From Nemertoderma westbladi (lineage: Eukaryota > Animalia > Xenacoelomorpha), in contig JAUCBJ010001088.1 in assembly GCA_032718475.1 (NCBI GenBank), positions 1 to 64,000 of the forward strand: a stretch of 64,000 bases of DNA. The letters run 5' to 3'. The position numbers were made by a program, and so were the translations under genes. Positions within the stretch are counted from its first letter, which is position 1; every line of letters starts with the position of its first letter. The notes beneath the pieces are model-generated. The model was not told where the DNA came from and searched no databases. It worked only from the letters and a program-made list of their open reading frames with translations. Positions 1 through 64,000 of this stretch are shown here, one piece after another.

Positions 1-853
1 TAAGTTAAAGTTAAAGTGCGTTAAACCATGTTAAAGTGTAAAACAGTAAGATAGGAAACGTACCGCCGTACCGGTGTTCCTCCTTCTATATCTTTCATAT
101 CTTATATCTAGTTTGAATATCCCGCCACCAATATACTACATATATACATTTGACACTCTGTACCCGGTCTTCAGCTTCCTGGCTTCTCCAGATATATTTA
201 TGATGAAGTCCCCCTATCAATATTGCCAAAAGCTAATTCTACACGCGCTTCTTCAGTATATTCTACTTAACAAGTACAAAACAATATAAACTACATAACC
301 AAACTAAACTATATGATACATGTGACCTAAATAATAGTTTAGGACTCAACAAATTAATCTGTTTAGAGTTCCAGCGACACTATTACAATTCGACCAATCT
401 GAAGGCGACTAAATACAGAGTTCTAGAACACAATAAATCTCGTCCTGAGTTTCAACTCACAAAGTTTCTGAGTTAATTTCAAGATTAATAAATTCTTAAT
501 TTATTAAAAGGAAAATAATAATAACGTTTTATACCGGAGTTAAGGGAGTAACTGGAATACCGTCAGTACCGGTACCGGTACCGGTACCGTGGGTCTTGGT
601 TCTTCACAGGAATACAGAATATTGATCAATAAATCGGGGAATTTAAAGTTATTTTTATGTTAAGTTAATTTGCAATTTCAAAACATTGAAACTACCGTAT
701 AATTTTCCGATTTTCAGACAAAATTAGGATGAAACTTTAAATATCTCTTTGTGGTCCTATATCTGAACCGGTTATTACGTTACGGTATTATCCGTAATAC
801 GCAATTATTTTTTTCGGAATTCAGTATGGTAACGTAAAGTTCAGTTTTTCAAC

Positions 854-913
854 CGTAACGTAACGTAACGTAACGTAACGTAACGTAACGTAACGTAACG
901 TAACGTAACGTAA
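854..913. repeat. (CGTAA)n microsatellite, ~12 copies
   Basis: Perfect 5-bp tandem run read directly. Confidence 0.95.
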
Positions 914-1428
914 AACATCCTTGATTGTAATGATGCAAATCACATAATCATTTACTTTGTCTTCCAGAAAAATAAGTCTTTACCGATTAGTGGTTATTCA
1001 AATTAGTTCTATAAGATAAAATGTGAGTGTTTGACATATAAGCAATGTAGAGTTTGGATTTGGTAGAGTTTGGAAAATGCAAATTATAGATCCAAACTCG
1101 ACGATATTCATGTTCAAACTCTACATTGTGCAGTTCGAAACTCTACCGTCTTAATTGCCAAACTCTACAAATTATCACTGTTGTAAGCAGCGTGATATCG
1201 GGAGGGAAGTTTAAATTTGAAACTGAATTCTAAAACTTTAATCATTATTTTTAATAATTGATTCTGACTGCTGAGACATTCTATGCGGTCAGTAATTTAT
1301 AATCTATTTAAACAAAATTATAAATTAATAGTTACTGTTGAATAGATCCGGTTTGTCTATCGACCAGTTCAGACTGAAGTAGTTTCAGTTTTAAAGAGTT
1401 TCAGTTTGGCTTACTGCCAGATATTTAG

Positions 1429-1979
1429 ATGCCTGTAGATTTCGACAGGCTGATTGTGGTACCTATAATAAGTAATGGATCGCGCGCGTTGAGGAAAGAA
1501 AAAGACAAATTAGCGGCACGCAATAAAGATCTTAATATTATCAAGAAGTCCAAACAAAACCAAAACGAAGTGTATCTTCGAACTACGAAGGAAATCGAAA
1601 ATAAAACTTAACTTTAATCCGCCGAATTCCCCGACGCCGCCAGTCTGCGATTGGGAATCATGAGAAGGAAAGGTTTTGCCATAAGAGGCAAACCCGTGAA
1701 AAGTAGTTCAAATCCAAAACTGTGCGTGCAACTCTTACTACACAGAAAGAACCAATAAGTCGACAATCTGATAAACTACTTGGAACCCTGTCAGCGAAAA
1801 TAATTTACAGAAGGAATGATCCTCTTGTTTACAATCGTGAAAAGGAGGTTGAACGCAAAAGGCGGCAGGCAATAAGAGATAAACAAAAGATTAAAGTTTG
1901 CGCGGATCCTAACTTCGCCCTTCAACAGAGACAGAAAAGAAATAGCGAACAAAAACGTTGGCGTGAAAAGAAAAATTAG
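1429..1979 (+). pseudogene. Short Lys/Arg-rich ORF fragments, possibly a decayed transposon-gene segment
   Basis: ORFs 1429-1611 and 1722-1979 are highly basic (EKEVERKRRQ..., EQKRWREKK). No catalytic motif recognised. Confidence 0.25.
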
Positions 1980-2309
1980 TTTATTTTAATTTAAAACATT
2001 AGGGGAAATAAGCTGAGCAAGTTATAGCGGCGGTGTTTTCTAATCAAAACGTATTTTCACTTTCAGTTAATTTTCTCTGGAGATCACCCTTTTCACTTAC
2101 GGTCAATTTGTACCATCCGGAAAGATCACCCATCCATGGTGGCATTCCCCGTTAAGTTAAGTCTTGAGCATTCTCGGAATGTATCAACTTTGATGTGTTT
2201 ATTTAACAACAAATGATGATATTATCCAATCAGAACACAGGGAATTGAAGAGTTTGGAATTATTTACTCGCTTCTCTATCGGAGCAAAGACCAAACTCGA
2301 CACAAAATT

Positions 2310-5300
2310 GTAGAGTTTGGAAAAGGAATCCAAACACTAGACCAGGAAAAGTAGAGTTTGGGAAAGGAATCCAAACACTACACCAGGAAAAGTAGAGTTT
2401 GGGAAAGGAATCCAAACACTACACCAGGAAAAGTAGAGTTTGGGAAAGGAATCCAAACACTACACCAGGAAAAGTAGAGTTTGGGAAAGGAATCCAAACA
2501 CTACACCAGGAAAAGTAGAGTTTGGGAAAGGAATCCAAACACTACACCAGGAAAAGTAGAGTTTGGGAAAGGAATCCAACACTTCACCAGGAAAAGCAGA
2601 GTTTGGGTGGGAAAGGAATCCAAACACTACACCAGGAAAAGTAGAGTTTGGGAAAGGAATCCAAACACTACACCAGGAAAAGCAGAGTTTGGGAAAGGAA
2701 TCCAAACACTACACCAGGAAAAGTAGAGTTTGGGAAAGGAATCCAAACACTACACCAGGAAAAGTAGAGTTTGTGAAAGGAATCCAACACTTCACCAGGA
2801 AAAGTAGAGTACGGGAAAGGAATCCAACACTTCACCAGGAAAAGCAGAGTTTGGGTGGGAAAGGAATCCAAACACTACACCAGGAAAAGTAGAGTTTGGG
2901 AAAGGAATCCAACACTTCACCAGGAAAAGCAGAGTTTGGGTGGGAAAGGAATCCAAACACTACACCAGGAAAAGTAGAGTTTGGGAAAGGAATCCAAACA
3001 CTACACCAGGAAAAGCAGAGTTTGGGAAAGGAATCCAAACACTACACCAGGAAAAGTAGAGTTTGGGAAAGGAATCCAAACACTACACCAGGAAAAGTAG
3101 AGTTTGGGAAAGGAATCCAAACACTACACCAGGAAAAGTAGAGTTTGTGAAAGGAATCCAACACTTCACCAGGAAAAGTAGAGTACGGGAAAGGAATCCA
3201 AACACTACACCAGGAAAAGCAGAGTTGTGGAAAGGAATCCAACACTTCACCAGGAAAAGCAGAGTTTGGGAAAGGAATCCAAACACTACACTAGGAAAAG
3301 GAGAGTTTGGGAAAGGAATCCAAACACTACACTAGGAAAAGTAGATTTGGGAAAGGAATCCAAACACTACACTAGGAAAAGCAGAGTTTGGGAAAGGAAT
3401 CCAAACACTACACTAGGAAAAGTAGATTTGGGAAAGGAATCCAAACAATACACCAGGAAAAGCAGAGTTTGGGAAAGGAATCCAAACACTACACTAGGAA
3501 AAGCAGAGTTTGGGAAAGTAATCCAAACACTACACCAGGAAAAGCAGAGTTTGGGAAAGTAATCCAAACACTACACCAGGAAAAGCAGAGTTTGGTTGGG
3601 AAAGGAATCCAAACACTACACTAGGAAAAGTAGAGTTTGGGAAAGGAATCCAAACACTACACCAGGAAAAGCAGAGTTTGGGAAAGGAATCCAAACACTA
3701 CACCAGGAAAAGTAGAGTTTGGGAAAGGAATCCAAACACTACACCAGTAAAAGTAGAGTTTGGGAAAGGAATCCAAACACTACACCAGGAAAAGTAGAGT
3801 TTGGGAAAGGAATCCAAACACTACACCAGGAAAAGTAGAGTTTGGGAAAGGAATCCAAACACTACACCAGGAAAAGTAGAGTTTGGTAAAGGAATCCAAA
3901 CACTACACCAGGAAAAGTAGAGTTTGGGAAAGGAATCCAAACACTACACCAGGAAAAGTAGAGTTTGGGAAAGGAATCCAAACACTACACCAGGAAAAGT
4001 AGAGTTTGGGAAAGTAATCCAACACTTCACCAGGAAAAGCAGAGATTGGGTGTGAAAGGAATCCAAACACTACACCAGGAAAAGTAGAGTTTGGGAAAGG
4101 AATCCAAACACTACACCAGGAAAAGCAGAGTTTGGGAAAGGAATCCAAACACTACACCAGGAAAAGTAGAGTTTGGGAAAGGAATCCAAACACTACACCA
4201 GGAAAAGTAGAGTTTGTGAAAGGAATCCAACACTTCACCCGGAAAAGTAGAGTACGGGAAAGGAATCCAACACTTCACCAGGAAAAGCAGAGTTTGGGTG
4301 GGAAAGGAATCCAAACACTACACCAGGAAAAGTAGAGTTTGGGAAAGGAATCCAACACTTCACCAGGAAAAGCAGAGTTTGGGTGGGAAAGGAATCCAAA
4401 CACTACACCAGGAAAAGTAGAGTTTGGGAATGGAATCCAAACACTACACCAGGAAAAGCAGAGTTTGGGAAAGGAATCCAAACACTACACCAGGAAAAGT
4501 AGAGTTTGGGAAAGGAATCCAAACACTACACCAGAAAAAGTAGAGTTTGGGAAAGGAATCCAAACACTACACCAGGAAAAGTAGAGTTTGTGAAAGGAAT
4601 CCAACACTTCACCAGGAAAAGTAGAGTACGGGAAAGGAATCCAAACACTACACCAGGAAAAGCAGAGTTGTGGAAAGGAATCCAACACTTCACCAGGAAA
4701 AGCAGAGTTTGGGAAAGGAATCCAAACACTACACTAGGAAAAGGAGAGTTTGGGAAAGGAATCCAAACACTACACTAGCAAAAGTAGATTTGGGAAAGGA
4801 ATCCAAACACTACACTAGGAAAAGCAGAGTTTGGGAAAGGAATCCAAACACTACACTAGGAAAAGTAGATTTGGGAAAGGAATCCAAACAATACACCAGG
4901 AAAAGCAGAGTTTGGGAAAGGAATCCAAACACTACACTAGGAAAAGCAGAGTTTGGGAAAGTAATCCAAACACTACACCAGGAAAAGCAGAGTTTGGGAA
5001 AGTAATCCAAACACTACACCAGGAAAAGCAGAGTTTGGGTGGGAAAGAAATCCAAACACTACACTAGGAAAAGTAGAGTTTGGGAAAGGAATCCTAACAC
5101 TACACCAGGAAAAGCAGAGTTTGGGAAAGGAATCCAAACACTACACCAGGAAAAGTAGAGTTTGGGAAAGGAATCCAAACACTACACCAGGAAAAGTTGA
5201 GTTTGGGAAAGTAATCCAACACTTCACCAGGAAAAGCAGAGTTTGGGTGTGAAAGGAATCCAAACACTACACCAGGAAAAGTAAAGTTTGGGAAAGGAAT

Positions 5301-8300
5301 CCAAACACTACACCAGGAAAAGCAGAGTTTGGGAAAGGAATCCAAACACTACACCAGGAAAAGTAGAGTTTGGGAAAGGAATCCAAACACTACACCAGGA
5401 AAAGCAGAGTTTGGGAAAGGAATCCAAACACTACACCAGGAAAAGTAGAGTTTGGGAAAGGAATCCAAACACTACACCAGTAAAAGTTGAGTTTGGGAAA
5501 GTAATCCAACACTTCACCAGGAAAAGCAGAGTTTGGGTGTGAAAGGAATCCAAACACTACACCAGGAAAAGTAGAGTTTGGGAAAGGAATCCAAACACTA
5601 CACCAGGAAAAGCAGAGTTTGGGAAAGGAATCCAAACACTACACCAGGAAAAGTAGAGTTTGGGAAAGGAATCCAAACACTACACCAGGAAAAGCAGAGT
5701 TTGGGAAAGGAATCCAAACACTACACCAGGAAAAGTAGAGTTTGGGTGTGAAAGGAATCCAAACACTACACCAGGAAAAGCAGAGTTTGGGAAAGGAATC
5801 CAAACACTACACCAGGAAAAGCAGAGTTTGGGAAAGGAATCCAAACACTACACCAGGAAAAGTAGAGTTTGGGAAAGGAATCCAAACACTACACCAGGAA
5901 AAGCAGAGTTTGGGAAAGGAATCCAAACACTACACCAGGAAAAGTAGAGTTTGGGAAAGGAATCCAAACACTACACCAGGAAAAGTTGAGTTTGGGAAAG
6001 TAATCCAACACTTCACCAGGAAAAGCAGAGTTTGGGTGTGAAAGGAATCCAAACACTACACCAGGAAAAGTAGAGTTTGGGAAAGGAATCCAAACACTAC
6101 ACCAGGAAAAGCAGAGTTTGGGAAAGGAATCCAAACACTACACCAGGAAAAGTAGAGTTTGGGAAAGGAATCCAAACACTACACCAGGAAAAGCAGAGTT
6201 TGGGAAAGGAATCCAAACACTACACCAGGAAAAGTAGAGTTTGGGAAAGGAATCCAAACACTACACCAGGAAAAGTAGAGTTTGGGAAAGGAATCCAAAC
6301 ACTACACCAGGAAAAGTAGAGTTTGTGAAAGGAATCCAACACTTCACCAGGAAAAGTAGAGTACGGGAAAGGAATCCAACACTTCACCAGGAAAAGCAGA
6401 GTTTGGGTGGGAAAGGAATCCAAACACTATACCAGGAAAAGTAGAGTTTGGGAAAGGAATCCAACACTTCACCAGGAAAAGCAGAGTTTGGGTGGGAAAG
6501 GAATCCAAACACTACACCAGGAAAAGTAGAGTTTGGGAAAGGAATCCAAACACTACACCAGGAAAAGCAGAGTTTGGGAAAGGAATCCAAACACTACACC
6601 AGGAAAAGTAGAGTTTGGGAAAGGAATCCAAACACTACACCAGAAAAAGTAGAGTTTGGGAAAGGAATCCAAACACTACACCAGGAAAAGTAGAGTTTGT
6701 GAAAGGAATCCAACACTTCACCAGGAAAAGTAGAGTACGGGAAAGGAATCCAAACACTACACCAGGAAAAGCAGAGTTGTGGAAAGGAATCCAACACTTC
6801 ACCAGGAAAAGCAGAGTTTGGGAAAGGAATCCAAACACTACACTAGGAAAGGAGAGTTTGGGAAAGGAATCCAAACACTACACCAGGAAAAGCAGAGTTT
6901 GGGAAAGGAATCCAAACACTGCACCAGGAAAAGTAGAGTTTGGGAAAGGAATCCAACACTTCACCAGGAAAAGCAGAATTTGGGAAAGGAATCCAAACAC
7001 TACACCAGGAAAAGTAGAGTTTGGGAAAGGAATCCAAACACTACACCAGGAAAAGCAGAGTTTGGGAAAGTAATCCAAACACTACACTAGGAAAAGTAGA
7101 TTTGGGAAAGGAATCCAAACACTACACTAGGAAAAGCAGAGTTTGGGAAAGGAATCCAAACACTACTCTAGGCAAAGTAGATTTGGGAAAGGAATCCAAA
7201 CAATACACCAGGAAAAGCAGAGTTTGGAAAAGGAATCCAAACACTACACTAGGAAAAGCAGAGTTTGGGAAAGTAATCCAAACACTACACCAGGAAAAGC
7301 AGAGTTTGGGAAAGTAATCCAAACACTACACCAGGAAAAGCAGAGTTTGGGTGGGAAAGGAATCCAAACACTACACTAGGAAAAGTAGAGTTTGGGAAAG
7401 GAATCCAAACACTACACCAGGAAAAGCAGAGTTTGGGAAAGGAATCCAAACACTACACCAGGAAAAGTAGAGTTTGGGAAAGGAATCCAAACACTACACT
7501 AGGAAAAGTAGAGTTTGGGAAAGGAATCCAAACACTACACCAGGAAAAGTAGAGTTTGGGAAAGGAATCCAAACACTACACTAGGAAAAGTAGAGTTTGG
7601 GAAAGGAATCCAAACACTACACTAGGAAAAGCAGAGTTTGGGAAAGGAATCCAAACACTACACCAGGAAAAGCAGAGTTTGGGAAAGGAATCCAAACACT
7701 ACACCAGGAAAAGCAGAGTTTGGGAAAGGAATCCAAACACTACACCAGGAAAAGTAGAGTTTGGGAAAGGAATCCAAACACTACACCAGAAAAAGTAGAG
7801 TTTGGGAAAGGAATCCAAACACTACACCAGGAAAAGTAGAGTTTGTGAAAGGAATCCAACACTTCACCAGGAAAAGTAGAGTACGGGAAAGGAATCCAAA
7901 CACTACACCAGGAAAAGCAGAGTTGTGGAAAGGAATCCAACACTTCACCAGGAAAAGCAGAGTTTGGGAAAGGAATCCAAACACTACACTAGGAAAAGGA
8001 GAGTTTGGGAAAGGAATCCAAACACTACACTAGGAAAAGTAGATTTGGGAAAGGAATCCAAACACTACACTAGGAAAAGCAGAGTTTGGGAAAGGAATCC
8101 AAACACTACACTAGGAAAAGTAGATTTGGGAAAGGAATCCAAACAATACACCAGGAAAAGCAGAGTTTGGGAAAGGAATCCAAACACTACACTAGGAAAA
8201 GCAGAGTTTGGGAAAGTAATCCAAACACTAAATACACCAGGAAAAGCAGAGTTTGGGAAAGTAATCCAAACACTACACCAGGAAAAGCAGAGTTTGGGTG

Positions 8301-11300
8301 GGAAAGAAATCCAAACACTACACTAGGAAAAGTAGAGTTTGGGAAAGGAATCCAAACACTACACCAGGAAAAGCAGAGTTTGGGAAAGGAATCCAAACAC
8401 TACACCAGGAAAAGTAGAGTTTGGGAAAGGAATCCAAACACTACACCAGGAAAAGTTGAGTTTGGGAAAGTAATCCAACACTTCACCAGGAAAAGCAGAG
8501 TTTGGGTGTGAAAGGAATCCAAACACTACACCAGGAAAAGTAGAGTTTGGGAAAGGAATCCAAACACTACACCAGGAAAAGCAGAGTTTGGAAAAGGAAT
8601 CCAAACACTACACCAGGAAAAGTAGAGTTTGGGAAAGGAATCCAAACACTACACCAGGAAAAGTAGAGTTTGGGAAAGGAATCCAAACACTACACCAGGA
8701 AAAGTAGAGTTTGTGAAAGGAATCCAACACTTCACCAGGAAAAGTAGAGTACGGGAAAGGAATCCAACACTTCACCAGGAAAAGCAGAGTTTGGGTGGGA
8801 AAGGAATCCAAACACTACACCAGGAAAAGTAGAGTTTGGGAAAGGAATCCAACACTTCACCAGGAAAAGCAGAGTTTGGGTGGGAAAGGAATCCAAACAC
8901 TACACCAGGAAAAGTAGAGTTTGGGAAAGGAATCCAAACACTACACCAGGAAAAGCAGAGTTTGGGAAAGGAATCCAAACACTACACCAGGAAAAGTAGA
9001 GTTTGGGAAAGGAATCCAAACACTACACCAGAAAAAGTAGAGTTTGGGAAAGGAATCCAAACACTACACCAGGAAAAGTAGAGTTTGTGAAAGGAATCCA
9101 ACACTTCACCAGGAAAAGTAGAGTACGGGAAAGGAATCCAAACACTACACCAGGAAAAGCAGAGTTGTGGAAAGGAATCCAACACTTCACCAGGAAAAGC
9201 AGAGTTTGGGAAAGGAATCCAAACACTACACTAGGAAAAGGAGAGTTTGGGAAAGGAATCCAAACACTACACTAGGAAAAGTAGATTTGGGAAAGGAATC
9301 CAAACACTACACTAGGAAAAGCAGAGTTTGGGAAAGGAATCCAAACACTACACTAGGAAAAGTAGATTTGGGAAAGGAATCCAAACAATACACCAGGAAA
9401 AGCAGAGTTTGGGAAAGGAATCCAAACACTACACTAGGAAAAGCAGAGTTTGGGAAAGTAATCCAAACACTACACCAGGAAAAGCAGAGTTTGGGAAAGT
9501 AATCCAAACACTACACCAGGAAAAGCAGAGTTTGGGTGGGAAAGAAATCCAAACACTACACTAGGAAAAGTAGAGTTTGGGAAAGGAATCCTAACACTAC
9601 ACCAGGAAAAGCAGAGTTTGGGAAAGGAATCCAAACACTACACCAGGAAAAGTAGAGTTTGGGAAAGGAATCCAAACACTACACCAGGAAAAGTTGAGTT
9701 TGGGAAAGTAATCCAACACTTCACCAGGAAAAGCAGAGTTTGGGTGTGAAAGGAATCCAAACACTACACCAGGAAAAGTAAAGTTTGGGAAAGGAATCCA
9801 AACACTACACCAGGAAAAGCAGAGTTTGGGAAAGGAATCCAAACACTACACCAGGAAAAGTAGAGTTTGGGAAAGGAATCCAAACACTACACCAGGAAAA
9901 GCAGAGTTTGGGAAAGGAATCCAAACACTACACCAGGAAAAGTAGAGTTTGGGAAAGGAATCCAAACACTACACCAGGAAAAGTTGAGTTTGGGAAAGTA
10001 ATCCAACACTTCACCAGGAAAAGCAGAGTTTGGGTGTGAAAGGAATCCAAACACTACACCAGGAAAAGTAGAGTTTGGGAAAGGAATCCAAACACTACAC
10101 CAGGAAAAGCAGAGTTTGGGAAAGGAATCCAAACACTACACCAGGAAAAGTAGAGTTTGGGAAAGGAATCCAAACACTACACCAGGAAAAGCAGAGTTTG
10201 GGAAAGGAATCCAAACACTACACCAGGAAAAGTAGAGTTTGGGTGTGAAAGGAATCCAAACACTACACCAGGAAAAGCAGAGTTTGGGAAAGGAATCCAA
10301 ACACTACACCAGGAAAAGCAGAGTTTGGGAAAGGAATCCAAACACTACACCAGGAAAAGTAGAGTTTGGGAAAGGAATCCAAACACTACACCAGGAAAAG
10401 CAGAGTTTGGGAAAGGAATCCAAACACTACACCAGGAAAAGTAGAGTTTGGGAAAGGAATCCAAACACTACACCAGGAAAAGTTGAGTTTGGGAAAGTAA
10501 TCCAACACTTCACCAGGAAAAGCAGAGTTTGGGTGTGAAAGGAATCCAAACACTACACCAGGAAAAGTAGAGTTTGGGAAAGGAATCCAAACACTACACC
10601 AGGAAAAGCAGAGTTTGGGAAAGGAATCCAAACACTACACCAGGAAAAGTAGAGTTTGGGAAAGGAATCCAAACACTACACCAGGAAAAGCAGAGTTTGG
10701 GAAAGGAATCCAAACACTACACCAGGAAAAGTAGAGTTTGGGAAAGGAATCCAAACACTACACCAGGAAAAGTAGAGTTTGGGAAAGGAATCCAAACACT
10801 ACACCAGGAAAAGTAGAGTTTGTGAAAGGAATCCAACACTTCACCAGGAAAAGTAGAGTACGGGAAAGGAATCCAACACTTCACCAGGAAAAGCAGAGTT
10901 TGGGTGGGAAAGGAATCCAAACACTACACCAGGAAAAGTAGAGTTTGGGAAAGGAATCCAACACTTCACCAGGAAAAGCAGAGTTTGGGTGGGAAAGGAA
11001 TCCAAACACTACACCAGGAAAAGTAGAGTTTGGGAAAGGAATCCAAACACTACACCAGGAAAAGCAGAGTTTGGGAAAGGAATCCAAACACTACACCAGG
11101 AAAAGTAGAGTTTGGGAAAGGAATCCAAACACTACACCAGAAAAAGTAGAGTTTGGGAAAGGAATCCAAACACTACACCAGGAAAAGTAGAGTTTGTGAA
11201 AGGAATCCAACACTTCACCAGGAAAAGTAGAGTACGGGAAAGGAATCCAAACACTACACCAGGAAAAGCAGAGTTGTGGAAAGGAATCCAACACTTCACC

Positions 11301-14300
11301 AGGAAAAGCAGAGTTTGGGAAAGGAATCCAAACACTACACTAGGAAAGGAGAGTTTGGGAAAGGAATCCAAACACTACACCAGGAAAAGCAGAGTTTGGG
11401 AAAGGAATCCAAACACTGCACCAGGAAAAGTAGAGTTTGGGAAAGGAATCCAACACTTCACCAGGAAAAGCAGAGTTTGGGAAAGGAATCCAAACACTAC
11501 ACCAGGAAAAGTAGAGTTTGGGAAAGGAATCCAAACACTACACCAGGAAAAGCAGAGTTTGGGAAAGTAATCCAAACACTACACTAGGAAAAGTAGATTT
11601 GGGAAAGGAATCCAAACACTACACTAGGAAAAGCAGAGTTTGGGAAAGGAATCCAAACACTACTCTAGGCAAAGTAGATTTGGGAAAGGAATCCAAACAA
11701 TACACCAGGAAAAGCAGAGTTTGGAAAAGGAATCCAAACACTACACTAGGAAAAGCAGAGTTTGGGAAAGTAATCCAAACACTACACCAGGAAAAGCAGA
11801 GTTTGGGAAAGTAATCCAAACACTACACCAGGAAAAGCAGAGTTTGGGTGGGAAAGGAATCCAAACACTACACTAGGAAAAGTAGAGTTTGGGAAAGGAA
11901 TCCAAACACTACACCAGGAAAAGCAGAGTTTGGGAAAGGAATCCAAACACTACACCAGGAAAAGTAGAGTTTGGGAAAGGAATCCAAACACTACACTAGG
12001 AAAAGTAGAGTTTGGGAAAGGAATCCAAACACTACACCAGGAAAAGTAGAGTTTGGGAAAGGAATCCAAACACTACACTAGGAAAAGTAGAGTTTGGGAA
12101 AGGAATCCAAACACTACACTAGGAAAAGCAGAGTTTGGGAAAGGAATCCAAACACTACACCGGGAAAAGCAGAGTTTGGGAAAGGAATCCAAACACTACA
12201 CCAGGAAAAGCAGAGTTTGGGAAAGGAATCCAAACACTACACCAGGAAAAGTAGAGTTTGGGAAAGGAATCCAAACACTACACCAGAAAAAGTAGAGTTT
12301 GGGAAAGGAATCCAAACACTACACCAGGAAAAGTAGAGTTTGTGAAAGGAATCCAACACTTCACCAGGAAAAGTAGAGTACGGGAAAGGAATCCAAACAC
12401 TACACCAGGAAAAGCAGAGTTGTGGAAAGGAATCCAACACTTCACCAGGAAAAGCAGAGTTTGGGAAAGGAATCCAAACACTACACTAGGAAAAGGAGAG
12501 TTTGGGAAAGGAATCCAAACACTACACTAGGAAAAGTAGATTTGGGAAAGGAATCCAAACACTACACTAGGAAAAGCAGAGTTTGGGAAAGGAATCCAAA
12601 CACTACACTAGGAAAAGTAGATTTGGGAAAGGAATCCAAACAATACACCAGGAAAAGCAGAGTTTGGGAAAGGAATCCAAACACTACACTAGGAAAAGCA
12701 GAGTTTGGGAAAGTAATCCAAACACTACACCAGGAAAAGCAGAGTTTGGGAAAGTAATCCAAACACTACACCAGGAAAAGCAGAGTTTGGTTGGGAAAGA
12801 AATCCAAACACTACACTAGGAAAAGTAGAGTTTGGGAAAGGAATCCAAACACTACACCAGGAAAAGCAGAGTTTGGGAAAGGAATCCAAACACTACACCA
12901 GGAAAAGTAGAGTTTGGGAAAGGAATCCAAACACTACACCAGGAAAAGTTGAGTTTGGGAAAGTAATCCAACACTTCACCAGGAAAAGCAGAGTTTGGGT
13001 GTGAAAGGAATCCAAACACTACACCAGGAAAAGTAGAGTTTGGGAAAGGAATCCAAACACTACACCAGGAAAAGCAGAGTTTGGGAAAGGAATCCAAACA
13101 CTACACCAGGAAAAGTAGAGTTTGGGAAAGGAATCCAAACACTACACCAGGAAAAGTAGAGTTTGGGAAAGGAATCCAAACACTACACCAGGAAAAGTAG
13201 AGTTTGTGAAAGGAATCCAACACTTCACCAGGAAAAGTAGAGTACGGGAAAGGAATCCAACACTTCACCAGGAAAAGCAGAGTTTGGGTGGGAAAGGAAT
13301 CCAAACACTACACCAGGAAAAGTAGAGTTTGGGAAAGGAATCCAACACTTCACCAGGAAAAGCAGAGTTTGGGTGGGAAAGGAATCCAAACACTACACCA
13401 GGAAAAGTAGAGTTTGGGAAAGGAATCCAAACACTACACCAGGAAAAGCAGAGTTTGGGAAAGGAATCCAAACACTACACCAGGAAAAGTAGAGTTTGGG
13501 AAAGGAATCCAAACACTACACCAGAAAAAGTAGAGTTTGGGAAAGGAATCCAAACACTACACCAGGAAAAGTAGAGTTTGTGAAAGGAATCCAACACTTC
13601 ACCAGGAAAAGTAGAGTACGGGAAAGGAATCCAAACACTACACCAGGAAAAGCAGAGTTGTGGAAAGGAATCCAACACTTCACCAGGAAAAGCAGAGTTT
13701 GGGAAAGGAATCCAAACACTACACTAGGAAAGGAGAGTTTGGGAAAGGAATCCAAACACTACACTAGGAAAAGTAGATTTGGGAAAGGAATCCAAACACT
13801 ACACTAGGAAAAGCAGAGTTTGGGAAAGGAATCCAAACACTACTCTAGGAAAAGTAGATTTGGGAAAGGAATCCAAACAATACACCAGGAAAAGCAGAGT
13901 TTGGAAAAGGAATCCAAACACTACACTAGGAAAAGCAGAGTTTGGGAAAGTAATCCAAACACTACACCAGGAAAAGCAGAGTTTGGGAAAGTAATCCAAA
14001 CACTACACCAGGAAAAGCAGAGTTTGGGTGGGAAAGGAATCCAAACACTACACTAGGAAAAGTAGAGTTTGGGAAAGGAATCCAAACACTACACCAGGAA
14101 AAGCAGAGTTTGGGAAAGGAATCCAAACACTACACCAGGAAAAGTAGAGTTTGGGAAAGGAATCCAAACACTACACTAGGAAAAGTAGAGTTTGGGAAAG
14201 GAATCCAAACACTACACCAGGAAAAGTAGAGTTTGGGAAAGGAATCCAAACACTACACTAGGAAAAGTAGAGTTTGGGAAAGGAATCCAAACACTACACT

Positions 14301-15139
14301 AGGAAAAGCAGAGTTTGGGAAAGGAATCCAAACACTACACCAGGAAAAGCAGAGTTTGGGAAAGGAATCCAAACACTACACCAGGAAAAGTAGAGTTTGG
14401 GAAAGGAATCCAAACACTACACCAGGAAAAGTAGAGTTTGGGAAAGGAATCCAAACACTACACCAGGAAAAGCAGAGTTTGGGAAAGGAATCCAAACACT
14501 GCACCAGGAAAAGTAGAGTTTGGGAAAGGAATCCAACACTTCACCAGGAAAAGCAGAGTTTGGGAAAGGAATCCAAACACTACACCAGGAAAAGTAGAGT
14601 TTGGGAAAGGAATCCAAACACTACACCAGGAAAAGCAGAGTTTGGGAAAGTAATCCAAACACTACACTAGGAAAAGTAGAGTTTGGGAAAGGAATCCAAT
14701 CACTGCACCAGGAAAAGTAGAGTTTGGGAAAGGAATCCAACACTTCACCAGGAAAAGTAGAGTTTGGGTGGGAAAGGAATCCAAACACTACACCAGGAAA
14801 AGTAGAGTTTGGGAAAGGAATCCAAACACTACACTAGGAAAAGCAGAGTTTGGGAAAGGAATCCAAACACTACACCAGGAAAAGCAGAGTTTGGGAAAGG
14901 AATCCAAACACTACACCAGGAAAAGTAGAGTTTGGGAAAGGAATCCAAACACTACACCAGGAAAAGTAGAGTTTGGGAAAGGAATCCAAACACTACACCA
15001 GGAAAAGTAGAGTTTGGGAAAGGAATCCAAACAATACACCAGGAAAAGTAGAGTTTGGGAAAGGAATCCAAACACTACACCAGGAAAAGCAGAGTTTGGG
15101 AAAGGAATCCAAACACTACACCAGGAAAAGTAGAGTTTG
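2310..15139. repeat. 41-bp satellite array (~310 monomers) with internal hairpin and higher-order repeats
   Basis: Consensus GTAGAGTTTGGGAAAGGAATCCAAACACTACACCAGGAAAA, with 40-bp and 45-bp variants. GTAGAGTTTGG and CCAAACACTAC are inverted repeats (1 mismatch). Rare variants recur at 4497-bp spacing (ATCCTAACAC at 5091/9588; GTAAAGTTTG at 5281/9778). Confidence 0.98.
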
Positions 15140-15330
15140 ACTGCAATTTGACGTTTTTTGCCCATAATTTCTTAGCTTTTGAATATCTTTATGTTTTATT
15201 GTCAGATTTGCAATCAGTGGAAAAATGCAATCAAAATATGATATATACTTTTACCAGTTTTAAAAAAATATATATTTTGACAGCTACGTTTTTTTTTTTT
15301 TTTCACTTTCTTCGGCTGAGACCTGCACTG
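15140..15330. mobile_element. Possible right end of a Tc1/mariner-like non-autonomous element adjoining the satellite
   Basis: Unique AT-rich segment ends ...GAGACCTGCACTG followed by TA (a CAGTG-type terminus with TA). No matching left TIR seen in the window. Confidence 0.25.
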
Positions 15331-15477
15331 TACGTAACTGATAATATAAAAGGCCAAAGTCGACAGGCAAAATTGATTTAACCAAGTCGTGAAATGACCT
15401 CTATATCTACTGTATAACATACCATATTACAATGTAAATAACATTTACAGATTAATCAATAGTTAATACCAGGCTTA

Positions 15478-15625
15478 GGCCGGGTTGCACACGTTGACTT
15501 AAGTTAAGTGTCTATTTTTTACTTAAGTTGCAACTTAGTTAAGTAGGCACTTAGACTTAAGTAAAATTGCGTTGCTCATTCTAAAGTTAAGTTTTCTTAA
15601 CTAAGTAGGTACTTAAGTTAAAAAA
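15478..15625 (+). mobile_element. Possible PIF/Harbinger-like terminus
   Basis: TTA|GGCCGGGTTGCAC followed by clustered ACTTAAGT/AAGTTAAGT motifs in both orientations. The other end was not found. Confidence 0.3.
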
Positions 15626-16176
15626 TCAGAACGGTACTAGTTCGCCATGTCGACACCCCCATGCAATTGCTTTCCACTGGCTATAAAGTGTCTTTGATTT
15701 TTAAATATTTCGTTCTAGAATATAGACTACTTTCATCCAATATAATTTTTTATGGTAGCTACTATTTTTCAAAATACTAACTAGCTATTTAAAAAATAAT
15801 TCTATATAATATATTTACGTTACATATTTTTACTTATTCTAGAATATTTTGAGTTTCCAAGTAAAGTGTTGTATTCCAAATAAAATTACAAGACAATATA
15901 ATTTAAAAAAAATTTTACTAGCTAACTAAAACTAGCTAACTGAATTACTCAGAATAACCACAGTAGTGTTGCAACGCTGGAAAAAGCCAGGCTAACAGTG
16001 CAAGGAATTGCTTAACGTTGCATAGCAACATAACAACAATAACAATGATTATATAAAAACGAGGAATTAATAATGACATTATGTAGTTAGTTGCTTTAGT
16101 TACACAAGAACCCAGTTCTCTGGAATCTCTGTGCTTTAAAGTATTATTTGAATGCACCATCTATCATACAACAAAT

Positions 16177-16810
16177 TGGTGATCTTTCCACAGTAACCCT
16201 TCCACTCTGTTTCCTAAAGGAATGCCTGTTCACCATCATGGGTTATCTTTCACAGAAAACCCTTCCATTCTGTTTCCTAAAGGAATACCTGTTCACCACT
16301 GTGGGTGATCTTCCACAGTAAACCCTTCCATTCTGTTTCCTAAAGGAATTCTTGTTCACCACCGTGGGTGATCTTCCACAGTAAACCCTTCCACTGTGTT
16401 TCCTAAAGGAATGCCTGTTCACCACCATGGGTTATCTTTCACAGAAAACCCTTCCATTCTGTTTCCTAAAGGAATGCCTGTTCACCACCGTGGGTGATCT
16501 TCCACAGTAAACCCTTCCACTGTGTTTCCTAAAGGAATGCCTGTTCACCACCGTGGGTGATTTTCCACAGTAAACCCTTCCACTGTGTTTCCTAAAGGAA
16601 TGCCTGTTCACCAGCATGGGTTATCTTTCACAGAAAACCCTTCCATTCCGTTTCCTAAAGGAATGCCTGTTCACCACCATGGGTGATCTTCCACAGAAAA
16701 CCTTTCCACTCTGTTTCCTAAAGTAATGCCTGTTCACCACTAATTGGTGATCTTCCACAGTAAACCCTTCCACTATGTTTCCTAAAGGAATGCCAGTTCA
16801 CCATCATGGG
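16177..16810. repeat. 63-bp minisatellite, left part (~10 units)
   Basis: Unit GGTGATCTTCCACAGTAAACCCTTCCACTCTGTTTCCTAAAGGAATGCCTGTTCACCATCATG; the array resumes in register at 38098. Confidence 0.95.
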
Positions 16811-17217
16811 TGTTATAAACTGCCCTTAAATCCCGCTGGTTATCGCTTGGTAGTTTAGCCCGTCGTTATACTAGCTTAGGTATATTAGTGCAATACATAC
16901 CGTTTATGTTACACTGCTTCCCTGTAGGAAGGTTGCCCCATGGCCCTGCTTTCTATATCTGCCAATAGGATTTGAGTTGGTTTTGATTTTGACCTATCAC
17001 AGATCTACTGAACTGATTTTCCTATCTGTATGCTCGTTCTCTGTGATAGGTGAAATCATTTGTAAAATAAGGGTAGCTGGTATTCTTGTATTGTTATTCT
17101 TAGTAGGCCTATTCTACCTTATTGTTAACGTGTTTTGCATTTGTAATCTCTATATTAAATAATGAAATAACGATCCTGACAAAACTCGAAATCACAACGC
17201 CAATTTTGTGGTTTACA
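16811..17217 (+). repeat. 5' LTR of element A
   Basis: TGTTATAAAC...GTTTACA; 8 substitutions versus the 3' LTR (counted by eye, ~2%). Confidence 0.97.
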
Positions 17218-17220
17218 TTC

Positions 17221-17238
17221 TGGTTCCGATGCCGGGAA
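17221..17238 (+). promoter_or_regulatory. Primer binding site of element A, tRNA-Glu-like
   Basis: TGGTTCCGATGCCGGGAA lies 3 nt after the LTR and resembles the reverse complement of a tRNA-Glu 3' end (recalled consensus, not searched). Confidence 0.75.
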
Positions 17239-17336
17239 ACCTGGTCTAAAGGTTTCCACGTCACAGATTATCCTTACCCTCGGAGTATCCACAATCCATC
17301 GCTGCACAGTTCAACTATCCGTTGCCTTCTCTCGAT

Positions 17337-20300
17337 ATGTCGGACGCGGAGTCTGACATCGTTAGTGGAGCCACGTCGGGTGGTCTCCCTGCCAAAGGGA
17401 ATGGTTCGCTTCATGGTAGTCTGAGCTCTCCTCGACTCGGCGATGGAACTCCGACATCCGATGGTGAGGATAAATCTCGACTTGAACCCTTGGAATCCCG
17501 ACCCGGTTCGAGTGATACCGGTACGCGTTTCGAGGGTCTCGATACCGCGGACCTAGAGGAGGACCCTGATATTGCGTTCTATCCTGCGGATGATTTAGAG
17601 GCTTAAGACGCAAAGATTACTCGAGCCAATACCAAGCGGAGGCTCACTTGTTTGGCTGCCAAGCTTCATTCTCTAGTCGATTCCCGTGGCAGTCGCACCT
17701 TAATCCAGTGCTTCCTAGGGGAACTCAATGAGGACTTTGACGACTGTGTTTGATCTCACAGTAAGTGTCTTCAGTATCTGGATCCCGGAACCGATTCTAA
17801 GTCTAAAGCCATAGAGGAGGAATGGTTGGCTGCAGTCCGCGAGGGTTATCGGCGCTGTCGGAGTGAAGCTGAAAGTTACCTCGCCTCCCGGAGAGGCGAA
17901 CCTTCTTCAGCTGGTGGAAGTAAATCCAAGGTATCCTCCTCGCGATCCCCGGGAGGTGGTATTAACTCCTCGAAGCGGCAACTGGAAGAAAAAAGATTAA
18001 AACTCCAGCAGTTCGAAAGGGATCGGGAGCTTCGCGAGAAGGAGCTAGCGCTCAACAATAGGAAGCAGCTCCGTCGCCTCCAGAACGAGGTGGAGCTGCT
18101 CGAGTTGTCTGTTCGTACCGAGGAAATAGAAAACAGGGAGGCCGGAGTTGCAAACCTCAGGGAATGGGTTCTCGCTGATTCCCTGTAGGATGAGGACTCC
18201 AACCGGGCCGGCGGGGTCCAACCAGTTCCCAATTATCCTCTCGCATCCAGGAGATCAAATCCTTTCCCAGGTCTTCCATTATCCGATCCAGTGACACAGT
18301 TGAGTCACCCCGTTACCCGCCTAGTAACATACCGGTAATTCATGTTTCAGTCAGTTCTGGTACGAGTTCTAATGAAATTACTAGTAATAATATATTACAG
18401 AGTTTGTGTCAATCGTGTCCTATTATTGATACAGTGTTTAAACCGTCTCAATGTAAATCTAGCTTAGCTACTAATACTGTAAGTGATTGTAATATGAATA
18501 GAAAATCTGGTGTTATATTTAGTATCTCCAGCGGTTCATTTGTGCAGTCATTACCGGTACCGATTATTAGTAGTGAAGAATCTGTCCCGCTTCGTGTACT
18601 CAGTAAGGATACCACCGGTAATAATTTTATAAATATTTCAGTGCCAAACTTTGTAGCTGTAGAACACCCAACCACGGCAACTCTGCCCCGCTTTAACCAG
18701 CGAACTATTTTTCCATTTGATAGTAATTCAATAAATAATTATAAACCTTTAAGTAGCTGTAATAGCACTTGGGCTTTATCTAGCCCTGAGTTTGTACCCT
18801 GTGGATTTGCCTCGCCTGATTCTAATTTTGTTAGCGGATTGAAGGGAGTGTGTGCCCCTGTGAGTTATATGTATGGTGGTTCTACCAATGATAGTGTACA
18901 TTGTGTGCCATGTACTGCGACTGGTTTGCGTCCTGAGTATGCGTCTGACCCTGTGTATCGCCCAAGCGGCCAACCCTTTGGGGGTTCTGATAGGTGTCCG
19001 GGTCCGCCCATTGTTAACGAGCCGACTAGTGAGCCAGTAGTGTCGGCCACATATGACCTTCCTTCGTTTTCATCTCGTCCAGTTAATAGATCCAAAGTAT
19101 CTGGGCGTGTAGATGATTGGATTGACTCTCCTGACTCCGATGACAGAAGTGACGCGCTTTTTGGTGGTCATGGTCCGATAGATTTGCAGGCTCTATTTAA
19201 GGTACCAATCGATCCATTTGATGGCTCACCCATTAAATGGCCTGGTTTTATTTCATCATTCCGTGCTCTAGTGCATGATAGAATTCCAAACGACGCAATT
19301 CGTCTCTTTATTCTTAGGAATTTATTATCCCTTGAGATTTGTAATAGTGTAGCTGCTACTATAGATGACCCTACATTGTGTTATGAAACATTGAGAGATA
19401 TTCACAGAATTTATGGTGATAAACATCTCATTGCTTCTAGCGATATTAAACAGCTTTTTTCTGTCCAAAATGTTAACTCAAGCGATTTCGAGTCATTAAA
19501 ATCCTTTTCGCTTAAATTGCATGGCTCAGTATCTGCTTTAGATAAATGTGGATATAAAGATGACCTTTATTCCGCAAATAATTTAAATGTTTTAGTTGAC
19601 AAATTGCCAAACCCGCTACAACATGAGTGGAGCAAAAAAGTAGTTGCAATTCAACCTGGGTGTCCGTCTTTAAAGGATTTTGATGACTGGATTTCGTATA
19701 AAGTTAGTTGTGGTCGTGCTATAGAGTCTACACTTAAAATTAGACCCAGTTCTAATACATCTCAGCCCCAGGTTAAACACAATAATAACCCTAGAATATT
19801 GCGTGAGAAATCTAAAGCAGTAACCCCTAAGTCATCTACATTTTCTCCAACAGTTCTAGCAACGGGGGAGGACCCTCTAAGCAACTAGAAAGCGAAAAAT
19901 GTAGTTGCTGCGAACTGTCCCACACTGTAGAAGATTGTGATAAATTAAAAAAATTATCCCTTGCTGAGCATGCAGAACTAGTGCGTGAAAAGGGCATGTG
20001 CTTTGTGTGTTGAAAAACTCGGCACCGAGCAGCCGACTGTTCCATAAAGGAACCATGTAAAGCCCCATCTGGGTGTAAGAAAAGGCATCATACATTATTG
20101 CATGATGCTCCTCCAGTTTACGGTAACTCGAAATCCTCCCGTTTCCGCTCTAAGCATGTCGGATCGACTAGCTGCGACTCTACCCCGTCTACCGTGGCGC
20201 TACAGATTGTCCCGCTTTGTGTACGATCCTACGCTGGCAAGGTTGTAGAAACTTTCGCCTTATTGGATCCTGGTAGTCAAATATCAGCTGTCGAACAAAA

Positions 20301-21015
20301 GTTAGCCAATGAGCTCGGCCTAAAAGGTAAAGAAAACTCGATTAAAATAGGCACAATCAACTCGGAAGGTAAACCAATAAAGTCTCTGTTAAGCTCCGTG
20401 GAGGTCTTGCCCACAGATGGTGATAGCTCGTTTGAAATATCTGACACCTGGGTATTACCCAAACTTAATATTACACGTCAGCGATTTGATTGGCCAAAAA
20501 TCAAGGGTTTTTGGACTCACGCGATTTGAATTTACCGCGCATTGATTCGGATAAGGTGAGCGTTCTATTTGGTGCTGATGTATTTAATATTATTCGCCAG
20601 TTAGATTATAGGTCTGGTTCACCTGGTTCACCATCTGCTGTTCTTACTAATTTTGGTTGGGCTTTCACCTCGAATGTTCCGCTATTCCCATTGTGTGATA
20701 GTGAGCGGAGAGATATTTTACATACACATGTAGAAACTACTTCAAGTGCTCATTCGCTGGTTAATCCAAAGTCCTCAGGTAGTTTGCATGATCTCGTAGC
20801 CGAATTCTGAAGAACAGAATCATTCGGTGTTAACCCTGGTGGTGACCTACCTCTTTCTAAGAAAGATGCCTTGGCTCTGGAGATGTTGAGAGACACCACT
20901 AGTTGCATAGATGGTTGCTATGAGACTGGCCTATTGTGGCGCTCCCCATCTGTTTATCTCCCTGATAATTACCAGTCTGCTCTTAGGCGTTTAATCTCCA
21001 TTGAGAGACGCTTAA
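17337..21015 (+). pseudogene. Element A gag, zinc knuckles, aspartic protease and pre-RT region (stops and frameshifts)
   Basis: FDGSPIKWPGFISSF (BEL gag/DUF1759-like); Cys/His knuckles near 19900-20103 ending CKKRHHTLLH; protease motif ALLDPGSQIS; YETGLLW...LPDNYQSALRRL. Confidence 0.9.
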
Positions 21016-23121
21016 GGGGGGACATCACACCTGAAATTTTTTTTTCTTCAAAAAAATTTTTTTTTCATATTTTTGTTCAAAATTTTATGCTGATTCCAAA
21101 TACGAAACCCGTTTTTTATTAGCTTTTATAGTTTTTAAGTTAAGACAGGTTTAACCGGATACGTTTTTTGGAAATTTTGGCCAAATTTTAACATTTTTTA
21201 CATGAATTTGTACTGTACATTTACGCAACTTCATATCATACAGTACAGTGGTTATGAAGAGTAGGCCTACTTAAGGGCGGGAAATTTAAAGTGGTTAATT
21301 GAGACTGTCAGCCTGTGCAGTGTAAATGAATTCCAGCACAACTGCTGTAGTGTAAATCATATAACAATATAAGCCTGTAAGCCTAGCAAATTTCTAATTG
21401 TACAGTATTCTACACTGTTTGCTAGAGATCCCTATTGTTTTGTTGATTATTAATTAAGTAAAATTTATTGTTGTATGTTTGTAACCTAGCTAGAGTAGGC
21501 CTAGCCTATACTGCTATATTGCTGTATTGTGAAAGTTTACTGTTATGCCCCGCCAGTCACGTCAGGCGCGTTCCAAGGAATTCAAGGGTACCCGATATGC
21601 AGATATTTGCAAGCAAAGAGATTCTTCTACCGATAATGGAAATTTCCATGCTTACTATACAGCCCTGATCCACAATCGAGGTGCTTCAACCACAATGATT
21701 ATAGCCAATGCCATCAATCTAAATCCTGGACTAGCCCTTTTACGATCCTGTAGACAAAGAGATCGAAAACGTGTAGCCAAAAGTCTTACAATCAAGCCGT
21801 CAAAGAAAGCTAAAGTTGCCAAGGACACTTCCACTTATCAAGGCGGAGCATTCTAATTAATTCTGATTTCGTTTAGAACATTTTTCATATTTTCATTTTA
21901 TTTTAGAACAAATTCTTACAATTTTTCTATATTTCTCCCTGTGCTTCATTATAATTATTGCAATTATTATCATACTAACCGCGAATCCTGCACTGCAACT
22001 ATACATTAATTTTGCAAAAGACGTGCTGCGCGAAGGCCCCCACTAATTTGAATTTTTTGATTTACTAGCTCAGAAACACGGGCTTTGCAACAAAATTTTA
22101 ATTCACCTTTTCTCTAAGTTGATGTTTCTCTACAACTTTCAAATTCATCATTTTCCCATAGGACCATAGTTTTCTTAAATAGCGAAATTTATTACCTTTT
22201 TAGTGATAACTATATTAGTTATAAATAAAAACAAAATTTTATTTTACCTTTCCACTATGTCAATGTTTCTCTACAACTTTCAATTTCATCATTTTCCCAT
22301 AGGAACAATAGTTTTCTTAAATAGCGAAATTTATTACCTTTTTAATTATAACTTATTAGTATTAAATATTAGTTATAAATAAATAAAAAAATTATTGCAT
22401 ACTGGTTTGATTTCAGGGCAATATGTGTCTCCATGCGAAGTTTCAGCATCATACGTTTTGTGGTATTCGAGTTAGAAGTTAGAAACAAATATCATACAAA
22501 CAGACAGACTGACTCTACAACTTTGTTTGTACTGTAATTTTAAAAAATTTTTAATTAAAGCCGTTTTTCGCAGTTTTTCAAAAAAAATAGTTTTTTTGCA
22601 CGTTTGTTGCTACTACTTTTGAACCGCTGGATGGATTTTGATTCTGTTTTCGGTATCTTGTAGCCAAACATTCAAGCTTTAATTTGAATTACCAAAATTT
22701 TGATATTTGACGTTGATACAAAGTTATAAACTTTTTTGTCAGTAAAAAACGAAAAATTGAATCTTTGAGACTTGATGACGTCATATCTTTGTACCCAGAG
22801 TGAAAAAAAAAATTTTGGTAATTCAAATAAAAGTCCATGAAATTATAAAACTAATGTAAAAGGAATTTACGAAATTCGTTTAAAAATACAGTAGTAGTAG
22901 TGAATTATATTTTTAACTGGTTTAAAATACATTATGCTAATTTAAGACGGCTCATTAACATCTAATTATCATAATTAGGTGAAAAAAATTTTTTTTTTTT
23001 AAATTTAGTGTTTTGTTATTAAAATGAGCCATAAATTGTTGCCAGGTGTAGAGCCATTCAAAAGTTATATGTGATGCAAGTTCGGACACACAAAGTACAC
23101 TTCAAGGTGTGATGTCCCCCC
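21016..23121 (+). mobile_element. Kolobok-type non-autonomous DNA transposon (2106 bp)
   Basis: TTAA at 21012-21015 and 23122-23125; perfect 17-bp TIR GGGGGGACATCACACCT. RR...YY termini with TTAA fit Kolobok rather than piggyBac. Removing it restores the frame IERRL-SRDSSLEVRYDEIL. Confidence 0.9.
21545..21856 (+). pseudogene. Internally deleted transposase remnant (N-terminus joined to C-terminus)
   Basis: Basic start MPRQSRQARSKEFKG and end NPG...RDRKRV...YQGGAF*, resembling the C-termini of Kolobok/Mutator-like DDE transposases. No catalytic core. Confidence 0.6.
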
Positions 23122-23548
23122 TTAAGTCGCGATTCCTCATTAGAAGTGCGCTATGACGAGATATTGCAAAGCTACATTGATAAAGGATTCGCAGTTAAAG
23201 TTACACCAGGAGAGCTAGAGGGCCCCCCTGGTCGTATTTGGTATTTGCCCCACCACCCAGTAATTAATCCGAATAAACCTAGTAAGATTCGAATAGTATT
23301 CGATGCCTCGGCTCGTTACCATGGTGTTTCCCTAAACGATAAACTCCTCCGTGGCCCGGATTTTCTCGCCAGTTTAGTAGGAGTCTTGTTGCGCTTTCGA
23401 GAGAAACATGTGGCGATTTCCGGAGACATTACTGCGATGTACCACCAAGTAGGAGTGCGGCGTGTAGACCAAGATTGTCTTCGCTTTCTCTGGGGTGGTG
23501 TTAAGCGTGATGGCCCGCCTGCGGTTTATAGGATGTTGAGACAGCTTT
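23122..23548 (+). pseudogene. Element A reverse transcriptase, N-terminal half
   Basis: WYLPHHPV, KIRIVFDAS, SLNDKLLRGP, LLRFR, DITAMYHQV, LRFLW are Pao-type RT motifs. Confidence 0.95.
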
Positions 23549-24090
23549 TGTTAGCTTATCCAATCCCGCTAAAACCCCATAAAAGTTAAGCCGATAAGCA
23601 ATATTGGGGGCCTCGAGATTGGGCAATCAACCAACTCGCGCCACCCCAACAAAATGGGAAGGTGAACCACACAATAAGGGTCAGGGGCCAAACCCCTAAC
23701 CAAGAGAGAACAGGTGGAGTGAACGGGACACTCCAAAGGGCGCCAACAAGGGTATCAACCAATCAGAGGGGGGCAAGGCATCGATTGAGTAGAGCAATAA
23801 GGCCACCGTGCAATATAACCTGTAACCAGTAATCATATTACCTCAGTTATCTCAGTGTTATTGGTACTACTGTAAGAATAGTTTAGCTAGGGAAGTACCG
23901 GGATTTCAGTTACCGTCTCCCGCCTTCCGTGTACAACAATTTTACCAGTCATCATTACCTATATCTATATTGTATATACCTCGGACATTGCAATACAACG
24001 AACAACAGAAACTCTTTATCTTTCACACACGGCGGGGACGCGTGAACTGACAAAACGGATAAATCGGGATCCTTCCTGGATCCCGTCACA
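23549..24090 (+). repeat. 5' LTR of element B
   Basis: TGTTAGCTTATCC...CCCGTCACA; ends with the hairpin CGGGATCC-TTCCT-GGATCCCG. Confidence 0.97.
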
Positions 24091-24162
24091 GTAACTGAAT
24101 CAGAGCTGCCGCCCTAGCTAGTCAAACTCAGCAACCACCAGCCACCAATCTACAGAAGAGAG

Positions 24163-26352
24163 ATGAGTCAGTCGGGAGAGACAACACCGACGCGGACCCC
24201 GGACGAAGAACAAACGATCCGCGAGGCCGCGACCAGGCGGTATAGGCCCACGACGCCGGAGCCATCGGTAACGGGTGACCCGGAAGTCCAAGATGAGGGG
24301 GTACGTCTGGAATCAGAATCCGAGTTGAGAGGAGAGGGACTCGAGTCGGAGGATAGAGAGAACGAGGTCGAGGGAGAAAGAGAGGAGTCGACACGGAACG
24401 AGGGTCGACGTGCCGACGTCGCAGGCCAGCCACAGGCCGAGGGCGACGGACGGCCCACCGGAACGGCGACGGTGGGGCCGACGGTACGACGCCGGACCCG
24501 GAGAGACGACGGGGATGTCGACACCGATGTCGCGGGCCAGCCATAGGCCGAGGGCGACAGACGGCCCACCGGAATGGCGACGGTGGGGCCGCCGGTACGA
24601 CGTCGAACCCGAAGAGACGGAGGAGAGGTCGGCGACGAGGACGTCGGGGTTTCTGAGCAACTTCAACGGGCCTACAACGCGACCCGGAGACTACTAGAGG
24701 AGGCCAGAAAGGGGAAAATGATAGACGAGGTAAAACTGAAGTCAGGACTAGGTAAGTCGGACAGACATTTATACTATCTAATGCATTTCGGGCAGAGAGA
24801 ATTGGCCGAGGAGAGAGCGACAAGGGTTGCCGAGGAACTGTATGACTCATGGCGGCATGGGGGTATACAACCTAGCGTAGTGTACATAGGGCCATATTTA
24901 ATCGATGCCCGGGGTATAAAATTAGTGGGTTGGAACAGACCTGAGGAGGGCGAATCCGAGGTTGACCCCGCGGATTCGGTCTCGTCGGTCGGAGGGAGTT
25001 CCGGGAGGAGGGGGAAAGTTAGTAGATCGGGAAGGCGGAGGGAATCCATCACAACCGATAAGTCTGCTACATCCTCCGCGAAAGAAAGACGGGTGAGAGA
25101 GATAGACGCTAGGTACCATCTCAATCTAGCAGTGCAAGGTCACCAAGAAGTAGATAGACGATTAGAGGAGGAGAGAGTGCTGCTAGAGGGGGAAATGGTG
25201 TTGATTAGAGAGATAAGAGAGAGGGCCGAAAGGGCCGCAAGGAGCCTTAGGGAGTATGAGGAAATAGAAGAAGAGGAACGTAAGGAGCGTGAGGCAAAGG
25301 GGGAGAAGGAACGCAAGGAGCGTGAGGCAAGGCAAAGGGAGGAAGCTAGGAGAGTGGTAGAGTTGGCCAAACAGGACGCGCGGGAGTGTGAGGTGAGAAT
25401 GGCCAGAAGGGAGCATGAGCGAAGGAAATTAAAGAAACAGCGAAGTGGGCTTGTAGAGTACAAAGCTAGACACATGCGCGAACTGGAACTGGCGCAGATG
25501 GGGGCGTCTGAGAGCGAGGCTGGCTCGAATATTCTCGAGGGGCCGGGGACAGTAGATGCGTTTATTAATACCCCAGTGAGAGGGACCGCACGACAGACAC
25601 GAAATTGGTGTGACCTTACGGGCGGGGGGGGGGGGGGGGGTAATAATAATATTACAGTAGATGACGTTAATATTAATAATACTGTATTGAACGACCCTAA
25701 CCAAATATTTATTGCAGGAAATACATTACCTAATAGTAATAATTATATTTTAAATCAGAACGATTCTAATATTAACGTGCAAAATAATTCTAATAATGTA
25801 GTTATACAAAGTAACCCAAGTAATTTAAATAATAACCCAAATTCTAATTTACAAAATAATCCAAATAATGTTATAACGTAAGATAACGTTTCTAACTTTG
25901 GTGCACAGGATAATTTGGGTGAACTAGAGGATAATCACAGTGGTGTTGTTAATGTAAATGCGTCGGACGTACATAGCCCGGCGGGTGAGGGCCTGGTAGG
26001 CCACGTAGTCAGTAGGCCGGAAGTGGCGGGGTTGAGCCAACCCGAGGTAGGCCTGGTAGGCCTCGTAAATAGTAGGCCGGAAGCGGCGGGGTTGAGCCAA
26101 CCCGAAGTAGGCCTGGTAGGCCAGGTAGTAGTAGAGAGAGAGGTGGGGGTAAGTGGACCCAGCCGCAATACAAACATTGTGTCGACTAGAGAGGGGTATA
26201 GAGGTGTGAGTGAGGTTAAATGTGGCGAGAGGGGGGGGGGGCTATGAGCGCCCCACCATTAGCGGCGAGAGGGGGGGGGGGGGGGGGGCGGAGAATGCCC
26301 CACAAGAGGGATATAGAAGTATAGTAAGAGGTAGCGAAGTTAGAAGTGGCGG
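24163..26352 (+). pseudogene. Long low-complexity/coiled-coil N-terminal extension of the element B polyprotein
   Basis: ORFs starting at 24163, 24574, 25915 and 26353 share one frame and are separated by stops at 24544, 25879 and 26245 (the last beside poly-G). Contains a 111-bp coding repeat, a PADSVS motif, an E/R-rich coiled coil and an N-rich tract. Confidence 0.75.
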
Positions 26353-29300
26353 GTGGGGGGGGGGGGGGCTATGAGCACCCCACCGCGAGAAGTTAGTGAC
26401 GAGAGAGGGGGGGCAGAGAGTGCCCCACAGGCGCCGGCGGATAATGCGAGGGCCGAAACAGGTAAACCGCAACACCCGGCGACGGAGAGTAATAGGGGGA
26501 TTGCGAGTATCCCCAGCGGCGTGCGATCGAGCGGAGAGAGGCAGGTTGACGTCGCGAGAGGGCGGACGGAGTGTCGAGCCCGATCAGAGGAGAGAAGAAG
26601 AACGGTGGAGTTTAACCGGGAGATCGACGAGAGATCTCACGAGCGGGAATACTACACTGAAAGAAGAAGAAGAGAAGACGGTAGGAGAAGTATCGCCGCG
26701 AACGATAGAAGAACGAGGACGGATAGCGAACCGTCGGTGGTTGAGGTGGAAGAAGAGAGCCGGTGGGGTCGAACTACGGGAGATTGCCGTCGTCCCGGAG
26801 AGACGCGACCCGACGAGACGCACTATGCGTCGAGAGAGGGGTACATGATGTACCGGCACGAGGATGAGAGCAGTAGAGGGGGTCGAAGAGAAACCTTCCG
26901 ACAGGATATACCTGCCGATCGAGAATACGGTAGCCGCGGGGAGGATAATTCGAGGAGAATAAACTTCGATCCCGAGCAACACATACAGACTGTAAGACAT
27001 ACTGTAGGCCTTACTGCACATACCATAGGCCATGCTGACAGAAGCAATGTAGGCGATAGAATAGTGCGGACAACGGGATTAAACCCGGAAGTCGCGGAAT
27101 ACATTCCGGTAGGTAGGCCAGAAGCTGATAGGCCTATACCGGTACCAGTGCAGCAGTATGACTACAGCACCAAAGGATATAACATATACCCAGGGGAGGG
27201 GGAAATTATTGCGGATAGATGCATGGGCCCCAATATATTAACATCAACCCCAGTACCAAGCATACCGGTGGGGGGGGGGGGGGGACAGGGTGACATTCCC
27301 CCATCGCAATATCAACAATATACCCCAATAGGAGCGAGAACAACGAACCCCTTGGATGAAAATAAGTCATGCGACACAGAAATATGGAGGGGGCCGCTAC
27401 CCCCAATGATATACCCAAGTCAGAGAAAAACAGGGAATAGAACGGATGGACCGCACCAAACAAGGGAAACTATGCAGCATCCATCGAACCCATTGGAGGC
27501 GCAGGCGGTGGGGATGGCCACGTTGATCGATGCGTTAAAAACCAGGATCGAGTTACCACCCGTGGAACCATTCAAATTCGATGGGAGTAGGCCGGAAGAA
27601 TATCTACAGTTTCGGCGCATGTATAGTAACGAGATACTAACAAAAAACTTAACGCAGGCGGAGTGCCTGAAGTATCTGCAAGTATACACAGGAGGCCCAG
27701 CATACGACATCGTGAGGCAATACCAGGGTATAGAAGGCGGCTTCACGACGGCATGGCGGGCACTGGATAGGGAATACGGGCACCCAGCTAAGATCATCAG
27801 GCAAACCCTGAGAGGCATAACAACGGGTGGCCTACAGGATAATCCCGTTAGCATTAAGACGTTTGCTAACAAAGTCGAAAAGGCGCTGATCGTGCTAAAG
27901 ACGCTAGACGCACCATACGAGCTCAACGCGTCCAACAACATCACCACGATAGCGCAGGCACTACCGATGTGGCTGCGCAATAAGTGGAGAAAAGTCGCTT
28001 TCTCCACTAGAGACAGAAAGGGTGCGGAACCGGGTCTAGAAGAAATGTCCAGCTTCTTAAGCTACGAAGCTGAACTAATAACCGACCCAGTCTATAGCGA
28101 AGATAGCCTGGGAAAGGGACCAAAGACGGATTACAATCGACCGAAACCAGAGCACAACACGTCGAACGCATTACCAAAGCTCAGGCAATCACTGCCATAT
28201 GCAGCAACGCAGGGGACTGCGAGTCCACAAGTAGCCGAGGGTAAGACCGGACAGGGGAAAAATAACAACACGAATGAACATAACCCTAATACATCCAGTA
28301 GGCCGAACCCAAGCTATAAAAACAGTAGGGACTTTAGTACAAATGCAGTTGCGATACGCGATGCGCTGTACAAGGACGGCTACGACCCAAAGAGCAAATG
28401 CCAGCTACATACAAATGCAAGGCATCTAACCATGAATTGCAGCTACTGGCAAGCGTTACCCAGGGAAGATCAGGTAGAATACGCGGACAGAAATGACATC
28501 TGCTCGCGATGTGTGATGAGTGGACATCGAGCGAGGCAATGCAAGGAGACGCCGGTTAAGTTCCGTCGAGACAAAGGCCAAACGATGGCAACGAGCACGG
28601 TAGGGGCGAAGAAGAGAGGAACGGTGCTACTTGGGGTAGTACCGGTGCGAGTGATTGGGGAAGGCAATCGATCAGTAACCACTCTGATGCTGGTTGATAG
28701 CGGAGCTGCCTTCACGTTAGTCGAGGATTGGGTGGCCGAAGAAATAGGATTGAGGACGAGGCCAAGTAGAATGGCAGTAACAACCATCTCGAGCAAAGAC
28801 GAAGTCCTAGAGATGAGGACCGGACGGTGCGCGATAGCAGCAGTGGCACCGGGATGTGACTACGGGGCAACCATCGACCCCATCCAAGTGATAGAGTCAA
28901 TTAATATCAATGCCAGGCGACCAACCAACATCGAGGTCGAGCAATATAAATTCCTGGACAGTATTGACTTCTCAATCCCGGAGGTGGACGTCAGGAAGGT
29001 ATCCATCATAGTAGGAATGGACTGCCCGACGGCCCACGAGAGAATGCAAACGGTCTTCGGCGAAGACAGGGAGTGTGACCCAGTGGCGATATTGACACCA
29101 TTCGGGTGGACACTGAGTGGCCCAATCAAGAGCAAGATACCATTTAGGATGTCGGAGACATCAGGATGCATGTTCGCGGGAACAATGCAGGAAATGGGTG
29201 ATGAGGGAGCAGAGGAGCAGCTTAAAAGACTGCTCAGACAAGATTTCGAGGGACTAAAAGAAACCGGGGTCGGGACCTCGGTAGAAGACAAACAGGCTTT

Positions 29301-30225
29301 ACAAAGCGTGGAAGAATCGATGAAGTGCGACGAGGGGCGGTACACTATAGGAATGGTATGGAAACTACCGAAAATACCGCTGCCCGATAACAGAGGGATG
29401 GTACTCACGAGACTCCGCAAGCTGAAACAAACACTAAAACGGAGCCCCGAGAAGAATGAGTACATCCACAGAACGATCAAGAAGTACGTCGAGAAAGGAT
29501 GGGCCGTGGAGTTACCGGTCGACGAACCGAACACGGACAGGACATATTACCTGCCACTCCACGTGGCTTTAGACCCAAAGAAAGGTAAACTGCGGATGGT
29601 GGTTGACGCATCGGCAAAGACCAACGGAAAATGCTTAAACGACTATCTGTTAGAAGGCCCAAACATATACAATTCGGGCATAGAGGTGTTACTTAGATTT
29701 CGAAATGGGAAACACGCCTTCACGTGTGACATAGAAGGCATGTTCAACCAAGTCCGTGTAACGGAAGAAGATAGCGACAGTCAACGCTTCTTATGGTATA
29801 ACGGCGAAGAAGAACCGCCGATAATACCAGCATATAAGATGATAGTACAGAACATGGGTGCCAAGTCGTCTTCATTTACGACGACTATGGCAGTGAGAGA
29901 CACAGTAAAGGGGAAGGAAGATAGATACAGCAGTAGGGCCGTCGATATGATTCGACGCGGCTTCTACGTAGACGACGGAATGGAGTCTGGAAATACGGTT
30001 AAGGAGATACTGGATACAGGGCGCGAGGTTCGCGACATCCTAAAGGGATCCGGCTTTAACCTGACCAAATTCCAATCCAGTTCGGAAGAATTTATAAAAG
30101 CCATAGAGGACAGGAAGCCAGAATCGACCATGGATAATCCCACAACAGCCAAAGGGCAGGACATGGCGATTAAGAGAACAGAATCTCAGCAGAAGGCATT
30201 GGGAATCGTGTGGGATAGAGAAGAC
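26353..30225 (+). CDS. Element B gag, zinc knuckle, protease and reverse transcriptase
   Basis: FDGSRPEEYLQF; CSRCVMSGHRARQC; LVDSGAAFT; YYLPLH, RMVVDAS, DIEGMFNQV, FYVDD. A +1 frameshift near 30222 leads into TKRGYVSYIARIYDPLG. Confidence 0.93.
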
Positions 30226-32605
30226 AGACGAACTGAAGTATCAGCTGAGCCAGGAGGGCGCAGACATCCACACGAAGAGGGGCTATGTATCGTATATAGC
30301 AAGGATATACGATCCCCTAGGCCTAGCATCCCCATTATTAGTCACGGGGAAACAGATACTCAAGAGAGTATACAAATTGAAAGATGAATGGGACGTAGAG
30401 GTACCAGAGGAAATCAAGAAACAGTGGAGCAAATGGACAGGAAACTTGGAGAAGATGGGAACATACAACATGCCAAGGGTGTATTTCCCGGATGGGAACA
30501 TGACGAATCTGGACCTACACATGTTCTCCGACGCGTCGTTGGAAGCGTACGGAGCGGCACTCTACTTAGTACAACGAGAGGGGGCTCATAGGCCAAGGCT
30601 AGCCTTTAGCAAAGCAAAGTCAACGCCGCCAGATTCAGCATCAGTTCCCAAGTTAGAATTGACAGCTGCGAGACTAGGAGTAAGAGCCACAGCCTACCTA
30701 GTGGATACTATTCCCAACATAGTGGAGACACACTACTGGACGGACTCCATGGTAGTGCTTGGTTGGCTACACAACGAAAGGACGAGATACCCGATATTCG
30801 TCGCGAATAGAGTGGACGAAATAAGGGCGAGCACAGAACTGGAAAGGTGGCACTACTGCCCAACAGACGAGAACCCAGCGGACTTGCTGTCGAGGGGCGT
30901 GGAACGCCACACTTTCCTGAAGAAGGAAGTATTGTGGCAACATGGGCCACAATTTCTGAGCGATAGGGAGGCCTGGCCGCCGATGAGGAAGGTGGACCCG
31001 GGCTCGGAAGTAGTATCAGAAGGAGAAGAGGGAGATTCAGAGGGAGAAGAGATATACTCCCAGATGGTGAGGGAGATTAGGGACGTGCAACCAGGAAGGG
31101 AACTGTGCGATAACCCAACGGATAAACTCCTCAGCTACAGTTCTAGTTGGTATAAGACCAAGAAACTAGTGGCGTACTGGAGAGCCTTCGGGAAATTCCT
31201 TGCGGGAGTTGGCAAGGACAAGAAGATCAGGACAGCCATAGATCTGGAAGGAGCGGCCAAGGCAGTGATCCGCTATGAACAACGGAAGAACTACGGCGAC
31301 GAGGTGGAACGCGTCGGTAACCATCAGCACCTCCGACGGGACAGCGAGCTGATTACGCTGTCGCCACAACTCAATGACGACGGGATTCTAGTAATGAATT
31401 CTAGGGTGGGATACAACAACAGCATAATCGTACCACCGAAACCCATCATCATTCCTACAGGATCGCCAATAGTCCACCAGATTATATGGGACTCCCACAA
31501 ATCGATATTGCATGGGGGCACCAACCGAACCCTCACAGAGATAAGGAGGACCTATTGGGTCAAACAATTAAGGAAGAAGGTTAAAGCGGTAGTGGGGCAG
31601 TGCCAGACCTGCCGACGAGCGAAGAAGGAGCGAGCCGTACAGGAGATGGCGCCACTACCGGCGAGTAGGGTAAGACAGCACGACCCGCCATTTACGCATT
31701 GCGGTGTGGACATGTTCGGGCCGATAAAGATCAAAGTGATGCGGCACACGGAGAAACGCTACGGCATTATCTTCGTATGTAACAACACGCGGGCAGTAGG
31801 GATAGAACTCGCCCAAGATGCAACCGCATCAGCATTCATTAATGCCTTGGAAAGGTTTAGGGACCGCAAAGGTGGGACGATCGCAGTGATATACAGCGAC
31901 AATGGCACCAACTTTGTAGGCGCAGAGAATGAGATGGCAGAGGCTTTGGACATCCTGGAAGGGGAGGAAGTCAGGGCGGCCATGAGACGACGACAAGTGA
32001 AGTGGGAAAGGAGGACGCCGTATGCACCACATACACTAGGATGCGTCGAGAGACTGGTGGGCAGTTCAAAGCGTCTAATGACGAAGCTAATGAACACCCA
32101 CATGGTCACTGAGGACGTCTTACGGACAGTGCTTGCGAAGTGCGAGGGGATCATTAATAGCAGACCGCTATATCCGGAGAATGATGACCCTGAGTCACTA
32201 GACGTGCTGACGCCTAGCCATTTCCTGATGGAAAGGCCAGCGACCATCGATATGCGGGGTGTAGACCCAGATGATATACACTCCCGCCAGAGTTGGAAAG
32301 TCGCTAAAGCAATTAGCGCAGAGTATTGGAGGAGGTGGGTAGAAGAATACCTACCCACACTCCATAAAAGAAGCAAATGGAGGAAGCCGAATAGAGAGTT
32401 GAAAGAGGGAGATCTCGTAATCGTTACGGATGATACTATCATCAACAACCAATGGCGGTTGGCGAGAATTGTAGGCACTTACTCCGACGAGGACGGAAGA
32501 GTCCGATCGGTAGAAGTGCGGATAGGTGGTAAGATAGGTGCGAAGGACAGAAAAACCTACAGGAGAGCTGTAGGGAAATGCTGTCTCCTAGAAGGGGCAC
32601 CTTAA
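30226..32605 (+). CDS. Element B RNase H and integrase
   Basis: LHMFSDAS, PKLEL, WTDS, NPADLLSRG; HHCC (H...HGG...CQTC); GVDMFGP, YSDNGTNF, ERLV, NSRPL; DUF5641-like tail. Confidence 0.95.
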
Positions 32606-32759
32606 TGGAGTCTGAGAGGAGTTTTTAGTCGTCCAAGTTTTGGACTGAGGGGGGTGGGATTGAGGGCGAGACGCCCTTCCCACACAAATACAAATAAAAT
32701 AAAAATAAAATAATAGTACGTAGTAGGTACGCAGTTAATAGGCAGAAGGTAGAAGGGTT

Positions 32760-33220
32760 AGAAGGTACGTGGTACCTAGAGTTAGTTAGTTAGTTAAGGG
32801 TACGTAGTACCGCTAGTTAGCTAGAGTAGTTAGAGGGTACGTAGTACCATTAGTTAGTAGGAGTTAGTTAGTTAGCTAGTTGAGGGTACGTAGTACCGCT
32901 AGCTAGCTAGAGAGTAAGAGTCAGAAGGTACGTAGTACCATTGGTTAGTAAGAGTTAGAATAGTTAGTTGGTTGAGGGTACGTAGTACCGCTAACTAGCT
33001 AGAGAGTAAGAGTCAGAGGGTACGTAGTACCATTGGTTAGTAAGAGTTAGAATAGTTAGTTGGTTGAGGGTACGTAGTACCGCTAACTAGCTAGAGAGTA
33101 AGAGTTAGGATAGTTAGTTGGTTGAGGGTACGTAGTACCGCTAACTAGCTAGAGAGTAAGAGTTAGAAGGTATGTAGTACCGTAAGAGAGTAGGTAGTTA
33201 AAGGGTACGTAGTACCGACA
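32760..33220. repeat. Degenerate tandem repeat in the 3' region of element B
   Basis: About 11 copies of AGGGTACGTAGTACC (GGTAC-GTA-GTACC inverted repeat) separated by (AGTT)/(AGCT)-rich spacers. Confidence 0.9.
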
Positions 33221-34405
33221 GTTAGAGAGAGAGAGAGTGAGAATTAGTAAGAAAGTACTAGTTAGTAAGAGATAGAGGTAGAGGGGTATATACGACATAG
33301 ATATTAGTTAGCAATTAGAGGGGGGCGTATGGGTACAGCTGGATAAATCGTGTGGCCACGCGACGCATACTGTTGTACTGCATAGGCCCACAGAGTAGGC
33401 CAGAATGTGGATTAGAGAGTAGGATAATCCATAGGCAATAGTAAGTAGTAGCACAGTAGAACAAAACAAAACAAAAATAAATAGGATAGGGCTGGAAGTT
33501 ACAAATTATGGTAACAGTAGGAAAATCATTCTGGAACACAATAAAAGTAACTGATAGAATAGAATAGGATAGATGGGAAGCGAAGCGATTGGAAGAAATC
33601 GCTAGACAGGAGAAGACAGAAAGCAGATCCCAGGGGAGCTATAGTGACTAGGAAGCGACCCAGGGAGGAAGCCATCTCGAGAGAGACGGGGAGGTTCCCG
33701 AGGTCGGGAGGAATAGACTGAGACTTTAGTGTGGTACGCCTGGAAGGCGCCACGCGAGACGTGCGAACTATTAAATACAAATTTAATTTCAATCTAAATA
33801 ATCAATATAAGTGCAATTTGTATGTATGTACGTAGTAATCAGTAATCTAGAAATATATATACGCTCGATGTAAGTACTATAGTCATACAACCTTTCTCAA
33901 TTAGCTACTGGGAATGGGGACTAAATTGACTATGGGACTATGGACGAGACACGACGACTTCACACTTCTTGAGTGCGACGGCACGGGAGGGGAGCTGACA
34001 TTCGTCAGAGGGGATGAGGTAGTCAATGAGGGGTCGAGGGAAGAATGATAGTGCGGAGTGCGGAGAGGGTGCCGATGCAATCCTAGCGTGTGGGGGGGGG
34101 GGGGGGAAGGAGTAAGAGGCTGAGTAAGGGACAGAGAAGTCCGAGAGTAGAGTGAGAGGAGAGTAGAGTCAAGGGCGAAAGTGTTGGGGAAACAAAAATC
34201 GTGTGAGAGACGAGCACGATCGGCCCGACGTGGACGCCAGGCGTAAAGGGTAGCGTTATCATACCCAGAGGGAGCGGCCTGGAAAGCCGACTCCGAGAGA
34301 AAAGATTTCCACCCCACACCCGATGCTAGATCGGGATCCAGCGGGATTGTAGCGCACTTTTCGGTTGATGCTATCTTCTCACCGGGAAGATAGCATGGGG
34401 GGGAG

Positions 34406-34947
34406 TGTTAGCTTATCCAATCCCGCTAACACCCCATAAAAGTTAAGCCGATAAGCAATATTGGGGGCCTCGAGATTGGGCAATCTACCAACTCGCGCCA
34501 CCCCAACAAAATGGGAAGGTGAACCACACAATAAGGGTCAGGGGCCAAACCCCTAACCAAGAGAGAACAGGTGGAGTGAACGGGACACTCCAAAGGGCGC
34601 CAACAAGGGTATCAACCAATCAGAGGGGGGCAATGCATCGATTGAGTAGAGCAATAAGGCCACCGTGCAATATAACCAGTAACCAGTAATCATATTACCT
34701 CAGTTATCTCAGTGTTATTGGTACTACTGTAAGAATAGTTTAGCTAGGGAAGTACCGGGATTTCAGTTACCGTCTCCCGCCTTCCGTGTACAACAATTTT
34801 ACCAGTCATCATTACCTATATCTATATTGTATATACCTCGGACATTACAATACAACGAACAACAGAAACTCTTTATCTTTCACACACGGCGGGGACGCGT
34901 GAACTGACAAAACGGATAAATCGGGATCCTTCCTGGATCCCGTCACA
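34406..34947 (+). repeat. 3' LTR of element B
   Basis: Direct repeat of 23549-24090. Confidence 0.97.
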
Positions 34948-37681
34948 GATTTTTGGTGCCATAGGCTCCTCGTGCATCTGTTTTTACAATCTCCTTCGTA
35001 CTGCTGAAGATAACAAATCTATATTTCCAGATGTAGCCCCCAGAGTGGCTCTGTGTTTTTATGCTGACAATTATTTCGATTCATGCAATACTGAATCTGA
35101 GGCGATTGAGCATGTATCTCAGATGAAAGCGCTTCTCTCTTTGGGGGGATTTCATCTTGGGCAGTGGGTCTCATCATCTCGCCAAGTTCTAGGTTCTGTC
35201 CCTTCTTCTGATCTTGCAGACCCTTTGTTGAATCTTGATTTGGACGAATTACCGGTTGAGAGAGCGTTGGGTGTTCAGTGGAACTGTTTGAGTGATTGTT
35301 TTGTCTTTGAGTGCAAAATTTCAGATTCTGATGCGCCCCCTAGCAGGCGGATTGTGCTTGCTAAAGTTGCCTCGCTATTTGACCCACTGGGGCTTATCTC
35401 CCTGGTTGTATTGGTTGCCAAGGTGCTCCTTCAGGATATATGGAGGCAAGTTACATCTTGGGATACCAAATTGCCTGATAATTTAGTTCTCCGTTGGCAG
35501 TCATGGCTCAAAGACTTGCCCAATATTGATCAAGTGTCGATCCCTTGTTGTTTATTTAATGATAATACCTATAATTCCAGCACTCAACTTCATTTATTTT
35601 CAGATGCTTCTGAACTTGGTTTTGGTGCTGTGGCCTACATTCGTACTGTGTATAGTTGTGGAGACATCAGTGTCTCGTTTACTATGTCTAAATCCCGTGT
35701 GGCGCCTGTGAAACAATTGTCCATCCCCAGACTTGAGCTTCAAGGCGCTATAACTTCCGTCCGCCTGTCTGGACTTGTACAAAATGAACTAACTATTGAG
35801 TTTAATGATGTTTATTTTTGGGTGGATTCAGTAACTTGTTTGCGTTGGGTATTTTCGCAAAACTGCCGGTTTATGCCATTTGTCGCCCACCGTATTGGTG
35901 AGATATTGGATACCGCTGAGCCCCGGCAGTGGCGCTACGTACCTACTGCTGTGAACCCCGCTGATTTCTGTAGCCGTGGTATGAATGCGTCTGATTTGAC
36001 ACCTGATCACCCGTGGTTTTGTGGTCCCGATTTTTTGAAATTATCTGAGTCCGAGTCGCCTGATTTCCCTGTGGTTGATTTGAGACCTGATCCGGATGAT
36101 TGTGAAATTAAAGTCACCTTTACTATAAGCTGTGACGTTATTTGGATATGTGAGTACATAAAACGTTTTTCTAATCTCGCACGATCTCGTATATTCCCCA
36201 ATTTACAGCGGTGCATTGCCTGGATTAGCCGTTTTATATTTAATTCTCGCAATAAAGACTGCAGGTCCGGTCCTCTGTCTGTCAGTGAGCTTAACGATTC
36301 TTTAACCTTATTAATTAAAGCTGTTCAGTCGTGTGAATACCCCAATGAATTAGGAGACCTGCGCTCAGGAAAGGAGTTGTGTTCCAGTAGTTTCTTGTTA
36401 TCTCTGTCCCCTTTTCTTGATGAAAATGGTCTGCTTAGAGTTGGGGGCCGTATAAAGTCCGCAGACTTACCATATTCTACTCGTCACCCTATCATTCTTC
36501 CACACGACTCACACTTGACTAGACTGATTATCTATGATTTGCACGAGTCTATTGTCCATGAGGGTGAGGAATACACTCTAAATGTATATCAACAGCAATA
36601 CTGGTCGCCCAGAGGTCGGTCCCTTGTACGTAAATTGATCAATAGGTGCACTTTCTGTAGAAAACGTAGAGCCCATCCTGAACCCCCGCTGATGGCCGCT
36701 CTCCCCCGCTCCCGTCTCTCACCCGCCACCTTTCCCTTCCTCAATGTAGGTTTGGATTTCTGTGGTCCGTTTCTCGTTCGGCATTTCCGAAAAACTGTGA
36801 AACGTTATTGCCTTCTAGGCACCTGTCTATTAACTCGTGCGGTTCACTTAGAAGTAACCCATTCGTTAGATACTGATTCATTTTTATTGGCCTTCCATCG
36901 TCTGATTGCTCGCCGCGGTTCGCCCAGAATTGTCTACAGTGACAATGGTACGAACCTTGTAGCAGGTGAGAAAGAGCTCCGTGTGTGCCTTAAGGAGCTC
37001 AATCAGACAGTAATCTCTGATACTTTGTCTCAAAGAGGCATCCGTTGGGTTTTCTCCCCTCCTTCTGCACCACACTTCGGTGGCGTATGGGAGAGGCTAG
37101 TTAAATCCTCTAAGAAGGCCTTGAGAGCTGTACTCGGAAATCAGTGTGTAGGAGATGAACTGCTGCATTCTGTTATAGTTGAAGTTGAACACTTGCTAAA
37201 CAGCCGTCCCTTGACCCACGTCAGCGTAGATCCTGACGAACCTGAAGCTCTAACGCCGCATCATATTTTGCTTGGTAGACCAAACCCCAATCTACCTCCA
37301 GTTCTGGTTGACGATTCAGACATAAGTTCTCGTCGTCGTTGGCGCGCTACTCAGGCCTTGACTAATCAGTTCTGGTCCCGTTGGATGAGAGAGTATGTCC
37401 CGTCTCTGATTGAGAATAGGAAGTGGTTAAAGTCCCGCCGTAGCTTGTGTAAGAATGACATTGTGCTTGTCATTTTCTCCGACACACCGCGCGGTCATTG
37501 GCCCTTGGGTCGTGTTCTAGAGACCTTTCCCGGACGTGATGGAATCGTCCGGACCGTGCGTGTGCTCGTGCGTGGTAAAGAATATACCCGTCCAGCTGTG
37601 AAAGTGTGCCTGTTGGAAGAGGCAGGCGAGGTGGGCCACTTTGAAACTGAAAGTAAATGTAACTCTACTGTCGAGAGTTAG
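34948..37681 (+). CDS. Element A RT C-terminal half, RNase H and integrase (frame open)
   Basis: FYADN, FDPLG, LHLFSDAS, IPRLEL, NPADFCSRG, LRVGGR, GLDFCGP, YSDNGTN, GGVWERLV, NSRPL. The stop codon overlaps the PPT (GGGCCGGCGA). Confidence 0.95.
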
Positions 37682-37690
37682 GGCCGGCGA

Positions 37691-38097
37691 TGTTACAAAC
37701 TGCCCTTAAATCCTGCTGGTTATCGCTTGGTAGTTTAGCCCGTCGTTATACTAGCTTAGGTATATTAGTGCAATACATACCGTTTATGTTACACTGCTTC
37801 CCTGTAGGAAGGTTGCCCCATGGCCCTGCTTTCTGTATCTGCCAATAGGATTTGAGTTGGTTTTGATTTTGACCTATCACAGATCTACTGAACTGATTTT
37901 CCTATCTGTATGCTCGTTCTCTGTGATAGGTGAAATTATTTGTAAAATAAGGGTAGCTGGTATTCTTGTATTGTTATTCTTAGAAGGCCTATTCTACCTT
38001 ATTGTTAACGTGTTTTGCATATGTAATCTCTATATTAAATAATGAAATAACGATCCCGACAAAACTCGAAATCACAACGCCAATTTTTTGGTTTACA
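37691..38097 (+). repeat. 3' LTR of element A
   Basis: Direct repeat of 16811-17217, followed by ATGGG. Confidence 0.97.
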
Positions 38098-38813
38098 ATG
38101 GGTGATCTTCCACAGTAAACCCTTCCACTTTGTTTCGTAAAGGATGCCTGTTCACCATCATGGGTGATCTTCCACAGTAAACCCTTCCACTCTGTTCCTA
38201 AAGGAATGCCTGTTCACCACCATGGGTGATCTTCCACAGAAAACCTTTCCATTCTGTTTCCTAAAGGAATGCCTGTTTACCATCATGGGTGACCTTTCAC
38301 AGAAAACCCTTCTATTCTGTTTCCTAAAAGAATGCCTGTTCACCACCATGGGTGATCTTCCACAGAAAACCCTTCCATTCTGTTTCCTAAAGGAATGCCT
38401 GTTCACCATCATGGGTGATCTTCCACAGAAAACTCTTCCACTTTGTTTCCTAAATGAATGCATGTTCACCACCATGGGCGATCTTCCACAGTAAACCCTT
38501 CCACTCTGTTTCCTAAAGGAATGCCTGTTCACCATCATGGGTGATCTTCCACAGACAACCCTTCCATTCTGTTTCCTAAAGGAATGCCTGTTCACTCACA
38601 CTCACCATGGGTGATCTTCCAAAGAAAACCCTTCCATTCTGTTTCCTAAAGGAATGCCTGTTTACCACCATGGGTGATCTTCCACAGTAAACCCTTCCAT
38701 TCTGTTTCCTAAAGGAATGCCTGTTTACCACCGTGGGTGATCTTCAACAGTTATCCTTTCCGGTATGTTTCCCAAAGGAATACATGACTGTTTAACACCC
38801 ATGGTGTTGATCT
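38098..38813. repeat. 63-bp minisatellite, right part (~11 units)
   Basis: Same unit as 16177-16810; degenerates towards the distal end. Confidence 0.95.
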
Positions 38814-39099
38814 ATTAACTTAAAGGAAGAACCGGAATCTTACACCCCAAATAAAAAATGTAGAATCAGTACATTTAGTCCAAAATATAATTCTCGACCC
38901 CTAGGGTCATCGAAGAACAACAAACACACAAACACAAACAAATATAAATACATGCTAAACATACAGGTATGTGTCGCAACCCTAACCTAAGCCTACCCGC
39001 CATACACTAAATGATACCGTAATACACAACCCGTAATAACAACCCCCTGTTAGTCAGTATATCGATAACATCAATTATCATGGTGTTGATCTGTCATGG

Positions 39100-39297
39100 T
39101 GTTGTAAAGGCAACTTGCCACTCAGTTTCTCAAGCTGCCTTGTTTCTCCTTTATCGACCAGTGAATGATGAAAGCCACGATTAGGCTAGGCTGCAGCACA
39201 TAAAGCGCTGTTCAAAGGATGCTGCCCCGTCTAGTGTCTACGGATCGAACCAGGGATTCCTAACTGGAAGCCCAGGAATGCCACTAGACCAAGCTGC
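39100..39297 (-). mobile_element. tRNA-derived SINE (degenerate)
   Basis: Minus strand reads GCAGCTTGGTCTAGTGG (A box) ... GGTTCGATCC (B box, 39242-39251) at tRNA spacing, followed by a non-tRNA body. No acceptor stem; the 3' boundary is approximate. Confidence 0.65.
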
Positions 39298-39332
39298 TTT
39301 TATGATATAATCTATTAATTTTATTATTTAAG

Positions 39333-39521
39333 GTGGATGATGTTGTTAATGAGTTTGCGAATATGTCAGAAGTGCGAAAATGTAAGGGGCCGGAACGAAA
39401 CGGAGAGAATTCGGAACGAAATGACGATGATTGCAACGATAGTGAGAGTGGCAATGAAACCTTAGACTCTGGTGATGATGAAACCTCAGATGAAAGCAGT
39501 GATATCGATGAAGATGATATT
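39333..39521 (+). CDS. Candidate acidic exon of an unknown gene
   Basis: T-rich acceptor ...TTATTTAAG|, 189 nt open (D/E/S-rich), donor |GTTAGT; phase 0 at both ends. Confidence 0.4.
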
Positions 39522-39675
39522 GTTAGTTAAATTAAAATACCATTTTATTTAAATTATTTGAAATCTTTTCAGATTGGATACGAATCTTTGGTTTAGACCC
39601 GCGGACTTTATTAGCAGAGACTGCACTACTACTGCAGTCACAGCTGATATCAATAAAATGTTTATTCAGATATCA

Positions 39676-40145
39676 AAGTTACTACTAAATGAGTCTATAA
39701 AGAGAACTGTTCTGCTACTAAAGTTAAGTTTCTACTAAATAAGTCAATAAAGAGAACTGTCATGCTACTAAAGTTAAGTTACTACTAAATAAGTCTATGC
39801 CAAGCAGAAGGACTGTCCTGCTACTAAAGTTAAGTTGCTACTAAATAAGTCTATAAAGAGAACTGTCCTGCTACTAAAGTTAAGTTACTACTAAATAAGT
39901 CTATAAAGAGAACTGTCCTGCTACTAAAGTTAAGTTACTACTAAATAAGTCTATAAAGAGAACTGTCCTGCTACTAAAGTTAAGTTACTACTAAATAAGT
40001 CTATAAAGAGAATAGTCCTGCTACTAAAGTTAAGTTACTACTAAATAAGTCTATAAAGAGAACAGTCATGCTACTAAAGTTAAGTTGCTACTAAATAAGT
40101 CTATAAAGAGAACAGTCCTGCTACTAAAGTTAAGTTACTACTAAA
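39676..40145. repeat. 50-bp minisatellite (~9 units)
   Basis: Unit CTACTAAAGTTAAGTTACTACTAAATAAGTCTATAAAGAGAACTGTCCTG. Confidence 0.95.
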
Positions 40146-40180
40146 TTTTGCTTAGTTTAGTTACCTTATTACATTTACAG

Positions 40181-41783
40181 TATGATATACCAGATGAAGC
40201 TAGCAGTGGTACCAACAATCAAGATGATGAATTCAATGATGACGCATGTTCTTCGGGTTTCCTTGTTAACTCCATTAACTATATTGCTAAGAATGGGGAA
40301 GGATCATCAGCTGTAACAACCCCCTTAATTGTTCCTGATATTCCCGTTGGAACCCCACTCTCCATACCAGTTCGGTACCCCACTCTCCATACCAGATGGA
40401 TCCCCACTCTCCGTACCAGTTGGATCCCCACTCTCTGTACCAGTTCGGATCCCCACTCTCTGCCCCACCAGTTGGATCCCCACTCTCTGCCCCACCAGTT
40501 GGATCCCCACTCTCTGCCTCACCAGCTGGATCCCCACTCTCTGCCCCACCAGTTGGATCCCCACTCTCTGCCCCACCAGTTGGATCCCCACTCTCTGCCC
40601 CACCGATTTGGATCCCCACTCTCTGCACCACCAGTTGGATCCCCACTCTCTGCCCCACCAGTTGGATCCCCACTCTCTGCACCACCGGTTGGATCCCCAC
40701 TCTCTGCCCCACCAGTTGGATCCCCACTCTCTGTACCACCAGTTGGATCCCCATTCTCTGCCCCACCAGTTGGATCCCCACTCTCTGCACCACCAGATGG
40801 ATCCCCACTCTCTGCCCCACCAGTTGGATCCCCACTCTCTTCCCCACCAGTTGGATCCCCACTCTCCGCCCCACCAGATGGATCCCCACTCTCTGTACCA
40901 GTCGGATCCTCACTCTCTGCACCGGTTAAATCCCCACTATCTGCAACTTTGATGGATGTCGACATGGTGGGACATCTTGTCCTTGAAGATACTGTCGAAT
41001 ATGAGACAACATATCCAGCTAATGAGCCCCCTAATCAATCTGTTACTGTTCTCACACCTAAGATGTCCAATACTAATGGCATCAATGACATTGATAGTCG
41101 CCGAGTGGTAAAGCCAAAAACCAAATGGACTATAAACTCAGCGATTGAAAAACTGAGAGACAGAATCGACAGTCATAAATTGGCTGGTCCTGATTCCGCA
41201 CAGACCATAGCTCTATCTGATTCCGGAAAGACGGTGGCTCAACCGGTTTCCGGACCGACGGTGGCTCAACCGGTTTCCGGACAGACGGTGGCTCAACCGG
41301 TTTCCGGACAGACGGTGGCTCAACCGGTTTCCGGACAGAAGGTGGCTCAACCGGTTTCCGGACCGACGGTGACTCTACCAGAAGGTGTCCAGCTACGGGA
41401 CTGCAGCGTCTACTTAAATGGATCCCGACCACTCTGTACTTCGACACCGATACGCGGCACCAATAGAGATAACGATCGCAAACTCTGTACCATCGATATG
41501 CAATCCAGAGATGTTCCTAGGGCTTCTAAAGCCATTGCAAGTTACAACAGTACAGTTCCTAGGTACCGGAATACCGCTGCCCGGGATGCCCCACCCATTG
41601 CTAGACAACGCGATGGTCCTGCGCGCTCAACCTCGCAGCATTCGTCACATTCTGCCGGTCTTCGTTCGCAACAAAGTCGTACTGTGGATGGTCGTGGAGG
41701 AGTGATAAACCCCAGAGGAACCAATAAGGAGGCAGTTGGAAATAAACCCAACCCATTGGATAATCAGATGACATCAAGTAATG
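40181..41783 (+). CDS. Candidate large low-complexity exon with 27-bp coding repeats (PVGSPLSAP; VAQPVSGQT)
   Basis: Within ORF 40148-41830; acceptor ACATTTACAG| and possible donor ATG|GTAAAT. Repeat blocks at ~40347-40940 and ~41221-41370. No domain recognised. Confidence 0.45.
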
Positions 41784-42089
41784 GTAAATTCAATTGGACG
41801 TGTGTGAATAATGTTATAGTCATCGACTAATTAACTATTAATTGTTTTACTAACCGACAACTATAAAAATTTACATAAATACTATTTCATATAGGAATAT
41901 TTTCAGCATTCATTCATTGTCAATTTAATATGATATAGAATTGTTATTGTTATTTATATTGTTTTGTTGTTAAGATCGCCTTAGTTGTGCGATATCTTCA
42001 GGTTGGGACGATATGAACATAAGTGGGACACTGCCGTCCCTTTATGGAGCGGGACAGAATGAGGATACTGAGTGTCTTTCTTACGTAAG

Positions 42090-42390
42090 AATGGTAGTTG
42101 GCTCTTAGTAGCAAATATTCAGAGCGGGTGATGGTATGGGTGACACAACCTACTGGTTCCAGAAGTTGAGGAAAACCCGCCCAGTACCTAACTGATCTAG
42201 ACTTTGCTGATGACTAGAGGGCGCCCCAACAGCTCCACAGCTCATTAGAACAGACTGCTTCTAGTGTTGGTCTATTTGTTAACTCCACGAAGAACAAAAT
42301 GTTGATAGTTTTGACAGTTTAGACTTTGACAGTTCTCAGGAATGACTCAACATATGAGCCAATTCTATAAAGATGGTGTGGTTGAGCATC
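42090..42390 (+). mobile_element. Old RTE LINE internal fragment
   Basis: Matches ~57200-57510 (e.g. TACCTAACTGATCTAGACTTTGCTGATGAC) with stops and deletions. Confidence 0.85.
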
Positions 42391-43165
42391 TGGTAAAAAA
42401 AAGGTAAAACTTTAGGGAAACCTGTGGCATGGACTGGCATCGAATCGAATCGAAAGAAATTTTTCGTCTTCGATTTCCAATATATTTTTCGATTCGATAT
42501 CGATTCGACTCAGGTAAAAAATTTCTACTTTGATTCGATTATTCGACCTTTGATTATGAACTTAATTACTTGTCATCAAATATACATTATAAATTTTATT
42601 CTCAAATTGTTACTTTTTTCCTTAGGGAAAAAATTAACCAATAGGAATGCATTCATTTTACTTTTTCCCGCTTATTATTTTTGATTTTCCCTATCCTGGC
42701 GAACTATTTTTGGTGGAATTTCTTAATTTTATTTCAAGTGTTGAAATAGCATCGAAGTAGGAAAGGTGTGAAAGTAATTTAAGCAAAATCCATTCAAACA
42801 CTCTTTATGTTTGTTAAGCGGCTCTTTAGTTACGTAATAAATATCCGAGAACACTAAATTATTGTAACATTGAGTAAAGCGGCATCAGGAGTTGAAGAGT
42901 ACAATAATTGGAAACGCGGTAACTATATGGAAGCAATATATTGTAAAATACTGCAGTTTAATTTATTTTGTACCACTACATCACTGTACGTTTTATTAAA
43001 GAATTGAGCAACAAAAAGTACTAATTTAAAAATAAAATTAGTATTACATGGGAAAAAAACGTAGATAATTGATAATTATTAAAAATATATTAAGACTTAA
43101 GACTGCCTGTTCAATAGTTTTTCTAAGTGCATTCGGTGGGGTAGTGAATGTTAGGGACAAGTGGC

Positions 43166-43227
43166 TGAACTGGTTAGCGCTACTGATGAGGCCTGATAGG
43201 CCGAAACGTACGTATAGCGCTGGTTCA
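43166..43227 (+). ncRNA. Minimal type I hammerhead ribozyme
   Basis: Stem I AGCGCTA/TAGCGCT; core CTGATGA (43183-43189); stem II GGCCT-GAT-AGGCC; GAAA; stem III AC-GTAC-GT; GTA cleavage triplet at 43212-43214. Confidence 0.9.
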
Positions 43228-43389
43228 ACCCCCGGTGACGCGCTTTCTCATTTTTTCTATTTATGAACAAAACCATAATATTACATCTTTAATTACAGTT
43301 GCATTACCAGCTCAACTCCAATTTACTTATAATAATATATAAAATACCTCGAGAATAGTGAACAGTCATCTGTCCAAATCAATTCGGGT

Positions 43390-45110
43390 TTAGGAAAAAA
43401 TTCACGACAACTTTTGCTGTTCTTAATATTGTAGAAAATATTCGTACCGCCTTAGATAATAAATAATCCACTTCAGTTGTATATAATATAGACCTAAAGA
43501 AAGCTTTCGACTCTTTGGACATAGGAATTCTTCTGAAGAAACTTTGCTCGTACGGTATCCGCGGGACTCCTCACTCTCTACTTACAGATTACCTATCTGA
43601 ACGTTCCCAGTTTGTTTCCATAGCCAATATCCATTCTTCCATCAAACCGGTCACCTGTGGAGTTCCCCATGGATCTATTTTAGGACCACTTCTATTCCTC
43701 CTATATATCAACGACCTACCAAATTCCAGTAAACTTCGAACCACTTTATTCGCTGATGATACCAGCCTTAGCCATACAACAGCATCGGTTAGCGATATGT
43801 TTCTATCGGTTAACTCAAATCTGACAAGTGTATCTAAGTGGATAAAGGATAATAAATTAACAATAAACCTCAAAAAAACAGAATATACAATTTTTTCCAA
43901 TCTCCACGGCAACTTCAGACAGTTAAACCCAATTCATATTGATGGCAAACAAATTAAACAAGTTTCAGTTTCCAAGTACTTAGGCCTACACATAGACAGT
44001 AAACTAACATTTCGCCAACATGTCCAGTATGTTCTCAATAAAATATCTAAATCCGGTGGCATTTTTTTCAGACTAAGACATTTACTCCCCCTCCAAATAA
44101 TGCGTACCCTATTCTTTTCTCTTATCTATCCTTACATAAACTACGGGTTAGTTGTATGGGGGGGTACATACTCTTCGATCTTAAAACCTTTACGAATTAA
44201 AATTAATAAAATAGTTAGGTGCTTATCTTTCAGCCACCGCCGATCATCTTCAATTCCTATCTACCGTAAGCTACAAATCTTACCCCTTGAAGCTTTATAT
44301 AAGCACCAAATCTGTAATCTAATGTACGATATATCCCGTAACCCTAAACACCCACTGGCATATTTATTTCGTAAAACTGCTTCTATCCATTCATATAATA
44401 CTCGCTCTTCTAAATCTGGCCATTTTAATCTCCCTTCAGTCCGTCTTGAAGTTGCCCACCAATCTGTTGCTTTTCAAGGCCCTCTACTATGGAATTCACT
44501 GTCTGATGACCTTCGAAATATTGTTGTTAAATCAATCTTTGCCAAACAACTAAAAAGACATTTACTTGATCTATAATCGGTTACTATCATCCATTATATC
44601 TTATTGGTCACAATTAACCACTCAGTCAAATTGATTACAATTATCGACTATGACACATCGGTTAATATTTATCCACTCTGATTCATCCATCCACTCTGTC
44701 TCACCGGTCGCATTTATCTACCTTGAAATATTGGTCACAATTTTTCCACTCTTACTCATCGGTTTCAATTATCCAGTCTGTCACATCTTTTAGAATTATA
44801 CCCTCTGCGTATCATCGGTTACAGTGGATAACTGATAACTCAATTTCACAGTCTGCAGTCTGGTCAGTGAGAAGGTCCTCGCGGGAGTACTCTGGGTTGG
44901 CTTCCCACAGTTATCATTCTCAGGTGTATAAGATGGTTACCCAATTCTTTGGTGTCATACCGCCAATCCACCCCCCCCCCCCCCCCCCCCTCGCAAATCA
45001 ACATGTTAGTAAAAGGTTACCCAGGCACAGCACTAGCTTTGCTATTGTGTCCAAGTAATCTCCTAAATTGTAGGCACCAGTCAATGGCGACTGATAAACA
45101 ATAACGTTTA
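43390..45110 (+). mobile_element. 5'-truncated CR1/L2-group LINE (RT C-terminal region and 3' UTR)
   Basis: DLKKAFDSLD, YGIRG, GVPHGSILGPLLFLLYINDL, LFADDT, KYLG, HSYNTR; ORF 43515-44576; 3' stem-loop near 45015-45060. Boundaries approximate. Confidence 0.9.
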
Positions 45111-45517
45111 GTAATTATATTACTATTCCATACAATTTCTGGTGCGGTGCATCTGTATTGTTTGTGAGGTATCTTGAAATTGAAAATTGAAATTGAATTG
45201 AAACAAGTTGTATTTTTTTCCCATGTACTAAGTAATTATTTGTATATTTTACTGTTGGCCAATTTTTGCCAAAAAATCAAAAGTATGGGGCCTACCAAAA
45301 TGTTCAGCAGCTTTAGGGCTACAATCGTGAGTATTGCATTTGTAAAACTGGCAATTTCGATATTCTAGAACCGATTTTGTAACTATGCTACACTTATTTT
45401 ATCATTCTCAAAATATTTGATCCCCAAAATATTGTTCGAACATACTAAAAACCACATATATTTTCCAAAAACAATAATTTTGTGCTAAAATTTTCATAGA
45501 AGATGGCCTACATATCG

Positions 45518-45706
45518 GCTTGACACTAGAACAAAATCGCCTCCAATTTGCAGGACATTGCTTTCGCCGTGAGGACCAGGGTGTTGTCGCTGCGCAATTT
45601 TGTCGACAAGCCGGCATAGCATTCTTAATATATATGTAATATATATATACAGTATAATGTAACTGCAATGCAGCATGCCGATCGTAGTAGTAGTAATAGT
45701 AGTAGT
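45518..45706 (+). mobile_element. RTE LINE 3'-end fragment with (TAG)n tail
   Basis: Matches 57845-57906 joined to ~58045-58128; ends GCATGCCGATCGTAGTAGTAGTAATAGTAGTAGT. Confidence 0.85.
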
Positions 45707-46116
45707 GGCTGCGACACTGGTTTCAGGGATTCTATGTAAGATAAATATCTGGCCCACTAAATTTAGGGGCTTTGCAGCAGCTTGGCGGGTCGTATCTGTA
45801 GTTGGTCATGACGATGTTGTAAAAATTGGCGGAAGCCAGGCGCCAAGCAGTCTGTCTGAGACCGTTAATCATAAGAATGTAATTTAAAGTGATAAATTAA
45901 CATACAATGGTATCTATACTAAGGTTAGTTACTAATAATTGTTCAATAATAGGTCTTGATACTTACCGCCTTTGATTCCCTTTGAGACTATATTGATTGC
46001 ATAAGCTCTCTGCTGTCAGATCCTTTCCTATCGCCGTAAATCCAACAGGCGCGGCGTCTGCGGCGACAAAGAATGAAAGCTGTACTTCATCAAGTGTGGG
46101 TTGGATGTTTCCTTAA

Positions 46117-46600
46117 CCCTTTGCGTACTAAAGATAAATTACATAAATTTTTACTTCCAATGACCAAAAAAATATATTTGATCGGACCAAGGTTTATTTC
46201 CTTGTCTTTCCCAGAGATTTTTATATAAAGAAGAGGATGACCATATTATTATACTTATCCTACACTCAAAGGAACACATGGCCACCTTTAACCATTTTCG
46301 AAATTTGTTAAATCTTTCATTTAAACCCCTTGGGCGGCACACTGCCACCTTAATCATTTGTAACAAAATTATTGGCTAAATTGAAATTAAATTGCATAAA
46401 TTATGCCGCCAATTATGACCCTGCCGCCCTGGGGGGTCAGGATAATATATGTAATGGCGGCACTCTGCCGCACTTAGGGGTTTTAAGTTATAATTATATA
46501 AAAGGCGGCAACTGCCGCCTTAATGAACAGGGTCCTGAATTATTTACAATGGAAAATAGGCAGTGTGCCGCCTTTTTTAAGTGTTGCAGTACTCAAAGGT
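46117..46600. mobile_element. piggyBac-like MITE (484 bp)
   Basis: TTAA on both sides; TIRs CCCTTTGCGTACT / AGTACTCAAAGGT (11/13 match); internal GGCGGCA...TGCCGCC motifs. Confidence 0.7.
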
Positions 46601-46816
46601 TTAAGTTATACTCGGTATAGGGGGTATACTGGACTGCGTGTGGTTTGGACTGTGGCTTTACAAATTTAAACTTAACTTACATTTTGTGGTCGTTTTTTTC
46701 TGTTAGCAGAATATATCTAGATTCGTGCAGTCTACACATCACCTGGCATGAACAATCGGACGCCCACACACAGTCGCATACGCAAAAGCTACAGACTTAG
46801 AATACACACGCACAAT

Positions 46817-49800
46817 CGCATACGCACAAGCTACAGACTTGGAATACAGATGCACAAATTTCATCGAACATACATGCACAACAGATAAAGATTTCCGCAG
46901 TTTTAAAATAAGAAGACAAAAGTTGGTAGAGGAATTAGAAGGTTCAAGAAGGAATTACATGACCACCTCCATGTTACATGAACCCGTGCCCGGATAGACA
47001 TTACCCCATGCCCGTGTAAAGACGTGACCCCGCGCCCGTGTAGAGACATGGCCCCGTGCCCGGTTAGAAGCGTGAACCCGTGCATTGGAAGAGCCATTAC
47101 CCCATGTCCGTGTATGAAGATACGTGACCCCGCGCCGTGGAAGGGACGTGACCCCGCGCCTGGGAATAGATATGACCCCATGCCCGGGTAGAGACATGAC
47201 CCCGTGCCCGGGTAGAGACATCACCCCTCGCCTGGGAAGAGACATGACCCCGTGCCCGGGTAGAGACATCACCCCTCGCCTGGGAAGAGACATGACCCCG
47301 TGCCCGGGTAGAGACATCACCCCTCGCCTGGGAAGAGACATGACCCCGTGCCCGGGTAGAGACGTGACCCCGCGCCCGGGAAGAGACATTACCCCATGTC
47401 CGTGTATGAAGATACGTGACCCCGCGCCTTGGAAGGGACGTGACCCCGCGCCTGGGAATAGATATGACCCCATGCCCGGGTAGAGACATGACCCCGTGCC
47501 CGGGTAGAGACATCACCCCTCGCCTGGGAAGAGACATGACCCCGTGCCCGGGTAGAGACATCACCCCTCGCCTGGGAAGAGACATGACCCCGCGCCCGGG
47601 AAGAGACATTACCCCATGTCCGTGTATGAAGATACGTGACCCCGCGCCTTGGAAGGGATGTGACCCCGCGCCTGGGAATAGATATGACCCCATGCCCGGG
47701 TAGAGACATGACCCCGTGCCCGGGTAGAGACATCACCCCTTGCCTGGGAAGAGACATGACCCCGTGCCCGGGTAGAGACGTGACCCCGTGCCCGGGTAGA
47801 GACATCACCCCTTGCCTGGGAAGAGACATGACCCCGTGCCCGGGTAGAGACGTGACCCCGCGCCCGGGAAGAGACATTACCCCATGTCCGTGTATGAAGA
47901 TACGCGACCCCGCGTCTTGGAAGGGACGTGACCCCCCGCCTGGGTAGAGACGTGACCCCATGTCCATGTAGAAGTAGAAGCGTGACCCCACGCCAGGGTT
48001 GTGGAGTGTTGTAATTTATTAACCTTCTATATTATTATTATTTTTTCACTGTTCAAGTAAATTACGTTGTTGTAAAAATGGAATGATAATTAACACACAA
48101 TGGTATCTACACTAAGGTAGTTACTAATAATTGTTCTATAAAGGTCTTAATACTTGCCGCCTTTGATTGCCTTTATGATACTTTATTGATTGCATCAGCT
48201 CTTTTCCTTTCGCTTGTAAATCCAACAGACTTCTGCGACAAAGAAGGAGGTTTTACATCATAAAGTGTGGGATTTGATGTTTCCTTAAACCCCGGTTTAT
48301 ACACTCAAATAAATTTATTGTTCTCCAAACGGCTAAAAACATTATCAGTACGACAACATAATCTTGTCAAAAAAGAGAAGAATATAGGAGAATATAAAGA
48401 ATATATGAATTAACAATTATTTAAAATTATACTGTTAAAGGACCATTTTCGGTGCCGCGATTTCTGTCCTGTTGTTTCAACGTACTACCTTTGTATTCTA
48501 GAATACACTATTTTATGAAATCGTTTAAGTCAAGCAATGGAAAAAACGTGGCAAAAACGCGGTGAAGGCGTGGCAAAAAAAGCGGCCAAAAATACGGCAA
48601 CCAAAATAGTCCTTAACGAAATATGAAATGTCAGAGAACAACTGTTATTCCCAACCCAAACCAATTCAAACTATTATTGGAATCCGCATACGCACAAGCT
48701 ACAGACTTGGAATACAGACGCACAAATTTCATCGAACACACATGCACAACAGATAAAGATTTCCGCAGTTTTAAAATAAGAAGACAAAAGTTGGTAGAGG
48801 AATTAGAAGGTTCAAGAAGGAATTACATGACCACCTCCATGTTACATGAACCCGTGCCTGGATAGACATTACCCCATGCCCGTGTAAAGACGTGACCCCG
48901 CGCCCGGGTAGGTACGTGACCCTGCGCAAGGGTAGAAGCGTGAACCCGTGCCTTGAAAGAGCCATTACCCCATGTCCGTGTATGAAGATACGTGACCCCG
49001 CGCCTTGGAAGGGACGTGACCCCGCGCCTGGGTAGAGACGTGACCCCATGCCCATGTAGAAGCGTGACCCCACGCCATGGTTGTGGAGTATTGTAATTTA
49101 TTAACCTTCTATATTATTATTGTTTTTTTCACTGTTCAAATAATTTACGTTGTTGTAAAAATGGGCGACGCCCCTGTCTGTAACTGGTAGCCAGGTGTCA
49201 GCAGTCTGTATGTAACTGCAAGCCAGGCGCCAGGCATTCTGTCTCTAACTGTTAACCATAAGAATGTAATTTAATGTGATAATTAACACACAGTGGTATC
49301 TATACTAAGGTTAGTTACTAATAATTGTTCTATAAAGGTTTTAATACTTGCCGCCTTTGATTGCCTTTATGATACTTTATTGATTGCATAAGCTCTCTGC
49401 TCTCAGCTCTTTTCCTTTCGCCAGTAAACCCAACAGACGTCTGCGACAAAGAAGGGAAGTTGTACCTCATCAAGTGCGGGTTGGATGTCTCCTTAAACCC
49501 CGGTTTATACACTCAAATAAATGTATTGTTCTCCAAACTGCCAAAAACATTATCAGTACGACAAAATAATCTTGTCAAAAAAGAGAAGAATATAGGAGAA
49601 TATAAAGAATATATGAATTAACAATTATTTAAAATTATACTGTTAAAGGACCATTTTCGGTGCCGCGATTTCTGTCCTGTTGTTACAACGTACTACCTTT
49701 GTATTCTAGAATACACTATTTTATGCAATCGTTTTACGTCAAGCAATGGAAAAAACGTGGCAAAAAACGCGACCAAAAATACGGCAACGAAAATAGTCCT

Positions 49801-49872
49801 TAACGAAATATGAAATGTCAGAGAACAACTGTTACTCCCAACCCAAACCAATTCAAACTATTATTGGAATCC
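46817..49872. repeat. Local tandem duplication X-Y-X'-Y'
   Basis: 46817-48080 is paralogous to 48684-49160; 48091-48684 is paralogous to 49284-49872; a partial third copy of Y lies at ~45835-46116. Confidence 0.85.
46995..47995. repeat. GC-rich 24-bp minisatellite with composite sub-periods
   Basis: Alternating AGAGACATGACCCCGTGCCCGGGT and AGAGACATCACCCCTCGCCTGGGA; a short unexpanded version lies at ~48860-49075. Confidence 0.9.
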
Positions 49873-50772
49873 TGAAATCATTTTTTAATTTTTTTGCCAG
49901 ACGAATCCAAGTAGGCCTAGGGTTAGAAGTTTAGACCAATAGTGCCGGAATAGGTTTAATGCATTTCTTGTCTGAGATTTTATATTCCCTATATGAGGCT
50001 GAATTAAATTAAAAAAAACTATTATTATCATTGCTACTGTAGTTCTAGATATAGAGTAGTTTATTGATTATTAGCCTAATAAACAATTATACCAAATACG
50101 GTATGTAACTAATAAACGAACGATACCTTAATTAACGATCAATATTAGACTAATATCAGACGAAACGGCGCACGTCGGATATCAGATTCAGACCATCTGA
50201 AGTCTGATTCCATATGTACAACGATGCACAATGCTCTTCAGATTCAGAGTTAAAAATCTGACACCTCTGACAGTCCAGATAGTTTATACTCAAACAGACA
50301 ATTGTATCAGATGTGAGGCACCTAGGGCCGCTGTATATATACAGTATCCCTGTCATATCATATCAGCTCATATCAGTTGTCCCCAGCTCATATCAGTTGT
50401 CCCCAGCTCCAATTAGTTGTCCCCCAACTCATTTCAGATTTCTTGTAATATTGTAATGTGGTGGATGTTTCAAAATTTTCTGCCACGCCCACTTTTTGTA
50501 GTAGCATTTAAAATAATATTTGAGATGATAACACTCAATAGTTTAACCACTTAAAAACAATAACATGATATCAACACTAAATAATTAATATTGATTTAGT
50601 ACATAAATGTATTAATCTTATGTTATATTAAATTATTATTATTATTTTATATCCACAGTATTGAATCGCAAACTTTCAACATTAAACTAAGATTCACCTG
50701 TAATGATTGGACTGGAAGGATAAAGTAACGAACATTATTTATTATACTATATTTAAATGCGTGATCCACGAA

Positions 50773-53700
50773 AATTAGAAGGATCTTACCTACAACCCTG
50801 CCACTATAATACCAGTAGTCCAGGCCTTCGGTAAGTATCCAATTAGAAGGATCTTACGTACAACCCTGCCTCTTGTACAGGTACTATAATACCAGTAGTC
50901 AGGCCTTCGGTAAGTATTCAATTAGAAGGATCTTACCTCCAACCCTGCCTCTTGTACAGGTACTATAATACCAGTAGTCCAGGCCTTCGGTAAGTATCCA
51001 ATTAGAAGGATCTTACCTTAACTACCCTGCCTCTTGTACAAGTACTATAATACCAGTAGTCCAGGCCTTCGGTAAGTATCCAATTAGAAGTATCTTACCT
51101 TAACTACCCTGCCTCTTGTACAGGTACTATAATACCAGTAGTCCAGGCCTTCGGTAAGTATCCAATTAGAAGGATCTTACCTACAACCCTGCCTCTTGTA
51201 CAGGTACTATAATACCAGTAGTCCAGGCCTTCGGTAAGTATCCAATTAGAAGGATCTTACCTACAACCCTGCCTCTTGTACAGGTACTATAATACCAGTA
51301 GTCCAGGCCTTCGGTAAGTATCCAATTAGAAGGATCTTACCTACAACCCTACCACTTGTACAGGTACTATAATACCAGTAGTCCAGGCCTTCGGTAAGTA
51401 TCCAATTAGAAGGATCTTACCTACAACCCTGCCTCTTGTACAGGTACTATAATACCAGTAGTCCAGGCCTTCGGTAGGTATCCAATTAGAAGGATCTTAC
51501 CTACTACCCTGCCTCTTGTACAGGTACTATAATACCAGTAGTCCAGGCCTTCGGTAAGTCCAATTAGAAGGATCTTACCTACAACCTTGCCTCTTGTACA
51601 GGTACTATAATACCAGTAGTCCAGGCCTTCGGTAAGTATCCAATTAGAAGGATCTTACCTACAACCCTGCCACTTGTACAGGTACTATAATACCAGTAGT
51701 CCAGGCCTTCGGTAAGTATCCAATTAGAAGGATCTTACCTACTACCCTGCCTCATGTACAGGTACTATAATACCAGTAGTCCAGGCCTTCGGTAAGTATC
51801 CAATTAGAAGGATCTTACCTACAACCCTGCCCCTTGTACAGGTACTACTGTATAATACCAGTAGTCCAGGCCTTCGGTAAGTATCCAATTAGAAGGATCT
51901 TACCTACAACCCTACCACTTGTACAGGTACTATAATACCAGTAGTCCAGGCCTTCGGTAAGTATCCAATTAGAAGGATCTTACCTACAACCCTGCCACTT
52001 GTACAGGTACTATAATACCAGTAGTCCAGGCCTTCAGTAAGTATCCAATTAGAAGGATCTTACCTACAACCCTGCCTCTTGTACAGGTACTATAATACCA
52101 GTAGTCCAGGCCTTCGGTAAGTATCCAATTAGAAGGATCTTACCTACTACCCTGCCACTTGTACAGGTACTATAATACCAGTAGTCCAGGCCTTCGGTAA
52201 GTATCCAATTAGAAGGATCTTACCTACTACCCTGCCTCTTGTACAGGTACTATAATACCAGTAGTCCAGGCCTTTGGTAAGTATCCAATTAGAAGGATCT
52301 TACCTACAACCCTGCCACTTGTACAGGTACTATAATACCAGTAGTCCAGGCCTTCGGTAAGTATCCTATTAGAAGGATCTTACTTACAACCCTGCCACTT
52401 GTACAGGTACTAAAATACCAGTAGTCCAGGCCTTCGGTAAAAATCCAATTAGAAGGATCTTACCTACAACCATGCCACTTGTAAAGGTACTATAATACCA
52501 GTAGTCCAGGCCTTCAGTAAGTATCCAATTAGAAGGATCTGACCTACAACCCTGCCTCTTGTACAGGTACTATAATACCTGTAGTCCAGGCCTTCGGTAA
52601 GTATCCTATTAGAAGGATCTTACCTTAACTACCCTGCCACTTGTACAGGTACTATAATACCAGTAGTCCAGGCCTTCGGTAGGTATCCAATTAGAAGGAT
52701 CTTACCTACTACCCTGCCTCTTGTACAGGTACTATAATACCAGTAGTCCAGGCCTTTGGTAAGTATTCAATTAGAAGGATCTTACCTACAACCCTGCCAC
52801 TTGTACAGGTACTAAAATACCAGTAGTCCAGGCCTTCGGTAAGTATCCAATTAGAAGGATCTTACCTACAACCCTGTCACTTGTACAGGTACTATATTAC
52901 CAGTAGTCCAGGCCTTCGGTAAGTATCCTATTAGAAGGATCTTACTTACAACCCTGCCACTTGTACAGGTACTAAAATACCAGTAGTCCAGGCCTTCGGT
53001 AAGTATCCAATTAGAAGGATCTTACCTACTACCCTGCCACTTGTACAGGTACTATAATACCAGTAGTCCTGGCCTTCGGTAAGTATCCAATTAGAAGGAT
53101 CTTACCTACTACCCTGTCACTTGTACAGGTACTATAATACCAGTAGTCCTGGCCTTCGGTAAGTATCCAATTAGAAGGATCTTACCTACTACCCTGCCAC
53201 TTGTACAGGTACTATAATACCAGTAGTCCAGGCCTTTGGTAAGTATCCAATTAGAAGGATCTTACCTACAACCCTACCACTTGTACAGGTACTATAATAC
53301 CAGTAGTCCAGGCCTTCGGTAAGTATCCAATTAGAAGGATCTTATCTACAACCCTGCCACTTGTACAGGTACTATAATACCAGTAGTCCAGGCCTTCGGT
53401 AAGTCCAATTAGAAGGATCTTACCTACAACCTTGCCTCTTGTACAGGTACTATAATACCAGTAGTCCAGGCCTTCGGTAAGTATCCAATTAGAAGGATCT
53501 TACCTACAACCCTGCCACTTGTACAGGTACTATAATACCAGTAGTCCAGGCCTTCGGTAAGTATCCAATTAGAAGGATCTTACCTACTACCCTGCCTCAT
53601 GTACAGGTACTATAATACCAGTAGTCCAGACCTTCGGTAAGTATCCTATTAGAAGGATCTTACCTACAACCCTGCCTCTTGTACAGGTACTATAGTACCA

Positions 53701-56700
53701 GTAGTCCTGGCCTTCGGTAAGTATCCAATTAGAAGGATCTTACCTACTACCCTGCCACTTGTACAGGTACTATAATACCAGTAGTCCTGGCCTTCAGTAA
53801 GTATCCAATTCGAAGGATCTTACCTACTACCCTGCCACTTGTACAGGTACTATAATACCAGTAGTCCTGGCCTTCGGTAGGTATCCAATTAGAAGGATCT
53901 TACCTACTACCCTGCCTCTTGTACAGGTACTATAATACCAGTAGTCCAGGCCTTTGGTAAGTATTCAATTAGAAGGATCTTACCTACAACCCTGCCACTT
54001 GTACAGGTACTAAAATACCAGTAGTCCAGGCCTTCGGTAAGTATCCAATTAGAAGGATCTTACCTACAACCCTGTTACTTGTACAGGTAGTATATTACCA
54101 GTAGTCCAGGCCTTCGGTAAGTATCCTATTAGAAGGATCTTACTTACAAACCTGCCACTTGTACAGGTACTAAAATACCAGTAGTCCAGGCCTTCGGTAA
54201 AAATCAAATTAGAAGGATCTTACCTACAACCATGCCACTTGTAAAGGTACTATAATACCAGTAGTCCAGGCCTTCGGTAAGTATCCAATTAGAAGGATCT
54301 GACCTACAACCCTGCCTCTTGTACAGGTACTATAATACCTGTAGTCCAGGCCTTCGGTAAGTATCCTATGAGAAGGATCTTACCTTAACTACCCTGCCAC
54401 TTGTACAGGTACTATAATACCAGTAGTCCAGGCCTTCGGTAGGTATCCAATTAGAAGGATCTTACCTACTACCCTGCCTCTTGTACATGTACTATAATAC
54501 CAGTAGTCCAGGCATTTGGTAAGTATTCAATTAGAAGGATCTTACCTACAACCCTGCCACTTGTACAGGTACTAAAATACCAGTAGTCCAGGCCTTCGGT
54601 AAGTATCCAATTAGAAGGATCTTACCTACTACCCTGCCACTTGTACAGGTACTATAATACCAGTAGTCCAGGCCTTCGGTAAGTATCCAATTAGAAGGAT
54701 CTTACCTACAACCCTGTCACTTGTACAGGTACTATATTACCAGTAGTCCAGGCCTTCGGTAAGTATCCTATTAGAAGGATCTTACTTACAACCCTGCCAC
54801 TTGTACAGGTACTAAAATACCAGTAGTCCAGGCCTTCGGTAAGTATCCAATTAGAAGGATCTTACCTACAACCCTACCACTTGTACAGGTACTATAATAC
54901 CAGTAGTCCAGGCCTTCGGTAAGTATCCAATTAGAAGGATCTTACCTACAACCCTGCCACTTGTACAGGTACTATAATACCAGTAGTCCTGGCCTTCAGT
55001 AAGTATCCAATTAGAAGGATCTTACCTACAACCCTGCCTCTTGTACAGGTACTATAATACCAGTAGTCCAGGCCTTCGGTAAGTATCCAATTAGAAGGAT
55101 CTTACCTACAACCCTGCCACTTGTACAGGTACTATAATACCAGTAGTCCAGGCCTTCGGTAAGTATCCAATTAGAAGGATCTTACCTACAACCCTGCCAC
55201 TTGTACAGGTACTATAATACCAGTAGTCCAGGCCTTTGGTAAGTATCCAATTAGAAGGATCTTACCTACTACCCTGCCACTCCAGGTACTACAGTATAAT
55301 ACCAGTTGTCCAGGCCTTCGGTAAGTATCCAATTAGAAGGATCTTACCTACAACCCTGCCACTTGTACATGTACTATAATACCAGTAGCCCAGGCCTTCT
55401 GTAAGTATCCTATTAGAAGGATCTTACCTACTACCCTGCCACTCCAGGTACTACAGTATAATACCAGTTGTCCAGGCCTTTGGTAAGTATCATATTAGAA
55501 GGATCTTACCTACAACCCTGCCTCTTGTACAGGTACTATAATACTAGTAGTCCAGGCCTTCGGTAAGTATCCAATTAGAAGGATCTTACCTACAACCCTG
55601 CCACTTGTACAGGTACTATAATACCAGTAGTCTAGGCCTTCGGTAAGTATCCAATTAGATGGATCTTACCTATACAACCCTGCCACTTGTACAGGTACTA
55701 TAATACCAGTAGTCCAGCCTTCGGTAAGTATCCAATTAGAAGGATCTTACCTACAACCCTGCCTCTTGTACAGGTACTACTATAATACCAGTAGTCCAGG
55801 ACTTCGGTAAGTATCCAATTAGAAGGATCCTACCTACAACCCTGCTACTTGTACAGGTACTATAATACCAGTAGTCCAGGCCTTCGGTAAGTATCCAATT
55901 AGAAGGATCTTACCTACAACCCTACCACTTATACAGGTACTATAATACCCGTAGTCCAGGCCTTCGGTAAGTATCCAATTAGAAGGATCTTACCTACAAC
56001 CCTACCACTTATACAGGTACTATAATACCAGTAGTCCAGGCCTTCGGTAAGTATCCAATTAGAAGGATCTTACCTACAACCCTACCACTTGTACAGGTAC
56101 TATAATACCAGTAGTCCAGACCTTCGGTAAGTATCCAATTAGAAGGATCTTACCTACAACCCTACCACTTGTACAGGTACTATAATACCAGTAGTCCAGG
56201 CCTTCGGTAAGTATCCAATTAGAAGGATCTTACCTACAACCCTACCACTTGTACAGGTACTATAATACCAGTAGTCCAGGCCTTCGGTAAGTATCCAATT
56301 AGAAGGATCTTACCTACAACCCTACCACTTGTACAGGTACTATAATACCAGTAGTCCAGGCCTTCGGTAAGTATCCAATTAGAAGGATCTTACCTACAAC
56401 CCTACCACTTATACAGGTACTATAATACCAGTAGTCCAGGCCTTCGGTAAGTATCCAATTAGAAGGATCTTACCTACAACCTTGCCTCTTGTACAGGTAC
56501 TATAATACCAGTAGTCCAGGCCTTCGGGTACTATAATACCAGGCGATATCTCCTTTGCAGAAGTGAAGGCTGCTGCAAAGAGCATTAAGACCAATCGTGC
56601 CAGTGGAGTAGATGGTGTTCCCCCTGAGGTCTTTAAAATACCTGAGTGTTTAAAGCTCATCTATCCCATCATAGTAGACATGTACCGTACAACAAGAGTC

Positions 56701-59269
56701 CCCCAAGAAATGAAAACAAATAAGTTGGTGCCAGTTCCCAAGAAGGGCAACCTAACACTCTATGGTTCTTTTCGGGGAATCTCATTGATCTCGATTGCTG
56801 CAAAGCTATACAATAGGATTCTATTAAATCGCATCAGGGATCCCATTGAGAGACTGCTCCGTGGAAATCAGAATGGGTTCCGTAAAGGTCGTGGGACCAT
56901 GGAGCCCATTTTGGCACTTAGAAGGATAATTGAAGAATTTTCAAAAAAGAAAGACAGGCATCTGGCTGTTATCTTTGTTGACTTCTTCAAGGCCTTTGAT
57001 TCAGTCTCTCGCTCATGTATGTTCAGCATACTTTCATTATATGGGATTCCTGATGAAATTATTGCAGCAATCAGATCAGTATACGATGGTTCGACAACAT
57101 TTGTGTCTACTGTTGACGGTGACACAGAACCATTTGAAGTGTTATGGGGCGTCCTCCAAGGAGACACACTTGCACCATTCTTATTCATTATTGTGGTTGA
57201 CTATGTTCTACGCATGTCCTTAGATCATCATAATGATGATGGGGTGATGATAACTCCACCTACTGGCTCCAGAAGTCGAGGAAATCCTGCCAAGTACCTA
57301 ACTGATCTAGACTTTGCTGATGACTTAGGAGTACTCTCAGAATCATTAGAGGGAGCCCAACGGCTCCTCAGCTCATTAGAACATGCTGCTTCTAGTGTTG
57401 GTCTTTTTATTAACTCCAGAAAGACCAAAATTCTGACGGTTAACTTTGAAAGTCCTCAGCAAGTCTGTGATCGGATGAGCATAAGCTCAAAGGATGGTAT
57501 GCTTGAGCATGTCGACGACTTCTGTTACCTGGGATCATGGATCCGGAAGTCAGGTGAGGACCTTCGAATACGTAAGGGAAAGGCATGGTCAGCCTTGAAT
57601 AGGCTTTCCAGGATATGGAAGTCACCGAGAATTAATCGGAAACTTAAGGTCCGATTATTTAGAGCAGCAGTAGTTCCAGTACTCCTCTACGGGAGTCCAT
57701 GCTGGGCTCTAACTGCTGAGGACACCAAATCTCTGGATGGCACATTCACAAGAATGCTACGCCGGGTTCATTGTGTCAAGTACAATGCACACATCTCCAA
57801 CCAGACACTATATAACATTGGAGGTGTCTCATTGGTTCCCCCAAGCTTGACACTAGAACAAAATCGCCTCCGCTTTGCAGGACATTGCTTTCGCCGTGAG
57901 GACCAGCCAGTGCATAATCTTGTACTTTGGCAGCCTCATGGAGTGAATAAGCATGGTGGACAGCCCATGACTTTCTTGAGACGCATCTTAAAGGACACTG
58001 GCCTTAAAGATGCGGATGATCTAGCAAATGTCATGGGTGATAGGGAGTTGTGGCGGTGCAATTTTGTTGACAAGCCGGCACAGCATTCTTAAAAATGCAG
58101 CTGCAATGCAGCATGCCGATCCTAGTAGTATAATACCAGTAGTCCAGGCCTTCGGTAAGTATCCAATTAGAAGGATCTTATCTACAACCCTGCCACTTGT
58201 ACAGGTACTATAATACCAGTAGTCCAGGCCTTCGGTAAGTATCCTATTAGAAGGATCTTACCTACAACCCTGCCTCTTGTACAGGTACTATAGTACCAGT
58301 AGTGCTGGCCTTCGGTAAGTATCCAATTAGAAGGATCTTACCTACTACCCTGCCACTTGTACAGGTACTATAATACCAGAAGTCCAGGCCTTCGGTAAGT
58401 ATCCAATTAGAAGGATCTTACCTACAACCCTGCCACTTGTACAGGTACTATAATACCAGTAGTCCAGGCCTTCGGTAAGTATCCAATTAGAAGGATCTTA
58501 CCTACAACCCTGCCACTTGTACAGGTACTATAATACCAGTAGTCCAGGCCTTCGGTAAGTATCCAATTAGAAGGATCTTACCTACTACCCTGCCTCATGT
58601 ACAGGTACTATAATACCAGTAGTCCAGACCTTCGGTAAGTATCCTATTAGAAGGATCTTACCTACAACCCTGCCTCTTGTACAGGTACTATAGTACCAGT
58701 AGTCCTGGCCTTCGGTAAGTATCCAATTAGAAGGATCTTACCTACTACCCTGCCACTTGTACAGGTACTATAATACCAGTAGTCCTGGCCTTCGGTAAGT
58801 ATCCAATTAGAAGGATCTTACCTACTACCCTGCCACTTGTACAGGTACTATAATACCAGTAGTCCAGGCCTTTGGTAAGTATTCAATTAGAAGGATCTTA
58901 CCTACAACCCTGCCACTTGTACAGGTACTAAAATACCAGTAGTCCAGGCCTTCGGTAAGTATCCAATTAGAAGGATCTTACCTACAACCATGCCACTTGT
59001 AAAGGTACTATAATACCAGTAGTCCAGGCCTTCGGTAAGTATCCAATTAGAAGGATCTGACCTACAACCCTGCCTCTTGTACAGGTACTATAATACCTGT
59101 AGTCCAGGCCTTCGGTAAGTATCCTATTAGAAGGATCTTACCTTAACTACCCTGCCACTTGTACAGGTACTATAATACCAGTAGTCCAGGCCTTCGGTAG
59201 GTATCCAATTAGAAGGATCTTACCTACTACCCTGCCTCTTGTACATGTACTATAATACCAGTAGTCCAG
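50773..59269. repeat. 80-bp satellite array (~72 + ~14 units), interrupted by an RTE LINE
   Basis: Unit CTACAACCCTGCCACTTGTACAGGTACTATAATACCAGTAGTCCAGGCCTTCGGTAAGTATCCAATTAGAAGGATCTTAC. Confidence 0.98.
56543..58128 (+). mobile_element. 5'-truncated RTE-clade LINE with open RT frame
   Basis: ORF 56563-58092: QNGFRKGRG, FVDFFKAFDSV, GVLQGDTLAPFLF, DFADD, FCYLGS, RLRFAGH; very short 3' UTR, TAGTAG tail; flanked by TATAATACCAG on both sides; no endonuclease domain. Confidence 0.93.
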
Positions 59270-60378
59270 ATGGTGTCCAGATGGAGTAGTCCATGGTTCA
59301 AATAATACGTTTTTAAAATTATTCCTAGATTAATTTATCGATATATTTGTACTTACTGTAGCCAAGTTACAACAGTACCAACAAAATCATCTTTACCACT
59401 TTTTAATTACCTGTAATGTTTCTCGAGTATTTTTTTCTAGTAGTTTTTTTCTCAGTATTACCAGTGTCACTTTCGTTGCCGCTACATCTCTGCTTTAGCG
59501 GTTTCCAAATTTTTTACTTTCTCTCTGGCTGAGACTTGCTAGAATTTTTGACTGACTTAATTTCTAGTCATGTCTCGAATTCCGTTAGACTTTATATATT
59601 TAATACTGGGGGGTGATTTTAGAAATTTTTTTGTAAACCTTCTGTATCTTTCAGTCAGGTTTGTTGGGAAAATCAAAATTGACGTTTCCTAAAATTTAAT
59701 GGGCTATCCAACAGCCAAAACGCCATTTACATGGCTATGCTAGTTTTCGTGCTGTGGTCCCTTTCTGGCACCCATCACTAGTTTTTTTCGTGTAAACATT
59801 TTCAAAATTTTTTTGGCTAACTAACATAAATTTATTTGCAGTATATAACGGTTTTTAGGAAGCTGATCACGAATATGACACTGAAATATATCGTATATTG
59901 AAGATTAGGGCATTTTTGTATGTGTGTCAATGTGCTCACGAAAAATACAATTAGCACACATTTGATAATCAAAAATCATAACCAAATCAACCTGATTATT
60001 AGATATTATGGGTTAACTAGTACGCTGATAACGAATATGACACCCAAAAATATCGTATTATCCATCCAAATTCTATTTTTGACGTTTGAAATTTTATGCT
60101 ACTTGCATTTTTCGTCCCGCCAGACAAGCACCAAAAATGATAGAACCGCGAATAATTTTTTAACGAGTTGTATCATGATTAGCGGCCTTGAAAACCAGTA
60201 TAGTTTCAGAATTACCAAACCAAAGGCAACATTTAACAGTTTATAATTTTGTGCTTCTTGTACTTTTCGTTCTGGGGCACCAGAATGGCACCAAAAATGG
60301 ATTTGCATTACCGGAAATATTTATAACTAGTGTCATCGTGATCAGCGATGACAGCGATCTACTTATTATCCGAAGCAA

Positions 60379-60504
60379 GGACAATTCCGACTCGGACAAT
60401 TCCGAATCGGACAATTCCTACCCGGACAATTCCGACCCGGACATTTCCGACATATGTCGGAATTTTCCGGGTCGGAATTGTCGGGTTCGGAATTGTCCGG
60501 ATCC
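60379..60504. repeat. Foldback array of 15-bp CGGACAATTCCGACC motifs (MITE-like)
   Basis: Five direct copies then three inverted copies around the perfect palindrome TTCCGACATATGTCGGAA (60445-60462); degenerate copies at 60765-60862. Confidence 0.75.
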
Positions 60505-60861
60505 AAATAAATAAAAATAATGTTTTAGAACATTTCAAAAACCGTAGCAAAGACTTTACCTATACTGTAGTATGAAAATTTCGGTGGGTGATGGTGGTTT
60601 GCCCAAAACACACTATAATGCCGAATATATTCTATTCGAAAAGTATTATGTAACTATAAAATTACATAGCAAGCGTGTCGAACGAATAATATCCATGGAC
60701 ACAGCCTCAATGTAATGTTAAATAGAATTATTTTTTATTATCATTATTATTTTTAAATTATTTGGGTTGGAATTGTCCTATGCTGGATCCGGTCAATTCC
60801 GACCCATGAAAATTTTATTCGATCTTTGAGTGGGTCGGACTAGTTGAGGTCGCAATTATCC

Positions 60862-61052
60862 GGAGCAGTTGGATTGGGCTGCGGCTGGTGGAAGGGTGGA
60901 GCTGGAGCCACAGCGGGTGGTATAGGGAGGATCAGTTGAATTGGGCTGAGGCTGTTGGAAGGGTGGAGCTGGAGCCACATGGGTGGTATAAGGAGGAGCA
61001 GTTTGATTGGGCTGAGGCTAGTGGGAGGGTGGAGCTGGAGTCACAGTGGGTG
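60862..61052. repeat. G-rich 66-67-bp tandem repeat, 3 copies
   Basis: GGAGCAGTTGGATTGGGCTG...GGGTGGAGCTGGAGCCACA repeated at 60862, 60929 and 60995. Confidence 0.85.
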
Positions 61053-63127
61053 TATTTGATTCACTACATTAGCCGAAGCCAGTCTATGCGCGACCATTCA
61101 CCCGTTGGATATACCCGGGAGACTGGATTCGGAAGCTTAATCGTATTGCTATGTAGGCCTACTGTATTATTCGACTGATCGTAATATATATCTCTGACAA
61201 ATATTATTCACTTTCGGGAAATATTAACAGTTCCTTTAGGACGTGGCGTTCTAACTATATAAACAGAGCTATGACTTAAACTAGACACAACGATATGGCT
61301 ATAGATTCACGTATATGGCGCATTCTTTAGGAGATGCTTTGTTATCAGTCTCAATCATACACACTGCTGCACAATACTGCACACCGATCTGCCGACCTTC
61401 ACTAATTTTAGTCATATATAAAGAGAACAATGCCTGATTCATGTAGGGCCTATGAAATAACATTAGATTCACTTCAAAACCACTTTAATGTAAGTCGCAA
61501 TCGTTATATGTAACCGGTCTCTCTTACCTGCAGTATATCAAGAAGATGGAGGGTTTGTTATTATTTATCGATATTCCAAATATAATATTCCATCAACTGA
61601 TATAATGAATAACCGACAGCAAATAGCAGTATAATAAACCGTAAGTTAAGAGATTAAGCACTGGTATGTATGATGAGTTAAGTTAAGATTGGATTGATAA
61701 CATATATACGTTCTTTAATTAAGCCTACTAATGTTGGGCTAAAGCCTGAAAACACAGAGATTCCAAAGCCGGTCTTCTGGCTGCTGGAAAAAAGGTAAAC
61801 ATAAACCGTAATGCATTGCGCGATTTCTCGGAGGTTTCTGTACAAAAAGCAAGAGAATCGCTCTGATTGGTTGAGTGATTGCACAGAGTGGGCCTAAACA
61901 AAGAAACTTCCACGAGTACATCAAATCAGCTGATAGATGTCGTAATCTGAACTACACTGTGTAGAGAGTATTATCCCGCATTGCGGCATAAGATTGCTAG
62001 TTATGTCCACCAAAGTACACATACAGAAAAATAGCTTTTTATGTCCACTAAATACCGGTACAGTAATGAAACGGCTTTTATGTCCGTTAAAACATCTATA
62101 GAGTACTTTGCGGGGAAAAAATGACTAGCTAATCCCGCAAAAGCTTTTACACCGCTCCCAGAAAATGGGATTTAATTCTATAAAATATAAAAAATCACAG
62201 TTTCTCAAATATAAAAATACTCTAAACAGTTAGTTTTTCTTGCGCGGACGGCGTTTACGCAGTTTTTTGAGGCTAGCAAGAGTCCTTTTCTCTTTGGGGC
62301 GAGCCACTTTACTATGAGGGCTGTAACTCCTGGGTGAAGGGTGCAATACAATTGCATCAGAAGGTTTAGGATTATGGTCGGTGTCTCACCCATTTCGATA
62401 TGCTTATCCTCGAGCTGATTTTCCTCCGCTTATCGTTGGATGCGTTCGTCCAAAACTCTTGCAGAGAATAGGGTCGTCCAAGTTCGATATCCTCTTAGAG
62501 ATTCTGAATTTCCTGATCGAACTGAGATAAAGTTAATTCGTTTATCGCTTGGACTTGCTACTGCAATTTACGTTTCTCTAAACCATTGTAGGTTCATTTT
62601 CAGATCTTTTGATGAATAGTGTCCAACGCATTTCGTATAACTCTTTCCTCCGCCTCGGTGACAGGTTGTATCGGGTTAAACAGGGACGATGATGGGACGG
62701 CGTCCCAATCCGACTAAGTAAGATGGGTGAATATTTAAGGGAGCCCACAACCGGAGTGCCACCGACTAACTGTTCGGGTAACGTAACACTAGATCTTTGA
62801 ACAGTGAGTACAGTTCGAGAGGATCCATGATACTATTAGGATCAAGAGTCATGAGGTCTAAATAGGGAATGATGAGGTCTGACCGAGTATTCTGGTACTC
62901 TGATCATAGGTTTATTTAAGGATCGCTTGAGTCGAGCGAGCGTAGGTGATACATCGAACAAGTTTCGCTCAAAACTCCCGTAAATATAGCGAGTAAAACC
63001 GTGTTTAAAGCAACGTCTCCGCGGATGTTTATGTCTTTCCGCTTATTGGTTGGGTCCCGGGCATTCATTGCAATAATACCAAAGACGCACGTCTTGTAGG
63101 AGAAACGCGGGTGATATTTATTCGGTT

Positions 63128-63574
63128 TTACAATGTTTCTCTTAAGAATTCCAAATATACGTTGGAGTTACCGCGTTTATCCGGTTCTTTAACGTCTTCT
63201 CTTTCGAGTCGATTTCGAATAGAATTTTCGCATTCGATTCTCAATTTATCGTTCCGACTCCGCTGGGTATGATATTTAAATAGGACCATTTCCCTTACGG
63301 TGTCTATATCGTCCGTATCGTGTAGGTCGATAGGATGACCAGTAGTTAAGAAGTCCCTATACGTACCATTACGATGCGTATAGCGAGCGGTGAATTTTCT
63401 ATAGTCCAACTCACGCGTGAGCTGCTCTTGGGACATTGGCGGTTCGATATAACGACCATCGTCCTCTGCAGCAGTTGGACCAGCATCGCCGCGTATTAAG
63501 CTATCAACAAACGCCTGCAACGGTAGAGTATATCGTTCCCTGACACCAAGATCATCTTCTATCAACTCAGTCAT
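63128..63574 (-). CDS. Hypothetical 148-aa protein, possibly the start of a decayed longer gene
   Basis: ATG-initiated, non-repetitive, charged ORF with higher GC than the AT-rich sequence upstream of it. No homology recognised. Confidence 0.35.
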   Translation of the reverse strand: MTELIEDDLGVRERYTLPLQAFVDSLIRGDAGPTAAEDDGRYIEPPMSQEQLTRELDYRKFTARYTHRNGTYRDFLTTGHPIDLHDTDDIDTVREMVLFKYHTQRSRNDKLRIECENSIRNRLEREDVKEPDKRGNSNVYLEFLRETL

Positions 63575-64000
63575 ATCTGCTATATGAGTTTATTAATATT
63601 ATAATGAGTTTATATTTAGGCGAGCGGGCGTCGCTGCCTACCCCTCTCTGCCCCCGGACAGTGCGAGATCCTCAGCGCTGGTGTACTTTTGCCGATGTGC
63701 CTATCGCCAACGTCGTAGCTGCACAACGACTACAACAACCAGCACGAGTCACTCCACCGTCCGTCCCAAAGGCTTAGATATACTTCAGGTTCTTCCATTA
63801 ATTAATGGAATTTTGGGAATATTATAAATTGTATAAAAATAACAATTTATTGAATTCATTAAAATATGAATTTAAATTTATTCCCGTAAATTTTATTATT
63901 TAATGTTAAATAGACACAATTTTATTCCAGAACAAGTCTGGGGACTGGGATCCTTGATTCTAGGGATTTGTCCTTTTAAGAGTATCGGTAAGTGCTACGA

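Follow-up and report, generated by a model that had tools for sequence, protein, structure and literature searches.

What primes minus-strand DNA synthesis in a BEL/Pao retrotransposon that has no primer-binding site for a tRNA? This question is raised by element B, which is located at positions 23549-34947 on the plus strand of the 64,000-nucleotide stretch of DNA analyzed here (hereafter, the window). A tRNA-type site would start with TGG 0-5 nt after the LTR and be complementary to the 3' end of a tRNA, but B contains no TGG within 24091-24130; its LTR is followed directly by GTAACTGAATC (24091-24101), and the first-pass annotation of this DNA had likewise noted the lack of a TGG-initiated site. 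To our knowledge, Tf1-type Ty3/gypsy elements are the only ones in which self-primed reverse transcription has been shown; predictions exist for a few plant lineages. Our analysis suggests that B likely primes minus-strand synthesis with a segment of its own LTR RNA (23883-23913) rather than with a tRNA.

Anatomy and classification of element B

Self-comparison of the window delineates B as a direct repeat of 543 bp, with copies at 23549 and 34406, flanked by GCTTT on the left and GATTT on the right, that is, a 5-bp target-site duplication with one mismatch. The element starts with TGTTAG and ends with GTCACA. Because the last G of the repeat also opens the duplication at the 3' end, the LTR spans 23549-24090 and the internal region begins with G24091, as had been assumed when the self-match was first noticed; a 543-bp LTR combined with a 4-bp duplication was rejected in favor of a TG..CA LTR combined with a 5-bp duplication. 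The 5' LTR (23549-24090) and the 3' LTR (34406-34947), both 542 bp long and on the plus strand, differ at 5 of 542 positions and contain the same primer segment. The 3' LTR is preceded by the polypurine tract GGGGGGGAG (34397-34405), which, together with the TG..CA LTRs and the 5-bp duplication, conforms to the BEL/Pao type. A perfect 11-bp hairpin (34368-34396) lies directly before this tract.

The gag-pol region (24163-32605, plus strand), delineated from open reading frames and Pfam searches, is broken in this copy by a stop at 24544-24546, a break between 25881 and 26344 and a frame change near 30.2 kb. It encompasses DUF1759 (E-value 2.4e-10), an aspartyl protease, a reverse transcriptase with the YVDD motif, Peptidase_A17 (1.8e-40), an integrase and DUF5641 (3.3e-24). 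The reverse transcriptase gave no match to Pfam RVT_1 at 1e-3, and the YVDD motif was identified by reading. The domain order, protease-reverse transcriptase-RNase H-integrase, and the Pao-type domain set identify B as a member of BEL/Pao. The pol of B has 652 relatives, with 29-36% identity among the 120 listed. The element B family is young and abundant; it is very abundant in the host, yet its pol relatives show at most 36% identity among the 120 listed of the 652. The gag region before DUF1759 (24163-27500) is unusually long, charged and repetitive, with a 111-bp duplication at 24413-24631, and the 1.8-kb non-coding 3' region (32605-34405) contains purine-rich tandem repeats at about 32780-33280; no long plus-strand open reading frame and no env-like gene were seen in the latter region.

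Element B is nested in another BEL/Pao retrotransposon, element A (LTRs at 16811-17217 and 37691-38097), and interrupts its reverse transcriptase region. Element A serves as an internal control: it carries a TGG-type primer site, TTC-TGGTTCCGATGCCGGGAA (17221-17238, plus strand), the normal tRNA site ascribed to it previously, and the longest match of this site to its own LTR is 4 nt. An ATGGG duplication accompanies element A, which is itself inserted in an array of 63-bp tandem repeats. The window also contains satellite arrays of 41 bp (2200-15140), with higher-order repeats of about 1.44 and 4.5 kb, and of 80 bp (51000-56000).

A self-complementary site at the LTR boundary

As the first-pass annotation had stated, TTCAGTTAC (23905-23913), within the LTR, is the exact reverse complement of the first 9 nt of GTAACTGAATC. 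Beyond these contiguous 9 nt, the match amounts to 11 bp with one bulge and involves GATTTCAGTTAC (23902-23913, plus strand), the core of the predicted self-primer, whose 3' end is predicted at C23913, in the context AC|CGT, from the match, the folds and the comparison with relatives. Thus, B possesses a self-complementary site of about 11 nt at the LTR boundary, of the kind that characterizes Tf1/sushi elements. Among 5000 dinucleotide shuffles of the LTR, 11 contained a 9-nt match at offset 0 and 50 contained one at any offset of 0-5; a duplex energy as good as that of B was reached in 13 of 1000 shuffles.

A second block of the leader, 24112-24121, is complementary to 23883-23892, and the resulting 10-bp helix, predicted with a pairing probability of 1.00 in folds that include the leader, lies on exactly the same antidiagonal as the 9-bp core helix. 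In total, 23 of the 31 positions of 24091-24121 pair with 23883-23913, two G-U pairs counted, and the score of this whole diagonal was matched in 1 of 300 shuffles. A run of at least 9 on the core antidiagonal occurred in 1 of 20,000 leader shuffles, and within 5 registers in 7 of 20,000, in a test that was chosen after the helix had been seen. The upstream block of the predicted self-primer spans 23880-23892 (plus strand).

Two further structures proposed in the earlier annotation appear in the predicted folds. One is an R-U5 stem (23914-23924 with 24031-24040), which loops out about 105 nt and begins immediately after the predicted primer end, at C23914; the other is an 8-bp U5 hairpin (24065-24085; probability 1.00) located 5 nt before the LTR end. 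The folds additionally reveal a U5 decoy, GTGAACTGA (24042-24050), that is an alternative partner of 23906-23913: it pairs with the core with a probability of 0.84 at 37 °C and 0.55 at 20 °C, and the core (23902-23913) pairs with the primer site with a probability of 0.16 and 0.45, respectively. At 37 °C, the self-priming conformer lies 1.6 kcal/mol above the minimum; at 20 °C, it is itself the minimum. Speculatively, the U5 look-alike might serve as a switch by concealing the primer end.

Variation among sister copies

The B stretch is present in 5 of the 6 sequencing runs listed, and none of these is annotated as an RNA run. Sister copies were studied in the contigs of 4 runs, representing at most three samples and consisting of thousands of short contigs without haplotypes; the substitutions considered are those seen among the rows listed (40 of 364 and 40 of 56). 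A canonical TGG site in sister copies had been named as an observation that would speak against self-priming; no TGG variant is present among the rows listed.

The majority base at 24097 is A in all four runs, with about 73-91% of the summed contig depth (10521/12273, 6221/6800, 9186/10184 and 165/228), so that the perfect 9-mer is confined to a minority of the family; with A24097, the contiguous match falls to 6 bp followed by a bulge and 5 bp. G24097, the minority state found in this copy, is the base that copying of the primer (C23907) would write, and primer-templated overwriting of the site at this position is a prediction of self-priming. At 23909, A accounts for 51-65% in three of the four runs and for 0 of 142 in the fourth, and in the absence of a matching T24095 it reduces the core to only -1.6 kcal/mol. 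A leader form that would match this common change G23909A, GTAATTAAATC (T24095), is represented by one contig each in X2 and X3 among the rows listed. All three forms of the primer site seen can make 11 bp with one bulge, at -10.3 kcal/mol, -7.4 kcal/mol (A24097) and, if A23909 and T24095 go together, -5.1 kcal/mol. Compensation in the sister copies is thus only partly visible.

Behind 24117 and 24120, the loose ends of the leader in sister contigs read TTAAACTC and AACTC, and with these leaders the outer helix with 23880-23892 becomes 13 bp long and ends at A23880. Sister contigs in which the loop 23918-24025 is replaced (joint 23917-24026, with 110 other letters) retain both arms of the R-U5 stem.

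Predicted self-primers in related BEL/Pao families

The comparison with relatives, proposed earlier as a search for compensatory changes across BEL families, employed an alignment of 12 of the nearer homologs of B as the query. Of the 620 BEL loci confirmed in metagenome contigs, the best 80 were used, which is not a random sample of BEL elements. A distant direct repeat was detected in 36 of the 80 loci, and 32 of these were examined, leaving out L001, L012, L028 and L039, in which the repeat was not taken as an LTR; in 5 of the 32 the LTR start was not found, so that 27 loci were readable. An exact complement of 10-15 nt starting 0-5 nt after the LTR was found in 23 of the 27; among the remaining four, L048 shows an imperfect signal and three show nothing. 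A TGG-type site turned up neither in the scan of the relatives nor in the 20 non-redundant leaders. After removal of four near-duplicates, the self-matches represent 19 non-redundant families.

Seven of these 19 families have a contiguous match like B, and in the other 12 (L034 among them) the complement arises only upon removal of a predicted GT(A/G)AG..YAG intron from the LTR, a pattern that inverted duplication at the DNA level cannot explain. In 8 loci the repeat itself defines the LTR end independently, and 7 of these match; for five of the loci with such ends the match was reached in 0-3 of 200 shuffles; where the LTR end was chosen by scanning every ACA, there were 12 matches, each of which was reached in 0-3 of 40 shuffles. 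In L048 (1420-1812), exact matching had missed an LTR intron, GTAAGT..CTAG, whose junction can pair with about 16 nt of the primer site if one wobble and one mismatch are allowed.

The letters of the primer site differ from family to family and follow the family's own LTR: own matches are 10-15 nt long, and at least 10 nt is reached in 21 of 462 cross pairs, the top ones among the matches listed being between kin; the best cross match of B is 8 nt. Thus, the search yielded family-specific self-matches in 19 families. The predicted primer ends are AC in 14 of the 19 and AT in 5, and the same AC|CGT end as in B is found in L007, L013, L016, L067 and L069. Short upstream extensions are visible in many relatives and are singly significant (at most 11 of 200 shuffles) in 5 of the 19; in the same single test, the extension of B gives 5 of 200. 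At 37 °C, the predicted pairing of the primer is at least 0.77 in 14 of the 19 families and below 0.2 in 4.

In B itself, no comparable splice-built primer was detected: its best match across a junction, which 15 of 200 shuffles reached, is 8 nt long and so shorter than the contiguous 9 nt, and joining the donor-like GTAAG (23872) to the acceptor-like TTTCAG (23904-23909) gives no match; both motifs are altered in common sister variants.

In a tree built by IQ-TREE in quick mode from 50 rows and 757 columns of the RNase H-integrase region, with which FastTree agrees, B and the 20 such loci fall into a 36-row group (SH-aLRT 97) that leaves the tRNA-primed element A outside. B forms a long branch that is not inside the clade of the 20 loci, and the grouping does not establish one origin; given this branch and an identity of at most 37% to the tree rows, the relatives are distant ones. 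Two sister pairs in the tree, L056/L063 and L071/L069, each combine a family with a spliced primer and one with a contiguous primer, which suggests repeated loss of the intron.

Other searches were negative. No tRNA genes were detected in the 64-kb window or in the 60 of the 80 loci scanned; a pattern search of viral contigs gave 107 matches, none of them a relative; the DNA pattern of the U5 hairpin plus the primer site of B had no match in metagenome contigs; and an Rfam search with 23500-24300 returned one chance match and nothing meaningful.

A tentative model of priming and the competing explanations

Self-priming by an LTR segment ending at C23913, as originally proposed, is supported by the in-register second helix, the sister variants and the 19 relative families. 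Speaking against it are the majority A24097 and the frequent A23909 in sister copies, the preference of the core for the U5 decoy at 37 °C, the outer helix being located upstream of the primer core, unlike in Tf1, the distance of the relatives, and the few relative loci with an imperfect signal or none. Under this model, transcription would start at 23880 or further upstream, with a position near 23845 as a probable candidate, and the 5' part of the RNA would fold over onto the leader. The RNA would then be cut after C23913, probably by the RNase H of the element, by analogy with Tf1, and from the new 3' OH, paired to G24091, the reverse transcriptase would synthesize DNA across U5 and R. A capped fragment of about 34-69 nt, rather than an 11-mer, would thus act as the primer, with about 21-24 bp keeping it in place, and B would represent the intron-free form of an arrangement that is predicted to require splicing in many relatives.

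The best surviving alternative, which we nevertheless consider unlikely, is that the primer is the 3' LTR copy of 23883-23913 or the copy on a second packaged RNA, a variant that would still be independent of tRNA. Complementarity cannot tell the copies apart, the segment is unchanged in both LTRs, and a 3'-LTR model has reportedly been proposed for Suzu, a BEL/Pao element of Fugu. Against this, the 5' copy makes a compact local fold in which the R-U5 stem starts exactly at the predicted cut, and a primer taken from the 3' end would presumably require removal of the poly(A) while also having to serve strand transfer. In Tf1, moreover, it is the 5' copy that is used (PMC10085805).

It seems somewhat less probable still that a host RNA, such as a tRNA half or another small RNA, is the primer and that the LTR-leader helices function in packaging, dimerization or as a translation switch that masks the site. 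Priming by half-tRNAs does exist in Ty1/copia lineages (PMC6317226), and the U5 decoy and the core mismatches in sister copies indicate that the core helix is not rigidly kept. Yet the site differs in each family and matches that family's own LTR, so that a host RNA would need to keep pace with each of these changes; many of the matches are to splice junctions, and the pairing stops at 0-5 nt from the end of the LTR, which is where the end of a primer has to lie.

The original suggestion for the primer was the very 5' end of the transcript, as in Tf1, and its second initiator-like site, TCAGTTAT (23843-23850), is the candidate for this role, one that we regard as improbable. The sequence is present as reported, about 31 nt downstream of the TATA-like AATATAA (23812), and the two (23812-23850, plus strand), with the initiator-like TCAGTT, make up a candidate promoter and transcript start; in some sister copies, where the bases upstream in the site vary, the match extends to 10 nt through a loose end before 23843. 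The fold of 23840-24110 that had been suggested as a check does pair 23843-23850 with the primer site, but it cuts off the leader at 24110: in all six folds that hold the site and the full leader (3 spans at 2 temperatures), the probability of this pairing is 0.00. With the majority A24097, it reaches -3.6 kcal/mol; it ends in a G-U pair, and it lacks the AC|C context of the relatives. The picture of the primer as the first bases of the transcript gives way to that of an internal end on what is probably a longer 5' fragment, and with it falls the earlier caveat that a start at the A of TCAGT would leave only 6 paired nt. An origin of the match by chance, or by neutral inverted duplication within a single dead copy, is largely refuted and very improbable: the 9-nt match alone has a 0.2-1% chance and the coding region of this copy is broken, but the second helix is in register (1 of 20,000), the sister contigs form both helices from other letters, and the same layout is found in 19 relative families.

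Returning to self-priming by the 5' LTR segment, the evidence from relatives can be extended to a broader proposition, to which we assign about an even chance of being correct: that a large branch of animal BEL/Pao elements does without tRNA priming and has its own RNA cut after a conserved AC (often AC|CGT), with a long two-block 5' fragment as the primer. The core of this primer would be built by the spliceosome from two LTR exons in many families and hard-wired without an intron in others, including B, and a U5 decoy would toggle between a priming and a non-priming fold.

Comparison with known priming systems

The first-pass annotation knew of no case of self-priming in BEL/Pao. No paper on the subject was found in our literature search, which had little coverage of subscription journals, and to that extent the statement stands; the terms primer, priming, tRNA and PBS are absent from the main text of the BEL/Pao surveys PMC3118150 and PMC6238403, priming and tRNA are absent from the main text of PMC554778, and the accessible parts of PMC6934838, PMC5445492, PMC3601003 and PMC2774666 contain nothing on BEL priming.

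On the other side is a proposal on Suzu that Frame, Cutfield and Poulter reportedly made in 2001 for this one element, namely non-tRNA priming by an LTR-complementary sequence involving the 3' LTR; the idea of self-priming in BEL/Pao may therefore have a precedent. By that account, Suzu resembles B in that it belongs to BEL, lacks a tRNA site that could be used and has a short LTR-complementary motif, and differs from it in the 3'-LTR model.

Tf1 and Tf2 of Schizosaccharomyces pombe and Tj1 are the closest functional parallels (Tj1, PMC4600332; Tf2, PMC5341516). Like B, these elements have no tRNA site and carry, directly after the CA of the LTR, a site complementary to LTR RNA, with a core of about 11 bp and flanking duplexes; the site starts with ATAAC in Tf1 (PMC11042837) and with GTAAC in B. 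Tf1/sushi elements are Ty3/gypsy chromoviruses, whereas B belongs to BEL/Pao by its domains and homologs and so does not share their ancestry. The structures differ too: in the Tf1 'pretzel', both outer duplexes use the LTR downstream of the primer (PMC10085805), whereas the leader-side helix of B uses the upstream LTR, so that in the predicted folds B does not form the three-duplex arrangement, although its U5-side duplexes fit. Because the predicted primer end of B is internal, its primer is probably longer than 11 nt, unlike that of Tf1, and in relatives it spans a predicted intron. By analogy, B most likely works like Tf1 self-priming, although it is not a Tf1/sushi member.

The predictive rule applied to B was the same as that for TAR, Houba and Osr-1 of Ty1/copia and for Tcn1, plant elements from other superfamilies. 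In the accessible text of PMC6317226, self-priming is predicted for Tcn1 and TAR, the rule being at least 10 nt of LTR complementary to the sequence 0-5 bp after the LTR, which the contiguous 9 nt of B would just miss; that text makes no mention of a self-primer formed at a splice junction. The opposite case within BEL/Pao is provided by Achilles, primed by tRNA-Tyr, and element A, which share with B the domain set, the TG..CA LTRs and the 5-bp duplication, but have an 18-nt site for a tRNA 3' end (for Achilles, PMC4580426) that is absent in B.

Implications

If self-priming in B is real, BEL/Pao would be the third superfamily with this mechanism, in a different architecture, which would imply that self-priming arose or spread more than once. 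At stake is an architecture with a long bipartite primer, a conserved cut context and, in relatives, dependence on splicing. Annotation pipelines would miss the 9-nt match of B and all splice-junction matches, and self-priming would explain why primer sites are missing for many BEL/Pao elements in such pipelines. The coordinates in B are exact and can be tested for the cut and for compensatory changes. For the elements themselves, a primer of their own would mean freedom from control through tRNA 3' fragments.
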